DNA from: Candidatus Omnitrophota bacterium
Lineage (GTDB): Bacteria > Omnitrophota > Gorgyraeia > Tantalellales > Tantalellaceae
Direction: 5' to 3'
Length of the DNA stretch: 46,529 nt
Assembly (NCBI GenBank): GCA_043822885.1
Contig: JBDRBI010000131.1
Span: 1-46,529, forward strand
Shown: positions 1 through 46,529 of the stretch, piece after piece
How the letters are laid out: the number at the start of each line of letters is the position of its first letter
How positions within the stretch are numbered: position 1 is the first letter of the stretch
The notes under the pieces: model-generated
What the model saw: the letters and a program-made list of their open reading frames with translations, nothing else
Databases searched by the model: none
What the model was told of the DNA's origin: nothing
Made by a program: the position numbers and the translations under genes

Positions 1-38
1 TCGACCAAGATCCTGTCGTAAAGCGGTTTCACTTTCAT
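1..38 (-). CDS. groES: co-chaperonin GroES, 5' end only (gene continues left of window)
   Basis: Reverse complement of 1-38 reads ATG AAA GTG AAA CCG CTT TAC GAC AGG ATC TTG GTC = MKVKPLYDRILV, the canonical GroES N-terminus. A GGAGGGG SD lies 5 nt upstream, with CIRCE and a promoter further upstream. Only 12 codons are visible. Confidence 0.6.
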   Translation of the reverse strand, partial: MKVKPLYDRILV

Positions 39-93
39 CTCTTCCCCTCCATTGTTTTGATTTTATATTCACTAAAATCTGTTTTTTTTCATC

Positions 94-120
94 TTAGCAC
101 TCCTCCATGAAGAGTGCTAA
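94..120. promoter_or_regulatory. CIRCE (HrcA operator) inverted repeat
   Basis: TTAGCACTC (94-102), N9, GAGTGCTAA (112-120) is a perfect match to the CIRCE consensus. It sits 9 nt downstream of the predicted -10 and upstream of groES. Confidence 0.9.
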
Positions 121-129
121 TGAAATGTC

Positions 130-157
130 ATTATAGAGAAAATCGCGTTAATGTCAA
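130..157 (-). promoter_or_regulatory. sigma70-type promoter of groES
   Basis: On the minus strand: TTGACA (157-152), 16 nt spacer, TATAAT (135-130). Both hexamers are consensus. Confidence 0.7.
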
Positions 158-200
158 GCGCTTTTTGAGGATTTTGTCAATGCTCGTAAATTTCAATAGA

Positions 201-392
201 GACGAGGAGAAAGACCTCCCTTCACAGTGACATTTTTTAACGCTTTTTTCTAACTTTTTTGAGGTGTTAAATGAACTCGTCCTCATTCTTTCTATAGGTG
301 TTCGTCCTCGAACAGCATTTAACAATATTCCTCAAAAAAGTTATAAAAAATCTAAAATGTCACAGATGTTCATTCCGGCCTTTCTCCTCGTC
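201..392. repeat. long-hairpin intergenic element, copy 1 (~190 nt; MITE-like or structured RNA)
   Basis: Outer arms GACGAGGAGAAAGACC (201-216) and GGCCTTTCTCCTCGTC (377-392). Mid arms GTGACATTTT / AAAATGTCAC. Conserved inner arms ...CTAACTTTTTTGAGGTGTTAAATGAACTCG and CAGCATTTAACAATATTCCTCAAAAAAGTTATAAAAAATCTAAAATG. Homologous to 31090-31276 and 40840-41111. Confidence 0.85.
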
Positions 393-447
393 TTTAAACC
401 CAAACTGTCATGGCTCATTCTATCAAAATGAATGAATATTAACCCTC

Positions 448-654
448 AGCAGAGGCGGGACCTGTTGCAGTGAGTTGCGATTTTAGGCAAAGCAGCTTGG
501 ATATTGAGGGAACCCAAAAGGCCTGAGTAAGGGCTTTTGGGCGCGAGGACTGTTTGAGCCCGACTAAAGGAGGGCGAGTTCCGCAAGCGCCTCAGTATCC
601 AAGACCTTTGCCGTTAAGAAATCGCTCCGAACGGAAACAGGTCTCGCCTCTGCT
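448..654. ncRNA. candidate structured RNA or long imperfect hairpin, class unknown
   Basis: 19-bp closing helix 448-466 / 636-654. Further helices: 477-483/619-625, 486-492/606-612, 497-509/590-602, and an apical hairpin 513-541. A 10x10 nt internal loop (467-476 / 626-635) separates the closing helix from the next helix. No credible ORF. Strand not determinable. Confidence 0.3.
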
Positions 655-674
655 CTTACCTGGATTAAATTTTG

Positions 675-1418
675 TTACGACAACTGATTTAGTCCTTCGA
701 AAATTAGGTCTGGATGGATGTTCTTTGTGTTTATGCGGGATGATCTTTTGGCTACAAGATTGGCGTCCCCTCCGGTAGCTATTATCTCTAAGTCCTTACC
801 ATATTTATTTTTAAAACGATCTATAATACCATCACACATAGCGGCATACCCTAAAAGCATGCCGATCTTTATGCTTTCCTTTGTATCCTTGCCGACTATT
901 CCTTTTATGTAAGTAAACTCTGTTCTTGGTAATAATGCCGCATTTTCAGAAAGGGCTTTTAGAGCCAGCCTTATACCCGGGAAAATAAGCCCTCCTTCGT
1001 AGTCTCCCTTGTCATTTACAAGATCAAAAGTAACGGCTGTCCCGAAATCCAACACAAGTACGGCTCTCTTTTTCTTCGTATAGGCGCTGAAAGCGGTAAC
1101 CAGACGATCTTGTCCGACTTGGTCGGGTTTTTTATACTTTATTTTCATGGGTACTTTTATGTCTTTTCCGATCGTTCGTATTTTCGTGCCGGGAAGAATA
1201 GTTTTAATGGTATTCCTGATCACGGTAAAAAATTTCGGAACTACACTTACAATTATCACCGAAGATATTTCTTGATGATCTTTCCCCAAAAGTCGTTTAA
1301 ACGTTCCGGGTTCCAACCGCGATCTGGATGTAGCGATAAAATACCTCTTTATTATTTTTTTTCCTTGTACCAAAGCTATTGAGGTATTGCTATTTCCGAT
1401 ATCTATCAAAAGTCTCAT
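675..1418 (-). CDS. coaX: type III pantothenate kinase
   Basis: MRLLIDIGNSNTSIAL N-terminus (DIGNSN phosphate-1 motif). Typical length of about 247 aa. ATG at 1418 overlaps the birA stop by 1 nt; in-frame ATGs at 1421 and 1427 are alternative starts. Confidence 0.9.
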   Translation of the reverse strand: MRLLIDIGNSNTSIALVQGKKIIKRYFIATSRSRLEPGTFKRLLGKDHQEISSVIIVSVVPKFFTVIRNTIKTILPGTKIRTIGKDIKVPMKIKYKKPDQVGQDRLVTAFSAYTKKKRAVLVLDFGTAVTFDLVNDKGDYEGGLIFPGIRLALKALSENAALLPRTEFTYIKGIVGKDTKESIKIGMLLGYAAMCDGIIDRFKNKYGKDLEIIATGGDANLVAKRSSRINTKNIHPDLIFEGLNQLS

Positions 1419-2389
1419 CATGACCATATATCTCCGCTAAAAATACGTTTAACTTTCCCCGACACTTCTCTTACCAAAAGAGCACCCGTCTCATCAATAT
1501 CTATCGCTTCTCCGCATATGATCTTATTATGCTGTTCTATTTTCACCGGTCTCCCCAAAACGGATGAACGGTTTTTACATTCTTCTATCAAGGGAGCAAA
1601 CCCTTGGGCTTGAAAAAGAAAATAGTTTTTCTCAAACTCTTCTAAAAGAGCTCTTAACATCATATTCCTATCTATCCTCTTTTTGCCTTCTTCCCTCAAA
1701 GATGTCCCTTCAGGAGGAAGTTTGTCCTCCGTAGTATTCACGTTTAATCCTATGCCCAGAACAAGAAAATCTATTTTGTCGGGCTCGGCTTTTATTTCGG
1801 TCAATATGCCGCATATTTTGCGGCCATTAAGCAGAAGATCATTCGGCCATTTTATCTTTGTTTCAAGATCGGCGAAATTTTTTATAGCCCTTGCCGTCGA
1901 TATCGCCGCTACGAGAGTTATTGCCGCCACTTCACTCACTTCGGTATCAGGACGAAGGATGATCGAAAAATAAAGCCCGTCTCCTTTGGGAGACACCCAT
2001 TTTCGTCCTCTTCGTCCTTTTCCGTTTGTCTGTGTTTCCGCGATAATGATCGTTCCCTCACCTTCGCCGTCCTCAGCGAGTTCATAAGCTTTGTCATTGG
2101 TCGAGGAAAGAGTATCATAATGAAATATTTTTTCTTTGCCGATCACTTTAGTCAACAATGTGTCCTGCACGTTGTAGGCATATAGTTTGTCCGGGGTCTT
2201 TTTTAATTTATAGCCCCGGCGCGGCACAGCTTCTATAAGAAACCCTTCTTCTTTCAGCTTTTTCATATATTTCCAAACCGAAGCTCGTGTGAAACCAAGC
2301 TTCGAAGAAATTTCTTCCCCCGAGACAAATTCGTCCCCTTTTTTCTTCAGAAAACCTATCAATTCTTTTTTTATATCTGTCTTGTTCAT
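1418..2389 (-). CDS. birA: bifunctional biotin-[acetyl-CoA-carboxylase] ligase / biotin operon repressor
   Basis: N-terminal winged HTH. GRGRRGRKW biotin-binding motif. C-terminal SH3-like tail. 323 aa. Confidence 0.9.
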   Translation of the reverse strand: MNKTDIKKELIGFLKKKGDEFVSGEEISSKLGFTRASVWKYMKKLKEEGFLIEAVPRRGYKLKKTPDKLYAYNVQDTLLTKVIGKEKIFHYDTLSSTNDKAYELAEDGEGEGTIIIAETQTNGKGRRGRKWVSPKGDGLYFSIILRPDTEVSEVAAITLVAAISTARAIKNFADLETKIKWPNDLLLNGRKICGILTEIKAEPDKIDFLVLGIGLNVNTTEDKLPPEGTSLREEGKKRIDRNMMLRALLEEFEKNYFLFQAQGFAPLIEECKNRSSVLGRPVKIEQHNKIICGEAIDIDETGALLVREVSGKVKRIFSGDIWS

Positions 2390-2400
2390 GATCAGGTTTT

Positions 2401-3000
2401 TTAACTCATCAGTAATCGAATAAAAATTTTAACAAGAGGCAGGATAACATTATCAAAAAGGCCCAGATATAAGAGTCCTATCAGAACAACGAATCCATAT
2501 CTCTGGAAATGCATATAACTTCTTGCCGCATCGGGGGGCAAGATAGCCACGAGTATGCTTGATCCGTCCAAAGGAGGGATGGGGATCAAATTAAAGATAC
2601 CCAGGATAAGACTTATTATCACTCCGCTTAAAAGAAAGGTCCAGCCTACGGAATGGGCCGGGAAAATACCCGCTCTGAAAAGGAACGTGAAAAAAACAGC
2701 TAATAAAAAATTTGCCGCCGGTCCGGCTAACGCCGTTAAGAGCATATCTCTTTTCGGATTAGAAAAATTATTGGGATTGATAGGAACGGGCTTTGCCCAT
2801 CCAAAGACCACGGGTGAATGTGTCATAAGCAGAAGCGCCGGCAGTATAACCGTACCCACAAGATCCGCATGCGCAAAAGGGTTAAGAGTAAGACGTCCCG
2901 CGTTTCTGGCTGTAGGGTCACCTAAACGATATGCCACAATACCATGAGCGAGTTCATGAACAACGATGACTATCACAAAAACTGAGATCGAGATCAGCAT
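2401..3000 (-). CDS. site-2 protease family zinc metalloprotease (membrane)
   Basis: HELAHG zinc motif in the first TM helix. Polytopic hydrophobic 199-aa protein with an LDG motif near the C-terminus. Confidence 0.8.
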   Translation of the reverse strand: MLISISVFVIVIVVHELAHGIVAYRLGDPTARNAGRLTLNPFAHADLVGTVILPALLLMTHSPVVFGWAKPVPINPNNFSNPKRDMLLTALAGPAANFLLAVFFTFLFRAGIFPAHSVGWTFLLSGVIISLILGIFNLIPIPPLDGSSILVAILPPDAARSYMHFQRYGFVVLIGLLYLGLFDNVILPLVKIFIRLLMS

Positions 3001-3006
3001 TTTTTC

Positions 3007-3186
3007 TTATCCTAGAGTACACCCTATCCTCTTGAGCGCCTTATTCATCCTGTCAAGAGCAAGATTTACCGTTGCGCCTTCCGTAAGATTGTCTTTGCAT
3101 ACCGCGGCATATCCCTTGCGGTTCTTGATTTTGAATATATTTACCTGTGCCTTCGGAATTTTTTTTAAATTTTTTTCTTTGCCCAT
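3007..3186 (-). CDS. small hypothetical protein (59 aa), absent from the ORF track
   Basis: ATG at 3186 is preceded by a GGAGAG SD, and the stop TAA lies 6 nt before the S2P start. Sequence: MGKEKNLKKIPKAQVNIFKIKNRKGYAAVCKDNLTEGATVNLALDRMNKALKRIGCTLG. No family recognised. Confidence 0.4.
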   Translation of the reverse strand: MGKEKNLKKIPKAQVNIFKIKNRKGYAAVCKDNLTEGATVNLALDRMNKALKRIGCTLG

Positions 3187-3201
3187 CTTCTCTCCTTATC
3201 T

Positions 3202-3246
3202 AGTTCAGAGTTATGAGTTCGGAGTTCATAGTAAATAGTAACTGAG
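3202..3246. repeat. GAGTTNN heptamer array
   Basis: agttcagagttatgagttcggagttcatagtaaatagtaactgag. The 18-mer AGTTCAGAGTTATGAGTT recurs exactly at 5811-5828 and as its reverse complement at 7373-7390. The array abuts the SD of the 3007-3186 ORF. Confidence 0.85.
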
Positions 3247-3282
3247 AAAAAATATACCGCTTCTTACTTTGAGCCATTCACC

Positions 3283-3337
3283 GCCACAAGTGTATCTTTC
3301 CGCTTAGACGCGATGCGCTCCAATATCCACTTGTGCC
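3283..3337. repeat. internally deleted (mini) copy of the long-hairpin element
   Basis: tttccgctt..gacgc|gatgcgctccaatatcc aligns with the left and right ends of copy 2 (31105-31116 and 31249-31265) with the central ~135 nt missing. It has its own complementary outer arms CACAAGTG (3285-3292) and CACTTGTG (3328-3335). Confidence 0.6.
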
Positions 3338-3396
3338 GTTCCCCTCTGTACATAACACATCACACATTCCACATTACACAATATCAGTCACTTTCC

Positions 3397-3422
3397 GACT
3401 ATAGTCTATGGTCTATAGTCTC
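3397..3422. repeat. TATRGTC heptamer array directly after the hflC stop
   Basis: gactatagtctatggtctatagtctc, preceded by a degenerate core atatcagtcac (3381-3391). Confidence 0.8.
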
Positions 3423-3423
3423 T

Positions 3424-4359
3424 TCAGTCTAGATTTTTAATGTATTTATAATACTCCCCGTTCGTAGTAAGAACTATAGTCGTTCCGGAGTCTATTGTAT
3501 CCTTATATGTCTCCAAGGTCTTCATAAAAGAGTAGAACGCGGGATCTTTCCCGTATGATTCCGCATAAACAGCTATGGCCGCGGCATCCGCTTTTCCCCT
3601 GAGTCCCTGGGCTGTTTTATAAGCCTCGGAGGTTATAAGTTTCAGTTCTTTTTCCATCTGTCCTTCAACCTCGGCGCTTTTCCCCCTGCCTTCGGAGCGA
3701 TATAATTCCGCGGCTCTTTTACGTTCCGATATCATTCTCTCGTACACTTTCTTTCGTACATCCTCAACGTAATTTATACGTTTTATCCTGACATCCACGA
3801 GTTCTATCCCGTATTGGGGAACGATCTCTTTGGACCGCGTCAATATCTCGGTTTCCAATTCATGCCGCCCTACGGTTATCTTTTCTAAAGCCTCTTCCGC
3901 AAAAGCTATTATTCCGTCCCCTACCATGGTTTCCTCGAGGATACGGTTAGAGTCACGTATCGCTTCTACCAAAAGATGGCTTGTGATTATGTCTCTTGTA
4001 GCGGAATTTATCACATCATCCAGCCGGGCATGAGCGCCTCTTTCCGAACCCACTGATTCCAGAAATTTTAGCGCGTCCACTATGCGCCACCTTGCGGTGG
4101 TATCCACCCAAATGTACTTCTTATCTATGGTAGGGATCTGATTAGGGTCTCCGTCCCATTCCAAAAGACGTTTGTCAAAATAATGCGCCTGTTGTATGAA
4201 CGGCAATTTGATATGAAGACCCGCTTTTGTTATGGTCTGTCCTACAGGTCTCCCGAACTGTGTAATAACGGCTTGATTTGTTTCCGAAACTATATACACC
4301 GCTCCCATAACAAAAAACAGTGTAACCGCGATAGATGATATTTTGATCAAATTTTTCAT
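3424..4359 (-). CDS. hflC: protease modulator HflC (SPFH/band-7)
   Basis: N-terminal TM helix, SPFH domain and coiled-coil tail. The start overlaps the hflK stop by 1 nt. Confidence 0.85.
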   Translation of the reverse strand: MKNLIKISSIAVTLFFVMGAVYIVSETNQAVITQFGRPVGQTITKAGLHIKLPFIQQAHYFDKRLLEWDGDPNQIPTIDKKYIWVDTTARWRIVDALKFLESVGSERGAHARLDDVINSATRDIITSHLLVEAIRDSNRILEETMVGDGIIAFAEEALEKITVGRHELETEILTRSKEIVPQYGIELVDVRIKRINYVEDVRKKVYERMISERKRAAELYRSEGRGKSAEVEGQMEKELKLITSEAYKTAQGLRGKADAAAIAVYAESYGKDPAFYSFMKTLETYKDTIDSGTTIVLTTNGEYYKYIKNLD

Positions 4360-5363
4360 TATTCGCCACCCCCTTGCGTATCAAGTTGTAAAAGCGGAAG
4401 AATTGATTTTTGTTCAGGATCAATTATAAATTTCTTCTTAGCTTTAGGCAAAACATCCGCCATAGTCTCCAAATATAGTCTTTTTTCGGTTATAGCCGGA
4501 GCTTCTTTGTATTCTGTCCATGTCGCTAAAAACCTTTCCGCTTCTCCCTGGGCTCTGTTAATTTTATCCAGACGGTACCCCTCTGCCTGACTTATCGTTC
4601 TGTGCGCTTCTCCTTTAGCGCGGGGTATCGCCTTATTGTACGCTTCCCACGCCTCGTTTATCATGCGTTCTTTTTCCTGTTTAGCCTCATTAACTTCGTT
4701 GAACGCCGGTTTTACCACGTCCGGCGGATTAACGTCCAGAAGCTTTACGGTGATCACGGATATCCCTGTTCCATATTTATCCAAAAGGTCCTGAAGGTCT
4801 ATCTGGGCTTTGTTCGCTACTTCTTCTCTTTTTGTCGTTAAGACCTCATCCACAGAATAGTCTCCGCATAAACGTCTCATAACAACTTCCGACATGTCCC
4901 TCACATTGTTCACGGGGTCCCTCGTCGCAAACAAGAGTTTCACCGGATCGTTCACCCTGAATTGAACTATCCATTTTACATCCAGAATGTTTAAGTCACC
5001 CGTAAGCATCAATGAAGTCTCTCCCTGCTTGCTTACCGAATACTCGCTTCTTATTCCCGGACGCGTGGTCTTAAAACCAAATTCCTCTTTAAATATCTTT
5101 TTGACTTTTACCGGCGTGACCTTTTCAATGCCGAAGGGCACTTTTGCGTGCAGCCCCGGCTCGGTAGTCCGAACATATTTGCCGAATCTTTGCACCACCC
5201 CGACTTCATCCGGGCCTATTGAGTATACCGCGCCCTGTAGTAAAAATATGACAAGAAGCGCTGCTATGACCAGCGGTAAATATTTACCGTACTCGGCGCC
5301 TAACTGTTTCACCTTCTTCGCTTCTTCCCGAAAAAGATCCTCCGGTGAACGAAAATCATCCAT
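4359..5363 (-). CDS. hflK: FtsH protease activity modulator HflK (SPFH/band-7)
   Basis: TM helix followed by an SPFH domain (GPDEVGVVQRFGKY...). Paired with hflC. GGGGAGGG SD upstream. Confidence 0.85.
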   Translation of the reverse strand: MDDFRSPEDLFREEAKKVKQLGAEYGKYLPLVIAALLVIFLLQGAVYSIGPDEVGVVQRFGKYVRTTEPGLHAKVPFGIEKVTPVKVKKIFKEEFGFKTTRPGIRSEYSVSKQGETSLMLTGDLNILDVKWIVQFRVNDPVKLLFATRDPVNNVRDMSEVVMRRLCGDYSVDEVLTTKREEVANKAQIDLQDLLDKYGTGISVITVKLLDVNPPDVVKPAFNEVNEAKQEKERMINEAWEAYNKAIPRAKGEAHRTISQAEGYRLDKINRAQGEAERFLATWTEYKEAPAITEKRLYLETMADVLPKAKKKFIIDPEQKSILPLLQLDTQGGGE

Positions 5364-5440
5364 ATTGCACCCTCCCCTTTTTGTCTTCCTATTCCTAATA
5401 TTCGGCTATTGTATACCAAAAGCGGGTGAGATGCTAGTAA

Positions 5441-6036
5441 AAGATAGACGAAGAGCAGATCAGGAGAAATAGAAGAGAGCGGAAGGAGTCACCAGGTCAC
5501 CTGTCACCAAGTCATCAGAAAAAGAAGGTAGAGGATAGAGGGTAGAAAATGTAGAGGCGGTTCGTGAACCGCCCTTAAAGAGTCACCCCCGGCTGCCTTC
5601 TTTTGGGACATATGGCCGGGGCAGGCAAGTCACCAGTTGATAGAGCTTAGAAGTTAGAAGCGAGAGGCGAGAAGGGAGAGCGTGGAAGATGTCACCAAGT
5701 CATCAGGTCACCAGTCACCAGTTGATAGAGCTTAGAAGTTAGAAGCGAGAAGACAGGAAAAACAAAAGTAAAAAGTAAAAAGTTCGGATTGATTGACTGA
5801 TATGCTCTTGAGTTCAGAGTTATGAGTTGGGTTTTTAATTTTGTCTTCTGGATTTCTACCTTCTATCTTCTATCCTCTATCTTCCAACTCTGACTCCTGT
5901 AAATAAGCTGGTACCCAGGTAACCTGCTTGTCCCGAGCGAAGCCGAGGGGGTAACTAGGTGACCTGGTGACTAGGTGACTGGTGACTAGGTGACTTTTTC
6001 TACTTTCTCGCTTCTACTCTCTCGCTTCTATCTTCC
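5441..6036. repeat. composite mosaic of heptamer arrays in mirror order (~600 nt imperfect palindrome)
   Basis: Left half: purine TAGAAG-type arrays, GTCACCN x4 (5488-5518), AGAAGGT/AGAGGAT (5523-5557), further GTCACC and TAGAAG blocks, AAAAGTA x3 (5763-5783), core GATTGACTGAT (5791-5801), GAGTTNN (5807-5833). Right half holds the complements in reverse order: CTTCTAY arrays (5845-5885), GGTGAC x5 (5950-5994), TTCTAC/TTCTCG (5998-6036). Confidence 0.9.
5582..5634 (+). repeat. GC stem-loop module, copy 1
   Basis: GTCACCCCCGGCTGCCTTCTTTTGGGACATATGGCCGGGGCAGGCAAGTCACC. Homologous to 44416-44465 (same strand) and 41192-41244 (reverse complement). Stem CCCCGGC / GCCGGGG. Confidence 0.75.
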
Positions 6037-6056
6037 ATAAGCCCTAAATACACTAT

Positions 6057-6085
6057 TTGACAAGGGTAGGGCTTTCGAATATAAT
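6057..6085 (+). promoter_or_regulatory. consensus sigma70 promoter of the tRNA gene
   Basis: TTGACA (6057-6062), 17 nt spacer, TATAAT (6080-6085), 23 nt upstream of the mature tRNA 5' end. Confidence 0.8.
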
Positions 6086-6108
6086 GAGGTCTCGTAACTG
6101 CATTCCGT

Positions 6109-6185
6109 GGCGGGGTAGCTCAGATGGTTAGAGCGCACGGCTCATACCCGTGTTGTCGACGGTTCGATCCCGTCCCCCGCTACCA
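6109..6185 (+). tRNA. tRNA with anticodon CAT (Met; could be lysidine-modified Ile2)
   Basis: Hand-folded cloverleaf: acceptor GGCGGGG/CCCCGCT (G1.U72), D arm GCTC-AGATGGTTA-GAGC, anticodon arm CACGG-CTCATAC-CCGTG, variable TTGTC, T arm GACGG-TTCGATC-CCGTC, encoded CCA. It lacks the initiator signature of three G-C pairs at the base of the anticodon stem. Confidence 0.9.
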
Positions 6186-6196
6186 CTGTATTAAAA

Positions 6197-6226
6197 AACC
6201 CGGCTAATGTTAAAGCCGGGTTTTTT
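6197..6226 (+). terminator. rho-independent terminator of the tRNA
   Basis: Stem AACCCGGCT (6197-6205) / AGCCGGGTT (6214-6222), 8-nt loop, T6 tract 6221-6226. Confidence 0.8.
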
Positions 6227-6245
6227 GTTAATTCGGGTTTTCATA

Positions 6246-6267
6246 GGGGGAAACTAGAGTTTCCCCC
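6246..6267. repeat. 22-nt near-perfect palindrome
   Basis: GGGGGAAACT AG AGTTTCCCCC. Confidence 0.6.
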
Positions 6268-6361
6268 TCTTGACGCTTTTCCCTTCATTTTGTTTCACAA
6301 AATTCCGGGGTCGCTGTCACCCCCTTCCCATTGGTGTTATGAATTATGCTATCTGTGCTAT

Positions 6362-6399
6362 CAAAGGAAAAGGAGGAGGTATATCCTCCTTTTCCTTTG
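6362..6399. repeat. 15-bp perfect-stem hairpin
   Basis: CAAAGGAAAAGGAGG (6362-6376), 8-nt loop, CCTCCTTTTCCTTTG (6385-6399). Confidence 0.6.
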
Positions 6400-6444
6400 G
6401 AACCATATCCTCCTCAATTTGTGTCGCTTCGCGACGTGTTTGAA

Positions 6445-6484
6445 TAAAAAAATAGGGTCTGTCCGTGGACAGCCCCTATTTTTG
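6445..6484 (-). terminator. rho-independent terminator downstream of the TauE-family gene (bidirectional shape)
   Basis: A-run 6445-6452, hairpin ATAGGGTCTGTCC-GTG-GGACAGCCCCTAT (6452-6479), T-run 6479-6484. On the minus strand the stem is followed by T7. Confidence 0.7.
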
Positions 6485-6504
6485 TCACTGGCCTTTATAA
6501 TTTC

Positions 6505-7266
6505 TCAGAACCTGAGAAATAGTTTTACCGCCAAAAAAACCATCATTCCGATAAAAAGTCTTCTTACCCAGACATTACCCTTTCGTATGGCAAGTTTTGC
6601 TCCTGAGTACCCGCCTAAAGATATGGCTACTGCCAGAGGTATCCCTACGTGAAGATCTATCAGTCCGTTCTGCCAAAATATCAGGCTTGCCACAAGCGAT
6701 GAAAATAAATTAAGAACTTTTGTCATACCGGCTGTCTGCAAAAAATCAAAACCGATCCCCAGGATCAGAACATAACTTAACATCATCACATATCCGCCGC
6801 TAAAAAAACCCCCATAGATGCCTAATATAAAAACCAAGACACTTGCGGCAAAAAACCGTAACGGAGAATTCTTTTCGTGGTTTTCTGTTATTCCTATGTT
6901 CTTTTTCAGCAAAAAAATCGGAACGAACAGGCATATTATGAGAACTAAAAACCTTTCCAACAGCTTCTCATCGAAATCTAATAAGATCTTCGCTCCCCAC
7001 CAAGATCCGAGTATCGTCAGTACGATCAATATCGGCATGACCCGGTTATGCCTTGTTTCCATACTTTCTCTAAAACCGATAGCGCCGCTAAGACTTACAA
7101 AGATCAAGGTGAACATATTAGTACCAACGGCCAATTTTGCGCTCATCCCCATGGAAATAAGCAGTGGAACCGTTATTAAAGACGTACCCCCGACCGATAC
7201 GCCCACAATGCCCGCAAGGTAGAAAAAAATTGAAAGAAAAATAATGTTGTGTATTTCCATGATCAT
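6505..7266 (-). CDS. sulfite exporter TauE/SafE family membrane protein
   Basis: 253 aa with about 7-8 TM helices, glycine-rich helices and an internal duplication typical of the TauE/SafE (DUF81) family. Confidence 0.75.
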   Translation of the reverse strand: MIMEIHNIIFLSIFFYLAGIVGVSVGGTSLITVPLLISMGMSAKLAVGTNMFTLIFVSLSGAIGFRESMETRHNRVMPILIVLTILGSWWGAKILLDFDEKLLERFLVLIICLFVPIFLLKKNIGITENHEKNSPLRFFAASVLVFILGIYGGFFSGGYVMMLSYVLILGIGFDFLQTAGMTKVLNLFSSLVASLIFWQNGLIDLHVGIPLAVAISLGGYSGAKLAIRKGNVWVRRLFIGMMVFLAVKLFLRF

Positions 7267-7276
7267 AACTCAAATC

Positions 7277-7390
7277 AGTTGGGAGTTAGGAGTTCGGAGA
7301 AATAATACAAAATGGTCACTTAACTCATAACTCCGAACTCAACAGCACATCAGTCAATCACTCCGAACTCCTAACTCATAACTCTGAACT
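7277..7390. repeat. GAGTTNN-family hairpin with core motif
   Basis: Left arm agttgggagttaggagttcggag (7277-7299) matches the reverse complement of the right arm (7361-7390) at 21 of 23 positions. Core ATCAGTCAATC at 7349-7359 touches the right arm. Confidence 0.9.
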
Positions 7391-7406
7391 TTTTCGCTTC
7401 TCGCTC

Positions 7407-8468
7407 CTATCTTATCCATGCTCCGCCGGCGACTATTTCATCATCATAAAACACTATGGCTTGTCCCGGAGCCGGCGCAAATTGCGGTTCGAAAAATTCC
7501 ACTATGGCTTCATCTTTACCGCTGGGAGTTACTGTCGCTTTCGCCTTTTTGCCTTTATATCTGATCCTACTCAAAAATTCGCGTTCTTTTTTTAATCCTT
7601 CGGGGATAAGCCAGTTAAATCCTTCAACGGTGATCTTCTTCCTCATAGCCTTATCTTTTTCCGCTATGGTGATCGTGTTTTTTTTCGCGTCTATATCTAT
7701 CACATAGAAAGGCTCAGGGCCTGCTACCCCCAGCCCATGCCTCTGACCGACCGTGTACGAAACTATGCCTTTGTGTTCCCCTATAACTTCTCCGGAGGAG
7801 TTCATAATATTCCCGGGTACAAATATTTCCGGATTAGTCTTTCCAAAATATTCTCTATATCCTGAGCCCTGCGCGAAACATATATCCTGACTGGACCGGC
7901 GCGTAGCCGACATAAAATTTTCGCGCATAGCTATTTCTCTGACATTTTCTTTCTTCATTTCCCCGAGCGGAAATTTTATGAACGGCAGTCTTTCCCGCGG
8001 TAAATTATACAGAAAATATGACTGGTCCTTATTTTTATCCAGGGCTTCCGCTAAATAATGTGTTCCGTCTCTTTCTATTATCCTCGCATAATGTCCGGTA
8101 GCGATGTATTCAACCCCGATCTCGGCGGCTTTTTCAAAAAGAAACCCGAATTTTATCTTACTGTTGCAGTAAACACAAGGACTGGGAGTTCTACCTTTAA
8201 CATATTCGTCCAAAAAATATTTTTTTATTTCGCGTGCGAACTCTTTTGAGAAATCCACTACATAGTAGGGTATCCCAATATCTTCAGCCGCGCTGCGCGC
8301 ATGTTGTATAGCGTCCAGAGAGCAGCACATCCTCTCTCCTGCGCCGCCGCAATCCTCTTTCGGCCAGGTCTTTATGGTTATCCCTATAACTTCCTGTCCA
8401 TTATTTTTCAGAAGAAGCGCCGCTACGCTTGAATCTACCCCTCCTGACATTGCCGCTACAACTCGCAT
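7407..8468 (-). CDS. mnmA: tRNA 2-thiouridine(34) synthase MnmA
   Basis: MRVVAAMSGGVDSS PP-loop at the chosen start (8468). The ORF-track start at 8537 would overlap apbE by 59 nt. Catalytic Cys residues and the C-terminal barrel are present. Confidence 0.9.
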   Translation of the reverse strand: MRVVAAMSGGVDSSVAALLLKNNGQEVIGITIKTWPKEDCGGAGERMCCSLDAIQHARSAAEDIGIPYYVVDFSKEFAREIKKYFLDEYVKGRTPSPCVYCNSKIKFGFLFEKAAEIGVEYIATGHYARIIERDGTHYLAEALDKNKDQSYFLYNLPRERLPFIKFPLGEMKKENVREIAMRENFMSATRRSSQDICFAQGSGYREYFGKTNPEIFVPGNIMNSSGEVIGEHKGIVSYTVGQRHGLGVAGPEPFYVIDIDAKKNTITIAEKDKAMRKKITVEGFNWLIPEGLKKEREFLSRIRYKGKKAKATVTPSGKDEAIVEFFEPQFAPAPGQAIVFYDDEIVAGGAWIR

Positions 8469-8478
8469 ATTTATTCCT

Positions 8479-9495
8479 TTACAAAATATAAGTTTCAGCG
8501 CCCTTGGATATTTTGACCTTTTCTCCGGATGATTCATTATTTATGATCATTATCTCAACTTCCTCCAGTTGATCGGCAAGCTCTATCGCCGTCTCCGTCT
8601 CCATTGCCATCATTCCCGTAGCCAAAGCGTCTGCTTCCGCACACGAAGAAGATATGACCGTAACACTTGAGGGCTTTTTCTCTAACACATTTCTTTCTTC
8701 CGGCACCGCAATATGAGCCAATATCCTTCCGCCTGTTCCCTCCACCACGTTTTCATAATCCCCGCTTGTCGCGATAGCGCCCGCGTTGATCTTTACCCTC
8801 ATTACCATTCCGTATCCTCCCGGGTCGCGTACACCGATTATCCAGGCGTCTTCCTCTCTCTCTGAATAGCAATACATGTCTCCTCCCGCGTCTATCAGAA
8901 AACTTTTAACACCTTCTTCTTTGATATACGCGTACATTTCGTCAACTATGTACCCCTTCGCTATCCCCGAAAGGTCTAACCATGCGCCTTGAAACAATGT
9001 AACCGTTCTTTTTGATCTAGTCAGCATAATATTCTCAAGCCCTATAGCCTCTTTTGTGTCCGGAATTTTTTCCAAGATCTCCGGCGGCATATCATGGTAA
9101 AATCCTTTCTCTTTCAAAATAGGACTTACCGTTATGTCAAATTTGCCGTCGGTTAAACTCCCTATCTCCAAGGCTTTTTCCAATACATCAAACATTTCCG
9201 AGGAAACATTCATTTTGCCCGAAAGGTTCAGCATGTTTAATTCGCTGTTCGGATCAAAAAGATCAAACTTCTTTTCAAGAACTACGGCTCTTTCAAAAGC
9301 TTTCTCAAGGATCTTTCTTAGATCCGTATCAGAATATTCGTTTGAACGGGCCTTAACCTGAACAAAAGTACCCATCAGTATTTTTTGAGAAACTACGTCC
9401 CGCGCCGTCTTTTCTTGTGAACATCCGTTTAACAGCACCGTCGCAAGGAAAAGGAAAGGTATGACGGTATGTCCGATAGAGCGCATCAAGATCAT
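8479..9495 (-). CDS. apbE: FAD:protein FMN transferase (ApbE family) lipoprotein
   Basis: Lipobox LLNGC. ApbE-family sequence (GIAKGY, ATSGDYE motifs). Confidence 0.85.
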   Translation of the reverse strand: MILMRSIGHTVIPFLFLATVLLNGCSQEKTARDVVSQKILMGTFVQVKARSNEYSDTDLRKILEKAFERAVVLEKKFDLFDPNSELNMLNLSGKMNVSSEMFDVLEKALEIGSLTDGKFDITVSPILKEKGFYHDMPPEILEKIPDTKEAIGLENIMLTRSKRTVTLFQGAWLDLSGIAKGYIVDEMYAYIKEEGVKSFLIDAGGDMYCYSEREEDAWIIGVRDPGGYGMVMRVKINAGAIATSGDYENVVEGTGGRILAHIAVPEERNVLEKKPSSVTVISSSCAEADALATGMMAMETETAIELADQLEEVEIMIINNESSGEKVKISKGAETYIL

Positions 9496-10631
9496 TAAAG
9501 ACTCCTGATTATGCGATCAATATCAACATATTTACTTATCATGTCTTTAACAAGCTTGACCTTATTGCTGTCCCGATATTTTATTTTGACGGTAAGGTCA
9601 TGAACTCGGGATGATACATCATATGTATCAAGGCGCGACATTAGAGTCGGAATATCGGTTTTTTTCAACGCGTTGTATATCCTTCTTTTAGGAGAGATCC
9701 CGCCTGAAAGGATTATTCCGGCTATTCTTTTTGGAGCATGAAAACGTCCGGTATGGACCTTGATAAGAAGATTTATGAGATCCGTTCTGTCTCCGGGAGT
9801 TATGACCAGACAATCCTCCACGAGATAGCTTAGAACAGCTCGCCCCTCCATAGCGCCGACAAGTACTCTTTTCATCTGTTTGTTAAGGAATTTTTCGCCG
9901 CACAAGACCTGCATATCAAGATCTTCCTTGATATCCTGCATAGTAGGCCGATCCAGCATTTTCATGTAAGGAACAACACCTAAAACGGGAATGTCCAGTC
10001 TGTTAAGACCTTTTGTTACATACTTACTTACCTTCTCGTATTTGGAAGGCAGGACCTTGTTCACTATGACTCCGACTGTTTTTACGCCCATCTTATCAAA
10101 AACAGACTTATTAAGCATAATATCGTCTATAGGGTTTCCGATCCCTCCTTGGGAGACAAGGATAACTTTACTTTCAAGCATCTTGGCCACGGCGGCATTT
10201 GAAAGATCGAACACCGAACCTACCCCCGCGTGTCCCGTTCCTTCTATGATCACAAGTTCTTTTTCATCCGCGACAACATTGAAAGCCTTTTGAATTTTTA
10301 CCGAGAGATTATCCAGATCCTTACCATCGAGAAAATTTTCGGTATACCCTTTCCCTACCGTGATCGGGGACATCACCTGTAAGGGAAAATTGAATTTAAA
10401 GATCTTTTCCATAAGAATAGAATCTTCATCAACCTTATGTCCTTTCTCTATAAGATACCTTTGACCGACAGGTTTTATGAAACCGATCTTTTTGAATCTG
10501 TCCGATAAAGCGGCGATAAGCCCCAGAGATACTGTGGTCTTTCCTATATTCTGGCGGGTAGCGGCGATAAATATACGTTTACATCTTCGTGTTCCGAAGA
10601 TCTTTTCCCAAGTTTCTGTATATGTTTTCAT
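9495..10631 (-). CDS. phosphotransacetylase N-terminal-like protein (BioD-like P-loop plus DRTGG domain), no catalytic PTA domain
   Basis: IAATRQNIGKTTVSLGL P-loop, then VITPGDRTDL (DRTGG motif). 378 aa. The C-terminal PTA_PTB catalytic domain is absent. Confidence 0.65.
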   Translation of the reverse strand: MKTYTETWEKIFGTRRCKRIFIAATRQNIGKTTVSLGLIAALSDRFKKIGFIKPVGQRYLIEKGHKVDEDSILMEKIFKFNFPLQVMSPITVGKGYTENFLDGKDLDNLSVKIQKAFNVVADEKELVIIEGTGHAGVGSVFDLSNAAVAKMLESKVILVSQGGIGNPIDDIMLNKSVFDKMGVKTVGVIVNKVLPSKYEKVSKYVTKGLNRLDIPVLGVVPYMKMLDRPTMQDIKEDLDMQVLCGEKFLNKQMKRVLVGAMEGRAVLSYLVEDCLVITPGDRTDLINLLIKVHTGRFHAPKRIAGIILSGGISPKRRIYNALKKTDIPTLMSRLDTYDVSSRVHDLTVKIKYRDSNKVKLVKDMISKYVDIDRIIRSL

Positions 10632-10656
10632 TTTTTAAAAAGATCTTTTTTGATGC

Positions 10657-11460
10657 TCAAAAAGAACGCCCATCATCAGGAAAAGCGCCTGATATAGTCT
10701 CGCTCTTAAAGGTTTCTACCGCAGTTTTGATAATGGCGGAAACATCCGCGTATTTCTTAACGAATTTTGGGGTAAATTTGTCGAAATATCCTATAACATC
10801 GTGTGTAACAAGCACTTGCCCGTCGCAAAATACGCCCGCTCCTATACCGATAGTGGGGATATTAAGCTGTTCGGTTATTTTTTTTGCCAGATCTTTGGGA
10901 ACGCATTCCAGAACAAGCGCGAAGCATCCTGCTTTTTCCAGCTCAACGGCATCCTTGATAAGTTTTTTAGCGGAGACATCGTCTTTTCCCTGTACTTTAT
11001 ATCCGCCGGTGATGTTGATGCTTTGCGGGGTAAGACCGATATGTCCCAGAACGGGAATGCCGGATCCTACGATAGCCTCTACACGTTCTTTCATTTTTCC
11101 GCTTCCTTCTACTTTGACCGCTTCACATCCGGCTTCTTTTAAGAACCTGCCGGCATTATGTACGGCATCTTCATCGGAAACTTGATATGACATAAAGGGC
11201 ATGTCCCCTATAAGAAAAGCTCTTTTCACGCCCTTCCTTACCGCCCTGGCATGATGTATCATCTCTTCCATTGTAACTTCAATGGTGGAGGCATACCCTA
11301 AGGCTACCATGCCGAGAGAATCCCCCACTAAAACCGCATCAATTCCGGCTTCATCAATAATGTTGGCAAGAGGACAATCAAAAGCGGTAAGCATGGTTAT
11401 CTTCTCGCCCTTTTCCTTTTTCTTGCGAAAATCCAGTACTGTGATCTTATTTTCCTTCAT
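10657..11460 (-). CDS. panB: 3-methyl-2-oxobutanoate hydroxymethyltransferase
   Basis: KITMLTAFD, VGDSLGMV and DMPF motifs. 267 aa. Confidence 0.9.
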   Translation of the reverse strand: MKENKITVLDFRKKKEKGEKITMLTAFDCPLANIIDEAGIDAVLVGDSLGMVALGYASTIEVTMEEMIHHARAVRKGVKRAFLIGDMPFMSYQVSDEDAVHNAGRFLKEAGCEAVKVEGSGKMKERVEAIVGSGIPVLGHIGLTPQSINITGGYKVQGKDDVSAKKLIKDAVELEKAGCFALVLECVPKDLAKKITEQLNIPTIGIGAGVFCDGQVLVTHDVIGYFDKFTPKFVKKYADVSAIIKTAVETFKSETISGAFPDDGRSF

Positions 11461-11548
11461 AATATTTTACGTAACAGGGCTTAAGTTGAGAGAAGACGGT
11501 AATATTCTGCGCGTCTCACAAAACTTCTCTGTTTTTTTATGTTTCAGC

Positions 11549-11592
11549 AGTCTATAGTCTATGGTCTATTGCCTATTGTCTATGGTCGTCTC
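11549..11592. repeat. TATRGTC-family heptamer array abutting the metF stop
   Basis: agtctatagtctatggtctattgcctattgtctatggtcgtctc. No complementary partner in this gap. Confidence 0.8.
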
Positions 11593-12466
11593 AAAGCTTT
11601 AATCCCTCAAGTATGCGCGCGACAAGATGATTGGCTTTTATCGGCATAAAATGTATCCCATCACACATTTCTTTTATGGAAAGAACGATTTCTCGGGAAA
11701 TATCCACGGATTCTTTTTCAACGTCATTTGCGCGATCTAATCTTTCTATCGTTTCATCGGGGATAACAACTCCGGGTATGTTCGTATTCATATATCGAGC
11801 CATCTTTGCGGAACGCAGAGGAACCACCCCGCCCAATATTTTTATGTCTTTTTTTAAGTGTTTGATGCTCTTTTTGAAAAGAGCGAATATCTGGGGATCA
11901 AAGATCGCCTGTGTTTGAAAAAAAGACGCGCCTTCCGCGATCTTTTTTTCCATTTTTATTATCTCGGGCTCAAGAGGATCCGCGCCGGGGTTTACAACTC
12001 CGCCGACATAAAGATCCGGGACATCGTTCAATTTGTTCCCGGAAAGATCAAATCCTTCTTTTAATCTCCTTATAGCATACAGAAGACCGATCGAGTCCAA
12101 GTCATACACCGCCTTAGCTCCGGGATGATCCCCTAAAAGAGGGTGATCACCGGTCATAACCAATATGTTTTTTATACCCAAAAAATAAGCTGAGAGTACA
12201 TCCGATTGAAGTGCTATGCGATTGCGGTCACGGCATGTAATTTGACAGATCGCCTCATATCCCGCGTCATTAAGAGCTCTGCTTGTCGCGACAGATCCTA
12301 ATCTCATAACCGCGCTTTGCTGATCGGTTACGTTAACCGCATCCACTTTTCCCCGAACACATTCTAACTCTTTGAACAACGCATCCAGAGAAACTCCCTT
12401 AGGCGGACCTATCTCGGTCGTTACAACAAACTTTCCTTTATCCAAAGATCCTTTAAAACTTGTCAT
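11591..12466 (-). CDS. metF: methylenetetrahydrofolate reductase
   Basis: 291-aa MTHFR-family TIM barrel (VTDQ..., LVMTGD motifs). Sits in the folate C1 cluster. Confidence 0.85.
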   Translation of the reverse strand: MTSFKGSLDKGKFVVTTEIGPPKGVSLDALFKELECVRGKVDAVNVTDQQSAVMRLGSVATSRALNDAGYEAICQITCRDRNRIALQSDVLSAYFLGIKNILVMTGDHPLLGDHPGAKAVYDLDSIGLLYAIRRLKEGFDLSGNKLNDVPDLYVGGVVNPGADPLEPEIIKMEKKIAEGASFFQTQAIFDPQIFALFKKSIKHLKKDIKILGGVVPLRSAKMARYMNTNIPGVVIPDETIERLDRANDVEKESVDISREIVLSIKEMCDGIHFMPIKANHLVARILEGLKL

Positions 12467-12498
12467 ACATTTTTCCTCTTTGAGCTATTCTGATCCCT

Positions 12499-13359
12499 TT
12501 ACCGTATACCTTTATCCCTGTCTGCCCTAAAAACATTCCGCATGAGAATAGAGACCGTGATCGGACCTACTCCTCCGGGAACGGGCGTGATAAGTGACGC
12601 TTTTTTTTCTACCTCGGAGAAGGCTACATCTCCTACAATTTCGTTCCCTTTTTTGTTTATCCCGACATCTATTACAACGGCTCCTTTAGCGACCCAATCC
12701 GCTTTGACCATTTCCGCTTTTCCTACCGCTACTATCAGAATATCCGCCCTGAGGGCATGCGCGGGAAGATCGCCTTTTTCAAAAGTAGCAATATTGCATA
12801 CGGTAGTCGTTGCCATTTCGTTCAGCAGCATCAAACTCAACGGTTTCCCGACTATGGCTGAACTTCCGATGATCACGACTTCTTTTCCGTACAGATCGAT
12901 CTCCTTCATCCGCAATATTTCCATCACTGCCCCCGGCGTGCATGCCTCAAGCTCGGCCTCACGCCTGAGGATTCTTCCCAGGTTGTACGGATGTATCCCT
13001 TCGGCGTCTTTTCCCGGAGATATCGCCGCGACAACTCTATTATGGCTTATCCCATCCGGCAGGGGCTTTTGAACAATGATCGCCGTTACCGAATCATCTC
13101 TGTTCAACTTTTCGATCTCTTTAAAGAGTCCTTCCTGCGTCAAGCTGTCTTCATAATGTAGGCTGGCGAACTCTATCCCTACTTTTTCCGCATTTCTCCT
13201 CTGCATGTTGACATAAATTTCCGCGTCGCCTTTATTGCCTACGGTCAAAGACGCCAATTTCGGAGCTCGCCCTCTCTTTTGGGACAGTTTCCGGACATCT
13301 TCCTTCACGGCCATGTTTATTCGCTCAGCTATTTCTTTTCCGTCTATTATCTTTGACAT
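12499..13359 (-). CDS. folD: bifunctional methylene-THF dehydrogenase / methenyl-THF cyclohydrolase
   Basis: Typical FolD N-terminus (IIDGK..A) and PGGVGPMT-like motif (PVPGGVGPITV). Confidence 0.9.
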   Translation of the reverse strand: MSKIIDGKEIAERINMAVKEDVRKLSQKRGRAPKLASLTVGNKGDAEIYVNMQRRNAEKVGIEFASLHYEDSLTQEGLFKEIEKLNRDDSVTAIIVQKPLPDGISHNRVVAAISPGKDAEGIHPYNLGRILRREAELEACTPGAVMEILRMKEIDLYGKEVVIIGSSAIVGKPLSLMLLNEMATTTVCNIATFEKGDLPAHALRADILIVAVGKAEMVKADWVAKGAVVIDVGINKKGNEIVGDVAFSEVEKKASLITPVPGGVGPITVSILMRNVFRADRDKGIR

Positions 13360-13367
13360 CTCGTTCC

Positions 13368-13952
13368 TTAAATTTTAGCCGCAACAACTTTCTCCATGTT
13401 CCTTATTTTAAATTCCATTTCTTCCATTCTTTTTCTTGTTTTCTCACAAAATGCTTCATCACCCACAAACTTAAGATTGATGTTAACATTGATCTTTGCC
13501 GAAAAAAAAGCGCCTTTCAGCATATGCCAGGCGCATCCAATATCACTTTTCAGATTTGGGTTCGCCCTGGAAAGCAATTCTCCGGTAATATACAAAGATC
13601 CCGCACATTCTTCACACACACAAAGCGGAACCGAAGCTGCCGCTTTATATGCCCGCTCGGCATCCTTTTTCTCGGATAAAGTTCTCATTAGATCTTCGAA
13701 AACCCGGCAATCCTCGTCAACAAAGGCCTTTAGCCTTTTCAAAGACTCCTCTTGTTGTATTTTAAGAGAGGTCAGATCACCGTCTTCTTTCCCCTCTTTC
13801 TTGCTGTAATTTATGACCATCAGATTGAGTCCGGCTCCTAATGAAGCGCCTAAAGCCGCGGCGCTTCCTCCCCCGGGGGTCATTTGCCGGCGCGATAGAT
13901 CTTCCAGATATTTGTTAACACTGCTATTTAAATACTGTTCTGTTTTCATCAA
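13368..13952 (-). CDS. fchA: cyclodeaminase/cyclohydrolase family protein (FchA/FtcD-like)
   Basis: TPGGGSAAALGASLGAGL motif of the formiminotransferase-cyclodeaminase / methenyl-THF cyclohydrolase fold. 194 aa. Confidence 0.75.
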   Translation of the reverse strand: MMKTEQYLNSSVNKYLEDLSRRQMTPGGGSAAALGASLGAGLNLMVINYSKKEGKEDGDLTSLKIQQEESLKRLKAFVDEDCRVFEDLMRTLSEKKDAERAYKAAASVPLCVCEECAGSLYITGELLSRANPNLKSDIGCAWHMLKGAFFSAKINVNINLKFVGDEAFCEKTRKRMEEMEFKIRNMEKVVAAKI

Positions 13953-15652
13953 AATAGCCCTTTTATCTCTCCGGTTTTTACGTCAAGATCAATATTTGTT
14001 CCTCTGGGCACTTTGGGCAGACCCGGCATAGCGTTAGTTCCGTCGCATTTCACTTCAATATATCCTGCCCCGGCGGCCACTACGATCTCCTCCACTCCCA
14101 GTTTAAAACCTCTGGGTCTTCCTTTCTTAGCGGAGTTGTTCGACAGTGAAAGATGTGTCTTTGCCATACATACGGGCAGCTTGTCAAGTTTGGCTTTTTC
14201 TATCCTTGCCATTTCGGAAAGCGCCTGTTCTGAATATTTTACTTCGCTTGCTCCATACATAGATTTTGCGATCCGTTCTATCTTGTTCGATATGTTCATA
14301 TCGATCGGATAGAGATATCTCATCTTTGATTTTTCTTTGGACGCGGCAATTACAGCCCGCGCAAGATCTTTTCCTCCGGCTGAGCCCTGCTTATATACTT
14401 CACTGACCGCTATCCCCTCCACGTTGAGAGCTTCCGCTCTCCTTATGACACTATCTACCTCTTTTTTTGTGTCAGACTCGAAAAGGTTGATGCAAACAAC
14501 AATGGGTATTCCGAACATCTTAAGGTTTTCAACTTGTTTTTCCAGATTAGAACAACCTCTGTCAACCGAGGATATATTTTCTTTTTTTAATTTTAATGGC
14601 ACTTTAGTCCCTTCGAAAGGATAATCTCCGCTGTGAACTTTCAATGCCCGGATGGAACAATTGATCACCGCTACGTCAGGTTTCATTTTTGATTGCTGAC
14701 ATTTAATATCAATGAATTTTTCCGCTCCTAGATCCGCTCCGAAACCGCTTTCTGTAATTACAAAATCCGCGAGTTTTAACGCGATCTTATCGGCGATAAC
14801 CGAACTTGACCCGTGTGACACGTTCGCAAAAGCGCCGGTGTGCACAAAACACGGAGTATGTTCCGAAGTTTGCATAAGATTGGGCTCAAAAGCTTTTTTC
14901 AGAAGAACAGCCATAGCCCCCGCGACTTTGAGATCCTCAGCGGTTATAGGTTTGCCGCTTTTGTTAAAACCGACCACTATTCTCCCTAATCTTTCTCTGA
15001 GATCCTTTAGGCTGTCGGATAAGGATAGAATGGCCATACATTCGGAGGCCGGGGTTATGTCCACTCCGGTCCGGCGGTTTACTCCATGAAGTTTTCCTCC
15101 TCCGCCTATCGCGATGTTACGTAAGGCGCGGTCGCTTATGTCGAGGGCTCTTTTCCAGGTAGCGCCTTCTTTGCCGAAATCATGAGGATCCCCTCTGAAA
15201 AGAGTATTGTCTAAAAACGAAGCGCATAAATTTTGAGCGTTACTGACTGCGGACGAATCCCCGGTCAGATGCAGATTAATATCCTCTGCCGGCAAAACTT
15301 GTGAATGTCCTCCTCCCGTAGCTCCGCCTTTCATTCCAAAAAGCGGTCCCAAGGAAGGTTGTCTGATACAAGCTATGGCCTTCTTACCTAAAGCATTCAA
15401 AGCCATGGACAGGCCTATTGTGTTGACCGTCTTGCCCTCTCCGAGCTGAGTCGGTGTTATGGAAGTAATGAGGATCAGTTTTCCTTCTTTACGTTTTTTA
15501 AGCGACCCTTTGAGTATCTCCGGTGATACTTTGGCTATAAAATTCCCGTATTTGGTAAGATATTTGGCCCCTATTCCTATCTTTTTCGCGACGATCTCAA
15601 TGTCCCTCAACTTAATAGCAGCCGCTGTTCTCACATCATAACTATAGCTCAT
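13949..15652 (-). CDS. fhs: formate-tetrahydrofolate ligase
   Basis: TPTQLGEGKTV P-loop. 567 aa with FTHFS family conservation throughout. Confidence 0.92.
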   Translation of the reverse strand: MSYSYDVRTAAAIKLRDIEIVAKKIGIGAKYLTKYGNFIAKVSPEILKGSLKKRKEGKLILITSITPTQLGEGKTVNTIGLSMALNALGKKAIACIRQPSLGPLFGMKGGATGGGHSQVLPAEDINLHLTGDSSAVSNAQNLCASFLDNTLFRGDPHDFGKEGATWKRALDISDRALRNIAIGGGGKLHGVNRRTGVDITPASECMAILSLSDSLKDLRERLGRIVVGFNKSGKPITAEDLKVAGAMAVLLKKAFEPNLMQTSEHTPCFVHTGAFANVSHGSSSVIADKIALKLADFVITESGFGADLGAEKFIDIKCQQSKMKPDVAVINCSIRALKVHSGDYPFEGTKVPLKLKKENISSVDRGCSNLEKQVENLKMFGIPIVVCINLFESDTKKEVDSVIRRAEALNVEGIAVSEVYKQGSAGGKDLARAVIAASKEKSKMRYLYPIDMNISNKIERIAKSMYGASEVKYSEQALSEMARIEKAKLDKLPVCMAKTHLSLSNNSAKKGRPRGFKLGVEEIVVAAGAGYIEVKCDGTNAMPGLPKVPRGTNIDLDVKTGEIKGLF

Positions 15653-16305
15653 GTCCTCTCCTTTTTTTGTCTGTTTCGGCTCAGACTACCAAACGGTCCA
15701 AAAGTATTTCTGTGTATCACACATAACCCATGTTTTTTTATAGCTTCTATGTGCTCCTTGGTACCGTAACCCTTATGCTTCCTAAACCCATACAAGGGGT
15801 ACTTTTTGTCTTCTTCTCTCATCAAACAGTCCCTAAAAACCTTCGCGATGATCGACGCGGATGCTATGGATAAACTCTTGCTTTCTCCCGCTGTTAAACA
15901 CGTCCTCTCTTGTGCTATCGGAACTTCCATTTTTCCGTCTATAAGAAGATAATCCGGTCTTACTTCCAGTTCTTCAACAGCCCGCTTCATCGCCAAAAGA
16001 GTCGCGTTGAGGATATTCAATCTGTCTATCTCGTCAACTCCCGCGACCCCTATTCCCACATCGCATCTTTTCAATATGTCCAAAAACGCCGCTTCTCTTC
16101 TTTTGGCGGTAAGTTTTTTGGAATCATCGATCCTTTCCGAAAAATTCTTATCGCGTATAACCACAGCTGCGGCGACTACGGGACCCGCCAACGGTCCTCT
16201 TCCGGCTTCATCTATACCCGCTACCCGCTTGTATCCGGATACCAAAGCTTTATTCTCAAAAAACAATCTATCAATACTGTCAATTTGCTTGTTTTTTTTG
16301 GACAA
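15649..16305 (-). CDS. rnhB: ribonuclease HII
   Basis: [14 protein letters not shown] catalytic motif. 218 aa. Confidence 0.9.
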
Positions 16306-16648
16306 TTTTTTCCTTCACCTTAGTGGCCTTTTTCCCGAGCTTACTTCTAAGGTAATACAATTTAGCGCGTCTTATTTTACCCTTCTTCTTTACTTCGATC
16401 TTCTCTATCAAAGGGGAATACATAGGAAAGGTTCTCTCAACACCTTCTCCATAAGATACGCGTCTGACGGTAAACGTCTCGCTTGTTCCCGTCCCCTTTC
16501 GTGCGATAACAATGCCGGTGAATATCTGCACCCTCATCTTATTCTCTTCTTTGATCATAAAATGAACATCTACGGTATCCCCGATATTGAATTTTGAGAT
16601 ATCCTTTTTTATGAATTTTTTTTCAAGATCGCTTATCTGCTTTTTCAT
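16280..16648 (-). CDS. rplS: 50S ribosomal protein L19
   Basis: [10 protein letters not shown]...RVQ.F.G L19 signature. AAGGAGAGG SD upstream. ATGA overlap with the trmD stop. Confidence 0.9.
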
Positions 16649-17445
16649 CTTTTTCCTCTCCTTACCATTTTACAAGGGGAGATTGCCTCGTCTCTGCGCT
16701 CCTCGCAATGACGGCGCCCCCGCACATTCACTTTTTCCTCTAAATTTGCACATCGGTCAATCTCAATCCATGGTCTATCGTCTACCAAAAGATCCGGTCT
16801 TCTCTCCTTCGTCCTGATCTCCGCCTGTTCTTTTTGCCAAATACTTATTTTTTTCGGATCTCCGCATAATAGAACCTCGGGAACTTTCTGACCATGATAT
16901 TCCGCGGGCCTTGTATATTGAGGATATTCCAGTTTGCCCCCTTCAAAGGATTCCTCGTTGAGACATCCTTCATCCCCTAAAACTCCGGGTATGAGCCGTA
17001 TCACTGAGTCGCACAACACCATAGCGGGTATTTCTCCACAGGTTAAGACATAATCCCCTATAGAGATCTCCCCGTCGACCAAACTGCGGATCCTTTCGTC
17101 GAACCCCTCATAATGTCCGCAAACAATTACCACATGTTCCTTTTCAGAGATCGATCTTGCCTGATCTTGATCATATTTTTTCCCCTGGGGCGTCAATAGG
17201 ATCACGTAGGTATTCTCTTTTCTAAGCGTTATTAAAGCTTTATGCACCGGTTCGACTTTTAAGACCATCCCCGGGCCGCCGCCATAAGGCTTATCATCCG
17301 CCGTTCGATGCCGGTCATTAGTCCATTCGCGCAGATCGTGTATTTTTATATCCGCAATTCCGCGGCTTCGAGCGATCTTTACCATAGACTGATCAAAAAC
17401 ACCGCCGAACATATCCGGAAACAATGTTAAAATATCAATTTTCAC
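16645..17445 (-). CDS. trmD: tRNA (guanine37-N1)-methyltransferase, GTG start, repeat-derived C-terminal tail
   Basis: [15 protein letters not shown] motif. GTG start with a GGAG SD. The last ~45 codons ([14 protein letters not shown]...) are encoded by a heptamer array plus core motif. Confidence 0.88.
16748..16786 (+). repeat. core motif plus heptamer array embedded in the trmD 3' coding region
   Basis: GCACATCGGTCAATC (16748-16762) followed by tcaatccatggtctatcgtctacc. Same architecture as the intergenic copies. Confidence 0.75.
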
Positions 17446-17458
17446 AAAAACTCCTGTC

Positions 17459-17642
17459 GAGTTGATAGTTCATAGTTGATAGTTCATAGTTTAAAAAAAG
17501 CTTACCCGGGTTCATACTATAAAGCTATAAACTTAACGGTGCACCAGTCAATCTTCGAACCTTTTAACCTTTAAACTTTTTAACTTTTAAACCGTTCCGG
17601 CATCGGTCAATCACTACGAACTATGAAATATCAACTATTAAC
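17459..17642. repeat. ATAGTTN-family hairpin between rpsP and trmD, two core motifs
   Basis: Arms gagttgatagttcatagttgatagttcatagtt (17459-17491) and cactacgaactatgaaatatcaactattaac (17612-17642). Cores ACCAGTCAATC (17543-17553) and ATCGGTCAATC (17602-17612). CTTTTAA-type array at 17560-17593. Confidence 0.9.
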
Positions 17643-17643
17643 C

Positions 17644-17883
17644 CTATATTTCCAGTCTCTTTATTATGCTCTTCACCGTCTCAGAAGGTTTAGCGCCATT
17701 TTTTAACCAATACTCAACCCTTTCTCTGTCAAGAGCAACCTGGTCTTTTCCTTTTTTAGGATCATAATGACCCAATTCCTCTAATGCTCTTCCGTCACGT
17801 TTAGTTGATTTTGTCATCGCAACTATACGATAAAAAGGCTTCTTTTTCGTTCCGAACACTTTGAGCCTTAAAACAACCGCCAT
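17644..17883 (-). CDS. rpsP: 30S ribosomal protein S16
   Basis: MAVVLRLKVFGTKKKPFYRIV is the canonical S16 N-terminus. 79 aa. Confidence 0.92.
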   Translation of the reverse strand: MAVVLRLKVFGTKKKPFYRIVAMTKSTKRDGRALEELGHYDPKKGKDQVALDRERVEYWLKNGAKPSETVKSIIKRLEI

Positions 17884-17900
17884 CCTATTCCTCCTTGTTT

Positions 17901-18023
17901 AGTTAATAGTTCATAGTTGATAGTTCATAGTTAAAAAAAGCGCGCCAAGTATCAAGCATCAACCCCATGTAAAACTTAGCATATCGGTCGATCACTATGA
18001 ACTATCCACTATCCACTACCTAC
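17901..18023. repeat. ATAGTTN-family hairpin between murA and rpsP
   Basis: Arms agttaatagttcatagttgatagttcatagtt (17901-17932) and cactatgaactatccactatccactacctac (17993-18023). Core variant ATCGGTCGATC at 17983-17993. Paralogous to 17459-17642, including the TTAAAAAAAGC that follows the left arm. Confidence 0.9.
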
Positions 18024-19285
18024 TCTTTAATTCTCTCTATTTCCGCGCCCACAGCGGAAAGTTTTTTTTCTAAGTGCTCATATCCTCGATCGAGATGATA
18101 TATACGGGAAATTTCTGTGCGTCCTTCGGCTACAAGTCCCGCCAGAACAAGCGCCGCTGAAGCCCGAAGGTCCGAAGCCATCACTGTTGCCCCGCTCAAT
18201 CTTTTTACGCCTTTTATTATGGCGGTGGATCCTTCCAGTATAATGTTCGCGCCCATCCTGTTAAGTTCACTTATGTGTATGAACCTCTCCGGGTATATCT
18301 TTTCCGTTATGACGCTAATTCCTTCCGCAACCGTCACCAAACTCATCATTTGCGCCTGAAGATCCGTAGGAAAACCGGGATATGTCAACGTTGTTATATC
18401 CGTTACCTGCAGCTTGCTCTTCTTCCTTGAAACCTCTATTCCTCCGGGTTTTTCTTCTATCCGGCCGCCGCATTCTATCAATTTATCGATAAGCGCCAGA
18501 TTGTGTCTGCTTACCGCTCCCTCGATAAAAAGCTTTCCTCCTGTAATAAGCGCCGCTATCATGTAAGTCCCGGCTTCTATACGATCCGAGATAACATAGT
18601 GCTGCGCTCCGCCAAGCTTTTTAACTCCTCGGATCATCAAAGTGGGCGTCCCGGCCCCTCTTATGTCAGCGCCCATCTTTTTAAGAAAATCCGATAGATC
18701 GGAAATTTCCGGTTCACATGCCGCGTTCTCTATTATCGTTTCTCCGTCCGCCAGAACGGCGCACATAAGTGTATTAGCCGTCGCCAAAACACTGGATCCA
18801 AAATGTCCTCCCAGGTAGATCCTCGCTCCCTTTAACTTTTTCGCGGAAGCCACGATATAGCCTCCATCAATATGGATATCCGCTCCGAGAGCTCTAAGGC
18901 CTTTAAAATGGAGTTCTATCGGCCTCGGTCCGATCACACATCCCCCGGGGAAGGAGACCTTAGCTTCTTTTTGCCACGCCAAAAGCGGTCCCAAAACCGC
19001 GATAGAAGCGCGCATGGTACTAACTAATTCGTAAGAAGCCGTCGCCTTTTTTATTTTTCCCGCGGAAACTTCGACCGTATCTCCGCGTTTTACGATCTTT
19101 CTTCCGAGCGCGGAGATTATTTCTATCATAGTGTAGACATCTTTGAGATCGGGAACATTATGTACAACACTTGCTTCTTCGCTCAATATCGTAGCCGCAA
19201 GTATCGGAAGACTCGAATTCTTAGCCCCGCTGATCTTCACCGTGCCGGATAGGGGCCTTCCTCCTTTGATCACAAGTTTATCCAC
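18020..19285 (-). CDS. murA: UDP-N-acetylglucosamine 1-carboxyvinyltransferase
   Basis: KISGAKNS motif and the active-site Cys loop (PGGCVIGPRPI). 421 aa. Confidence 0.92.
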   Translation of the reverse strand: MDKLVIKGGRPLSGTVKISGAKNSSLPILAATILSEEASVVHNVPDLKDVYTMIEIISALGRKIVKRGDTVEVSAGKIKKATASYELVSTMRASIAVLGPLLAWQKEAKVSFPGGCVIGPRPIELHFKGLRALGADIHIDGGYIVASAKKLKGARIYLGGHFGSSVLATANTLMCAVLADGETIIENAACEPEISDLSDFLKKMGADIRGAGTPTLMIRGVKKLGGAQHYVISDRIEAGTYMIAALITGGKLFIEGAVSRHNLALIDKLIECGGRIEEKPGGIEVSRKKSKLQVTDITTLTYPGFPTDLQAQMMSLVTVAEGISVITEKIYPERFIHISELNRMGANIILEGSTAIIKGVKRLSGATVMASDLRASAALVLAGLVAEGRTEISRIYHLDRGYEHLEKKLSAVGAEIERIKE

Positions 19286-19958
19286 GTTTCCACCCTACAA
19301 TGACACGCTCATAATCGTTAAAATCCCTGTAGCTTTTAATATTCTCGAAACCGTTTATAATAAACTCCTTTTTCATTTTATCGGCTTGGTCATATCCTAC
19401 TTCTACCGCTACAAAACCTCCGGGCAGAAGGACCTTAGGACTTTCTGAAGCTATTCTCTTCAGAATATCCATTCCCTCTTTACCTCCACAGAGCGCTGTC
19501 TTAGGCTCCGCCTTGACCCATGCATCCAACTCCGAATAATCCCCTTCGGACACGTAAGGAGGATTAGACACTATGGCATCAAATTTGTCCGGGGTTTCGG
19601 CATAAAAAGCCGCGAATAGATCCGAACACATTAGGGTTATTTTATGACTTTTCCCGTAATTGCGTACATTTTCTCTTGCAACATCCAGCGCATCCAAAGA
19701 GATGTCAGAGGCTATGATCCTGCCGTTCTCCACCAGGTCCGCGAGGGCTATCGCTATTGCTCCGCTTCCTGTGCCGATATCCGCTATCAAAGGTCTTTCT
19801 ATGATTCTCGTCTTTAAAAGATCAGAAGTCACGGAGACTAAAAGTTCCGTCTCCGGCCGGGGCACAAGGACTCTCGGGTCGACCTTAATATCTATCCCCA
19901 TGAACTCAGTTCTTCCGTTCCTATACTGTATCGGTATTTTATCGTCATCCTCATTCAT
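19278..19958 (-). CDS. prmC: peptide chain release factor N5-glutamine methyltransferase, N-terminally short
   Basis: DIGTGSGAIA SAM motif and NPPY catalytic motif. 226 aa. The start overlaps the prfA stop by 1 nt. Confidence 0.85.
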   Translation of the reverse strand: MNEDDDKIPIQYRNGRTEFMGIDIKVDPRVLVPRPETELLVSVTSDLLKTRIIERPLIADIGTGSGAIAIALADLVENGRIIASDISLDALDVARENVRNYGKSHKITLMCSDLFAAFYAETPDKFDAIVSNPPYVSEGDYSELDAWVKAEPKTALCGGKEGMDILKRIASESPKVLLPGGFVAVEVGYDQADKMKKEFIINGFENIKSYRDFNDYERVIVGWKRG

Positions 19959-21034
19959 TAACCACTCAGCTTTATCTTCCTATTTTCCTCTATAAGGGCA
20001 TTCACGACCTCGCTAATGTCGCCTTCGAGAATATTGGACAGATTGTGTATGGTAAGTCCGATACGATGATCCGTGACTCTGTTCTCGGGAAAATTGTATG
20101 TTCTTATCTTTTCGGACCTGTCTCCCGAGCCTATTTGCTTCTTTCTTTTTTCAGATCGTTCTTTTTCTTTTGCTTCATGCAGCTTCTCCAGGATACGGGC
20201 TTTTAAAACACGCATAGCCTTCGCTTTGTTCTTATGTTGACTTCTCTCGTCCTGGCAGCTTACCACTACTCCCGTGGATAGATGCGTTATACGCACCGCG
20301 GAATCCGTAACATTTACATGTTGCCCTCCCGCTCCGCTCGCTCTGTAATAGTCTATTTTCAGGTCCTGCGGTTTTAAGTCCACTTCTACATCTTCCGCTT
20401 CCGGCAGAACCGCGACCGTAGCGGCAGAAGTATGTATACGCCCGCTCGCTTCTGTTTCAGGAACCCTCTGAACTCTGTGTGTCCCCATCTCAAATCTCAA
20501 ATATTTAAAAACATTCTGCCCCTCAACGGAAAAGATAACTTCTTTGATCCCCTTTTTTTCCGATTCACTTAAACTTATGATCGTATTTTTCCATCCTCTT
20601 GAAGACGAATACTTTAAGTACATTTTGTAAAGATCCGCGGCAAACAGACCGGCTTCCACCCCTCCGGTACCCGCGCGGATCTCCACAATGACATTTCTTT
20701 TTCCTTCTTCATCATCTCCCTGCAAAAGGAGATCCTCAAGTTCTCTCTTTTTAGCAAGGATAGCGCCTTTAACTTCTTCCAGTTCTCTGCCGGCCAAAAC
20801 GGCATATTCACTGTCTTTGGCCTCTTCCTTGATCATTGTCTCGAGTTCTCTTTTTTCTTTTTCGAGCGCCAGATAACTTTCGTAATGAGACACGCTTTCT
20901 TTCAGCTCCGCGTATTCTTTAGCTTTTTCCGTATGCTTTTCCCTGTTGGACAAAAATTCCGGAGAAGAAAGCTCTTTTTCTAATGTCCTATATTTTTCTT
21001 TTCGTTTTTCAAGTTCCGAGATGATTTTTTTCAT
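19958..21034 (-). CDS. prfA: peptide chain release factor 1
   Basis: GGQ motif (SGAGGQHVN) and RF1 overall architecture. 358 aa. Confidence 0.92.
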
Positions 21035-21047
21035 TAACGGATCAGTC

Positions 21048-21278
21048 TTATGCCTTTTTATTTAAATAACGTTTCTGGAAACGTTCCACTCTGCCGGCGG
21101 AGTCCACTAACTTCTGTTTTCCGGTATAAAACGGATGACATTTTGAACATATTTCAACATGAATGCTCTCCTTTGTCGCCCGCGTATGAACGGTATTTCC
21201 GCACGCACAGACTATAGTCGCTTCCTTATACTTCGGATGTATCCCTTTTTTCACTTCTAACCCCCTATTATTGTTCAA
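21048..21278 (-). CDS. rpmE: 50S ribosomal protein L31
   Basis: MKKGIHPKY-type N-terminus (with a short leader) and [10 protein letters not shown] motif. 76 aa. Confidence 0.9.
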
Positions 21279-21297
21279 CTAACACTACAAAACACAT

Positions 21298-21325
21298 ATT
21301 TTACTAAAAAATGGATAAATAGCAA
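21298..21325 (-). promoter_or_regulatory. possible sigma70 promoter for rpmE
   Basis: On the minus strand: TTGCTA (21325-21320), 16 nt spacer, TAAAAT (21303-21298). Confidence 0.35.
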
Positions 21326-21412
21326 GTAAAATAGGTATTCGTATAGAGTTTTGGGTCACTTTTCGCCTCAAGTCGTTATACAAACACCTGAACTCTTGTC
21401 CGGGACTCCTAC

Positions 21413-22693
21413 TTAAGATTTCCCCATATTTTGGAAAAATTCCTCATTTGTCTTCGCTTTCTTTAAACGATCTATTAATAGCTGCATGGCCTCGACAGAA
21501 TCCATATCACTCAAAGCCTTTCTCATAAGCCAGATCTTCTTAAGCTCATCCTCTTCCACAAGAAGCTCCTCTTTACGGGTATTGGATCTTTTTATATCTA
21601 TTGAGGGGTAAATCCTTCTCTGGAAAAGATTTCTGTCCAACTGTATTTCCATATTGCCGGTACCTTTAAACTCCTCGAATATTACCTCATCCATGCGGCT
21701 TCCTGTATCAACCAATGCTGTAGCGATTATCGTAAGGCTTCCGCCTTCTTCAACATTCCGGGCAGTTCCAAAGAACCGTTTTGGTTTATGCAAGGCATTC
21801 GCGTCGACCCCTCCGGAAAGTATTTTACCCGAATGAGGTACGGTAGTATTGTATGCCCTCGCCAGACGCGTTATAGAATCCAGCAATATGATCACGTCGT
21901 ATTTGTGCTCTACAAGGCGTTTTGCTTTATGTAGCACCATTTCCGCCACCTGAGTATGTCTTTGAGCCTGCTCGTCAAATGTGGATGCTACAACTTCAGC
22001 GTTCACGGATCTTTTCATATCGGTAACTTCCTCCGGTCTTTCATCAATTAAAAGGATTATCAGTTTAATATCCGGATAATTCTGGGTTATGGCGTTAGCG
22101 AACTTCTGTAGAAAAACGGTCTTTCCGCTGTAAGGAGGAGCCACAATAAGCCCTCTTTGTCCTTTTCCCACGGGAGTAAGAATATCCATAACACGCATGG
22201 AGATATCGTTCTCCTCTGTTTCAAGATGAAGTCTTTCCTTCGGATATAAAGGGGTCAGATTTTCAAATAGGATCTTATTTTTTGAGACTTCCGGATTCTC
22301 GAAATTGACCGCTTCTACTTTTAAAAGAGCAAAATACCTCTCTCCCTCTTTCGGAGGACGTATTTGCCCGCTTACGGTGTCACCAGTTTTAAGATTAAAT
22401 CTTCTTATCTGTGACGGCGAAACATAAATATCATCCGGGCAAGGCAGATAATTATAATCCGAACTTCTCAAAAAACCGAATCCGTCTTCAAGTACTTCCA
22501 AAACCCCTTCTCCGTAAGCAAATCCGTCCTTTTCGACCTTGGCTTGCAGTACTTTAAAGATAAGGTCATGTTTTTTCATCCCGCTTATCCCGTTGATCTT
22601 AAGATCTTTTGCGATGTCCGTCAACTCCGAGATCTTCATGCTTTTTAGTTGTACAATATCTAATTCTTTTCCGCTTCCTGAACTTTTTGCCAT
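21413..22693 (-). CDS. rho: transcription termination factor Rho
   Basis: N-terminal Rho_N ([11 protein letters not shown]), cold-shock-like RNA-binding domain, and a RecA-type ATPase with Walker [13 protein letters not shown]. 426 aa. Overlaps the coaE 3' end by 34 nt; Met19 (start at 22639) is an alternative. Confidence 0.92.
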
Positions 22694-23256
22694 ATCTCTT
22701 CTACTCCTTTTCTTATTGTTTCGAGATCATTGTCATTGTCTATTATATAATCAGCAACCCTCTCCTTTTCCTTTTGAGGCAGCTGGCTTTCCATTATGCC
22801 GAGAACTTCATCTTCCGTCAAACCCCTTGTGAGAGCCCGTTTTATGCGGGTGGCTCTCTTTGCCTTGACCACTATCACTTTGTCCACATAATTATTAAGC
22901 CCGCATTCAACCAAAAGAGGCGCGTCTATCACAACCGTCCCTGACTCTTTTTCTCTTTCCGCTTCGTTTTTTATTCTGGCGATTATAAGCGGATGGAGTA
23001 TCCCCGATAATATTTCTATTTTTTTCTTATCAGAAAACACTTTTTTTCTCAAAGCAAGGCGATCCACTTTGCCGTCCTTGATCAATTCGTCTCCGAACTC
23101 CTCCGCTATTCTTTTTTTCATGCCGTCCTCATTAATAAGCATATGCGCTATACTATCCGCATCGACAAGCCTGGCTCCCTTTTTAACGAACATATCCGCA
23201 ACGGTCGTTTTCCCCGCAGCCACCCCTCCTGTAATCCCTATGATCTTTCCTTTCAT
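22660..23256 (-). CDS. coaE: dephospho-CoA kinase
   Basis: [14 protein letters not shown]-loop. 198 aa. Confidence 0.9.
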
Positions 23257-23340
23257 TCATTTGTCCTTATGTAATTAGTTATTCTCTCTTCTCCTTTTCA
23301 AAAGAGGGTAGAAACTAGATCTCAAGGGTGTAAACTATAA

Positions 23341-23389
23341 TCTACCTTCTATTTTCTACCTTCTAACTTCTCTCTTCTCGCTTCTCTCC
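23341..23389. repeat. pyrimidine CTTCTAN/CTTCTCG heptamer array after the polA stop
   Basis: tctaccttctattttctaccttctaacttctctcttctcgcttctctcc. A partial purine partner agagggtagaaactaga lies at about 23302-23318. Confidence 0.85.
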
Positions 23390-23390
23390 G

Positions 23391-25979
23391 CTACTTAGCT
23401 TCCAGCCAGTTCTCGCCGGATCCTATGTCCACTTTTAGCGGCACTTTTAACGTCATAACATTTTCCATTATTACCCTGATCGCGTCCGTTATTTCTTTGT
23501 GATGTTTTCTCGGCACATCAAAGACGAGCTCGTCATGTACTTGTATTATAAGTTTCACGTCTTGTTCTTTTAGTTTTTTATAACAATCTATCATAGCGAG
23601 CTTTATGATATCCGCCGCGGATCCTTGCACTGCGGTATTAACAGCGGCTCTTTCGGCGAACTTTCTTACATGGTCATTTTCGCTTTTAATTTCGGGAATA
23701 TATCTTCGTCTTTTGAGCAGTGTTGAAACAAATCCATTCTTACGCGTTTCGTTTATTATCCGTTCGATAAATTCCAAGGTCTCTCCATATTCGGAAAAAT
23801 ACGCGTCAATAAATTTTTGCGCCTCTTCTATCGTGATATCAAGCTCTTTTGCCAACCCAAAAGCGCTTATACCGTAGATTATTCCGAAATTGACCGTTTT
23901 AGCGGCGCTCCTTTGCTCGTCAGTCACTTCTTTGAGCGAACGATCGAATATCTTTCCGGCCGTAACGCGGTGTACATCTTCTCCGTTGTTAAATGCTTTT
24001 ATCAATTTTTTATCTTCCGCAAGATGCGCCAGGATCCTCAATTCTACCTGAGAATAATCGGCAGCGATCAATATCCTGTCCGCGCCGCCTGAAATAAAAG
24101 CGCGCCGTATCTCTTTCCCCAAGGCCGTTTTTATGGGAATATTCTGAAGATTCGGATCGCTAGAAGAGAGCCTCCCTGTCGCGGTTACAGCTTGATTGAA
24201 CTTAGCGAATATCTTTCCGTCATTGGCCGAAGCCAGACCCAGTAAAGTATCATAATATCCGGTCTTTAACTTGTTCATCTCGCGATAGTCGATCAATTTT
24301 ACCGGCAGAGCGTGCATTGAAGCCAGGCGTCTCAGGACCGATTCATCCGTTGAGCGGCCAGTTTTAGTCTTTTTTATTACCGGTAAAGAAAGTTTATCGT
24401 AAAGAATGATCTGCATCTGTTTAGGGGAATTGATATTGAATTCTTCCCCCGCAAGTTCATAAATTTCATGCGTTACCTTTTCCAGATCTTTCTCTATTTT
24501 TTTAGAACCTTTTTTCAAGGCTTCGCTATCTACATCCACTCCATGAGATTCCATATCCGCAAGCACTTTTATTAACGGCATTTCAACTTTTTCAAAGAGA
24601 CCATTAAGTTCTTTTTCCTTTAAGAGCGGCTCGAGAAACCCATAAATGTCTTTTGTGAAATGACTTTTGATACATGTTTTTTTTACAACATCGGCATCAG
24701 AAGTCATATTTGTTCCTAAACTCCGCTGAAGGATCGACCTGAAATCATAACTCCCGGCAGAGGGATCCAGCAAATAATCCGCTACCATTATGTCAAAGAT
24801 CTTTCCCTTTACCTCTATACCTTCCCTTCTAAAAAAAAGTATTTGTCTTTTTATATCCCATCCGACTTTTTCAATGCTATCATCCTCAAATATGTTTTTT
24901 AACTCTTTTCCGAATGCGTCTCTTTCTTTCTCTGCCTTTAAAGGGATAAAAGCGGTCTTTTCCCCGATCGTCAGGGATACCCCCTTTACTCCGTCTTTTT
25001 CCTCCTCCGGAACCGTGGAGAAAAAGATCTTCTCGTTCTTTGTTCTTCCCTTTAATGCTTTTTTGACATCTTCTTCCGTCTTGCATTCCGTGTAGCCGAT
25101 CTCGCTTCTATCGACAGTCGCTATCTCACCTAAAAGTTTTTTAAACTCGAACTTCTTATAGAGTTCCGCAAGTCTTTCACTGTCTGGCTCCCCTAAAAAT
25201 GTTTTATCAAGATCTATATCTATCGGCACCTTACTATCCAGAACTACCAGTTCTTTACTTAATCTCGCCATATCCTCTTCCGCTACAAGTTTGTCCTTTG
25301 TGGAACCCGCGGTCATGTTTTCCATATTAGCGTATATGTTGTCTATACTACCGTACTCATTTATAAGCTTCGCGGCACCGACCTTTCCTATGCCTTTGAC
25401 TCCCGGGATATTGTCGCTCGAGTCTCCCGTAAGAGCCATAAGCTCGGTTATCTTATCCGGAGTAACTCCGTATTTTTCTTCGACTTCTTTTTTTTTGTAC
25501 GTTTTCTCTCCGAAAGAGCTAAGACTCAAAACGCTCACATCCTTATCCACAAGCTGCAGCGCATCTTTATCGCTGGTTACTATAACTACATTCATCCCAT
25601 TTTCTTTTGCTTTCTCCGTTAATGTAGCTATGATGTCATCCGCTTCATATCCTGAAAGCTGACAAATAGTTATGTTCATCGCTTCGACTACCTCTTTTAT
25701 CTTAGAGATCTGCTCAGCCAGATCATCCGGCATCGGTTTGCGATGTATCTTATATTCGTCGTATTTTTTATGGCGCACTGTCGGACCCGGCATATCAAAG
25801 ACCATCACCAATCTTTGAGGATCATGTTCTTTGCGCAATTTTCGTATAATATTGATGAATCCATATATGGCATTTGTGGGTTCCCCCTTTGATGTGGCGA
25901 GATCCCGTATCGCATAATACGCGCGGTAACAAAAGGCGTTCCCGTCGATCAAATAGATATTTTCGTCTTTTTTGCTCAT
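23391..25979 (-). CDS. polA: DNA polymerase I
   Basis: 5' nuclease domain, a central 3'-5' exo-like domain, and polymerase motifs A (DYSQVELRILAH) and C (QVHDELVF). 862 aa. Confidence 0.93.
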   Translation of the reverse strand: MSKKDENIYLIDGNAFCYRAYYAIRDLATSKGEPTNAIYGFINIIRKLRKEHDPQRLVMVFDMPGPTVRHKKYDEYKIHRKPMPDDLAEQISKIKEVVEAMNITICQLSGYEADDIIATLTEKAKENGMNVVIVTSDKDALQLVDKDVSVLSLSSFGEKTYKKKEVEEKYGVTPDKITELMALTGDSSDNIPGVKGIGKVGAAKLINEYGSIDNIYANMENMTAGSTKDKLVAEEDMARLSKELVVLDSKVPIDIDLDKTFLGEPDSERLAELYKKFEFKKLLGEIATVDRSEIGYTECKTEEDVKKALKGRTKNEKIFFSTVPEEEKDGVKGVSLTIGEKTAFIPLKAEKERDAFGKELKNIFEDDSIEKVGWDIKRQILFFRREGIEVKGKIFDIMVADYLLDPSAGSYDFRSILQRSLGTNMTSDADVVKKTCIKSHFTKDIYGFLEPLLKEKELNGLFEKVEMPLIKVLADMESHGVDVDSEALKKGSKKIEKDLEKVTHEIYELAGEEFNINSPKQMQIILYDKLSLPVIKKTKTGRSTDESVLRRLASMHALPVKLIDYREMNKLKTGYYDTLLGLASANDGKIFAKFNQAVTATGRLSSSDPNLQNIPIKTALGKEIRRAFISGGADRILIAADYSQVELRILAHLAEDKKLIKAFNNGEDVHRVTAGKIFDRSLKEVTDEQRSAAKTVNFGIIYGISAFGLAKELDITIEEAQKFIDAYFSEYGETLEFIERIINETRKNGFVSTLLKRRRYIPEIKSENDHVRKFAERAAVNTAVQGSAADIIKLAMIDCYKKLKEQDVKLIIQVHDELVFDVPRKHHKEITDAIRVIMENVMTLKVPLKVDIGSGENWLEAK

Positions 25980-26110
25980 CTGTTTAAATGCACCGCGCGA
26001 GAGGCGGTAAAATGAAAAGAGTCGCGTTATTCGCTTTTATATGGTTATAGGTCAACTTTTTAGATTAATTTTGTGCGGAAATCCTTAGCGGTGAGATCCG
26101 TGATGAAATG

Positions 26111-26139
26111 ATTATATACAAGGAGGCGCCGCAAGTCAA
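26111..26139 (-). promoter_or_regulatory. consensus sigma70 promoter ~130 nt upstream of polA
   Basis: On the minus strand: TTGACT (26139-26134), 17 nt spacer, TATAAT (26116-26111). Confidence 0.6.
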
Positions 26140-26165
26140 GTTTTATGTATCTTTTTTATCGATTA

Positions 26166-26528
26166 TCACTTAAATATGATTATTGTAAGAAGAACAAGTA
26201 ATATACCGGAGAATATGTAAAAATCGTTGAAATATAGAAAATCAGCTACAGCCTCTTGAAAACTCTCGCCGCCGGCGGATTCCGAAGAGATCTTTAATTT
26301 TCCTCTTCGAGCTCTTTGGATCTCGCCGACGGTCATTTCGCCCATTTCTTTCACCTTGGAATCTATTTCCGATCGAATGGCGTCTATCTGTTCTTTTCGG
26401 AACCTAAGCAATTCTCCGCCTAACTTATAGGCGGTTATGATCTTTTTATCCACAAGATCTACAGTCCTCTCTTCACTAAGCTTGAGATATTCTGCTAATT
26501 CACGTAATGTTAAAAGCTTTTCGGACAT
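26166..26528 (-). CDS. excisionase/MerR-type HTH protein with a C-terminal transmembrane anchor
   Basis: N-terminal LLTLRELAEYLKLSEERTVDLVDKKIITAYKLGGELLRFRKEQID (HTH_17-like). C-terminal hydrophobic helix FYIFSGILLVLLTIIIF. 120 aa. Confidence 0.65.
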   Translation of the reverse strand: MSEKLLTLRELAEYLKLSEERTVDLVDKKIITAYKLGGELLRFRKEQIDAIRSEIDSKVKEMGEMTVGEIQRARRGKLKISSESAGGESFQEAVADFLYFNDFYIFSGILLVLLTIIIFK

Positions 26529-26529
26529 A

Positions 26530-27087
26530 TTATCCCTTTGTCTTCACTTTGCCGTCGGCTATCCACTGGTCTATCTTAGACCTTTCGAATATCCATTGTC
26601 CGCCTTCTTTGGTGCCCGGAAGAACTCCGTCAGACGCCCATTCACCGACTTTATTTCTGTCGACCTCTAAATATTCCGCAAGCTGGTTAGTATCCAGCCA
26701 GTTATCTCTTTTAGAGATATTTTCTTCGCCCGTGAATCCCGTCATTTTTATGCGGCCGTTTATAACCGCTCCTTCCCCTATGGAAAGTATGGGAGTCTCT
26801 ACGTCCCCTTTGAGTGAAGCGCTGGACTCAAGTCTGAGAGATTTTCCGGCCTTTATGTTCCCTAGTACTCTTCCGGATATCAATATCTCTTCCCCCACGA
26901 TGTTGGCCGCTATATCCGCTTTATGCCCTATCATCAAAACACCTTTAGTATCGAGTGTTCCCTCAAACTTACCGTTAATACGTAAATTTACCGGATCTTC
27001 AAAACGCAAAGTCCCTTGCATACTGGCGCTAACGTCCAACATTTTATCGCCGTATTGATCGTTGCTTTCGCCTTTTCTTTTCTTCAT
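26530..27087 (-). CDS. bactofilin (polymer-forming cytoskeletal) domain fused to a C-terminal excisionase-type HTH
   Basis: Bactofilin beta-helix repeats (RINGKFEGTLDTKGVLMIGHKADIAANIVGEEILISGRVLGNIKAGKSLRL...). C-terminal WLDTNQLAEYLEVDRNKVGEWASDGVLPGTKEGGQWIFERSKIDQW. GGAGGG SD upstream. Confidence 0.7.
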   Translation of the reverse strand: MKKRKGESNDQYGDKMLDVSASMQGTLRFEDPVNLRINGKFEGTLDTKGVLMIGHKADIAANIVGEEILISGRVLGNIKAGKSLRLESSASLKGDVETPILSIGEGAVINGRIKMTGFTGEENISKRDNWLDTNQLAEYLEVDRNKVGEWASDGVLPGTKEGGQWIFERSKIDQWIADGKVKTKG

Positions 27088-27194
27088 TTTACCCTCCTGT
27101 CTTTGAACGACATTTTAAGATCTCAGCTAAACCATTATATTACAAATAAACGTTCTGTGGTACTCTTTTCCTTACTTTTGTAGGGGCGATTCCC

Positions 27195-27848
27195 TTATCC
27201 CCATGAGGCTTCAAGGACTCCGGGAAGACACTGTATTTCCATGATCGTATCTTTTCTGCAGAGCCTGGGAAGCATGACATGAAACTCTAAAAATTCCGCA
27301 TCCGTTTCTTTCAAGGGCGCTATCCTTTTAGTTCTCCCTCCGTATGATTCTATGATACTCTTGATATCTTCGGAAGAAGTATCCGCCTCCGGAGAGAGTT
27401 TTACGATGATCTTTCTGCTCTGTCTTTTAAGTTCCATGACCTCTTCTAATCTTGAAAGGATAAGCACCACGAGCGCTATAAGGGTTGTTATAACTCCCGG
27501 GATATACATTCCCGCTCCAACGGCAAGTCCGACAGCCGATACCGCCCAGATACTCGCGGCGGTCGTCAGTCCGCGTATCGATGTTCCATAACGTATTATG
27601 GCTCCTGCACCCAGAAAACCTATGCCGGTTACGACTCCGGCCGCTATCCTTGAAGGATCGACAGCACCCAAACTAGCGTATTCTTGGGCCATCCCGATGG
27701 ATGTTACCATAAAAAGTGCTGATCCGATACACACCAGAATATGTGTTCTAAGACCTGCCGCGCAACCGTGCAGTTCCCTCTCTAATCCGATCGATCCGCC
27801 CAGTATCGCGGCCGCTAAAATACGTAAGAATAGGTCCAGTTCTGCCAT
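27195..27848 (-). CDS. mgtC: MgtC/SapB family membrane protein
   Basis: ILGGSIGLERE..AGLRTH signature. Five TM helices plus a soluble ACT-like C-terminal domain. 217 aa. Confidence 0.85.
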   Translation of the reverse strand: MAELDLFLRILAAAILGGSIGLERELHGCAAGLRTHILVCIGSALFMVTSIGMAQEYASLGAVDPSRIAAGVVTGIGFLGAGAIIRYGTSIRGLTTAASIWAVSAVGLAVGAGMYIPGVITTLIALVVLILSRLEEVMELKRQSRKIIVKLSPEADTSSEDIKSIIESYGGRTKRIAPLKETDAEFLEFHVMLPRLCRKDTIMEIQCLPGVLEASWG

Positions 27849-27861
27849 TTTCCCTCCTTAA

Positions 27862-27950
27862 TTAGTTCATGGTTGATAGTTCGTAGTTCGTAGCATATTG
27901 ACCGATACTCTATGTTTTAACTACAAACTATCAACTATCAACTATGAACT
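27862..27950. repeat. ATAGTTN-family hairpin between tsaD and mgtC; right arm runs into the tsaD stop
   Basis: From AGTTCAT onward, the left arm (ttagttcatggttgatagttcgtagttcgtag, 27862-27893) matches the reverse complement of the right arm (27919-27950) at 26 of 30 positions. Core variant ATTGACCGAT at 27897-27906. The last 6 codons of tsaD (EFIVDS*) are repeat sequence. Confidence 0.9.
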
Positions 27951-28932
27951 CTTTTGCAAGTTTTTCGCCTAAAAGGGCGACCATTGCGGCGTTATCGGCG
28001 CAATATTCTCTTCTCGGTACAAATAGCTCGTATCCTTTCTTTTCACAAAAAGAGGAAAGAGTCGAACGTAATACCTTGTTGCAGATCACTCCTCCTCCTA
28101 CCGCGAGACGCTCTACCTTCGTTGCTTTTATAGCTCGCGCGACCTTTTCTCTCACGACATCGACCACGGCTTCCTGAAAAGAATAGCAAATACGTTCCTT
28201 TTCTTCTTCCGTCTTATGAGCCGAATTCCAATGATAAAGAACCGCTGTTTTGATCCCGCTAAAGCTAAAGTCCAGATTATCCCGATCCTTAAGTAGTGCT
28301 CTCGGAAAATTAATGATCGCCTTCTTCCCGTTTTTTTTCTCTCGTAAAAATTTTTCCGACATTTTCTCCACGATAGGACCGCCGGGATAACCAAGACCGA
28401 GCATCTTTGATACTTTGTCAAAGGCTTCACCTATAGCGTCATCTTTTGTTCTGGCGATAGGGATAAAATCTGTCAAAGATCTAAAATGATATATGCTGGT
28501 ATGACCGCCGGAGACTATCAACGCTAAAAAAGGAAATAGTTTTTCCAATTCTTTCAATTTATTATCTTCATCGATAAAGCTGGATATAACATGCGCATGC
28601 AGATGATCAACGCCTATAAGAGGAACATTCAGCGCGCAGCTTATTGCCTGCGCAAAAACTTTTCCGATAAGAAGAGACCCAGGAAGACCCGGCTTCATAG
28701 TATACGACACCTGATCGACTTCGCCTATGTTCTTTCCCGCATCGCTTAAAGCTCTCTCTACCACTGAATGTATGTATTCTACATGAAACCGCGAAGCTAT
28801 CTCCGGAACTACCCCTCCGTATTTCTCATGCAGCTCTACACTAGAAGATACCTCGTTAGAAAGAACCCTCCCGTCCTCTACCAAAGAAGCCGCAGTCTCG
28901 TCACATGAACTCTCTATTCCTAAAACTATCAT
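27931..28932 (-). CDS. tsaD: tRNA N6-adenosine threonylcarbamoyltransferase
   Basis: GIESSCDET N-terminus and the Kae1/TsaD family HxxxH metal site (VDHLHAHV). 333 aa. Confidence 0.92.
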   Translation of the reverse strand: MIVLGIESSCDETAASLVEDGRVLSNEVSSSVELHEKYGGVVPEIASRFHVEYIHSVVERALSDAGKNIGEVDQVSYTMKPGLPGSLLIGKVFAQAISCALNVPLIGVDHLHAHVISSFIDEDNKLKELEKLFPFLALIVSGGHTSIYHFRSLTDFIPIARTKDDAIGEAFDKVSKMLGLGYPGGPIVEKMSEKFLREKKNGKKAIINFPRALLKDRDNLDFSFSGIKTAVLYHWNSAHKTEEEKERICYSFQEAVVDVVREKVARAIKATKVERLAVGGGVICNKVLRSTLSSFCEKKGYELFVPRREYCADNAAMVALLGEKLAKEFIVDS

Positions 28933-28966
28933 TATTTCCTAAAATAAGGATCGTACGTAGGTTTTT

Positions 28967-29758
28967 CTATTTTTCTTTATCATCTGCAAGATCGGATAAT
29001 TTAACGAACTTCACACCCATTTTTTCCATTTCCGGAACTATATTTTTTAATGCCTCAAAAGTTACCATGCGATCGTGCCCTATTCCAATGGCGCTATTGC
29101 GGTTATTTTTAAGAGCCACAAGGTTGATCAAACATTGTTCTATTTTTTTTGTCTCCCGAGAATTATCCAAAAAAATGTCTCTTTGAAAGCAGGGAACATC
29201 TTTCTCTTCGGCAATTTTCCCGCATACGGAATCGGGTGAGGTAAAAGAATCCAGAAAGAACATATTTCGTTTCTTTAATTCTTCAAAAATAATCGTCATT
29301 GTACGCGCATCTCCGGTCGCTTTTGACCCCATATGATTGGATATTCCTTTGGCAAAGGGGACCGAATCGAGAGCCCTCCCTATTATATCGCGGATCTCAC
29401 CGTCTTCCATGCCCACCAAAACCGTATCGACTTCAAGGGGAACATTGCCACCTTCCGGCTGCATAGGAAGATGTAATATCACTTCTATACCTTTCTCCTC
29501 GGCGAATCTTGATACTGTTTTTGAATATGGAGTATTAGGTAAAACCGCTATTGTTACGGGGACAGTTAGATCTCCCAGAGCACTTAAATTAATTTTGTTA
29601 TATCCAAAATCATCCAGAACGATCGCTACCTTGAATATTTCTTTTATTTCTAAAACTTCTTCTTTAACAACTTCCTTTTTCTCCGAAAAAATGCTATGAA
29701 AAATAAAAAGGATCGCTATCCCTAAAGCTAAATAAAACAGTATTCTCCGCTGTCTCAT
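28967..29758 (-). CDS. divergent polysaccharide deacetylase family protein (YibQ-like)
   Basis: Signal/TM anchor. VAIVLDDFGYN and HLPMQP motifs typical of the DUF610 / divergent polysaccharide deacetylase family. Confidence 0.7.
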   Translation of the reverse strand: MRQRRILFYLALGIAILFIFHSIFSEKKEVVKEEVLEIKEIFKVAIVLDDFGYNKINLSALGDLTVPVTIAVLPNTPYSKTVSRFAEEKGIEVILHLPMQPEGGNVPLEVDTVLVGMEDGEIRDIIGRALDSVPFAKGISNHMGSKATGDARTMTIIFEELKKRNMFFLDSFTSPDSVCGKIAEEKDVPCFQRDIFLDNSRETKKIEQCLINLVALKNNRNSAIGIGHDRMVTFEALKNIVPEMEKMGVKFVKLSDLADDKEK

Positions 29759-31044
29759 TTATCTCCCTGATGAAAGATCCTGCATTCGTCAAAAACGCTT
29801 ACCCCCTTGATTATATTTACCGCTGCCTGGATCTGGCTGTCCCCTTCCCATTTGAATTTCTTCTCTTTCTTTTTTGGGTCTTCCTTATCCTCTTTCTCGA
29901 TCCGGTCAAAAACATCCGTTTCCGTCTCCTCCTTTTCAGATACGCTCTTCCTCTCCACTCTGACATCGGGTTCTATCCCCTTATCCATGAGATTTTTTCC
30001 GCTCGGAGTATAATATGCGGCGGTAGTAAGCCTGAGCGCGGAATCATCTTTAAGAGGAATAACCGTCTGCACTGATCCTTTTCCATAAGTAACTTCGCCT
30101 ATGACCAATCCCCGTTTGTTATCTTTTATCGCTCCTGCCAATATTTCCGCGGCGCTGGCAGACCCTCCGTCGGCTATAACGATTATCCCCATTCCCCTTG
30201 TTAAAGCTTCTTTTTTAGCTCGAAACTCTATCCTTTTCTCCGGGTTTCTTCCTTCCGTATAGACAATAAGCTCGCCCTTTTCCAGGAAATGTTCGGAAGT
30301 ATTAACGGCTGAATCTAAAAGGCCTCCGGGATTGTTCCTCAGATCCACTATTATACTTTTCGCGCCTTTCTCCTTTAATTCACTGATAGCCTTTTCCATA
30401 TCTTTGGCTGTTCTTTCCTGAAATTCAACAAGTCTTACATACCCGATATTTTCATCTATCATCTCTATTTCTTTCACGCTTTTTATTTTGATAATTCCCC
30501 TCTCTATCGTGAACGCTTTAACTTTGCCGTCTTCTTCCCGAATGACCGTAATGGTCACTTTTGTTCCGGGTTCACCTCTCAACTTTTTTATAGCTTCATC
30601 GATGGTTATACCCCTGGTTATTTCATCCTCGATCTTAACTATCATGTCTCCGGCCTTTATTCCGACTTTAAAAGCCGGTGTATCGTCTATCGGAGCTATG
30701 ACTTTCAGCACCCCATCCCGCATACCGATCTCCATCCCAAGCCCGCCGAATTGTCCTTTTGTCTCTTCTTGTATCTCCTTAAAAGTGTCCGGGTCCATGA
30801 ATTGGCTGTATCCGTCGAGAGTGCTTATCATTCCCTTGATAGCCCCGTATATCAGATCTTTCGGGTTGATCGGCTTAACATAATCCGCGCTGATCAAGGT
30901 AATAGAATCGGCAAAAAGCTGTATTTCCTTAAAAAGTTCTTTCCCGTCAAAGTCCATCTCGCTTACCGCGCTCACAGCCCAGACACCTGTTGTAATGACA
31001 GCGAAAATAAGAATTATTCCCAGTATGTTCTTTTTACTCTTCAT
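29755..31044 (-). CDS. ctp: S41 family carboxy-terminal processing peptidase
   Basis: Signal anchor, PDZ domain (GIKAGDMIVKI) and S41 catalytic region (GGSASAAEILAGA..., K in TYGKGSVQ). 429 aa. Confidence 0.88.
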   Translation of the reverse strand: MKSKKNILGIILIFAVITTGVWAVSAVSEMDFDGKELFKEIQLFADSITLISADYVKPINPKDLIYGAIKGMISTLDGYSQFMDPDTFKEIQEETKGQFGGLGMEIGMRDGVLKVIAPIDDTPAFKVGIKAGDMIVKIEDEITRGITIDEAIKKLRGEPGTKVTITVIREEDGKVKAFTIERGIIKIKSVKEIEMIDENIGYVRLVEFQERTAKDMEKAISELKEKGAKSIIVDLRNNPGGLLDSAVNTSEHFLEKGELIVYTEGRNPEKRIEFRAKKEALTRGMGIIVIADGGSASAAEILAGAIKDNKRGLVIGEVTYGKGSVQTVIPLKDDSALRLTTAAYYTPSGKNLMDKGIEPDVRVERKSVSEKEETETDVFDRIEKEDKEDPKKKEKKFKWEGDSQIQAAVNIIKGVSVFDECRIFHQGDK

Positions 31045-31089
31045 AATTTCATCCTTTTTGTATACTAGACAAATGATTTTTAGCCAAAT

Positions 31090-31276
31090 GGCGGAAGGGA
31101 ATATTTCCGCTTGTGCGCAATTTCTTAACGCATTTTTTCAAACTTTTTAGGGTGTTAAATGAACTCGCCCTCACTCGTTTTTATCGGTGTTCGGGCTCAA
31201 ACAGCATTTAACAATATTCCCTAAAAAGTTGTAAAAAATGCTAAAATTGCGATGCGCTCCAATGTCCCCTTCCGCC
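31090..31276. repeat. long-hairpin intergenic element, copy 2
   Basis: Outer arms GGCGGAAGGG (31090-31099) and CCCCTTCCGCC (31266-31276). Mid arms GCGCAATTT / AAATTGCG. Inner arms TTTTTAGGGTGTTAAATGAACTCG and CAGCATTTAACAATATTCCCTAAAAAG. Confidence 0.85.
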
Positions 31277-31320
31277 CTCCACCCTTTAATAAGAATTACC
31301 TTTACAATACTAAATTCATT

Positions 31321-32760
31321 TTATTTTTCCATTTTTTTGAGAAGCATTTCTCTCGCAATTTTGGGGTTCGCCTTTCCCTTTGTCTTTTTCATCACCTGTC
31401 CGACCATAAAACTTAAAGCGTTGATCTTTCCTTTTTTATAATCTTCTACCGATCTTTCGTTCTCGGAAAGAACACTGTCTACAACTTCATCCAGAACACT
31501 TTCGTCGGATACCTGCTCTAACCCCTTTTCTTTAACGATCTCCCCGGGATCTTTCCCTTTGTCTATATGTTCTCCCAGCACTTCCTTTGCCGCAAGACCG
31601 CTTACCACGCCTTCTTTGGCCATTTTAATGATTATCGCGAGATTCTTTGGCGACAATCCCAGCTGATCGATCTTTTTTCCACGCTCTTTCGCGTGCATCA
31701 TAACTTCTGTTTTTATCCAATTGCACACATCATTCGGGATATTATGTTCTTCAACTGTCTTTTCAAAAAAATCCGCTATTCTTTTTTCCGAGATCAAAAA
31801 TTCCGTGTCATTATCGCTGAGCTTGAACGTGTCTTTTAACCGCTTTGTTCTTTCAGACGGGTCTTCCGGCATAGATCTTTTTATTTCCTCTATCAATCCC
31901 TTTTCGATCTCAAAAGGAACAAGATCAGGTTCGGAAAAATATCTGTAATCATGCGCCTCTTCTTTAATCCTCATCGATTCTGTAACGCTTCTTTCTTCGT
32001 TCCAAAGCCTGGTTTCCTGCACGATCTTTTTGCCTGATCCTAATATCTCCTCCTGCCTATCCTCTTCAAAAATAAGAGCGTCTCTTACCGCCTTGAAAGA
32101 ATTAAGGTTCTTTATCTCTACCTTAGTTCCCAATTTTTTTTCACCTTTTTTTCTGAGAGAAAGGTTCGCATCGCATCTCAGGCTTCCCTCTTCCATATTG
32201 CAATCGGACACATCAAGATACGCTATGACTCTTTTTATCATAACCAAATAATTGTAGGCTTCTTCGCTGGAAGTCATCTCAGGCTCTGAGACTATCTCAA
32301 GAAGAGGTGTGCCGGTACGGTTTAGATCCACATAACTAAAGGCTTTCACCGGATCATGTAAAAGTTTTCCAGCGTCTTCTTCCATATGCACCCGTGTTAT
32401 ACCGATAGTTTTCTCCTGATCATTCATTTTAATTGATATTTTACCGTCATAGGCTATAGGCATGTCATACTGACTGATCTGATAATTTTTAGGAAGATCG
32501 GGATAATAATAGTTCTTTCGGTCAAATTTTACGGTCTTCTGTATATCGCAATCCAGGGCTAATGCGACCTTGATCGCTCTTTTGAACACTTCTTCATTAA
32601 GCACGGGAAGTACCCCCGGAAGCCCCAGACACACAGGACAGACCTGTGTATTAGGTTCCTGTCCGAAAACCGTGGAACAGCCGCAGAATATCTTCGTCCG
32701 GGTGGACAACTGTACATGGACTTCCAGTCCGATCACGGTCTCATACTTATTCTCCGGCAT
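31321..32760 (-). CDS. gatB: Asp-tRNA(Asn)/Glu-tRNA(Gln) amidotransferase subunit B
   Basis: YETVIGLEVHVQL N-terminus and a C-terminal YqeY-like domain. The start is placed at MPENKYE (32760) because of a GGAGAG SD 5 nt upstream; the ORF-track start at 32802 is possible. Confidence 0.92.
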   Translation of the reverse strand: MPENKYETVIGLEVHVQLSTRTKIFCGCSTVFGQEPNTQVCPVCLGLPGVLPVLNEEVFKRAIKVALALDCDIQKTVKFDRKNYYYPDLPKNYQISQYDMPIAYDGKISIKMNDQEKTIGITRVHMEEDAGKLLHDPVKAFSYVDLNRTGTPLLEIVSEPEMTSSEEAYNYLVMIKRVIAYLDVSDCNMEEGSLRCDANLSLRKKGEKKLGTKVEIKNLNSFKAVRDALIFEEDRQEEILGSGKKIVQETRLWNEERSVTESMRIKEEAHDYRYFSEPDLVPFEIEKGLIEEIKRSMPEDPSERTKRLKDTFKLSDNDTEFLISEKRIADFFEKTVEEHNIPNDVCNWIKTEVMMHAKERGKKIDQLGLSPKNLAIIIKMAKEGVVSGLAAKEVLGEHIDKGKDPGEIVKEKGLEQVSDESVLDEVVDSVLSENERSVEDYKKGKINALSFMVGQVMKKTKGKANPKIAREMLLKKMEK

Positions 32761-34207
32761 TGAATCTCTCCGATAATTTGTGGTGTTCCGTATTTTGCTC
32801 AAACGCGTGAGCGGCTCTCATGAGAACCTCTTCAGCGAAGGGCTCCGCCATAAGCTGAAGACCTACAGGCATTCCGTCTTTTCCCGGACCGCAAGGCACG
32901 GATATCGCGGGCAGACCGGCAAGATTTGCCGGTATAGTGCATATATCCGACAGATACATTTTAAGCGGGTCATCCATCTTTTCTCCGATCTTGAACGCGG
33001 TCGTCGGAGATGTCGGAGTTAGCAGACAATCACATTCCTTGAAAGCTTCTCTGAAATCTTCGGATATTTTTGTTCGCACTTTTTGGGCCTTTAAATAATA
33101 AGCTTCATAATACCCGCTGCTTAGAACATATGTACCCAATAAAATGCGCCGTTTTGCTTCTTGTCCGAAGCCTTCATTCCTGGTAGATGTGTACATGTCG
33201 ATTATGCTCTTTTCTCCTTTACCACGGTGCCCGTAATGAACTCCGTCATATCGCGCAAGATTAGAACTGGCCTCGGCCGGACCGATAATATAGTAGCAGC
33301 TAACGGCGTATTTTGTATGGGGCAGAGAGACCTCCGTTATCCGGGCTCCCAGTTTTCTAAAAACCTCAACAGCCTCTTCGATCCTCTGACGCACGTCTTC
33401 ATTGATGCCCATTGTGAAATATTCTTTAGGCAGACCGATCCTGAGTCCCTTTATGTCCCCGGTTAAACTTTCCGTATATCTTGGAACTTCTTTTTTAACG
33501 GAGGTGGAATCGTTTATGTCATGTCCGGAGATCACTTCTAATATCGCGGCGCAATCGGCGACATTACGCGTTATCGGCCCTATCTGATCTAAGCTGGAAG
33601 CAAAAGCGACAAGACCATATCTTGACACTCTCCCGTATGTAGGCTTAAATCCCACCACCCCGCACATAGAGGCCGGCTGCCGTATAGATCCGCCTGTATC
33701 AGACCCAAGAGAAGCTATAACTTCGCCGGCGGCTACAGCCGCTGCCGGCCCTCCGCTGGATCCACCGGGAATACGTGAAGTATCCCACGGATTTTTAGTA
33801 GGTCCGAAAAAAGACGTTTCACAGGAAGACCCGAAAGCAAACTCATCCATATTGAGCCCCGGAAACAGTACGGCTCCTTCGTTCCTCAGCTTATCTATAA
33901 CTGTCGCATTGTACGGAGGTTTAAAGTTTTCCAACATACGTGAACCGCAAGCCGTAATAGTGCCCTTTATGCATATATTGTCTTTTACCCCTATCGGCAC
34001 TCCGCTTAAGGCAAGATCACGTTTAAAGGCCTCGATGGGACCGGCGGAAGAAACTATATCATCGCTATTTATTCGTATAAACGCGTTTATGCCTTTATCA
34101 ATACGGGCGGCGCGTTCTGCCAGTTGACGGATAATATCTAAAGGCGTTTCCCCGCTTTCCGCGGCCCATTTTTTAAAGTTTTCTATGCTTGATATATAGT
34201 GTCCCAT
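32747..34207 (-). CDS. gatA: Asp-tRNA(Asn)/Glu-tRNA(Gln) amidotransferase subunit A
   Basis: Amidase signature GGSSGG. 486 aa. Order in transcription direction is gatC-gatA-gatB. Confidence 0.93.
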   Translation of the reverse strand: MGHYISSIENFKKWAAESGETPLDIIRQLAERAARIDKGINAFIRINSDDIVSSAGPIEAFKRDLALSGVPIGVKDNICIKGTITACGSRMLENFKPPYNATVIDKLRNEGAVLFPGLNMDEFAFGSSCETSFFGPTKNPWDTSRIPGGSSGGPAAAVAAGEVIASLGSDTGGSIRQPASMCGVVGFKPTYGRVSRYGLVAFASSLDQIGPITRNVADCAAILEVISGHDINDSTSVKKEVPRYTESLTGDIKGLRIGLPKEYFTMGINEDVRQRIEEAVEVFRKLGARITEVSLPHTKYAVSCYYIIGPAEASSNLARYDGVHYGHRGKGEKSIIDMYTSTRNEGFGQEAKRRILLGTYVLSSGYYEAYYLKAQKVRTKISEDFREAFKECDCLLTPTSPTTAFKIGEKMDDPLKMYLSDICTIPANLAGLPAISVPCGPGKDGMPVGLQLMAEPFAEEVLMRAAHAFEQNTEHHKLSERFNAGE

Positions 34208-34209
34208 TA

Positions 34210-34518
34210 TTAAATGACCCTAGGTACTGTAAATAGATCCTTTTCTCGTGACGGGGCGTTTTTAAGAGCATCTTCCGTAGAAATTGATCCTTTAGGAACA
34301 TCTTCTCGGAAAACATTCTTCATTGCCGAAAGAACGTGCGTGGTAGGGAGAGTATTTTTTGTATCAACTTCATTCAACTTGTCTATATAGCCTAATATCT
34401 CGGAAAGCTGACTACAAAACTCGGATAGTTCTTTTTCCTGAAGAGACAAACGGGAAAGGCCGGCAATATACCTCGCAACGTCTTCCGTAACAACATTTTT
34501 TTTTGTAAGGTTTTCCAT
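34210..34518 (-). CDS. gatC: Asp-tRNA(Asn)/Glu-tRNA(Gln) amidotransferase subunit C
   Basis: 102 aa with the typical GatC sequence (V..IA.L.RL.L...E...) directly upstream of gatA. Confidence 0.85.
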   Translation of the reverse strand: MENLTKKNVVTEDVARYIAGLSRLSLQEKELSEFCSQLSEILGYIDKLNEVDTKNTLPTTHVLSAMKNVFREDVPKGSISTEDALKNAPSREKDLFTVPRVI

Positions 34519-34546
34519 ACCGGAATTACCTTATCATAATAATATT

Positions 34547-35000
34547 ATAAAGTCAATCCAGACAGATCTAAGATCGAAGGCCGCAGACCATAGACTATAG
34601 ACACTTGAGAATAAAAGTTAGAGGCGAGAAGATAGAAGCGAGATAAAAGTCACCAGTCACCTAGTCACCAAGTCACCAGTTGACAGGGCACCAGGTAATA
34701 GAAGATAAAGGCGAGAAATTAGACATTGACTATAGACTATAGACCATTGAACATAGACAGAGATTGACTGATGCGGGAATAAGAGTCATAGAGTCAGGTT
34801 GGACCGATGCGGGAGTCGAGTCAAAGAGTCAGTGGCAAAATGTTGACTCTAGAGAGCGAAGCGAACGATGACTCTAATGAGCGAAGCGAATGATGACTTT
34901 ATGACTCTCTCTATCCTCTAACTTATGTATGCAGACTGGTGACTAGGTGACTGGTGACCTGGTGACTCTTTATTCCTTCTACCTTCTCATTTCTCGTTTC
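34547..35000. repeat. composite heptamer mosaic between rsmA and gatC (~450 nt)
   Basis: AGTCAATCCAGAC (34551-34563). GACCATA/GACTATA arrays. TAGAAG-type arrays at 34617-34648 and 34699-34725. GTCACCN array 34649-34698. Cores GATTGACTGAT (34762-34772) and TTGGACCGAT (34799-34808), each followed by GCGGGA. GAGTCNN arrays. 25-nt tandem repeat 34854-34878 / 34879-34902. GGTGAC array 34935-34968. The CTTCT array runs into the rsmA stop. Confidence 0.9.
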
Positions 35001-35838
35001 TATGAAAAAAAACTTCGTCCGCCAGGCGCGCGTAATCCGAAAGCGCTATGTCTTCCGCGCGAAGAGACGGCGACATATCGCATCTGTTGAACAATGTCTC
35101 CCAAATGTTTTTATCTATCCCTAAAAAACTCACGTCGGAGAGCGGGTTTACCGCCTTTTTCCTTCTCTGAGAAAACGCCTTCCGGATTATACTGAACATG
35201 AGGTCTTCATCCCGGACTTTTACGCTCGGTTCATCCAAAATTTCGAGTTTCAAAAGCGCCGAAGAAACTTTTGGGCTCGGGTAAAAAGAATTATTCTTTA
35301 TTCTGAAAAGTTTATCAGGTTTTGTAAAATATCTCACAAAACAGCTTAAAGAGCCGTATGTTTTAGATCCGGGTGAGGCTATGATCCTGTCGACCACTTC
35401 TTCCTGCATGACAATATAGGCGCTTTTTATAAGCTTTTTATTTTCGATTATGCGTTCTACGAGAGGTGTTGAGATATAATAAGGTATATTTCCGAAAAGG
35501 ATGGAAGTTTTCCCTTTCGGCATAGATCCTTTTATATCAAACTCGAGTATGTCTCCCGTAACAAGTTTTATGTTTTCCTCCTCAAAGAAAGGTCTCATTA
35601 TGCGGCAGATCAAAGCATCTTTCTCGACAGCCACGATCTCTCTGCATCTTTTAGCCAGCTCAAAAGTCATTACCCCGAAACCCGGACCGACCTCAAGAAG
35701 AAACTCATCTCCGTTAAGATGCAATTCCGATAATATTTTATTGCGGATATTTTTGTCTATAAGAAAGTTTTGTCCTAGGCGTTTATTGGGGCGGAAATCA
35801 TTTTTTCCCCAGATAACTTTCAGATCTTTCAGATCCAT
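34987..35838 (-). CDS. rsmA: 16S rRNA (adenine1518/1519-N6)-dimethyltransferase
   Basis: LGQNFL motif and SAM-binding EVGPGFG. 283 aa. Confidence 0.92.
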   Translation of the reverse strand: MDLKDLKVIWGKNDFRPNKRLGQNFLIDKNIRNKILSELHLNGDEFLLEVGPGFGVMTFELAKRCREIVAVEKDALICRIMRPFFEEENIKLVTGDILEFDIKGSMPKGKTSILFGNIPYYISTPLVERIIENKKLIKSAYIVMQEEVVDRIIASPGSKTYGSLSCFVRYFTKPDKLFRIKNNSFYPSPKVSSALLKLEILDEPSVKVRDEDLMFSIIRKAFSQRRKKAVNPLSDVSFLGIDKNIWETLFNRCDMSPSLRAEDIALSDYARLADEVFFHRNEK

Positions 35839-36848
35839 GACCGTACCGCCAATTTTATAGCTTCTTTCATGGATTCCGGACTGGCTATACCTTTTCCGGC
35901 TATATCAAATGCGGTCCCATGATCGGGAGAGGTCCTTATATGGTCAAGCCCTAGAGTTATATTGACGCCCGAATCAAAATCTATTGTTTTGAACGGACCC
36001 AAACCCTGGTCATGATACATACAGATGATTATTTCCGTCTCTCCTTTTAAAGCGCGGTTAAAAACCACATCAGCGGATATCGGACCTTCGATATGAGGAT
36101 ATATTTTTTTAGAGTTTTTTATCGCGGGTTCTATGACAAGCTTTTCCTCTGTCCCGATTTTCCCGCCTTCTCCGCAATGCGGATTAAGAGCGGTCACGGC
36201 AATGCGGGGGTGTTCTTTCTCGCTTAAAAGAGCCCGTTTTTCTATGACCTGTTTTAATGTTTTTTCTATTTTTTCCTGCGTCAAAGATAAAGCGACCTCG
36301 CTTATAGGTATATGCCGTGTCACAGGGACAACACAAAGGTTCTTCCCTTTCATTACCATAGTAACAAAATCCGATGAATACGCTCTTTGCAGATATTCGG
36401 TATGGCCTATGAATCCTTTTTCGATGTCCGCTATTCTCTCTTTGCTTAAAGGCGCTGTAACCAGGGTTTTCGGATAATTGTTACACGGATCCGTCATAAT
36501 ATCAGCGGCAAACTTTAAACAATCTAAGGCTTTCTGCGCTCCCTCTCGTGTAGGAACCCCGGGGGATGTTTCAAGAAGAGGCGGTGTCGGATCCAGGAGA
36601 TCAATGACATTGGCTCCGGTATTCTCGCCTATTTTTCCGCTATAAATATCGATCTTCCGGATATCGATATTTTCTCCGACATAAGACGCTGCCTGCCTAA
36701 AAATACCTTCGTCACCTATGACAACAAAAATGGCAAGCCCTCTTACCTGAGAGCTTGCCATTGATCTTATTATTATCTCCGGACCTATGCCGGAGGGATC
36801 CCCCATGGTAATAAAAACACAGGGTTTATTTATACTCGATATATGCAT
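35829..36848 (-). CDS. pdxA: 4-hydroxythreonine-4-phosphate dehydrogenase
   Basis: ITMGDPSGIGPEI motif. The start is moved to MHISSINKP (36848) because the conserved N-terminus begins there; the ORF-track start is 36890. Confidence 0.88.
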   Translation of the reverse strand: MHISSINKPCVFITMGDPSGIGPEIIIRSMASSQVRGLAIFVVIGDEGIFRQAASYVGENIDIRKIDIYSGKIGENTGANVIDLLDPTPPLLETSPGVPTREGAQKALDCLKFAADIMTDPCNNYPKTLVTAPLSKERIADIEKGFIGHTEYLQRAYSSDFVTMVMKGKNLCVVPVTRHIPISEVALSLTQEKIEKTLKQVIEKRALLSEKEHPRIAVTALNPHCGEGGKIGTEEKLVIEPAIKNSKKIYPHIEGPISADVVFNRALKGETEIIICMYHDQGLGPFKTIDFDSGVNITLGLDHIRTSPDHGTAFDIAGKGIASPESMKEAIKLAVRSWI

Positions 36849-37878
36849 CCTGTTTTTTTTCCGTGAACCACTTCGCGAGATCCGTAGCAAATTTTCTCAT
36901 ATAAAGCTGTTCTCTGAGATAATCGCTTACTTCACTGAATTCCAAAGGTTTTTCTCCCTGTATGTCTTCTACCAGGAATATGTGATACCCTATCGGAGTC
37001 TCGACTATATTGGATACTTCACCTTTTTTTAAGCTAAATACCACTTTATCTATTTCTTCCAGGACCTGCCCGGGAACTACATATCCCATATCCCCGCCTT
37101 TTTTAGCAAAAGGTCCTTCGGAATATTTTGCCGCGATAGCCGCAAAATCTCCGCCTTGTTTGAGTTCCGCCTGTATCTCTTCAATCGATTTATTCATAAC
37201 GCTTCTATTCAGAACTCCCGCGACAAAATCATCATTCATCTTGGATGCTACACTGGTTTTAAGATTATCTTCCTGCAGATCGCCCGCAGTTTGTACTCCG
37301 GCCTTTTTTCTGACCATTATTCCTCTGACCTTTACCTTGGAGGGAGAGATAAGCTTATCAACATTCTTATCATAAAGTTCTTTGACCTCCAAAGGCGGGA
37401 TGACGATTCTAGCGGATATTTCTTTTTCTATAAGTTTCTGCGCCAAGATCTGATCTTTGATCTCCTTTTCCAGTTCGCTTAAATTGGTCCCTTTATCGCT
37501 AAGACTCTGCAGAAACTCTGCTTCATTCCTGTAATAGGACCTTAACGTCCCTATACGTCTTTTTACTTCCACCTCATTTATTTCCAGCTTTTGTTTTTTC
37601 GCCAAACTTACCGCCAATTTTGTCTTGACCAGCTCGTCTAAGATCCCCTGCTCCGCTTCTTCTATCTTTTGTTCCATTTCATCCCCGGAGTACCTGGCTT
37701 CAATTTTTTGTTTGACGGGAAAAACAGCTCTGTCGAATTCGCGCTGTGTTATAACTTCATCATTTACCACGACCATCACTTTGTCCACTACCGCTGCATC
37801 CGCCGCGACCGCGCCTGCCAGGAAAAGGGCCACAAGTGATATCGCCATACAAAAAGATCTTTTGGAGTTCCTCATCAC
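36826..37878 (-). CDS. SurA-like periplasmic peptidylprolyl isomerase/chaperone
   Basis: Signal peptide, SurA_N-like domain and a parvulin rotamase domain (GGDMGYV...IGYHIFLVED). 350 aa. Confidence 0.8.
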   Translation of the reverse strand: MMRNSKRSFCMAISLVALFLAGAVAADAAVVDKVMVVVNDEVITQREFDRAVFPVKQKIEARYSGDEMEQKIEEAEQGILDELVKTKLAVSLAKKQKLEINEVEVKRRIGTLRSYYRNEAEFLQSLSDKGTNLSELEKEIKDQILAQKLIEKEISARIVIPPLEVKELYDKNVDKLISPSKVKVRGIMVRKKAGVQTAGDLQEDNLKTSVASKMNDDFVAGVLNRSVMNKSIEEIQAELKQGGDFAAIAAKYSEGPFAKKGGDMGYVVPGQVLEEIDKVVFSLKKGEVSNIVETPIGYHIFLVEDIQGEKPLEFSEVSDYLREQLYMRKFATDLAKWFTEKKQDAYIEYK

Positions 37879-37898
37879 ATACCTCCTTTTTGCTTTGC

Positions 37899-38759
37899 CT
37901 ATTTTGACAAAGCCCGTTCATTTATTATTATCTCCGTTTTTTTTCTTAAGCTATCTAAAAGACCGTTAAATAAAACGCGTCTTTTTTTTGTTCTCAGTTT
38001 TGTCCTTATATCCTCTGTGACATTTACTATAGGCCTTAGTTCAGGCGGCCTTCTGTCCGTAAGTTTTATTATATGATATCCTAACGTAGTCTTAACTATA
38101 CCACTTATTTCATTAATTTCAAGTCCCGCACACGCATTTTCAAATTCCGGTATCAACTGTCCTTTCGGAAAATACCCTATGTCCCCTCCTCTTTGGGCCG
38201 TGGGGTCCACGGATTTTGCCTTTGCGATCTCTTCAAATCCTTCGCCGGACGAAAGATCCAAAAGTATCTCTTCCGCTTCTTTCCGAGTCGGCAGAAGAAT
38301 ATGCGATACCCTCATTATTTCCGGCGTCATATATTCCCCGCTGTTCTCTTCGTAATACTTTTCGGTCTCTTCGTCCGAGATCACGATCGCGTCATCCACC
38401 CGTTCTTTCAGAAGTCTCGCCACCAATATTTTTTTTCTGGCCTCCTCTATAACACCGCGAACTTCTTTATCCTTATGTAAGCCCTCTTTTAACGCCTCCT
38501 GATAAAGCAAGGTATCATTTACCAATTCCTCCAGATATTCTCCCTTTTTTTTTCTTACTATCTCCTGATACCTGAGAGGTAAATTGGATAACCTTTCTTC
38601 AAAATCCGTAAGACGTATGACCGTCCCGCCGATAGAAGCAAGTATAGTGTTTCCGTCTTTGCCTTTTCCGCATCCCGCAATGCTCAAACTCGTCAGCGCC
38701 ATGGCAACACATATGACAATAATATGCGTCATTGTTGCCGTATTTTTACGTAAATCCAT
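37899..38759 (-). CDS. parvulin-type peptidylprolyl isomerase lipoprotein (PrsA/PpiC-like)
   Basis: Lipobox SIAGC and rotamase domain (VSHILL...GGDIGYFPKGQLIPEFE...LGYHIIKL). 286 aa. Confidence 0.8.
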   Translation of the reverse strand: MDLRKNTATMTHIIVICVAMALTSLSIAGCGKGKDGNTILASIGGTVIRLTDFEERLSNLPLRYQEIVRKKKGEYLEELVNDTLLYQEALKEGLHKDKEVRGVIEEARKKILVARLLKERVDDAIVISDEETEKYYEENSGEYMTPEIMRVSHILLPTRKEAEEILLDLSSGEGFEEIAKAKSVDPTAQRGGDIGYFPKGQLIPEFENACAGLEINEISGIVKTTLGYHIIKLTDRRPPELRPIVNVTEDIRTKLRTKKRRVLFNGLLDSLRKKTEIIINERALSK

Positions 38760-38837
38760 GATGTCCGTTCATCTCCCCTCTTACTTACAGGATACCAGAT
38801 AATTTGCCTTTCAACAAGCCCTTTGCCGTATAAAATC

Positions 38838-40739
38838 TTACTTTTTGTTAACACTCTTTTTGGCCAGCATAATCTCCGTTTTTAGCAGCCGACAATAGAG
38901 GTCAAACCCTATTTGATCGATAAATCCGCTTTGTTCCATGCCCAGGATATTTCCCGCGCCCCGCATTTCCAGGTCTCTCATGGCTATTTTGAACCCGGAA
39001 CCCAGTTCCTGATACTTTTTTATAGCTTCTAAACGCTTACTCACTTCACGTGTTAGGGACGAAAACTCCCGAACCACTAAGTACGCAAAAGCCTTTCGGT
39101 CAAATCGGCCTATCCTTCCTCTCAGCTGATAAAGATCCGCCAATCCGAATTTATGCGCATCCTCTATTATCATAGTGTTTGCATTGGGAATATCTATCCC
39201 GGATTCAATAATAGTAGTGCACACCAGGACATCTATTTCTCCCTTAATGAATTTTAACATTGTCGCCTCAAGTGTTCTGGCGCTCATTTGTCCATGTCCG
39301 ACCATTATCCTCGCTTCCGGAACGAGCCGGCTCACGCGAGCCGCGATTTTATCTATCGTCTCGACCCTATTATGCACATAATAGACCTGTCCCTTTCTTC
39401 TTATTTCCCTTTCGATCGCCCCTTTTATGATATCTCCGTCATACTCAATAACTTCGGTATTAATGGGCATCCTTTCCGTTGGAGGCGTCTCTATCAAAGA
39501 AATATCTCTTCCACCCATGAGAGCTAAATACAATGTCCTTGGGATCGGTGTCGCGCTGAGAGTAAGTATATCCACATTTGTCCTGACCTTTTTTATCTTT
39601 TCTTTGTGCTTGACCCCGAATCTTTGCTCTTCATCCACGATAAGAAGCCCCAGGTCACAAAATTCTATATCATCCGAAAGCAGTCTATGAGTTCCTATGA
39701 CAATATCTATTTTTCCTTCTTTCAGTTCTTTGATAATGCCTTTTTGTTCGGTATAAGACCTGAAGCGGTTAAGCATTTCTATTTTTACGGGAAACTCTTT
39801 TAACCTTGTAGTAAAGGTTTCCGCGTGCTGCTCGGCCAAGATCGTTGTTGGAACAAGAAACGCTACCTGCTTGGAATCCATTACGGCTTTGAACGCCGCT
39901 CTGAGCGCTATTTCGGTTTTTCCGTATCCGACATCTCCGCACAAAAGACGATCCATAGGACGGATATGTTCCATATCCTTTTTAACTTCTTCGGTAACCT
40001 TTTCCTGATCCGGAGTTTCCTTATACGGGAAATTATCTTCCACTTCTTTCTGCCAATCAGTGTCTTTGCTGAACCCGAATCCCGGAGTGCTTTCTCTTTT
40101 TGCCTGTATTTCCAAAATTTCACGCACAGTACGCGCAATGCCTTTTGAAGCTCTATTTTTTGTCTCGCTCCATCCCTTTCCTTTTAAACTGTTGAGTTCC
40201 GGATGTTTTCTGTTGAAAGAGACATATCTTTGCAGCTTGTGAAGATCTGTACTCTCCGTATAAAGCCTATCCCCTCCCTTATACTCTATGACAAAATAGT
40301 CCTGGAGCTTTCCTTTACGTCTGTGATGCTGTCTGCCGAGATATCTGCCGATACCATAATCTATGTGAACAACAAAATCTCCGGGCTCTATATCCACAAA
40401 GGAATCAATAGGCTGCTCTCCCATAGGATCAAGTTCTTTTTGGGCTTTTTTGCGCCGCAAGGCCTCGATCGGAAGTATAATAACGCCTTTATGTTCGGTA
40501 ATGGTCTTAAACGATACGAGGTCCACGCTCTTAATAGAACGGACAATACCTTCTATGATCTCTATGCGTACCGGATACTCAAAGGTCACAGGATAGACCG
40601 TAAGGATCTCCCCCGCAATAGAATAATCGCCGCAAACCGACACTTTACGGCATCGGGTATAACCGTGTCTATCGAGGAAGGATACGGTCAGCTCCGGATC
40701 TATTTTTTCGTTAAAATATATTTTGAGTGAATCGAACAT
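38838..40739 (-). CDS. mfd: transcription-repair coupling factor Mfd, truncated form (no UvrB-homology module, no C-terminal domain 7)
   Basis: CarD/TRCF RNAP-interaction domain (GDFVVHIDYGIGRYLG). SF2 translocase motifs GDVGYGKTE, DEEQRFG, QLRGRIGR. Only 633 aa, and the ORF begins inside the region equivalent to domain 1b/3. Confidence 0.85.
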   Translation of the reverse strand: MFDSLKIYFNEKIDPELTVSFLDRHGYTRCRKVSVCGDYSIAGEILTVYPVTFEYPVRIEIIEGIVRSIKSVDLVSFKTITEHKGVIILPIEALRRKKAQKELDPMGEQPIDSFVDIEPGDFVVHIDYGIGRYLGRQHHRRKGKLQDYFVIEYKGGDRLYTESTDLHKLQRYVSFNRKHPELNSLKGKGWSETKNRASKGIARTVREILEIQAKRESTPGFGFSKDTDWQKEVEDNFPYKETPDQEKVTEEVKKDMEHIRPMDRLLCGDVGYGKTEIALRAAFKAVMDSKQVAFLVPTTILAEQHAETFTTRLKEFPVKIEMLNRFRSYTEQKGIIKELKEGKIDIVIGTHRLLSDDIEFCDLGLLIVDEEQRFGVKHKEKIKKVRTNVDILTLSATPIPRTLYLALMGGRDISLIETPPTERMPINTEVIEYDGDIIKGAIEREIRRKGQVYYVHNRVETIDKIAARVSRLVPEARIMVGHGQMSARTLEATMLKFIKGEIDVLVCTTIIESGIDIPNANTMIIEDAHKFGLADLYQLRGRIGRFDRKAFAYLVVREFSSLTREVSKRLEAIKKYQELGSGFKIAMRDLEMRGAGNILGMEQSGFIDQIGFDLYCRLLKTEIMLAKKSVNKK

Positions 40740-40749
40740 GATTAGTAAA

Positions 40750-40815
40750 CAGTTTAAAAGTTTAAAAGTTTAAAGGTCTGGATTGACCGATGTGCAAATG
40801 TTATTGACCGTCAGT
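40750..40815. repeat. TTTAAAAG array plus core motif directly upstream of mfd
   Basis: cagtttaaaagtttaaaagtttaaagg (40750-40776), then GTCTGGATTGACCGATGTGC (40776-40795), then a second partial core ATTGACCGTC (40803-40812). Confidence 0.85.
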
Positions 40816-40839
40816 AAGTACGTCGAAATAATGCCAAAA

Positions 40840-41111
40840 GGCAGAAGACAAGGCCTTCCTTCACAAGTGGCATTTTTTTACGTTTTTTTTCTAACTTTTT
40901 AAAGGTGTTAAATGAACTCGCCATAAATAGAAGTTAGAAATTAGAGGATAGATGTTAGAGGAAAAGCGGCTCACTAATCTTGATCTATCTTCTAACTTCT
41001 CGCTTCTACCCTCTATATTTTCGGGCTCAGACAACATTTAACAATGATCCTTTAAAAAGTTATAAAAAAACTAAAATGCCACAATTGTTCCCTCAGGCCT
41101 TGTCTTATGCC
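40840..41111. repeat. long-hairpin intergenic element, copy 3, with a nested heptamer palindrome in its apex
   Basis: Outer arms GGCAGAAGACAAGGCC (40840-40855) and GGCCTTGTCTTATGCC (41096-41111). Mid arms GTGGCATTTT / AAAATGCCAC. Inner arms AAAGGTGTTAAATGAACTCG and CAACATTTAACAATGATCCTTTAAAAAG. About 95 nt of TAGAAG / CTTCTA arrays (about 40923-41019) replace the apex. Confidence 0.85.
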
Positions 41112-41191
41112 TTCCCGAATTTACTCCGTATATGATCAAACCTACCCGCACGGGCTGCTGCACCACCATCTAACATTTTTATTGAAACTCT

Positions 41192-41244
41192 GGTGAACGG
41201 CCTGCCCCCGTGCGTGTTTTCGAAGAAAACAACGGGAGGGGGGG
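41192..41244 (-). repeat. GC stem-loop module, copy 3 (reverse orientation)
   Basis: The reverse complement reads CCCCCCTCCCGTTGTTTTCTTCGAAAACACGCACGGGGGCAGGCCGTTCACC, which aligns with 44416-44465. Confidence 0.7.
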
Positions 41245-41273
41245 TGCCCCTTGGCTAGTAATCTTTATTTTTA

Positions 41274-42968
41274 CTACATCTTTTCGGGCAAGGTTATATT
41301 CAGCAGATTCAGCCCGTTAGAAAGAACAATGCGCGTGTTTTCTACAAGATAAAGCCTGGCCTTAGACAATCTTTTATCGTCTGAAATAACACGGCATTCG
41401 GTATAAAAAGAATGGAACAGCCGGGCAAGTTCATTCAGATATACTATCATCTTGTTGGGTTCCAATGTCTCGGCGCTTGACTGAACAGCAAAAGGAAACT
41501 CTGACAATTTCCTTATAAGGATCTTTTCTTCTTTTTCTTTTAAGAGAGAAACTTCTGTGCCGGCAAATATCCATTGTTTCCAGTGTTTGCGGCTGAATTT
41601 TTTAATACTGCAGATACGGGCATGAGCATACTGTATGTAAAAAACCGGGTTATCGGATGAACCTTTTTTCGCGAGTTCTATATCAAAATCCAGATGGCTG
41701 TCCAGTCTTCTGGAAAGAAAGAAAAATCTTGTAACATCACTTCCCAGTTCGTCCATTATTTCACGCAAACTTATGAACTCACCCTTGCGTGTGGACATTG
41801 AAATTGTTTCTTTTCCCCTTAACAGGGTGACCAGCTGCACGATAAGCACATTGAGACTGTTTTTATCATGTCCTAAAGCCTCCGCAGCGGCTTTCATTCT
41901 CGCGATATATCCATGATGATCCGGTCCAAGAATATCTATAAGCTCTGAATATCCTCGGCCATACTTATACAAATGATACGCGATATCGGGAGCAAGATAC
42001 GTGAATGAACCGTCACTTTTTATTACAACTCTATCCTTATCATCTCCGCTTCGAGTGGAAGCGAACCATACGGCTCCCTCATTTTCATAGATATATCCTT
42101 TCTCTCTCAGAAAACCTAACGCCTTTTCTACTCTATTTTCATTTTCTATCTTGGATTGCGGGGTCCATTCGTCAAAGCTAACCCCAAAATCTTTAAGATC
42201 GTCTTTTATCAGCCTCAAAATATGATCAACCGCATATTTTCTGAAAAACAAGCGAACCTTCGGGCTATCTTTTCTTAATTTCGCTCCTTTCTTTTTCTTT
42301 ATTTCTCTAGCTATCTCCGTTATGTACTCTCCCCTATACCCGTCTTCAGGCATAAGATCGTTCTCTCCCAAAAGATTTAAATACCGGACGCGGACAGATT
42401 CCCCCAAAAGATTTATCTGCCTGCCCATATCATTAAGATAATATTCGTTTGTGACTTTAAACCCGTTGAACCTGAGTATTCGGGAAAGGGCATCTCCTAT
42501 CGCGGCTTGTCGTCCATGAGCGACCGTAAGGGGACCCGTCGGATTCGCACTTACAAACTCCAGATTGATCTTCTTGGATCTATTTTTACCGGCTCTTCCG
42601 AAATCCTTACCTAATTTAGAAATTGACCGCAGCAGTCCGTGATAGTATACATCGGTTAATTTAAAGTTGATAAACCCGCCCGTAAGACCGACGTTTTCGA
42701 GAAATTCCTTTAGAGGAGTGCCTTTGATCTTTTCCTCAAAGATCGCTATTAGCTCTTTTCCTATAACAGCCGGCTGGTTTTTCACCTGAGAAGCCAACCT
42801 CATAGCAATATTTGAAGTGAGATCTCCGTGGCTTGGATCTCGGGTGATCTGTAATGAGACATCTATTTCTTCGGAGAAAGATATGTCAGGAAGATTCTTG
42901 AGGAAATACTCTTTGCAGGCATTTAAAAGAAACTCTTCGATCTGTTTTACTATGTCTTTTCCAAACAT
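41274..42968 (-). CDS. argS: arginine-tRNA ligase
   Basis: Class I signature SANPTGPLTVAHGR and a C-terminal DALR anticodon-binding domain. The start is placed at MFGKDIVKQIEEF (42968); the ORF-track start is 43004. Confidence 0.92.
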   Translation of the reverse strand: MFGKDIVKQIEEFLLNACKEYFLKNLPDISFSEEIDVSLQITRDPSHGDLTSNIAMRLASQVKNQPAVIGKELIAIFEEKIKGTPLKEFLENVGLTGGFINFKLTDVYYHGLLRSISKLGKDFGRAGKNRSKKINLEFVSANPTGPLTVAHGRQAAIGDALSRILRFNGFKVTNEYYLNDMGRQINLLGESVRVRYLNLLGENDLMPEDGYRGEYITEIAREIKKKKGAKLRKDSPKVRLFFRKYAVDHILRLIKDDLKDFGVSFDEWTPQSKIENENRVEKALGFLREKGYIYENEGAVWFASTRSGDDKDRVVIKSDGSFTYLAPDIAYHLYKYGRGYSELIDILGPDHHGYIARMKAAAEALGHDKNSLNVLIVQLVTLLRGKETISMSTRKGEFISLREIMDELGSDVTRFFFLSRRLDSHLDFDIELAKKGSSDNPVFYIQYAHARICSIKKFSRKHWKQWIFAGTEVSLLKEKEEKILIRKLSEFPFAVQSSAETLEPNKMIVYLNELARLFHSFYTECRVISDDKRLSKARLYLVENTRIVLSNGLNLLNITLPEKM

Positions 42969-43321
42969 TTGCCCACAAACTTTTCTGAAGGAGCCTCGGA
43001 CCACAGCCGTTCAAGACTGTAAAACTCTCTGACTCCTTTGTAAAAAACATGAACCACAACATCTTCGTAATCTAACAGGATCCACTCGGCGCCCTGTTTT
43101 CCTTCAATATGCAAAGGTGATATTTTTTCTTTCGACAAATCTTTGTGCAGCGCTTTTGAAATGGCACTGACCCTGCGTGAAGAACTGGCCGAGATAAGAA
43201 CGAACCAATCACACACCGTTGAGATGCCCTGCATATTCATCAAAACAATGTTCTCACCCTTTTTCTCCGATGCTATCCGCGCTATGATCTTGGCTTTATC
43301 CAAAGCTGTCAAATACTTCAC
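42950..43321 (-). CDS. rsfS: ribosome silencing factor RsfS
   Basis: DWFVLISASSSRRV...LLDYEDVVVHVF is typical of the RsfS/iojap family. 123 aa. Confidence 0.88.
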   Translation of the reverse strand: MKYLTALDKAKIIARIASEKKGENIVLMNMQGISTVCDWFVLISASSSRRVSAISKALHKDLSKEKISPLHIEGKQGAEWILLDYEDVVVHVFYKGVREFYSLERLWSEAPSEKFVGKCLEKT

Positions 43322-43357
43322 TTATGATCAGTATCTCTTTGATATCCTTAAGTCGGG

Positions 43358-43501
43358 TTATTTACCCAAGATCCTGTACATGCCAGTACCACAATCCGGA
43401 CATTTTCCTTTTGAGGCTTTTCTTCCGTTCTTCATTGTAACTTCCTGAGCGTCCTTCATTTCTTTCTTCGCTTTGCATTTTACACAATATCCTTCAGCCA
43501 T
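43358..43501 (-). CDS. small zinc-ribbon protein (47 aa, DUF5679-like), absent from the ORF track
   Basis: ATG at 43501 with a GGAGGA SD 5 nt upstream. Sequence MAEGYCVKCKAKKEMKDAQEVTMKNGRKASKGKCPDCGTGMYRILGK has two CxxC pairs. Confidence 0.6.
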   Translation of the reverse strand: MAEGYCVKCKAKKEMKDAQEVTMKNGRKASKGKCPDCGTGMYRILGK

Positions 43502-43598
43502 TGAGATCCTCCTCATGTTAATAGAAATGATAGCTTCAATCCAAACATCTTCCGTACTACTTCATCCTTTGAACAACACCCGCTCTAAACACTGGATA

Positions 43599-43626
43599 AG
43601 TTTATCATACCGCCACTAAAAGTCAA
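43599..43626 (-). promoter_or_regulatory. possible sigma70 promoter for the zinc-ribbon/rsfS/argS unit
   Basis: On the minus strand: TTGACT (43626-43621), 16 nt spacer, TAAACT (43604-43599). Confidence 0.35.
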
Positions 43627-43643
43627 GCAATTCGTAATTCGCC

Positions 43644-43663
43644 TACCCCCGAAGGGGGGGGTA
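43644..43663. other. GC hairpin with a UUCG/CGAA loop
   Basis: TACCCCC GAA GGGGGGGGTA. On the minus strand this gives CCCCC-UUCG-GGGGG. No U tract follows on either strand. Confidence 0.5.
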
Positions 43664-43723
43664 ATTCATTCTCGGATGGTTAAGGTTTTAGGTAGAATTC
43701 AGATCGTAATCAGCTAGCCTGGT

Positions 43724-43798
43724 TTCTCGCTTCTATCTTCTCGCTTCTCACCTCTCGCTTCTGTTCTCTCTATGCACCATGCCCTATGCGCTATGCTG
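43724..43798. repeat. CTTCTCG/CTTCTAT array followed by a CTATGCN array overlapping the nadD stop
   Basis: ggtttctcgcttctatcttctcgcttctcacctctcgcttctgttctctc, then ctatgcaccatgccctatgcgctatgctgc. The last codons of nadD (QHSA*) lie in the CTATGCN array. Confidence 0.8.
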
Positions 43799-44401
43799 CA
43801 AGTAAAGTCCCTTATTCCTAATATATTCTACGGCGGCAGGTTTAAGCAAAAAATCTATAGGTTCTTTTTCTCTTATGCGGCGCCTGATCTCACTGGAAGA
43901 GATATCTGTTCGGGGAATATCCACTCGCGTTATTTTGTCCTCATAAGGTCCCGTTTTTCCGAAACCCGGTCGTGTTCCGACCACAAAAACGGTAAGATTC
44001 AGGATCTCTTCAATACCTTTCCATTCCGAAAGAGTTTCCAACGAATCAGATCCGATAATAAAAAAAAGTTCGGCATATTTCTCTTTGCCTCTGAAATGTT
44101 TGATCGTATCTATAGAGTATGAAGTCCCTTTAGCGTCGATCTCGTACGTGGATATCTCAAAACGTTTATCTCCCTCCAGGGACAGCCTAACAAGATTAAG
44201 CCTATCCGCGACAGAAATATCTCCTTCTAATTCTTTATGCGGAGGGATATATGCGGGTACAAAAATGACCTTTTCTAAGCCCAGCTTGAACCACGCTTCT
44301 TGAGCAAGTATAAGATGCCCCAGATGCACAGGATTAAATGTCCCCCCAAAAAGCCCGATCTTCACCTTGCCTCCATTAAAGCTCTCTAAGTCCCGTAACA
44401 T
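43784..44401 (-). CDS. nadD: nicotinate-nucleotide adenylyltransferase
   Basis: GGTFNPVHLGH motif and ISSSEIR motif. ATG at 44401; the ORF track uses TTG one codon upstream. Confidence 0.9.
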   Translation of the reverse strand: MLRDLESFNGGKVKIGLFGGTFNPVHLGHLILAQEAWFKLGLEKVIFVPAYIPPHKELEGDISVADRLNLVRLSLEGDKRFEISTYEIDAKGTSYSIDTIKHFRGKEKYAELFFIIGSDSLETLSEWKGIEEILNLTVFVVGTRPGFGKTGPYEDKITRVDIPRTDISSSEIRRRIREKEPIDFLLKPAAVEYIRNKGLYLQHSA

Positions 44402-44415
44402 CAAAGTAGTCTTCA

Positions 44416-44736
44416 GTCACCCCCGCTGTTTTCTTCGAAAACATGCAGCGGGACAGGCAGTCACCTAGTCACCAGTCTAGAAGTTAGAGGGTAGAAGATA
44501 GAAATTAGATTAAATCAGCTAAATGTTTTCTTTCTACCTTCTACCTTCAGTGAAATTCTGAAATTCTAACCAGGTTAGCTAGCTAACCTGGTTAGATCTG
44601 TCAGGTTAGAATTTCATGCTATCTTCTCGTTTCTAACTTCCTTCTTCTACCTTCTATTCCCTGGTACCCCGATCCCTGGTGACTAGGTGCCCTGGTGACT
44701 GGTGACTTTTATCTCGCTTCTATCTTCTCCCTTCTA
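44416..44736. repeat. ~320-nt mosaic palindrome centred on a perfect 30-nt palindrome
   Basis: Left half: GC stem-loop module (44416-44465), GTCACC array, TAGAAG array (44477-44510), CTTCTAC block, GAAATTC repeats. Centre at 44566-44595. Right half: GAATTTC, CTTCT arrays (44619-44657), GGTGAC/GGTACC array (44658-44706), CTTCT array running into the proA stop. Confidence 0.9.
44566..44595. repeat. perfect 30-nt palindrome
   Basis: CTAACCAGGTTAGCT|AGCTAACCTGGTTAG, flanked by GAAATTCTAACC ... GGTTAGAATTTC. Confidence 0.95.
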
Positions 44737-45993
44737 CGTCCTGATCTGCCCATTCCCATGTATCACATACTTGTATGTCGTTAGTTCTTCCAGCCCCATA
44801 GGACCGCGCGCGTGCAAGCGGTCTGTCGATATCCCGATCTCGGCGCCTTTTCCGAACTGGGCGCCGTCAGTGAACCGTGTGGACGCGTTAACATACACCG
44901 CGGCGGAATCCACTTTGCTCAAAAATTCTTCCGCATGAACGGTATTTTCGGTTACTATGGCGTCTGAATGATGGGATCCGAATCTCTCTATATGCTTTAC
45001 AGCCTCTTCCAGGGAACTCACTACCCTTATATTCAGGATAAGATCCAGCCACTCGGTCCCAAAATCTTCATCATCCGCTTCTTCTGCCAGATCTCCCAAT
45101 ATTTTTATCGTTTCAGAACATCCTTTTAATCTGACCCCTGCCTTCGCGAACATTTCCCCGATATCGCCCAGAAATACTTCGGCTATTTTCTTATTTACAA
45201 GCATTGTCTCCATCGCGTTACAGACCCCGGGTCTCTGTACTTTGGCGTTAAAACATATTTTTTTTGCCATGTCGAGATCCGCTTCATCATCCACGTATAT
45301 GCTGCATATTCCTTTGTAATGTTTTATCACGGGGATCCTGCTTTTTTCGGATACTTCGTGTATTAAAGATTCGCCTCCGCGGGGCATGATCAGATCTATC
45401 CCGCCTCTGGCTTTCAGCATAGCGTCCACCAGATCCCGGCCGGTATTTTCTATAAGCAAAAAAGCTCCCTCATCCAGTCCGTGTTTGATAGCGGCCTTTT
45501 TAAGCGCTCCGCAAATAGCCTTATTGGAGTTTATGCTGCCGGATCCTCCTCTCAGGATCACGGCATTGCCTGATTTTAGACATAAAGATACACATTCCGC
45601 GGTTACATTAGGCCGGGCTTCGTATATGATACCGATAACGCCTATGGGAACCCTGATCTTTTCTATTAAAAGTCCGTTAGGTCTTTTGGTTTTTTCGATG
45701 ACAGAACCGACCGGATCCGGAAGACTCGCGACCTCTTTTATCATGGCGCGCATTCCGTCGATCCTTTTATTATCAAGCATTAAACGATCGATAAAAGCGG
45801 CGGATCTTTCCTCTTTTTTGGCTTCGCTAATGTCCTTTTCATTCGCCTTTTTAATTTCTTCTCTTGCGGCCTCCATCTCCTCCGCCATGGATAAAAGTAC
45901 TTCGTCTTTCTCCTCTTTACTCAAAAGACGTAAAGCATCCGCTCCCTTTCGCGCTTTTTCGGTTATACCTTTCATAATACCTTCGGCATTCAT
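44734..45993 (-). CDS. proA: glutamate-5-semialdehyde dehydrogenase
   Basis: ALDH-superfamily ProA with catalytic Cys in VCNAMETMLV and the YVNASTRFTDG motif. 419 aa. Confidence 0.92.
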   Translation of the reverse strand: MNAEGIMKGITEKARKGADALRLLSKEEKDEVLLSMAEEMEAAREEIKKANEKDISEAKKEERSAAFIDRLMLDNKRIDGMRAMIKEVASLPDPVGSVIEKTKRPNGLLIEKIRVPIGVIGIIYEARPNVTAECVSLCLKSGNAVILRGGSGSINSNKAICGALKKAAIKHGLDEGAFLLIENTGRDLVDAMLKARGGIDLIMPRGGESLIHEVSEKSRIPVIKHYKGICSIYVDDEADLDMAKKICFNAKVQRPGVCNAMETMLVNKKIAEVFLGDIGEMFAKAGVRLKGCSETIKILGDLAEEADDEDFGTEWLDLILNIRVVSSLEEAVKHIERFGSHHSDAIVTENTVHAEEFLSKVDSAAVYVNASTRFTDGAQFGKGAEIGISTDRLHARGPMGLEELTTYKYVIHGNGQIRT

Positions 45994-46006
45994 GTTCCCT
46001 CCGAGA

Positions 46007-46529
46007 TCAATTACGGCTTTCTAAAACAACAAGATTATCTCTATGTATCACTTCGTCATAATCTTTATATCCAAGTTCCTTCTCTATTTCATCGGAGCTT
46101 TTGTTCTTTATTTTGTTTATTTCCTGAGATGAATAATTTGAAAGTCCGCGGGCGATAACGCTTCCTTTCAGAGAGACTATTTCTACTACCGACCCTTCCG
46201 CGAACACACCCTCGACTTTTTTTATCCCGCTCGGCAAAAGACTCTTGTTCCTGTCAACAACGGCCGTCTCGGCGCCTTTATCTATAATGATCTTGCCCTT
46301 TGCTTTCAAGCTAAAAGCTATCCATCTTTTTCTTGCCTTGAGAGTTCTTTTTTTCGCTTTGAAACGTGTCCCGACATTTTTTCCTTCTATTATATCCTTA
46401 AGCGCATTTTTCTTTTTACCTGCCGCTATTACGCATTCTATTCCCGCATGTGCGGCGTTCTTGATCGCGTCCAGTTTGGTCAGCATCCCCCCCGTGCTTT
46501 CATCGCATCCTTTTCCTTTGCAAAGGGCC
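46007..46529 (-). CDS. proB: glutamate 5-kinase, 3' portion (5' end beyond the window)
   Basis: The frame stays open to the window edge (...ALCKGKGCDESTGGMLTKLDAIKNAA = GGMxTKL motif). A C-terminal PUA domain is present. The Met at 46486 in the ORF track is internal. Confidence 0.88.
   Translation of the reverse strand, partial: ALCKGKGCDESTGGMLTKLDAIKNAAHAGIECVIAAGKKKNALKDIIEGKNVGTRFKAKKRTLKARKRWIAFSLKAKGKIIIDKGAETAVVDRNKSLLPSGIKKVEGVFAEGSVVEIVSLKGSVIARGLSNYSSQEINKIKNKSSDEIEKELGYKDYDEVIHRDNLVVLESRN

Follow-up and report, generated by a model that had tools for sequence, protein, structure and literature searches.

Bacterial operons are shaped by small hairpin repeats, among them REP/REPIN and MITE-like elements, and work on these repeats has concentrated on a few cultivated phyla. 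The Correia elements of Neisseria duplicate a TA target, and both they and the enterobacterial ERIC repeats have been reported to act as structured RNA modules in cis. In the attC sites of integrons, the recognition boxes stand at the foot of the hairpin in the order 5'-RYYYAAC...GTTRRRY-3'. Long imperfect palindromes can also be remodelled by mutation itself, as in the quasipalindrome mutagenesis by template switching of E. coli. QMITE2 of Coxiella is bordered by direct repeats of 7-9 bp (PMC10969869), and compensatory changes between the two arms have been reported as common in REPINs (PMC3116915).

We describe here a long-hairpin element that recurs in a 46,529-nt stretch of DNA (hereafter the window, always at its full length) from a member of Candidatus Omnitrophota, a phylum for which nearly all knowledge comes from metagenomes. 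All credible genes of the window lie on the minus strand, and the GC and AT skews of the plus strand are negative throughout. The gene names proposed in the first-pass annotation were confirmed by NCBIfam. The genes bordering the element are coaX (675-1427), ctp (29755-31044), gatB (31321-32802), mfd (38838-40739), and argS (41274-43004), together with groES, which starts at 38 and has upstream of it a CIRCE operator (94-120) and a perfect TTGACA-16-TATAAT promoter reading from 157 to 130 on the minus strand. A tRNA (6109-6182) was the sole Rfam match at gathering score in the whole window. Other long palindromic arrays are abundant in this genome, and heptamer-repeat hairpins also occupy the very spacers that hold the long-hairpin element.

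Three copies of about 190 nt or more had been reported at 201-392 (copy A), 31090-31276 (copy B), and 40840-41111 (copy C), all with the element's forward strand on the plus strand, and we confirmed them as homologous long hairpins. The window contains exactly three occurrences of the invariant 17-mer GGTGTTAAATGAACTCG, for an expectation of ~0.15 even with up to three mismatches allowed, and no shuffle gave three occurrences. Copy A, a full hairpin closed by a 16-bp outer helix (GACGAGGAGAAAGACC/GGCCTTTCTCCTCGTC), lies in the interval that separates the coaX stop (675) from the groES promoter (157-130). It carries a TTAAC bulge at 237-241, AACTC at 274-278, and TCGAACA at 308-314; its folds have z scores of -8.8 and -9.3, and it scored 143.5 bits on the forward strand vs. 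39 bits on the reverse strand in covariance-model searches. Copy B is located in the 276-nt gatB-ctp spacer (31045-31320), with its TTAAC bulge at 31125-31129, AACTC at 31162-31166, TCAAACA at 31197-31203, and scores of 157 bits forward and 46 bits reverse. Copy B is flanked, at a distance of 22 nt on either side, by an imperfect direct repeat of 14-15 nt that has no counterpart at the other copies. Copy C is located in the 534-nt argS-mfd spacer (40740-41273), has the architecture of copy A with 86% identity in paired core columns, and gave a fold z score of -10.3 and a covariance-model score of 123 bits. It is longer only because a heptamer-repeat hairpin (40925-41020, without assigned strand) is nested in its apical loop as a secondary insertion. 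This nested hairpin is made of tandem 7-nt units, TAGAAGT-type in the left arm and their complement in the right arm (a TRF row covers 40935-40962), and shows up in the cmsearch alignment as ~75 nt inserted with respect to the model.

The absence of a conserved ORF also held, since the reading frames diverge between copies. The 64-aa ORF mentioned earlier at 131-325 lies on the minus strand; it is not simply interrupted elsewhere, as its ~18 first codons recur in copies B and C and in JBDRBG01 (see below) before the frames diverge, and they do so only because the nucleotides are conserved. A conserved reverse-strand micro-ORF was considered and rejected on account of this divergence and of copy D, which uses another frame.

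Building and searching a covariance model, as suggested in the first-pass annotation, enlarged the family by two members, a fourth copy in the window and a copy in another genome. The first model, spanning a 141-position core, recovered every copy then known at 123-171 bits. The fourth copy, D (~441-660), lies on the opposite strand, adjoins copy A, and is divergent and GC-rich (53%). The model matched it weakly (474-628 on the minus strand, 21-23 bits, E about 0.01), and this match is a real divergent member of the family. Its outer arms pair 448-483 with 619-654, and it displays, in order, ATTTCTTAACG (from 622 downward), GAACTCGCCCTC (581-570), TCGGGCTCAAACAG (563-550), and CTAAAAT (486-480), the 12-mer GAACTCGCCCTC and the 14-mer TCGGGCTCAAACAG being confined within the window to copies B and D. 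Copy D folds at -105 kcal/mol (z -5.2) and has acquired an extra small hairpin at ~505-545.

Further copies were found in two other Ca. Omnitrophota MAGs, GCA_043823005.1 (hereafter JBDRBG01) and GCA_043813915.1 (hereafter JBDRKO01). JBDRBG01 harbors at least five copies, 90-95% identical over ~300 nt, which adjoin unrelated genes (AbiEii, a DUF4143 ATPase, glycosidase/HPr, a helicase, UPF0047, and ctp). JBDRKO01 has one copy in the ksgA-gatC spacer (positions 5850-5995 of locus L034), which scored 79 bits, and 104 bits with a second covariance model to which it had been added. The known total thus amounts to ~10 copies representing ~6 independent lineages, with a density of 4 copies in the 46.5-kb window and of 0-1 per ~40 kb in the relatives. 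In paired core columns, copy B matches the JBDRBG01 copies at 94% identity and resembles them more than it does copies A or C of its own genome, whereas the ctp proteins of the two hosts are only 58% identical. Subfamilies of the element thus cross genome boundaries.

Broader searches, run as one exact-pattern scan per collection, pointed to a narrow distribution. An exact gapped pattern scanned over 185,579 species genomes (one per species) gave true matches in a single MAG, JBDRBG01, the remaining seven loci being chance matches. None of the 18 loci returned from the JGI metagenomes was a family member, and a looser pattern had one match in IMG/VR viral sequences, by chance. The second covariance model recovered no new member in 238 kb comprising the window and related loci, and a filter-free search of the window added only generic hairpins below E 0.01. 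The first-pass annotation had not recognised any RNA family by eye, and Rfam in gathering mode over the whole window agreed, with no match to the element. We also found no earlier description of the family in the literature on Omnitrophota repeats. As far as found, the element is restricted to one Candidatus Omnitrophota clade.

Copies A, B, and C each form one long hairpin of -66 to -104 kcal/mol (z -8.6 to -10.3), a stability reached by none of 200 shuffles, and both of their strands fold equally well, under RNA as well as DNA parameters. The element can be described as an imperfect palindrome of ~190-300 nt with fixed polarity. From foot to apex, it consists of an outer helix (10-20 bp), an internal loop, and a helix ending in ATTTT/AAAAT; then a 5-nt TTAAC bulge in the 5' arm, two A/T-rich helices, and a 5-nt bulge in the 3' arm; and finally the helix TGTTAAATG/CATTTAACA, an AACTC/TCAAACA internal loop, and an apical GCCC/GGGC helix with its loop. 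The palindrome is asymmetric and its orientation can be assigned, since forward strands score three to four times higher than reverse strands with the covariance model (28-56 bits for the latter).

The unpaired motifs TTAAC, AACTC, and TCAAACA are unaltered in copy B, the JBDRBG01 copies, and the JBDRKO01 copy, the variants being TCGAACA in A, and TTTAC and TCAGACA in C. The same three words persist in copy D although its helices are almost wholly different. In the most divergent members (D and the JBDRKO01 copy), architecture and unpaired motifs have thus been kept with nearly every helix rewritten. The conserved part of the element is located near the apex, and the terminal helices are the least conserved part, differing between A (GACGAGGAGAAAGACC), B (GGCGGAAGGG), C (GGCAGAAGACAAGGCC), JBDRBG01 (ATGGCACAAATGGCC), the JBDRKO01 copy (CCGTAAAACCGTATAAAGTTC), and D (AGCAGAGGCGAGACCTGTT). 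We considered whether these outer stems were pre-existing hairpins invaded by the core, and rejected this for A, C, B, and the JBDRBG01 copies, in which homology extends to the internal loops beyond the core (TCCCTTCACA, TTCCTTCACAA, TTTTCGTTCAG, and TTTCCGCTTG). For D and the JBDRKO01 copy, an origin of the outer stems as independent hairpins is possible.

The first-pass annotation had pointed to three stem segments that differ between copies and remain complementary within each copy, and it was correct on this point. We aligned nine forward copies (~5 independent lineages) by fitting them to the model, and 96.9% of the cells were in standard pairs. Changes on both sides of a pair affected 14 of the 43 core pairs (24 cells), vs. 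4.0±1.5 after shuffling; the observed number was not attained in any of 500 shuffles, and slid controls gave 0-2. When arms were swapped between copies, the mean duplex energy rose from -67.5 kcal/mol (native) to -36.4 kcal/mol (chimeric). The same behavior extends outside the model, as 9 of the 16 outer-helix positions differ between A and C, 7 of them being doubly substituted and still paired, beside a nearly identical internal loop (TCCCTTCACA vs. TTCCTTCACAA). With covariation far above the controls and chimeric arms that pair poorly, the data support what had been proposed, namely that a folded single strand is under selection and that the repeats are not simply decaying.

Helix covariation of this significance, here in a model-fitted alignment of nine rows and ~5 lineages, is together with conserved loops the classical signature of a functional RNA. 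The element could accordingly be a structured RNA module acting in cis, transcribed with its neighbours and kept for its effect on the host mRNA, for instance by stabilising 3' ends, by offering RNase III a processing site, or by partially terminating transcription between cistrons or insulating them from one another. The copies all lie in transcribed-looking spacers between co-directional genes, their RNA folds are very stable on both strands, and A, B, and C share one orientation, which could hint at a constraint, the chance that three copies out of three agree being 1 in 4.

The comparison with relatives is difficult to reconcile with such a role. Synteny is otherwise identical, the orders argS-mfd-surA-pdxA-ksgA-gatCAB-ctp and birA-coaX-groES being common to the relatives. 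The gatB-ctp junction measures 276 nt in the window vs. 0-11 nt in six relatives (Ca. Aadella gelida, 11 nt; JBDRKO01, 3; L036, 5; JBARQV01, 10; L044, 0; L045, 2). The argS-mfd junction measures 534 nt vs. 62, 1, and 3 nt in L031, L037, and L045, and the coaX-groES junction 636 nt vs. 129-174 nt in L041, L042, and L043, where the spacer contains the promoter and CIRCE and nothing else. The search for empty sites suggested in the first-pass annotation thus found all three window sites of A, B, and C empty in three to six syntenic relatives; the copies are insertions, and hosts with the same operons need none there. Mobility is read here from filled vs. empty orthologous sites between species. 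The targets are otherwise very short spacers between co-directional housekeeping genes.

Orientation is also free. The element's forward strand is antisense to the genes in three copies (A, B, and C) and sense in six (D, the JBDRKO01 copy, and four JBDRBG01 copies), and the copy upstream of ctp has opposite orientations in the window and in JBDRBG01. The polarity of the element being conserved, the transcribed RNA would thus differ between copies. The earlier statement that all copies have the same orientation therefore stands for A, B, and C but not overall, because of copy D. Likewise, the flanking genes are co-directional as stated, but all are on the minus strand, so that A, B, and C are antisense to their neighbours. 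Copy A moreover lies upstream of the groES promoter and outside the transcript starting there. The first-pass view of a co-transcribed RNA at fixed operon positions is contradicted by the empty sites, the varying orientation, and this position of copy A.

The pairing chemistry points in the same direction. There is no G·U pair in the 386 core cells and no pair that varies on one side only, and a census of the whole arms counted 358 Watson-Crick pairs, the wobbles readable on the two strands numbering 6 and 8. A strand-specific G·U excess, which would point to the RNA strand, was absent from this census; neither tolerance of G·U on one strand nor a fixed orientation and position, as expected of a host-selected RNA, was observed. 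The near-absence of G·U without strand asymmetry fits a DNA-level or strand-neutral substrate better than a selected RNA, although the AT-rich helices and the small sample could explain part of it. A scan for promoters and terminators found none inside the elements and no terminator-like tail. With sites empty in relatives, orientation free, and wobble pairs lacking, a cis-acting RNA becomes less likely as the primary explanation, and we regard it as an unlikely one. A role of this kind for the host, as stabiliser or processing site, is possible as a secondary effect. Mobile hairpins can give the same signal as functional RNAs, so that strong helix covariation alone is no proof of a host-functional RNA, and discovery pipelines for non-coding RNAs that are based on covariation should check empty sites, orientation, and wobble content.

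The explanation that we favor, with a probability of about 0.55, is that of a non-autonomous, gene-less mobile hairpin repeat, REPIN-like or MITE-like, whose single-stranded fold is the recognised substrate. The element would propagate via a folded single-stranded intermediate, most simply ssDNA as in REPINs and IS200/IS605-type elements, and a trans-acting enzyme encoded elsewhere would recognise this intermediate by its shape and the handful of unpaired motifs that are conserved. Selection for the ability to fold would then bear on the propagation of the element itself, as has been argued for REPINs. Copying would be restricted to lineages that are able to fold, leaving survivors with compensated helices, and recently made copies would decay with uncompensated mismatches. 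Effects on the flanking mRNAs, where the hairpin falls in a 3'UTR or an inter-cistronic spacer, would be by-products.

A more radical version of the mobile hairpin is a transposon specified by structure, whose unit would be bounded by the hairpin foot, not by a sequence at its termini, and moved single-stranded by a class of enzymes new to such substrates. This enzyme would read only the TTAAC bulge and the AACTC/TCAAACA internal loop. We consider this proposal rather improbable, and the same applies to its variant in which a mobile structured RNA would be copied back into DNA. This machinery could also have produced the heptamer-repeat hairpins, which fill the same spacers and are nested in copy C; if so, this Omnitrophota clade would offer a natural system for a new hairpin-based DNA mobility.

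An ordinary MITE, i.e., a deletion derivative of an insertion sequence moved by a DDE transposase through conserved terminal inverted repeats (TIRs) and making target-site duplications (TSDs), fits less well than the favored mobile hairpin. The general traits are there, the element being small, AT-rich, intergenic, multi-copy, ORF-less, and shaped as a stem-loop, with filled and empty sites (traits as in PMC10969869). However, the outer helices are the least conserved part and form inverted repeats only within each copy, conservation being concentrated near the apex, and no conserved termini were found among the copies. The first-pass annotation had seen no TSD, and indeed no direct word of at least 6 nt was detected at the hairpin foot of A, B, C, D, or the JBDRKO01 copy, so that direct repeats flank none of these five. 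No transposase, RAYT, or IS partner was seen near any copy in the ~240 kb around them; the combination of TIRs, TSD, and transposase partner by which the first-pass annotation would have recognised a MITE is thus absent from the copies and their surroundings. In addition, blastn against plasmid and phage collections gave no match to the element. A classical MITE is therefore quite unlikely.

Still less probable is a purely mutational origin of the complementarity, in which quasi-palindrome template switching or gene conversion within the element would keep the arms paired and the structure would be unselected. Arm copying would explain why the helices are strictly Watson-Crick without wobble intermediates, why double changes of the transversion type are about as common as those of the transition type (10 vs. 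8 in a tally of core pair types), and it would suit a genome rich in other long palindromic arrays. But such copying would erase the asymmetric bulges and internal loops, which are preserved in three genomes. The young JBDRBG01 copies moreover display ~8-9 uncompensated single-sided changes vs. 1-2 compensated ones, so that homogenisation is not fast and complementarity is not instantly restored from one arm to the other. Pairing rather builds up on a longer time scale, which is what one would predict if descendants were left only by lineages still able to fold.

Finally, independently transcribed small RNA genes, either 6S-like rod regulators or antisense to the 3' end of the upstream gene, would agree with the rod-like ~190-nt structure with internal loops and with the three copies antisense to flanking genes, but are highly improbable given that no sigma-70-like promoter or terminator was found in or beside the elements, that copy number and position vary between relatives, and that Rfam gave no match above noise (best in permissive mode, with copies A/D and B as queries, a plant miRNA-precursor model at 25.7 bits for a gathering score of 119).

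The mobile hairpin can now be set against the systems already described. Integron attC sites and the forked hairpin of CTX-phi attP(+) are folded strands read by their shape and a few extrahelical bases, the stem being otherwise free in sequence, and by analogy the element may work like these structure-specified substrates. It is not an attC site itself, an identity that we rejected, as its words are in the reverse order (5'-GTTAAAT...ATTTAAC-3') and stand near the apex instead of the foot. It also has no cassette ORFs and forms no array, and its copies are dispersed at many loci rather than gathered at one attI or dif site. TGTTAAAT resembles the XerD arm of dif, but we dropped this identification, which involved an 8-nt AT-rich match and copies that are not at a single terminus site.

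Hairpin repeats of organelles, such as the RHE of sponge mitochondria, are similar in being short, devoid of coding capacity, and able to invade spacers repeatedly and to nest, and they too have no known mobilising enzyme (PMC2800124). They differ by the host domain and by much shorter units, and they have no homology with the element.

The Correia/NEMIS elements of Neisseria, ERIC/IRU of Enterobacteria and Yersinia, RUP/BOX of pneumococcus, and QMITE of Coxiella are MITE-like hairpin repeats of bacteria. All are of similar size, lie between co-transcribed genes in either orientation, would form long hairpins in RNA if transcribed, and have filled and empty sites between strains. They have, however, conserved TIRs and usually a defined TSD, whereas the termini of the Omnitrophota element vary and no TSD is detectable.

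REPINs, moved by the RAYT/TnpA-REP Y1 transposases, resemble the element in much of their biology. Both are gene-less, intergenic, dispersed repeats of ~100-200 nt forming one long hairpin in ssDNA or RNA, both are without classical TIR or TSD, both exhibit compensating changes between arms, and their populations persist and diversify within lineages. In contrast, the ends of REPINs (REP 16-mers) are invariant and their inner spacer covaries, whereas here the apex-proximal core and a few bulges are invariant and the distal helices covary; the pair of conserved inverted REPs around a variable spacer is thus not found, and the conservation pattern is inverted. The element also lacks a GTAG-type REP motif, its copy number appears low, and no RAYT gene was found at the loci examined.

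The element therefore represents a new family of bacterial hairpin-forming mobile repeats, from an uncultivated phylum, with an unusual pattern of conservation. Should the mobilising enzyme recognise the fold itself, these repeats would be a compact natural test case for structure-specific DNA recognition. Its pattern is nearly the reverse of that of both MITEs and REPINs: the apex-proximal core and the bulges stay constant, the distal helices vary in sequence but always pair, and the ends are not defined by sequence.

In JBDRBG01, another Omnitrophota MAG carrying the long-hairpin element, we identified a REP-like repeat roughly 30 nt long, TTTGCGAGG-N-AGCGAC-GCGGCAATC, present in both orientations and frequently in tandem. 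It was located at 489-518, 679-709, 2308-2338, 2373-2403 and 2828-2859 of locus L002, and also in L003 (5989-6020), L011 (1777-1808), L012 (3403-3431) and L039 (302-370 and 10738-10769). No such repeat was detected in the window or in the other relatives. One REP-like unit immediately precedes, on the 5' side, every long-hairpin element in JBDRBG01; this unit may thus be a component of a composite unit with the element or its insertion target.

Copies A, B and C of the element each carry a Lys-rich short ORF on their reverse strand (131-325, 31049-31174 and 40811-40924, respectively, all on the minus strand), starting in the apical loop with the pattern M-R-(T/A)-S-S-F-N-T..K.L.K..KK, and the same ORF was found on the reverse strand of the JBDRBG01 copies in our own reading of the sequences. 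The hypothesis of a conserved micro-ORF was rejected because these sequences part ways once some 18 codons have been read, and the frame used in copy D is a different one; we judged the ORF to be a side effect of nucleotide conservation.

The argS-mfd spacer contains additional structures beyond copy C, in 41112-41273 and 40740-40839. Immediately following argS is a GC-rich hairpin whose tail resembles that of a terminator (about 41237-41251), and a tandem array of TTTAAAC/TAAAAGTT lies a short distance upstream of mfd (40746-40774). The Mfd protein encoded at 38838-40739 is short (633 aa), and its match to the NCBIfam mfd model starts only at position 289. Truncation by insertion of copy C was rejected, since the Mfd of the relatives has the same short form (627-638 aa), which is thus a lineage trait. 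The control region of groES (94-157, minus strand) has a textbook layout, with a perfect sigma-70 promoter (TTGACA-16-TATAAT, from 157 to 130) and, after it, a CIRCE operator (TTAGCACTC-N9-GAGTGCTAA, 94-120), and conservation of this region was observed in three relatives.

Many intergenic spacers of the window contain arrays of tandem units of 7 nt (at times 8 nt), at 3197-3424, 5480-6040, 7277-7383, 11549-11591, 17455-18018, 23339-23391, 27859-27950, 34598-35003, 43717-43789 and 44478-44741. The unit families are TAGAAGN/GAGAAGC, AGTTCAT/AGTTGAT, GGTGACT and AGTCTAT. These units are set as long inverted repeats, so that each spacer could fold as a heptamer-built hairpin. Arrays of like type with other units occur in relatives, at orthologous or other spacers (867-928 in L031, the locus of a syntenic relative, and about 6270-6420 in L034, from MAG JBDRKO01), and copy C itself contains one nested heptamer array. 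Amid the arrays of the spacer downstream of hflC, a 35-nt stretch (3310-3344) exhibited 80% identity to 31249-31283 (GCGATGCGCTCCAAT...), the right end of copy B, and may be what is left of a fifth copy; neither of the two covariance models built from long-hairpin copies gave it a score in the window search. Our literature search found no report of intergenic heptamer repeats in Omnitrophota; such repeats have been reported as abundant in Beggiatoaceae and cyanobacteria (PMC4679880).

Follow-up and report, generated by a model that had tools for sequence, protein, structure and literature searches.

The DNA analyzed here (the window) is a 46,529-nt contig of a Candidatus Omnitrophota MAG. Between hflK (4359 to 5363, minus strand) and the promoter of a tRNA-Met gene (6057 to 6085, plus strand) it carries a mosaic palindrome of tandem heptamers, in which the modules are ordered A B (two small GC hairpins) A B A B (AAAAGT array, core, GAGTT array) B' (spacer) A' B'. 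The features of this element, located by TRF, core alignment and inverted pairs, are as follows.

5441 to 6036, unstranded: the mosaic heptamer palindrome as a whole.
5488 to 5518, plus strand: type A GTCACCN(N) array of the 5' arm (TRF period 8, 4 copies), with more A at 5629 to 5634 and 5691 to 5721.
5523 to 5550, plus strand: type B TAGAGGN/TAGAAGN array of the 5' arm (TRF), with more B at 5645 to 5679 and 5730 to 5750.
5555 to 5632, unstranded: two small GC hairpins in the left arm, GGCGGTTCGTGAACCGCC and AGTCACCCCCGGC...GCCGGGGCAGGCAAGTCACC.
5628 to 5665 and 5713 to 5750, plus strand: exact 38-nt duplicate AGTCACCAGTTGATAGAGCTTAGAAGTTAGAAGCGAGA (100% identity), an 85-nt local duplication of the A-B module.
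5764 to 5830, plus strand: mosaic center, with three AAAAGTA units, the core TTGACTGATA (5793 to 5802) and three GAGTTNN units (TRF, core alignment).
5854 to 6035, plus strand: 3' arms, comprising CTTCTAN at 5854 to 5886 (B'), GGTGACN(N) at 5950 to 5995 (A') and CTTCTNN at 5998 to 6035 (B') (TRF, inverted pairs).

The original prediction had proposed that this whole spacer folds as an imperfect hairpin, which the folding analysis bears out: the plus strand as DNA folds end to end at -100.4 kcal/mol (z, -6.4) and the minus strand as RNA at -206 kcal/mol (z, -6.5), and none of 100 shuffles folded as well. The inverted arms at 5650 to 5721 and 5964 to 6035 (72 nt) are 76% complementary, those at 5487 to 5502 and 5957 to 5972 are complementary at 16 of 16 positions, and the type B arm at 5523 to 5550 shows 85% pairing with 5853 to 5878. 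The mirroring proposed for the modules is thus present, but not their simple order of A-B-A'...A'rc-Brc-Arc, as the left side has three A-B modules and the right side roughly one and a half. A terminator-like stem is located at 5574 to 5555, the second GC hairpin has a relative at 44414 to 44465, and blastn matched a related hairpin at 41200 to 41236 with 44458 to 44422.

Using TRF at a low threshold, period-7 or period-8 arrays were found in 12 of the 19 gaps longer than 75 nt, with none in the other seven. A recount with an independent gap list placed all 30 such rows in the same 12 gaps, while dinucleotide-shuffled gaps (n = 100) gave a mean of 0.36 rows and a maximum of 3, in agreement with the number of gaps first proposed. 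The 30 rows fall within 5.8 kb of spacer DNA, compared with 4 in the 40.6 kb that are coding, and a peak in lag-7 self-match is restricted to spacers (0.35, versus 0.25 in coding DNA). Twenty-one arrays have a period of 7 and at least 2.8 copies, with period-8 variants in addition, and arrays make up 17 to 57% of the length of the spacers that bear them. The vocabulary comprises at least eight unrelated units. The arrays are imperfect, with variants at the level of the unit, and variation within a unit is limited mostly to one or two positions (GAGTT-NN, GTCACC-N and TAGAAG-N) with five conserved; duplication is nested, from perfect 14-nt double units to the exact 38-nt duplicate. In seven gaps no more than 3 nt separate an array edge from the upstream stop codon, or the array overlaps the gene end, and in five an array ends 10 to 16 nt ahead of the next start codon, at the ribosome-binding site. 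The strongest gene-strand sigma-70 matches are in array-free spacers (157 to 130 and 26139 to 26111). The arrays are therefore confirmed as a real, nonrandom family extending across the whole window, the other members of which are listed below.

3187 to 3423, unstranded: spacer with three unpaired arrays, GAGTTNN (3202 to 3232), ACATTAC (3350 to 3380) and CTATAGT (3399 to 3421), and a core-like site (3382 to 3391, minus strand), without fold excess.
7267 to 7406, unstranded: GAGTTNN hairpin (TRF) with a core at 7348 to 7357 (minus strand), z of -4.8 and -4.5, and arms (7283 to 7299 and 7361 to 7377) complementary at 17 of 17 positions.
11549 to 11587, plus strand: unpaired AGTCTAT array; its end and the upstream gene's stop codon are 3 nt apart.
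16744 to 16790, minus strand: two TAGAC units (TAGACGA TAGACCA) and then a core, TTGACCGATG (16751 to 16760), forming an extended trmD 3' end.
17446 to 17643, unstranded: TAGTTNA hairpin of the rpsP-trmD spacer, enclosing a TTTAAAAG array; cores lie at 17601 to 17610 and 17542 to 17551 (minus strand).
17884 to 18019, unstranded: hairpin of TAGTTNA units on the upstream side of rpsP; 17982 to 17991 (minus strand) is a core-like site, and the arm of the hairpin is 95% identical to the arm at 17460 to 17498.
23303 to 23388, unstranded: CTTCTNN arrays whose end is 2 nt away from the polA stop codon; a short complementary partner occupies 23303 to 23319.
27849 to 27950, unstranded: TAGTTNN hairpin with a core at 27898 to 27907 (plus strand), z of -8.8 and -8.0, and arms (27864 to 27893 and 27921 to 27950) matching at 26 of 30 positions; the final 20 nt of the upstream gene lie within the 3' arm.
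34519 to 34986, unstranded: second large mosaic, with TAGAC, TAGAGG, GTCACC and TAGAC arrays, cores at 34764 and 34800, GAGTC, and then GACTC, GGTGAC and CTTCT.
40740 to 41105, unstranded: TTTAAAAG array and core (40746 to 40792), followed by a TAGAAG/CTTCTA hairpin (40925 to 41015) (TRF, core alignment).
43722 to 43783, plus strand: unpaired CTTCTCG array, with the upstream gene's stop codon 13 nt away.
44405 to 44733, unstranded: third mosaic, with GTCACC and TAGAAG and then CTTCTA and GGTGAC arrays around the palindrome CTAACCAGGTTAGCTAGCTAACCTGGTTAGATCTGTCAGGTTAG, z of -7.1 and -10.4; its central 25-mer is also present in the relative L011, without arrays there.

To a large extent the mirror organization first described also holds beyond 5441 to 6036. 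RNAfold z scores of -4 to -10 against shuffles, on at least one strand, were obtained for eight of the 12 gaps (5364 to 6108, 7267 to 7406, 17446 to 17643, 17884 to 18019, 27849 to 27950, 34519 to 34986, 40740 to 41273 and 44405 to 44733), with stems of up to 20 to 70 bp. Three gaps (3187 to 3423, 11461 to 11590 and 43502 to 43783) folded no better than their shuffles and one (23257 to 23390) showed a weak excess; four of the 12 gaps have arrays that lack a complementary partner. The plus and minus strands folded about equally well and z scores were not better on the sense strand, although the sense strand was 8 to 18 kcal/mol more stable than the antisense strand in four small gaps. Among arm mismatches, 6 were sense-strand wobbles, 17 were antisense-strand wobbles and 16 were of other types; these numbers are small, and they run opposite to what G.U wobble as a sign of selection on sense-strand RNA would require, which thus gained no support. 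The equal folding of both strands and the lack of a sense G.U excess speak for pairing at the level of DNA rather than of sense RNA, which is counted in favor of the explanation given below.

Over 97 mirrored pairs, the copy numbers of the two arms were correlated (Spearman 0.40; P = 6e-5), and in 65 of these pairs, compared with 49 expected, the arms were within one copy of each other. Of 25 unselected pairs, 22 had the G-rich arm 5', as did 44 of 48 selected pairs; the polarity count includes pooled mirrored pairs from a scan of viral contigs for GTCACC arrays; among the matches listed in that scan, most were 22-nt spans implying an 8-nt period, and some were 24-nt tandem repeats that are apparently unrelated. 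The GTCACC arrays of the window are exceptions to this polarity. Stop codons also tend to be commoner in 5' arms, yet far less consistently than G exceeds C, and they were rejected as the primary variable behind the polarity.

Long words are shared exactly between spacers, as had been claimed. AGTTCAGAGTTATGAGTT is found at 3202, again at 5811, and in reverse-complement form at 7373, and GTCACCAGTTGAYAG occurs at 5629, 5714 and 34672, the last of these having been placed at 34673 in the original prediction. The junction word of the 38-nt duplicate was found again at 34671. Composite modules of 79, 48 and 39 nt, some of them inverted, are common to several spacers with 86 to 95% identity; for example, 34626 to 34704 is 86% identical to the reverse complement of 44651 to 44729, and 5781 to 5828 is 92% identical to that of 7322 to 7369. 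When the three copies of a separate palindromic repeat of about 150 nt were aligned, the hairpin at 40925 to 41015 was found nested within one copy, and in this third copy arrays flank the retained central loop on both sides. The suggestion of spread or gene conversion between loci is consistent with both the shared words and the composite modules.

At each of the 11 copies listed, 10 of them in spacers, the core, GA-TTGACYGATR-YGC, adjoins an array on its 3' side; the core occurs in both orientations relative to genes. Allowing up to one mismatch, 24 core matches were identified, compared with 8.5 expected. The core was absent from 13 fetched loci, including those of the close relatives L008, L011 and L012, and 532 kb of array-rich metagenome loci contained three matches, approximately the number expected by chance, with no association with arrays in 80 loci. 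It was thus rejected as a general companion of heptamer arrays and is lineage specific. An identity of TTGACYGATR as a sigma-70 -35 element was likewise rejected, as no copy has a -10 element at 16 to 18 nt and half of the copies point away from genes. Being oriented, adjacent to arrays and limited to a lineage, the core looks like a recognition site.

Comparison with orthologous spacers, which had been proposed as a check, showed that the arrays upstream of hflK in the window are absent from the same spacer in L008, L011 and L012 (HflK 80 to 86% identical). More widely, six syntenic relatives with 71 to 86% HflK identity (L008, L011, L012, L254, L255 and L257) have almost no arrays, at 0 to 0.6 per 10 kb compared with 4.5 in the window. 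A further relative, L256 (HflK 78%), reaches 4.3 arrays per 10 kb; these consist of other units, lie in other spacers and again form a mirrored multiunit mosaic. The L256 arrays are identical across three public records, possibly from one sample, and there is thus no variation to see among them. The distant relative L007 has a hairpin of a different unit upstream of rpsP. Among the matches listed from a scan for four KAGTTNN units, an array together with its complement was found in contigs of 21 to 68% GC. These included a cyanobacterial contig, L137 (ChlG, NosAFP), in which GAGTTAG arrays are mirrored by TAACTCC and AAAAGTA and GAGTCCT arrays are also present, and a Chloroflexales contig, L210, in which nine hairpins each have their own unit, so both arms must form locally. 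The uniqueness that the original prediction implied is thus not upheld, and the array-plus-complement architecture is common in public metagenomes. A heptamer vocabulary common across phyla was rejected, as 21 of 116 unselected metagenome arrays were within one mismatch of the window units, compared with 29.6 +/- 4.2 expected from shuffling. L137 has GAGTT, AAAAGT and GAGTC units in common with the window.

Knowledge of heptanucleotide repeats in cyanobacteria goes back to 1990, and that of their overrepresentation in many prokaryotes to 2007; we know of no accepted origin or function for them. The STRR of heterocystous cyanobacteria, reportedly described by Mazel et al. in 1990, have a 7-nt unit in a few to tens of tandem copies, are noncoding, comprise several families per genome, and are highly variable between close relatives. 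The window arrays share each of these properties, with tandem 7-nt units, 30 spacer rows versus 4 coding rows, at least eight units, and differences between relatives, in line with the naming of STRR as the nearest analogue. They differ in being multiunit mirror mosaics with a lineage-specific core. The strict STRR1 to STRR3 families belong to heterocystous cyanobacteria and the window to an Omnitrophota MAG, and no tandem CCCCAGT, TTGGTCA or CAACAGT unit was found on either strand of the window. PMC4692102 mentions three heptanucleotides of Calothrix PCC 7601. TAACTGA and other heptamer direct repeats have been described in Beggiatoaceae, Cyanobacteria and Bacteroidetes (MacGregor 2015; PMC4679880), where they are intergenic, often a few nucleotides before a start codon and also upstream of ribosomal protein genes, with mixed heptamers in some genomes, a patchy phylogeny, and absence from the same spacer in close relatives. 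The window arrays resemble these repeats in being intergenic heptamer mixtures near start codons that are missing from the same spacer of relatives. The window contains no TAACTGA repeats, however, and a mirror partner is the rule there, whereas nearly all of the repeats in PMC4679880 are direct, a single one of 170 sets being inverted. Degenerate intergenic heptamer arrays with fixed and free positions are also known as GGGAATC in Xanthomonas and GGGGAYT in Nostoc (Rehm et al.; PMC4692102); some in Xanthomonas are inverted, with stem-loop or cruciform potential (PMC4692102), their length differs between close species, and polymerase slippage has been proposed as their origin (Rehm et al.). 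The window arrays share the degenerate intergenic heptamers, the fixed and free positions, and an inverted arrangement, but the Xanthomonas and Nostoc repeats are single G-rich families discussed as G-quadruplex formers, whereas the window has many units, mostly without G4 capacity.

The REP/BIME and REPIN-RAYT systems (PMC3116915) are likewise intergenic, palindromic, mosaic, multicopy, located within operons and foldable in mRNA. A REP is, however, a fixed imperfect palindrome of about 20 to 40 nt with conserved sequence and a RAYT gene (PMC3116915), whereas the window arms are tandem 7-nt units of many vocabularies. The segments shared between spacers are internal modules, without the common terminal inverted repeats and target-site duplications of a MITE, and the units are 7 to 8 nt and contiguous, without the identical 24- to 48-nt repeats and unique spacers of a CRISPR; no cas genes were found among the window proteins scanned. 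The distinction originally drawn from REP/BIME, ERIC and CRISPR repeats thus stands, as none of them fits. A match to a cataloged family, named at the outset as grounds for refutation, applies loosely, in that the kind of repeat is known while these units are not cataloged. Given the same architecture across metagenome contigs, the window therefore shows STRR-like heptanucleotide repeats in a phylum new to them, not a new class of repeat. No earlier report of heptamer-repeat hairpins in Omnitrophota was found in the literature searched.

The explanation that we favor, with belief and doubt about evenly balanced, is that these are STRR-like heptanucleotide hairpins, i.e., fast-evolving, lineage-specific DNA repeats that grow within spacers; with the same balance, we regard them as neither a conserved RNA gene nor a classical transposon. 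In favor of this count the near restriction of arrays to spacers, their lineage specificity and apparent youth, the matched arms and the retained central loop in the 150-nt repeat as signs of growth in place, the nested duplications, the modules shared between spacers, the array limits at stop codons and ribosome-binding sites, the position of the strongest sigma-70 matches in array-free spacers, and the absence of a transposase gene among the 20 window proteins scanned. Growth would start in a spacer that already contains a small dispersed palindrome or a short hairpin, candidates being the TTGACYGATR core, the AACCTGGTTAG palindrome and the loop of the 150-nt palindromic repeat. Replication slippage would then reiterate units of 7, at times 8, nt, and the opposite arm would acquire the reiteration through inverted duplication or through template switching within the hairpin, as in quasipalindrome correction. 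Quasipalindrome template switching improves imperfect inverted repeats by copying one arm from the other, and in model bacteria it is a point or short-tract mutational process. It would account for complementary, length-matched arms, since arm-to-arm copying keeps the arms complementary and similar in length, and we infer for it a role in building the hairpins. Gene conversion or illegitimate recombination would carry copies of composite modules of array, junction and core from one spacer to another, and growth would halt where a stop codon or ribosome-binding site would suffer. In mRNA, the insert would fold on itself, G-rich arm first, so that a long untranslated spacer stays structured and the upstream stop codon is kept beside the following ribosome-binding site. 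Mirrored inserts may be tolerated in operons because they fold on themselves, exposing, for example, no C-rich RNA to Rho, and Rho shielding is a candidate cause of the arm polarity. Slippage in 7-nt steps and arm copying are deduced rather than observed, and the unpaired arrays in four of the 12 gaps and the 7-nt size of the unit are left unaccounted for. The strong polarity of the arms is unexpected under a purely neutral DNA model, and variation at one or two positions per unit is unlike the product of slippage and random decay and suggests constraint or a reading protein. The oriented core beside the arrays, with its look of a recognition site, also counts against the favored explanation.

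That the hairpins are instead functional RNA elements of polycistronic mRNA, with pairing kept by selection on the transcript, we regard as fairly unlikely. Proposed roles include RNase III-type processing sites, REP-like 3'-end stabilizers, Rho shields and stop-to-RBS bridges. The hairpins span the spacer from stop codon to ribosome-binding site, their stems and matched arm lengths would suit such roles, array spacers lack strong promoters and are thus probably transcribed through, a rho gene is present (21413 to 22693), and the polarity of the arms never leaves C-rich, G-poor RNA unpaired during transcription. The greater sense-strand stability in four small gaps also fits. Against this, z scores are no better on the sense strand, sense-strand mismatches are more often C.A than G.U, four gaps have unpaired arrays, and the core occurs in both orientations. 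The elements are missing from the orthologous spacer of the three closest relatives and are thus not needed there. An Rfam scan of the window yielded only tRNA-Met above the gathering score, with sub-threshold matches to generic hairpins, e.g., plant miRNA precursors.

Rather than passive slippage, a single polar process, directed or selected, may operate in at least Omnitrophota, Cyanobacteria and Chloroflexota, placing a G-rich, C-poor array 5' and its complement 3' of a small center, with equal arms, to form a self-folding structural spacer; in this Omnitrophota lineage the oriented core would be the seed or recognition site of the factor that initiates an array. We consider this distinctly unlikely; were it true, an intercistronic region could lengthen without Rho-loading RNA or translation uncoupling.

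It is improbable that these are nonautonomous MITE- or REPIN-type mobile elements for which a gene elsewhere in the genome supplies the transposase, with the arrays as subterminal binding repeats and TTGACYGATR as the cleavage or recognition site. Modules including nonrepeat junctions and the core do recur across spacers in both orientations, one array hairpin is nested in another palindromic repeat, and the core is overrepresented. However, common termini and target-site duplications are lacking, and the nested case has arrays on both sides of a retained loop rather than one block insertion. Hairpins with unique units in L210 and L256 cannot be produced by mobility, no transposase or RAYT (Y1 transposase-like) gene was found among the 20 window proteins scanned, and the core is unlinked to arrays in the 80 metagenome loci.

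Quite improbable, in our view, is that the arrays are multivalent sites for a protein reading about 5 of every 7 nt, the mirror layout only reflecting site orientation; candidate readers would be cold-shock-domain or S1/OB-fold proteins (single-stranded RNA or DNA) or a nucleoid-associated protein (duplex DNA). The five conserved and one or two variable positions per unit and the polar orientation of the arms fit such a reader. CspB reportedly binds heptamer repeats with one protein per heptamer, as cited in PMC4679880, and a heptamer-binding partner has been postulated in Nostoc (bioRxiv 10.1101/2022.06.06.494920). However, at least eight unrelated units in a 46-kb window, with each lineage having its own set, cannot be explained by one sequence-specific reader, the cross-contig vocabulary test was negative, and no candidate array-binding protein was found among the 20 window proteins scanned. 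Short-read assembly artefacts are hardly credible: repeats are a known source of misassembly and the window contig was found once in the protein collection, but the arrays are imperfect, with unit variants, lie between intact syntenic genes, spare stop codons and ribosome-binding sites, and have the same architecture in dozens of independently assembled contigs, the arrays of L256 being identical in its three records.

The density of arrays, in 12 of 19 spacers of a region of housekeeping genes, is very high and occurs in an uncultured, small-celled phylum. Length-matched arms, a G-rich arm that is almost always 5', and inserts reaching from stop codon to ribosome-binding site constrain any model, and if these constraints hold genome-wide they would yield testable hypotheses on Rho, translational coupling and hairpin-templated DNA synthesis. 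Array spacers are also hot spots of misassembly and of spurious ORF calls in MAGs; the window TrmD, which in alignment with that of L012 has an additional C-terminal tail, gained this tail from one of them.

Using TRF at a low threshold, 59 rows were obtained from the window, and nearly all of those with a period of 7, 8, 14, 15, or 21 lay inside the 12 intergenic spacers for which heptamer arrays had originally been predicted. On a spacer list drawn up independently of the original one, 12 spacers contained 30 period-7/8 rows, compared with a mean of 0.36 in the same spacers after dinucleotide shuffling (n = 100) and with 4 rows in 40.6 kb of coding DNA. At a lag of 7 nt, self-identity was 0.35 for spacers and 0.25 for genes, and an echo followed at lag 14. 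The tandem heptamers are thus borne out, and the long words quoted as common to several loci proved to be exact matches. The observation of arrays is confirmed, and the interpretation placed on it is supported in part.

The mirror layout claimed for these spacers held for 8 of the 12, whose folds were far more stable than those of dinucleotide shuffles on one strand or, in most cases, on both (z, -4 to -10); the excess was weak in the spacer at 23257-23390 and absent from three others (3187-3423, 11461-11590, and 43502-43783). The mosaic upstream of hflK, at 5441-6036, folds into one long imperfect hairpin both as + strand DNA (-100.4 kcal/mol; z, -6.4) and as - strand RNA (-206 kcal/mol; z, -6.5). 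Its longest arm pair spans 72 nt and is 76% complementary; in several shorter pairs the figure is 85 to 100%. The modules are ordered as follows, with A denoting GTCACCN arrays, B denoting TAGAGGN/TAGAAGN arrays, and A' and B' their complementary 3' arms.

Module order of the mosaic at 5441-6036
Start: A (GTCACC) and B (TAGAGG), then two small GC hairpins
After the GC hairpins: A B A B, in which a 38-nt stretch recurs exactly at a distance of 85 nt
Centre: AAAAGT array, core TTGACTGATA, and GAGTT array
End: B', spacer, A', and B'

Duplication is hierarchical, as the perfect 14-nt double units and the 38-nt duplicate make plain. Different spacers also have composite modules in common: as reverse complements, 34626-34704 matches 44651-44729 (79 nt, 86%) and 5781-5828 matches 7322-7369 (48 nt, 92%, comprising core and array), and 17460-17498 matches 17901-17939 (95%). 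Small GC-rich hairpins of one family (AGTCACCCCCG-stem-loop-stem-GGCAGGCAGTCACC) lie within GTCACC arrays at 5580-5632, 44414-44465, and 41195-41240, their stem sequences varying by copy with pairing kept. Within the 34519-34986 mosaic, a 25-nt tandem repeat, TGACTCTAAAGAGCGAAGCGAACGA, is present at 34844-34898 (2.2 copies, 90% matches), and each of its copies opens with the GAGTC unit in complementary form.

PolA and HflK assign the window to Candidatus Omnitrophota. It has a GC content of 43% and a strongly negative GC skew, about -0.2 throughout. All assigned protein-coding genes are on the - strand, the sole + strand gene being a single tRNA. The genes scanned are housekeeping genes (polA, mfd, fhs, argS, hflKC, mnmA, gatAB, rho, coaE, and others), and rpsP and trmD were identified by sequence and synteny. 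In seven of the array-bearing spacers the upstream stop codon is no more than 3 nt from an array, which in one case overlaps the final 20 nt of the gene. In five, the next start codon follows the last array by 10 to 16 nt, with an AAGGAGG-like ribosome-binding site directly adjoining. Arrays make up 17 to 57% of these spacers. The best gene-strand sigma-70 matches (12/12 at 157-130 and 11/12 at 26139-26111) are both in array-free spacers, so the array spacers look like transcribed intra-operon spacers; the tRNA-Met promoter accounts for a further 12/12 site, at 6057-6085.

Allowing at most one mismatch, the motif TTGACYGATR was found at 24 sites versus 8.5 expected; 10 of the sites fall within array spacers and another at the trmD 3' end. 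All 11 aligned sites read heptamer array-GA-TTGACYGATR-YGC, the array always lying directly 5' of the core and another, different array often lying 3' of it. The core may face either way with respect to the genes and, in hairpins, occupies the 5' edge of the loop, which is the centre of the mosaic. It was absent from 13 other loci, including the syntenic relatives L008, L011, and L012, and in 532 kb of metagenome loci rich in arrays it was about as frequent as chance predicts; the core is lineage specific. Alignment of the core revealed no -10 partner, and it was therefore rejected as a promoter. The TrmD of the window (16648-16800, - strand) extends at its C terminus by about 30 residues that are missing in L012 and are encoded by two TAGAC units, the core TTGACCGATG, and sequence also present at 40781-40799; this reading frame has absorbed a repeat element.

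Syntenic loci of relatives (HflK identity, 71 to 86%) were compared with the window. The spacer upstream of hflK contains the tRNA-Met gene and no arrays in L008, L011, and L012, and array density was 0 to 0.6 per 10 kb in L008, L011, L012, L254, L255, and L257 versus 4.5 in the window. L256 (HflK, 78%; 54% GC) has 4.3 arrays per 10 kb, in spacers and of units that differ from those of the window. One L256 spacer carries ACAGAGA x6, AGTAACA-type units, GAGTTGT x4 | AACTAAA x4, ..., TCTGACT x4, a multiunit mirror mosaic just as in the window; another reads GTAACCN | GGTTAC, resembling the GTCACCN of the window. In the distant relative L007 (PolA, 48%; 55% GC), an AAAAGGN | CTTTTNN hairpin lies immediately upstream of the rpsP ribosome-binding site, and GGGCTAA/GGCTAAG arrays (17566-17610 and 20092-20142) are in frame within trmD and a neighboring gene upstream of an EPSP-synthase-size open reading frame, apparently being tolerated in a variable loop, where they amount to periods of 21 nt (7 residues). 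That relatives have few or no arrays, or other units in other spacers, means that the arrays are young, patchy within the phylum, and bound to no particular sequence or position.

To extend the comparison, public metagenome contigs were scanned for four KAGTTNN units. At least 80 loci matched; among the matches listed, GC content ranged from 21 to 68%, and many bear several other heptamer arrays. A cyanobacterial contig (L137; ChlG and NosAFP) carries a GAGTTAG array with a mirror TAACTCC array 130 nt downstream, as well as AAAAGTA and GAGTCCT arrays. A Chloroflexales contig (L210) has nine short-loop hairpins, none of which shares its 7- or 8-nt unit with another (e.g., GTGACTGACAAGGTGACAAGGTGACAAGATGAC...CATCTTGTCATCTTGTCATCTTGTCAC); its SufB matches metagenome proteins with identities as high as 93%, and the named SufB matches (85 to 90%) are Chloroflexota. 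Mosaic mirror architecture is not confined to the window, and no unit vocabulary common across contigs was found. Heptamer direct repeats, sometimes intermixed with other heptamers, are reported from Beggiatoaceae, Cyanobacteria, and Bacteroidetes, often just 5' of start codons (PMC4679880). Xanthomonas has degenerate GGGAATC arrays, inverted pairs included, and heptameric repeats are generally overrepresented in bacteria (PMC4692102). In Nostoc, a regulatory effect of heptamer repeats is described and a binding partner postulated (bioRxiv 10.1101/2022.06.06.494920). A literature search found no paper tying heptamer repeats to Omnitrophota. The window arrays are STRR-like heptanucleotide repeats; they extend this known class to another phylum, where their density is unusually high.

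Mirrored period-7/8 pairs were examined across 258 loci (2.2 Mb in total), examples being L210 1101-1166 and 7511-7608 and L256 4613-4790. The 5' arm had more G than C in 22 of 25 pairs outside search-pattern selection (P = 1.6e-4); among selected pairs, the count was 44 of 48. A strand effect is ruled out, because a palindrome reads identically on either strand. In the window, TAGAAG, GAGTT, TAGTT, and AAAAGT arrays obey this rule; GTCACC arrays break it and always share an arm with TAGAAG arrays. Arm copy numbers correlate (Spearman, 0.40), the arms being at most one copy apart in 65 of 97 pairs versus 49 expected, and the median interarm distance is 29 nt. The polarity, the arm matching, the filling from stop codon to ribosome-binding site, and the lineage-specific core deserve systematic study.

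A separate MITE-like palindromic repeat of about 150 nt (GTGACATTTTTTAACGC...GGTGTTAAATGAACTCG...CAGCATTTAACA...AAAATGTCAC) is present in three copies with 83 to 87% identity (215-395, 31105-31270, and 40855-41105). In the last, a TAGAAG array lies on one side and a CTTCTA array on the other side of the retained central loop (CTCACT...). The arrangement suggests that an existing stem grew, not that a single block was inserted, although the loop kept is short. The palindrome CTAACCAGGTTA...TAACCTGGTTAGATCTGTCAGGTTAG (44560-44610) is the centre of the 44405-44733 mosaic, and its 25-nt core also occurs, array free, directly downstream of groEL in L011 (17699-17765). The 15-nt word GCGATGCGCTCCAAT, found in two spacers outside the heptamer arrays (3310-3330 and 31250-31270), may be part of another small dispersed repeat.

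Slippage and templated copying at the DNA level is the simplest fit to the facts, and we give it about an even chance of being right. Slippage would reiterate a 7-nt unit inside or beside a small preexisting hairpin; hairpin-templated copying, by quasipalindrome-type template switching or inverted duplication, would make the arms complementary and alike in length; recombination would copy modules from spacer to spacer; and selection would trim arrays solely where they reach a stop codon or ribosome-binding site. Tolerance of the mirror form would come from its being folded away in the transcript, and G-first polarity is, we infer, what would be expected if selection opposes C-rich, G-poor RNA exposed to Rho. 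Slippage and copying leave four features over, which keep three other readings in play: conservation at particular positions within units, arm polarity, the core motif, and a 7-nt preference. That the hairpins are functional RNA is conceivable and rather unlikely; arm mismatches read on the + strand comprise 17 G.T, 6 A.C, and 16 others, so wobble pairs are scarcer on the sense (-) strand than on the antisense one, and no sign was seen that sense RNA is under selection. A MITE-like nature is improbable, and no transposase gene was present among the 20 window proteins scanned. Quite improbable, too, is that the arrays serve a repeat-binding protein. An assembly artifact as their origin is very unlikely, close to negligible.

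The mfd homologue at 38838-40739 (- strand) has only 633 residues, aligning to positions 289 to 823 of the 907-position Mfd model, and is preceded by a repeat-rich 534-nt spacer; its N-terminal part may therefore be absent or split off. The tRNA-Met promoter, tRNA-Met, terminator, and a conserved structured region (6057-6440) share about 90% identity with L008 9428-9810. This block is inverted in the window relative to the flanking tauE-like gene and hflK, and its promoter end adjoins the heptamer mosaic. The region 3' of tRNA-Met (6186-6504), kept in L008, has strong predicted structure on either strand (z, about -9) and many GGA motifs, and could be a small RNA; a PrrB/RsmZ-like match at 6363-6473 (- strand) was below threshold (22 bits versus a gathering score of 44). 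In L008, the tRNA-Met 3' flank and terminator (CAGGAATTAAAAAACCCGGCTGATATTAAAGCCGGGTTTTTTGTTAAT...) are duplicated as a direct repeat (9555-9615 and 9840-9915) that brackets the conserved structured region, a layout that would be the remnant expected from integration at a tRNA end.

What the first reader, a model, noticed from the sequence alone, without database searches (positions are those of the whole stretch)
7345..7360. Conserved 11-nt core ATCRGTCAATC sits at the edge of heptamer arrays regardless of array family
Six exact copies of ATC[AG]GTCAATC are present:
- 7349-7359 (+)
- 16752-16762 (+)
- 17602-17612 (+)
- 5791-5801 (-)
- 34762-34772 (-)
- 40781-40791 (-)

Near copies lie at 17543-17553, 17983-17993, 27897-27906, 34799-34808, 3383-3391, 34551-34563 and 40803-40812.

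With uniform base composition, about 0.04 exact hits are expected in 93 kb of two-strand sequence (2/4^11 per position).

In every case the CAATC end is followed within 0-3 nt by a heptamer array, but the array family differs:
- GAGTT complement at 7361
- ATAGTT complement at 17612 and 17993
- TATGGTC at 16763 and on the minus strand of 34726-34761
- CTTTTAA on the minus strand of 40750-40776 and 5763-5783

The other side is often GCAY or CCCGC. A fixed word coupled to variable arrays suggests a recognition or nucleation site, for example for a nuclease, recombinase, polymerase-slippage initiator or DNA/RNA-binding protein, from which arrays grow. Both orientations occur relative to the uniformly minus-strand genes.
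Basis: seen in the sequence. Interest (0 to 1): 0.75.

Follow-up and report, generated by a model that had tools for sequence, protein, structure and literature searches.

The report
Conserved anchor word beside heptamer arrays
A 15-18-base word is kept unchanged in several related uncultured bacteria (Candidatus Omnitrophota), always sitting where short tandem-repeat arrays and hairpin arms between genes meet; it looks like the recognition site of a family of tiny copy-and-move DNA repeats, a bacterial oddity so far described mainly in cyanobacteria.

Summary
ATCRGTCAATC occurs 6 times (0.09 expected), never in conserved coding sequence, plus 6 degenerate copies. The conserved block is (ATTT)GC(AY)ATCRGTCAAT(C), with a sharp 3' edge. 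5/6 exact and 9/12 total copies have a period-7/8 array starting within 8 nt on the 3' side, against 6.5% of intergenic positions.

The window is a Candidatus Omnitrophota MAG contig. The word recurs in at least two other species (MetF 76-79% identical) and in further metagenome contigs, again followed by arrays of different families. The same 18-mer in unrelated coding contexts has no arrays.

The arrays are mostly arms of long hairpins (z -3.2 to -5.7). The word lies in the loop flush against the 3' arm, or interrupts an array. It is one module of mosaic, nested, patchily distributed intergenic repeats.

Best reading (inferred): the cis-acting recognition or nick site of a small mobile repeat system. 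Arrays turn over by slippage while the word is held constant. The closest analogues are cyanobacterial SDR/STRR and enterobacterial BIMEs.

"Arrays grow from it" is not supported: 26 of 35 arrays lack the word, and relatives have arrays without it. No partner protein or mechanism could be tested.

The parts
7345..7359 (+). Extended core GCACATCAGTCAATC (the finding). It lies in the loop of a hairpin, 1 nt from the 3' arm, and interrupts an AACTCnn array.
5791..5805 (-). Extended core GCATATCAGTCAATC. It is part of a 62-nt repeat, 84% matched to the 7322-7383 copy, in inverted orientation.
   Evidence: (I3)
16748..16762 (+). Extended core (aaattt)GCACATCGGTCAATC, inside the non-homologous 46-aa tail of the trmD ORF.
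17598..17612 (+). Core variant CGGCATCGGTCAATC, between an AACyTTTw array and the CGAACTA-type 3' arm.
34762..34776 (-). Core variant CCGCATCAGTCAATC followed by TCTGTCTAT + (RGTCWAT)n.
   Evidence: (I6)
40781..40795 (-). Extended core (catt)TGCACATCGGTCAATC followed by (CTTTTAAA)n.
17539..17553 (+). Degenerate copy GTGCACCAGTCAATC followed by an (AACCTTTT)n array. With 17598-17612 it brackets a 59-nt array-plus-core insertion relative to its paralogue at 17979.
17979..17993 (+). Degenerate copy GCATATCGGTCGATC, 0 nt from the 3' arm of the murA-rpsP hairpin.
27896..27910 (-). Degenerate copy GAGTATCGGTCAATA in the loop of the tsaD-mgtC hairpin. The same variant plus a CGAAyyA array occurs in L201 at 9334.
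34798..34812 (-). Degenerate copy CCGCATCGGTCCAAC embedded in a (TGACTC) array.
3383..3393 (+). Degenerate copy ATCAGTCACTT followed by (AGTCTAT)n. 39 nt are 82% matched to the 34734-34772 copy.
   Evidence: I6
40803..40813 (-). Degenerate copy TGACGGTCAAT, 22 nt upstream of the 40781 copy.
7360..7390 (+). Heptamer array (ACTCnnA)n immediately 3' of the core. Positions 7361-7383 form the 3' arm of the hairpin.
7277..7299 (+). 5' arm (AGTTnGG array) pairing with 7361-7383. The core stem is 17/17 bp; DNA-fold z = -5.1.
7321..7344 (+). AACTCnn array 5' of the core. It is in phase with the 3' array if 23 nt (or 16 nt plus one unit) are removed.
   Evidence: direct reading
5764..5790 (-). Array (CCGAACT)(TTTTACT)n 3' of core 5791.
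17460..17491 (+). 5' arm (AGTTGAT/AGTTCAT)n of the rpsP-trmD hairpin.
17613..17642 (+). 3' arm (nnnAACTA)n directly after core 17602. It ends 1 nt before the rpsP stop codon.
17558..17593 (+). Octamer array (AACCTTTT) between the two cores 17543 and 17602.
17900..17934 (+). 5' arm (TAGTTnA)n of the murA-rpsP hairpin.
17993..18018 (+). 3' arm array (CACTATn)n directly after core 17983.
27864..27893 (-). 3' arm (CGAACTA)n after core 27896. It ends 4 nt before the Shine-Dalgarno sequence of the next gene.
27921..27950 (-). 5' arm (AGTTsAT)n. It also encodes the last residues (EFIVDS*) of TsaD.
34720..34761 (-). (RGTCWAT)n array 3' of core 34762.
40746..40776 (-). (CTTTTAAA)n array 3' of core 40781.
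3399..3421 (+). (AGTCTAT)n array 3' of degenerate core 3383.

Best explanation
ATCRGTCAATC is the invariant part of a 15-18-nt, non-palindromic word, (ATTT)GC(AY)ATCRGTCAAT(C). The word is one module of a lineage-specific family of mosaic intergenic repeats in a small clade of Candidatus Omnitrophota.

The repeats are built from short arrays (3-6 units) of degenerate 7/8-mers. These arrays usually come as inverted pairs and fold into long hairpins. The word is present once per element. It lies in the loop, flush against the arm on its 3' side (0-6 nt), or it splits an array.

The composite elements have multiplied, nested into one another and changed location between species. Their arrays turn over quickly, by slippage and homogenisation, so different copies now carry different array 'families'. 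The word itself is held constant.

I infer that the word is the cis-acting site through which a trans-acting DNA-processing protein recognises these elements and copies or moves them. On geometry, the best guess for that protein is a single-strand-specific nickase or transposase of the HUH kind.

Shown: the word, its boundaries, its array and hairpin geometry, its cross-species conservation, and its patchy, non-orthologous distribution.
Inferred: mobility of the module, recognition by a protein, and the class of that protein.
For: Enrichment and boundaries:
- 6 copies against 0.09 expected.
- The conserved block has a sharp 3' edge.
- The array association is significant even within intergenic DNA.

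Geometry:
- The hairpins are significant, with DNA-fold z of -5.1, -5.7, -3.2 and -4.6.
- The word lies in the loop, 0-6 nt from the 3' arm.

Conservation across species while the flanks are unalignable:
- L084 has an exact 15-mer; its MetF is 79% identical to the window's.
- L081 ('Ca. Aadella gelida', MetF 76% identical) has GCATATCGGTCAACA followed by a TCTTCTA array.
- L150 and L201 carry 4 more copies, all followed by arrays.

Negative control:
- The same 18-mer in 73 viral contigs has no arrays.
- Nor do about 115 unrelated metagenome hits, which lie in coding sequence.

Mobility-type signatures:
- The folD-metF spacer carries the module in L081 and L084 but is 32 nt and empty in the window.
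- The window's murA-rpsP, rpsP-trmD, trmD-rplS and mnmA-tauE modules are absent from the syntenic L081, L085 and L087.
- There is a 59-nt array+core duplication at 17543/17602 relative to the paralogue at 17983.
- The word interrupts in-phase arrays at 7349 and 34798.
- Elements overrun gene ends, as in the trmD tail.
- A heptamer hairpin is nested inside a MITE-like repeat.

Patchy phyletic distribution, which argues against a conserved host function:
- Relatives at 72-77% identity (L001-L004, L284-L287) have neither arrays nor word.
- L085 and L087 have arrays without the word.

Descent as units:
- Array polarity 3' of the word is fixed.
- Core variants co-vary with array type across species.

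Level of action:
- Orientation is 6+ / 6- relative to transcription, which points to the DNA level.
Against: - No transposase, nuclease or other candidate partner is encoded in the window; all 42 genes are housekeeping. The rest of the MAG could not be reached.
- No strict filled/empty pair differing only by the word was found. Presence/absence concerns whole modules.
- No target-site duplication and no terminal inverted copy of the word were seen.
- The three Aadella assemblies are identical, so there is no population-level evidence of activity.
- Conservation could equally reflect a host-beneficial binding site.
- Known HUH systems place the conserved site either in a conserved hairpin or at its foot, with the enzyme gene nearby. 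Here the arms are variable.
- The sample is small: 12 copies in the window and 6 elsewhere. The copies from relatives were partly found by searching for the word itself.
Confidence: 0.4

Rival explanations
1. Host-beneficial architectural site. The word is the binding site of a nucleoid-associated or regulatory protein placed between inverted repeat arms. This would resemble the IHF site in the L motif of E. coli BIME-1/RIP elements or in Neisseria Correia elements. The repeats would be retained because the protein-hairpin complex organises DNA or modulates operon expression.
For: - The word is asymmetric, 15-18 nt, single-copy and central between inverted arms.
- It is conserved across species while the flanks diverge.
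- It occurs in the same spacer (folD-metF) and the same orientation in L081 and L084.
- The hairpins sit inside operons next to stop codons and Shine-Dalgarno sequences.
Against: - The distribution among close relatives is patchy, and most positions are non-orthologous.
- There is no match to the E. coli IHF consensus WATCAANNNNTTR (direct reading).
- There is no common function among the flanking genes.
- Both orientations occur.
Confidence: 0.2
2. SDR-type micro-element. The word itself, 16 nt (25-26 nt in the AACT subfamily), is a self-contained very small mobile insertion. It targets pre-existing heptamer arrays and hairpin loops, like the 21-27-nt small dispersed repeats of Nostoc punctiforme.
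For: - At 7349 the AACTCnn array is back in phase if 23 nt, or 16 nt plus one unit, are removed.
- At 34798 the word sits inside a TGACTC array.
- The AACT-subfamily consensus AGCAYATCRGTCAATCACTMCGAACT is about 26 nt.
- From my memory of the Elhai et al. 2008 abstract (paper not held): SDRs are often embedded within tandem heptamers.
- PMC4390886 confirms precise insertion of SDR5 into HIP1.
Against: - There is no conserved internal secondary structure in the word (direct reading).
- The left boundary is variable (GCAC, GCAT, CCGC, CGGC).
- No clean empty site was found.
- Core variants co-vary with array type, which suggests the word travels with its array rather than alone.
Confidence: 0.15
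3. Array nucleation. An enzyme acts at the 3' end of the word, for example by nicking followed by slipped or templated synthesis. It creates tandem 7/8-mers de novo, so arrays grow outward from the word.
For: - Arrays start crisply 0-9 nt from the 3' end of the word and fade distally.
- Array polarity is fixed.
- Different unit sequences follow the same word.
- Two arrays have identical units next to the word: 27896 and L201 9334.
Against: - 26 of 35 arrays have no word at an edge.
- L085 and L087 have arrays without the word.
- The complementary 5' arms lack a word.
- The same array type follows the same core variant in different species, which indicates descent rather than de novo growth.
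- In L139 the arrays lie on the 5' side.
- Unit similarity shows no gradient over the first three unit pairs.
Confidence: 0.1
4. Passive relic. The word has no function. It is simply the non-repetitive, and therefore mutationally stable, flank of one ancestral array element that spread recently or horizontally. Arrays drift fast and the word has not yet decayed.
For: - Within subfamilies the word is part of longer repeats of 39-150 nt at 82-90% identity.
- The distribution is patchy.
Against: - Loops and other unique parts of the same elements are not conserved between species or subfamilies, while the word is.
- The degenerate position R is shared as a polymorphism in several genomes.
- The species differ by 21-24% at the protein level, so neutral DNA should be scrambled.
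Confidence: 0.1
5. DNA uptake signal sequence, or a promoter -35 element. The reverse complement contains TTGACY.
For: - The word is an over-represented short word conserved among related species, in both orientations.
- TTGAC matches the -35 consensus.
Against: - There are no copies in about 40 kb of coding sequence, and no inverted-pair terminator arrangement.
- No -10 element lies at 16-18 nt in most copies, and no promoter is predicted at any copy in 16600-18100 (manual check of the other copies).
- Half the copies point against the genes.
Confidence: 0.05

Closest known systems
Small dispersed repeats (SDR1-8) embedded in tandem heptamers (STRR) of Nostoc punctiforme and relatives (Elhai et al. 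2008, Genome Res 18:1484; recalled, paper not held; cited in PMC3116915 and PMC4390886)
   Same: - A very short conserved dispersed word lies inside or at the edge of tandem heptamer arrays in intergenic DNA.
- Arrangements are nested.
- Distribution is lineage-restricted and patchy.
- No transposase is associated.
   Different: - The phylum differs (Omnitrophota, not Cyanobacteria).
- The conserved block is 15-18 nt rather than 21-27 nt.
- It has no conserved internal hairpin.
- Here the heptamer arrays are mostly paired as hairpin arms, with the word at the loop-stem junction.
- Sequence identity to SDR1-8 could not be tested.
BIMEs / RIP elements of enterobacteria: REP (PU) inverted pairs with conserved extra-PU motifs, including the IHF-binding L motif (established knowledge)
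   Same: - Both are mosaic intergenic elements inside operons.
- Inverted arms flank a conserved, non-palindromic central motif.
- Several alternative junction modules exist. A second module was seen here.
   Different: - The arms here are degenerate tandem heptamers of several families, not one conserved palindromic unit.
- There is no GTAG or CGTC head.
- There is no IHF consensus.
Origins of HUH-nuclease replicons: geminivirus/nanovirus ori and the pMV158-type double-strand origin (established knowledge)
   Same: An invariant short word is displayed in or next to a hairpin loop, adjacent to short direct repeats that differ between relatives.
   Different: - There are many chromosomal copies with no adjacent rep gene.
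- The repeats form the stem itself.
- No nicking has been shown.
- This is a 'works like' analogy only.
TAACTGA heptamer direct repeats of Beggiatoaceae, Cyanobacteria and Bacteroidetes (MacGregor 2015, PMC4679880)
   Same: - Both involve abundant intergenic tandem heptamers of 2-6 copies in operons, including ribosomal protein operons.
- The phyletic distribution is patchy.
   Different: - In that case one unit sequence is used, mostly in forward orientation just upstream of start codons, and no conserved flanking word or hairpin pairing is reported.
- Here there are many unit families, both orientations, paired arms and a conserved junction word.

Membership tests
SDR elements (Elhai 2008) | Dispersed repeat of 21-27 nt present many times per genome | tested here: inconclusive
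   The conserved block is 15-18 nt overall and about 26 nt in the AACT subfamily. There are 12 copies in 46.5 kb. Only one contig of the genome is available.
SDR elements (Elhai 2008) | Embedded in tandem heptamers, HIP1 or mini-transposons | tested here: met
   9 of 12 copies have arrays within 8 nt 3'. Copies 7349 and 34798 interrupt arrays.
SDR elements (Elhai 2008) | Conserved secondary structure supported by compensatory changes (SDR4-6) | tested here: not met
   No self-complementarity is conserved across the 18 copies (direct reading).
SDR elements (Elhai 2008) | Sequence match to SDR1-8 consensus; restriction to Nostocales | not testable with these tools
   The paper is not held. The host here is Omnitrophota.
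STRR-type tandem heptamer repeats | Short tandem arrays of 7-nt units in intergenic DNA | tested here: met
   There are 35 arrays of period 7/8 or multiples, 23 nt per kb against a median of 1.5 in other loci. This applies to the arrays, not to the word.
REP / REPIN (RAYT-associated) | 20-40-nt imperfect palindrome with a conserved GTAG or CGTC head | tested here: not met
   The word is not palindromic and has no GTAG. True GTAG REPs exist separately in L201, L085 and L087.
REP / REPIN (RAYT-associated) | RAYT gene in the genome | not testable with these tools
   Only this contig of the MAG is available.
MITE | Terminal inverted repeats, target-site duplication, 100-600 nt, related autonomous element | tested here: inconclusive
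   Inverted arms and sizes of 110-190 nt are met. No TSD was seen at the element borders by direct reading of 17455-17645, 17896-18020 and 27855-27955. No autonomous partner is available.
DNA uptake sequence (DUS/USS) | Over-represented 9-12-mer spread through genes and spacers, often as inverted pairs forming terminators | tested here: not met
   There are no copies in conserved coding sequence and no inverted pairs of the word.
Sigma-70 promoter | -35 TTGACA-like hexamer with a -10 at 16-18 nt, oriented toward a gene | tested here: not met
   No predicted promoter overlaps a core in 16600-18100. A manual check of the other copies found a good -10 only at 40803 and in L081. Half the copies are antisense.
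Rolling-circle / HUH origin | Conserved nick word in or beside a hairpin plus an adjacent rep or transposase gene | tested here: inconclusive
   The geometry is met. No such gene is in the window. Nicking is untestable here.
Known RNA families / CRISPR | Match to an Rfam model; repeat-spacer structure | tested here: not met
   Only tRNA-Met passes the gathering threshold. Nothing significant was found at permissive thresholds around the cores.

The most novel reading that the evidence does not exclude
The word is the entry site of an unknown enzyme that both mobilises these elements and seeds new tandem heptamers at its 3' side, by nick-primed slipped or templated synthesis. That would make it a dedicated repeat-generating system. 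It could also explain how STRR-like heptamer arrays arise in unrelated phyla such as Cyanobacteria, Beggiatoaceae and Omnitrophota.
Probability: 0.1. Interest if true: 0.85.

Novelty: new variant of a known kind. Interest (0 to 1): 0.55.

Why it matters
Tandem heptamer arrays and very small dispersed repeats are long-standing unexplained features of cyanobacterial and giant sulfur-bacterial genomes. No mobilising machinery or function is known for them.

Here an analogous system appears in an unrelated, uncultured phylum. It has a clearer anatomy: heptamer arrays paired as hairpin arms, and one sharply bounded, cross-species-conserved word at the loop-stem junction.

That anatomy gives a concrete handle. 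The word can be used as a probe for phyletic profiling to find the partner protein. It can also serve as a substrate for binding and nicking assays.

There is also a practical consequence. These elements extend or rewrite gene ends (trmD, tsaD) and fragment assemblies, which affects annotation of Omnitrophota MAGs.

Tried and rejected
- Same-genome expansion. Exact-protein look-ups for window genes were not on record. The MAG is not in genome contigs; the best MurA match there is 77%.
- Metagenome scan with the 21-nt AACT-subfamily pattern found nothing.
- The viral scan gave only unrelated coding hits. I used it as a negative control.
- Promoter hypothesis: rejected (plus manual spacing checks).
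- Rfam: no family.
- IHF consensus, LexA/Cheo box, DnaA box, Type I R-M bipartite sites and a tRNA T-arm relic were all considered by eye. None fits.
- Shufflon-like inversion between the inverted copies 5791 and 7349: rejected. tauE between them is not inverted. Only tRNA-Met is, and its boundaries are not at the cores.
- The IS110 in L081 as an insertion into a core: its flanks do not reconstitute the word.
- Population variation: L081, L082 and L083 are identical. L087 versus L088 is uninformative.
- More distant relatives fetched via RsmA and MetF (L209, L210, L284-L287) have no arrays and no word.
- A unit-similarity gradient along arrays, as a test of polar growth, gave no signal.
- Elhai 2008 could not be read, so the SDR consensus sequences were not compared.

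Full report
**1. Checking the observation**

Dinucleotide-preserving shuffles give 0.09 expected matches, and none of 100 shuffles reaches six.

With two mismatches the word falls to background (30 matches against 24.5 expected). I read all of them in context.

Five exact copies are intergenic. The sixth (16752) lies in the last 46 codons of the trmD ORF. TrmD homology to relatives ends at residue 220, so that tail is read-through of repeat DNA.

An alignment of 18 copies (12 from the window, 6 from other loci) shows high information content from -4 to +11. There is weak ATT at -7 to -5 and a sharp drop after +11. The conserved word is (ATTT)GC(AY)ATCRGTCAAT(C).

**2. Association with arrays**

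Tandem Repeats Finder lists 35 separate arrays of period 7/8 or multiples. Almost all are in the 6.2 kb of intergenic DNA. I scored period-7/8 self-similarity starting within 8 nt on the 3' side of each copy.
- 5/6 exact copies and 9/12 of all copies reach at least 16/21.
- Only 6.5% of intergenic positions and strands reach that score, and 1.2% of random window positions do.

The coupling is therefore real even conditional on being intergenic. The stated distance of 0-3 nt is really 0-9 nt. Conversely, 26 of the 35 arrays have no copy of the word at an edge.

**3. What the surroundings are**

All 42 protein genes are housekeeping genes on the minus strand. The best homologues are Candidatus Omnitrophota. 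The window is a complete 46,529-nt NCBI MAG contig (P0001).

The spacers are mosaics of short degenerate arrays: AGTTnnn/nnnAACT, RGTCWAT, CTTTTAAA, GTCACCnn, TAGAAGn/CTTCTAn and TGACTC. These mostly occur as inverted pairs.

Folding shows long hairpins whose arms are these arrays. DNA-fold z-scores are -5.1 (7267-7400), -5.7 (27849-27960), -3.2 (17890-18030) and -4.6 (L201 8225-8365).

In each hairpin the word lies in the loop, 0-6 nt from the first paired base of the arm on its 3' side. Elsewhere it splits an array. At 7349 AACTCnn units lie on both sides, in phase if 23 nt are removed. At 34798 the word sits inside TGACTC units.

Array polarity is fixed. The strand 3' of the word is always the AACT strand (5 of 5), the GTCTAT strand (6 of 6) or the CTTTTAAA strand (2 of 2), never the complement.

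**4. Is it part of one larger repeat?**

Partly. Within subfamilies the similarity extends well beyond the word:
- 5767-5828 versus 7322-7383: 62 nt, 84% (I3).
- 3383-3421 versus 34734-34772: 39 nt, 82% (I6).
- The AACT subfamily shares AGCAYATCRGTCAATCACTMCGAACT.
- In relatives, a whole element of about 130-150 nt is shared by L084, L150 and L201. It reads arm, reverse-complemented word, variable loop, arm.

Across subfamilies only the 15-18-nt word is common.

**5. Related sequences**

No same-species sequence exists in the collections. The best MetF homologue is 79% identical.

The word is nevertheless present in the closest relatives:
- L084 (MetF 79% identical) has an exact aaatttGCACATCAGTCAATC.
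- L081, L082 and L083 ('Ca. Aadella gelida', 76%, syntenic with window 1-21000) have gaatttGCATATCGGTCAACA. It runs straight into a TCTTCTA/CCCTCTA array.

Both of these lie in the folD-metF spacer. In the window that spacer is 32 nt and empty.

Most hits are coding, in methionine aminopeptidase (ICTSVN) or a gut-phage gene, and have no arrays. The non-coding hits L150 and L201 carry the word followed by GTCTAT-type arrays. L201 has two further copies, one followed by a different family, CGAATCA.

Seventy-three viral-contig hits have no arrays, which serves as a negative control.

In L139 the exact 18-mer lies at the 3' foot of a heptamer-arm hairpin, so the arrays are on its 5' side. This is an exception to the rule.

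**6. Distribution**

Syntenic relatives differ.
- L085 (75%) and L087 (74%) have hairpins whose arms are species-specific short repeats, but no word.
- L001-L004, L209, L210 and L284-L287 have neither arrays nor word.
- The window's modules in murA-rpsP, rpsP-trmD, trmD-rplS and mnmA-tauE have no counterpart in L081, L085 or L087.

The system is therefore patchy and mostly non-orthologous. It nests: a heptamer hairpin sits inside a MITE-like repeat at 40925-41020, and core-bearing units sit inside the loop of the GTCACC/TAGAAG hairpin at 34519-34986. It also overruns gene ends (trmD, tsaD). These are hallmarks of selfish, duplicative repeats rather than of a conserved regulon.

**7. Mechanism**

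Shown:
- An asymmetric word, present once per element, at a loop-stem junction or inside arrays.
- Conservation across species whose proteins differ by 21-24%, while loops and arrays are unalignable.
- Both orientations relative to transcription.
- Core variants that travel with array types: ATTTGCAY...AATC with TCTGTCTAT arrays in the window, L150 and L201, and TATCGGTCAATAT with CGAAyyA arrays in the window and L201.

Inferred:
- The word is the cis-acting recognition site, possibly a nick site, of the protein that copies these elements.
- The arrays diversify afterwards by slippage and arm-to-arm homogenisation, which gives the impression of one word coupled to any array.
- The geometry resembles the way HUH nucleases read a short single-stranded word beside or inside a hairpin. 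No enzyme gene could be examined, so the enzyme class is a guess.

Alternatives remain open, in this order: a host architectural binding site (BIME-1/RIP-like), an SDR-type micro-insertion, true array nucleation, and a passive relic. Promoter and uptake-signal readings were tested and do not fit (and manual checks; no coding copies).

**8. Comparison with known systems**

The nearest description is that of the small dispersed repeats of Nostoc punctiforme. These are often embedded in tandem heptamers (Elhai et al. 2008; recalled from memory, since the paper is not in the library). Its existence and the precise insertion of SDR5 into HIP1 are confirmed by PMC3116915 and PMC4390886.

The present word is shorter, lacks an internal hairpin, lies in another phylum, and is tied to hairpin arms.
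- BIMEs share the mosaic logic but not the arm type.
- TAACTGA repeats (PMC4679880) share heptamer arrays but have no junction word.

No paper on such repeats in Omnitrophota was found.

**9. Verdict**

This is a genuine, statistically solid and cross-species-reproducible feature.

It is best filed as a new variant of small mosaic or dispersed intergenic repeats, with an unusually well-defined conserved anchor word. Function and machinery remain inferred.

Interest is moderate (0.55). The most novel surviving reading is a repeat-seeding enzyme site, at about 10% probability.

Noticed in passing
window ~201-400, ~31088-31290, ~40840-41110: There are three copies of a MITE-like repeat of about 200 nt with terminal inverted repeats (gacattttttaacgc...gttataaaaaatctaaaatgtc). 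The third copy carries a nested TAGAAGn/CTTCTAn heptamer hairpin at about 40925-41020 (D4/D10).
   Followed up: partly
window 5581-5634, 44415-44465, 41197-41236 (rc): A second junction module exists: a GC-rich mini-hairpin (CCCGsCTG...CAGCGGGrCAGGC) embedded in or next to GTCACC arrays and flanked by AGTCACC on both sides.
   Followed up: partly
window 34619-34723 and 44632-44736; 5650-5721 and 5964-6035: Compound arrays [TAGAAGn]n[GTCACCnn]n recur in fixed order as long inverted repeats: 105 nt at 81%, and 72 nt at 76%. They make whole spacers fold as large hairpins (I1, I2).
   Followed up: no
window 16645-16785 (trmD tail) and 27931-27951 (tsaD end): Repeat elements rewrite gene ends. The trmD ORF is 266 aa against 228-235 aa in relatives, and the last 46 aa are read-through of the element containing core 16752. 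The last six codons of tsaD (EFIVDS*) are the AGTTCAT/AGTTGAT arm.
   Followed up: yes
window 6109-6185 (+): tRNA-Met is the only gene on the plus strand. The orthologous tRNA is co-oriented with its neighbours in L081 and L087 but inverted in L085. This suggests repeated small inversions in this repeat-rich spacer.
   Followed up: partly
L085, L087, L081 (intergenic spacers): Related Omnitrophota have intergenic hairpins whose arms are species-specific short tandem repeats. Examples are ACAAGAT/AACCAAG, AAGCACAAAAT, GCAGATA and AGGTnnT. Many units fit a (U/G)AG-N4 pattern. Repeat-arm hairpins seem to be a clade trait independent of the core.
   Followed up: no
L201 ~8140-8170 and ~9461-9491; L085 and L087 several spacers: Classical GTAG-headed REP palindromes are present, for example TTGTAGCTGGGGTTTAAACCCCAGCTACAA and TGTAGGGGCAGGCCCCTGTGCCTGCCC. 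This implies RAYT-type systems in the clade. In L201 they flank a gene together with cores.
   Followed up: no
L081 4144-5751: An IS110-family transposase gene is inserted between trmD and rplS in 'Ca. Aadella gelida'. This is the same spacer that carries core 16752 in the window. The IS flanks do not reconstitute the core.
   Followed up: partly
metagenome and viral loci L089-L283: The 18-mer ATTTGCACATCRGTCAAY recurs by coding constraint in methionine aminopeptidase genes (…FPKS ICTSVN HVVCHGIP…) and in a gut-phage gene. This is a trap for pattern scans.
   Followed up: yes
window 34844-34898: A 25-nt tandem repeat, TGACTCTAAAGAGCGAAGCGAACGA, is present 2.2 times next to the TGACTC arrays and cores 34762 and 34798.
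   Followed up: no
window 17644-17883 (-): rpsP (79 aa) lies between the two core-bearing hairpins. The 574-nt 'spacer' 17446-18019 is therefore really two spacers, murA-rpsP and rpsP-trmD.
   Followed up: yes
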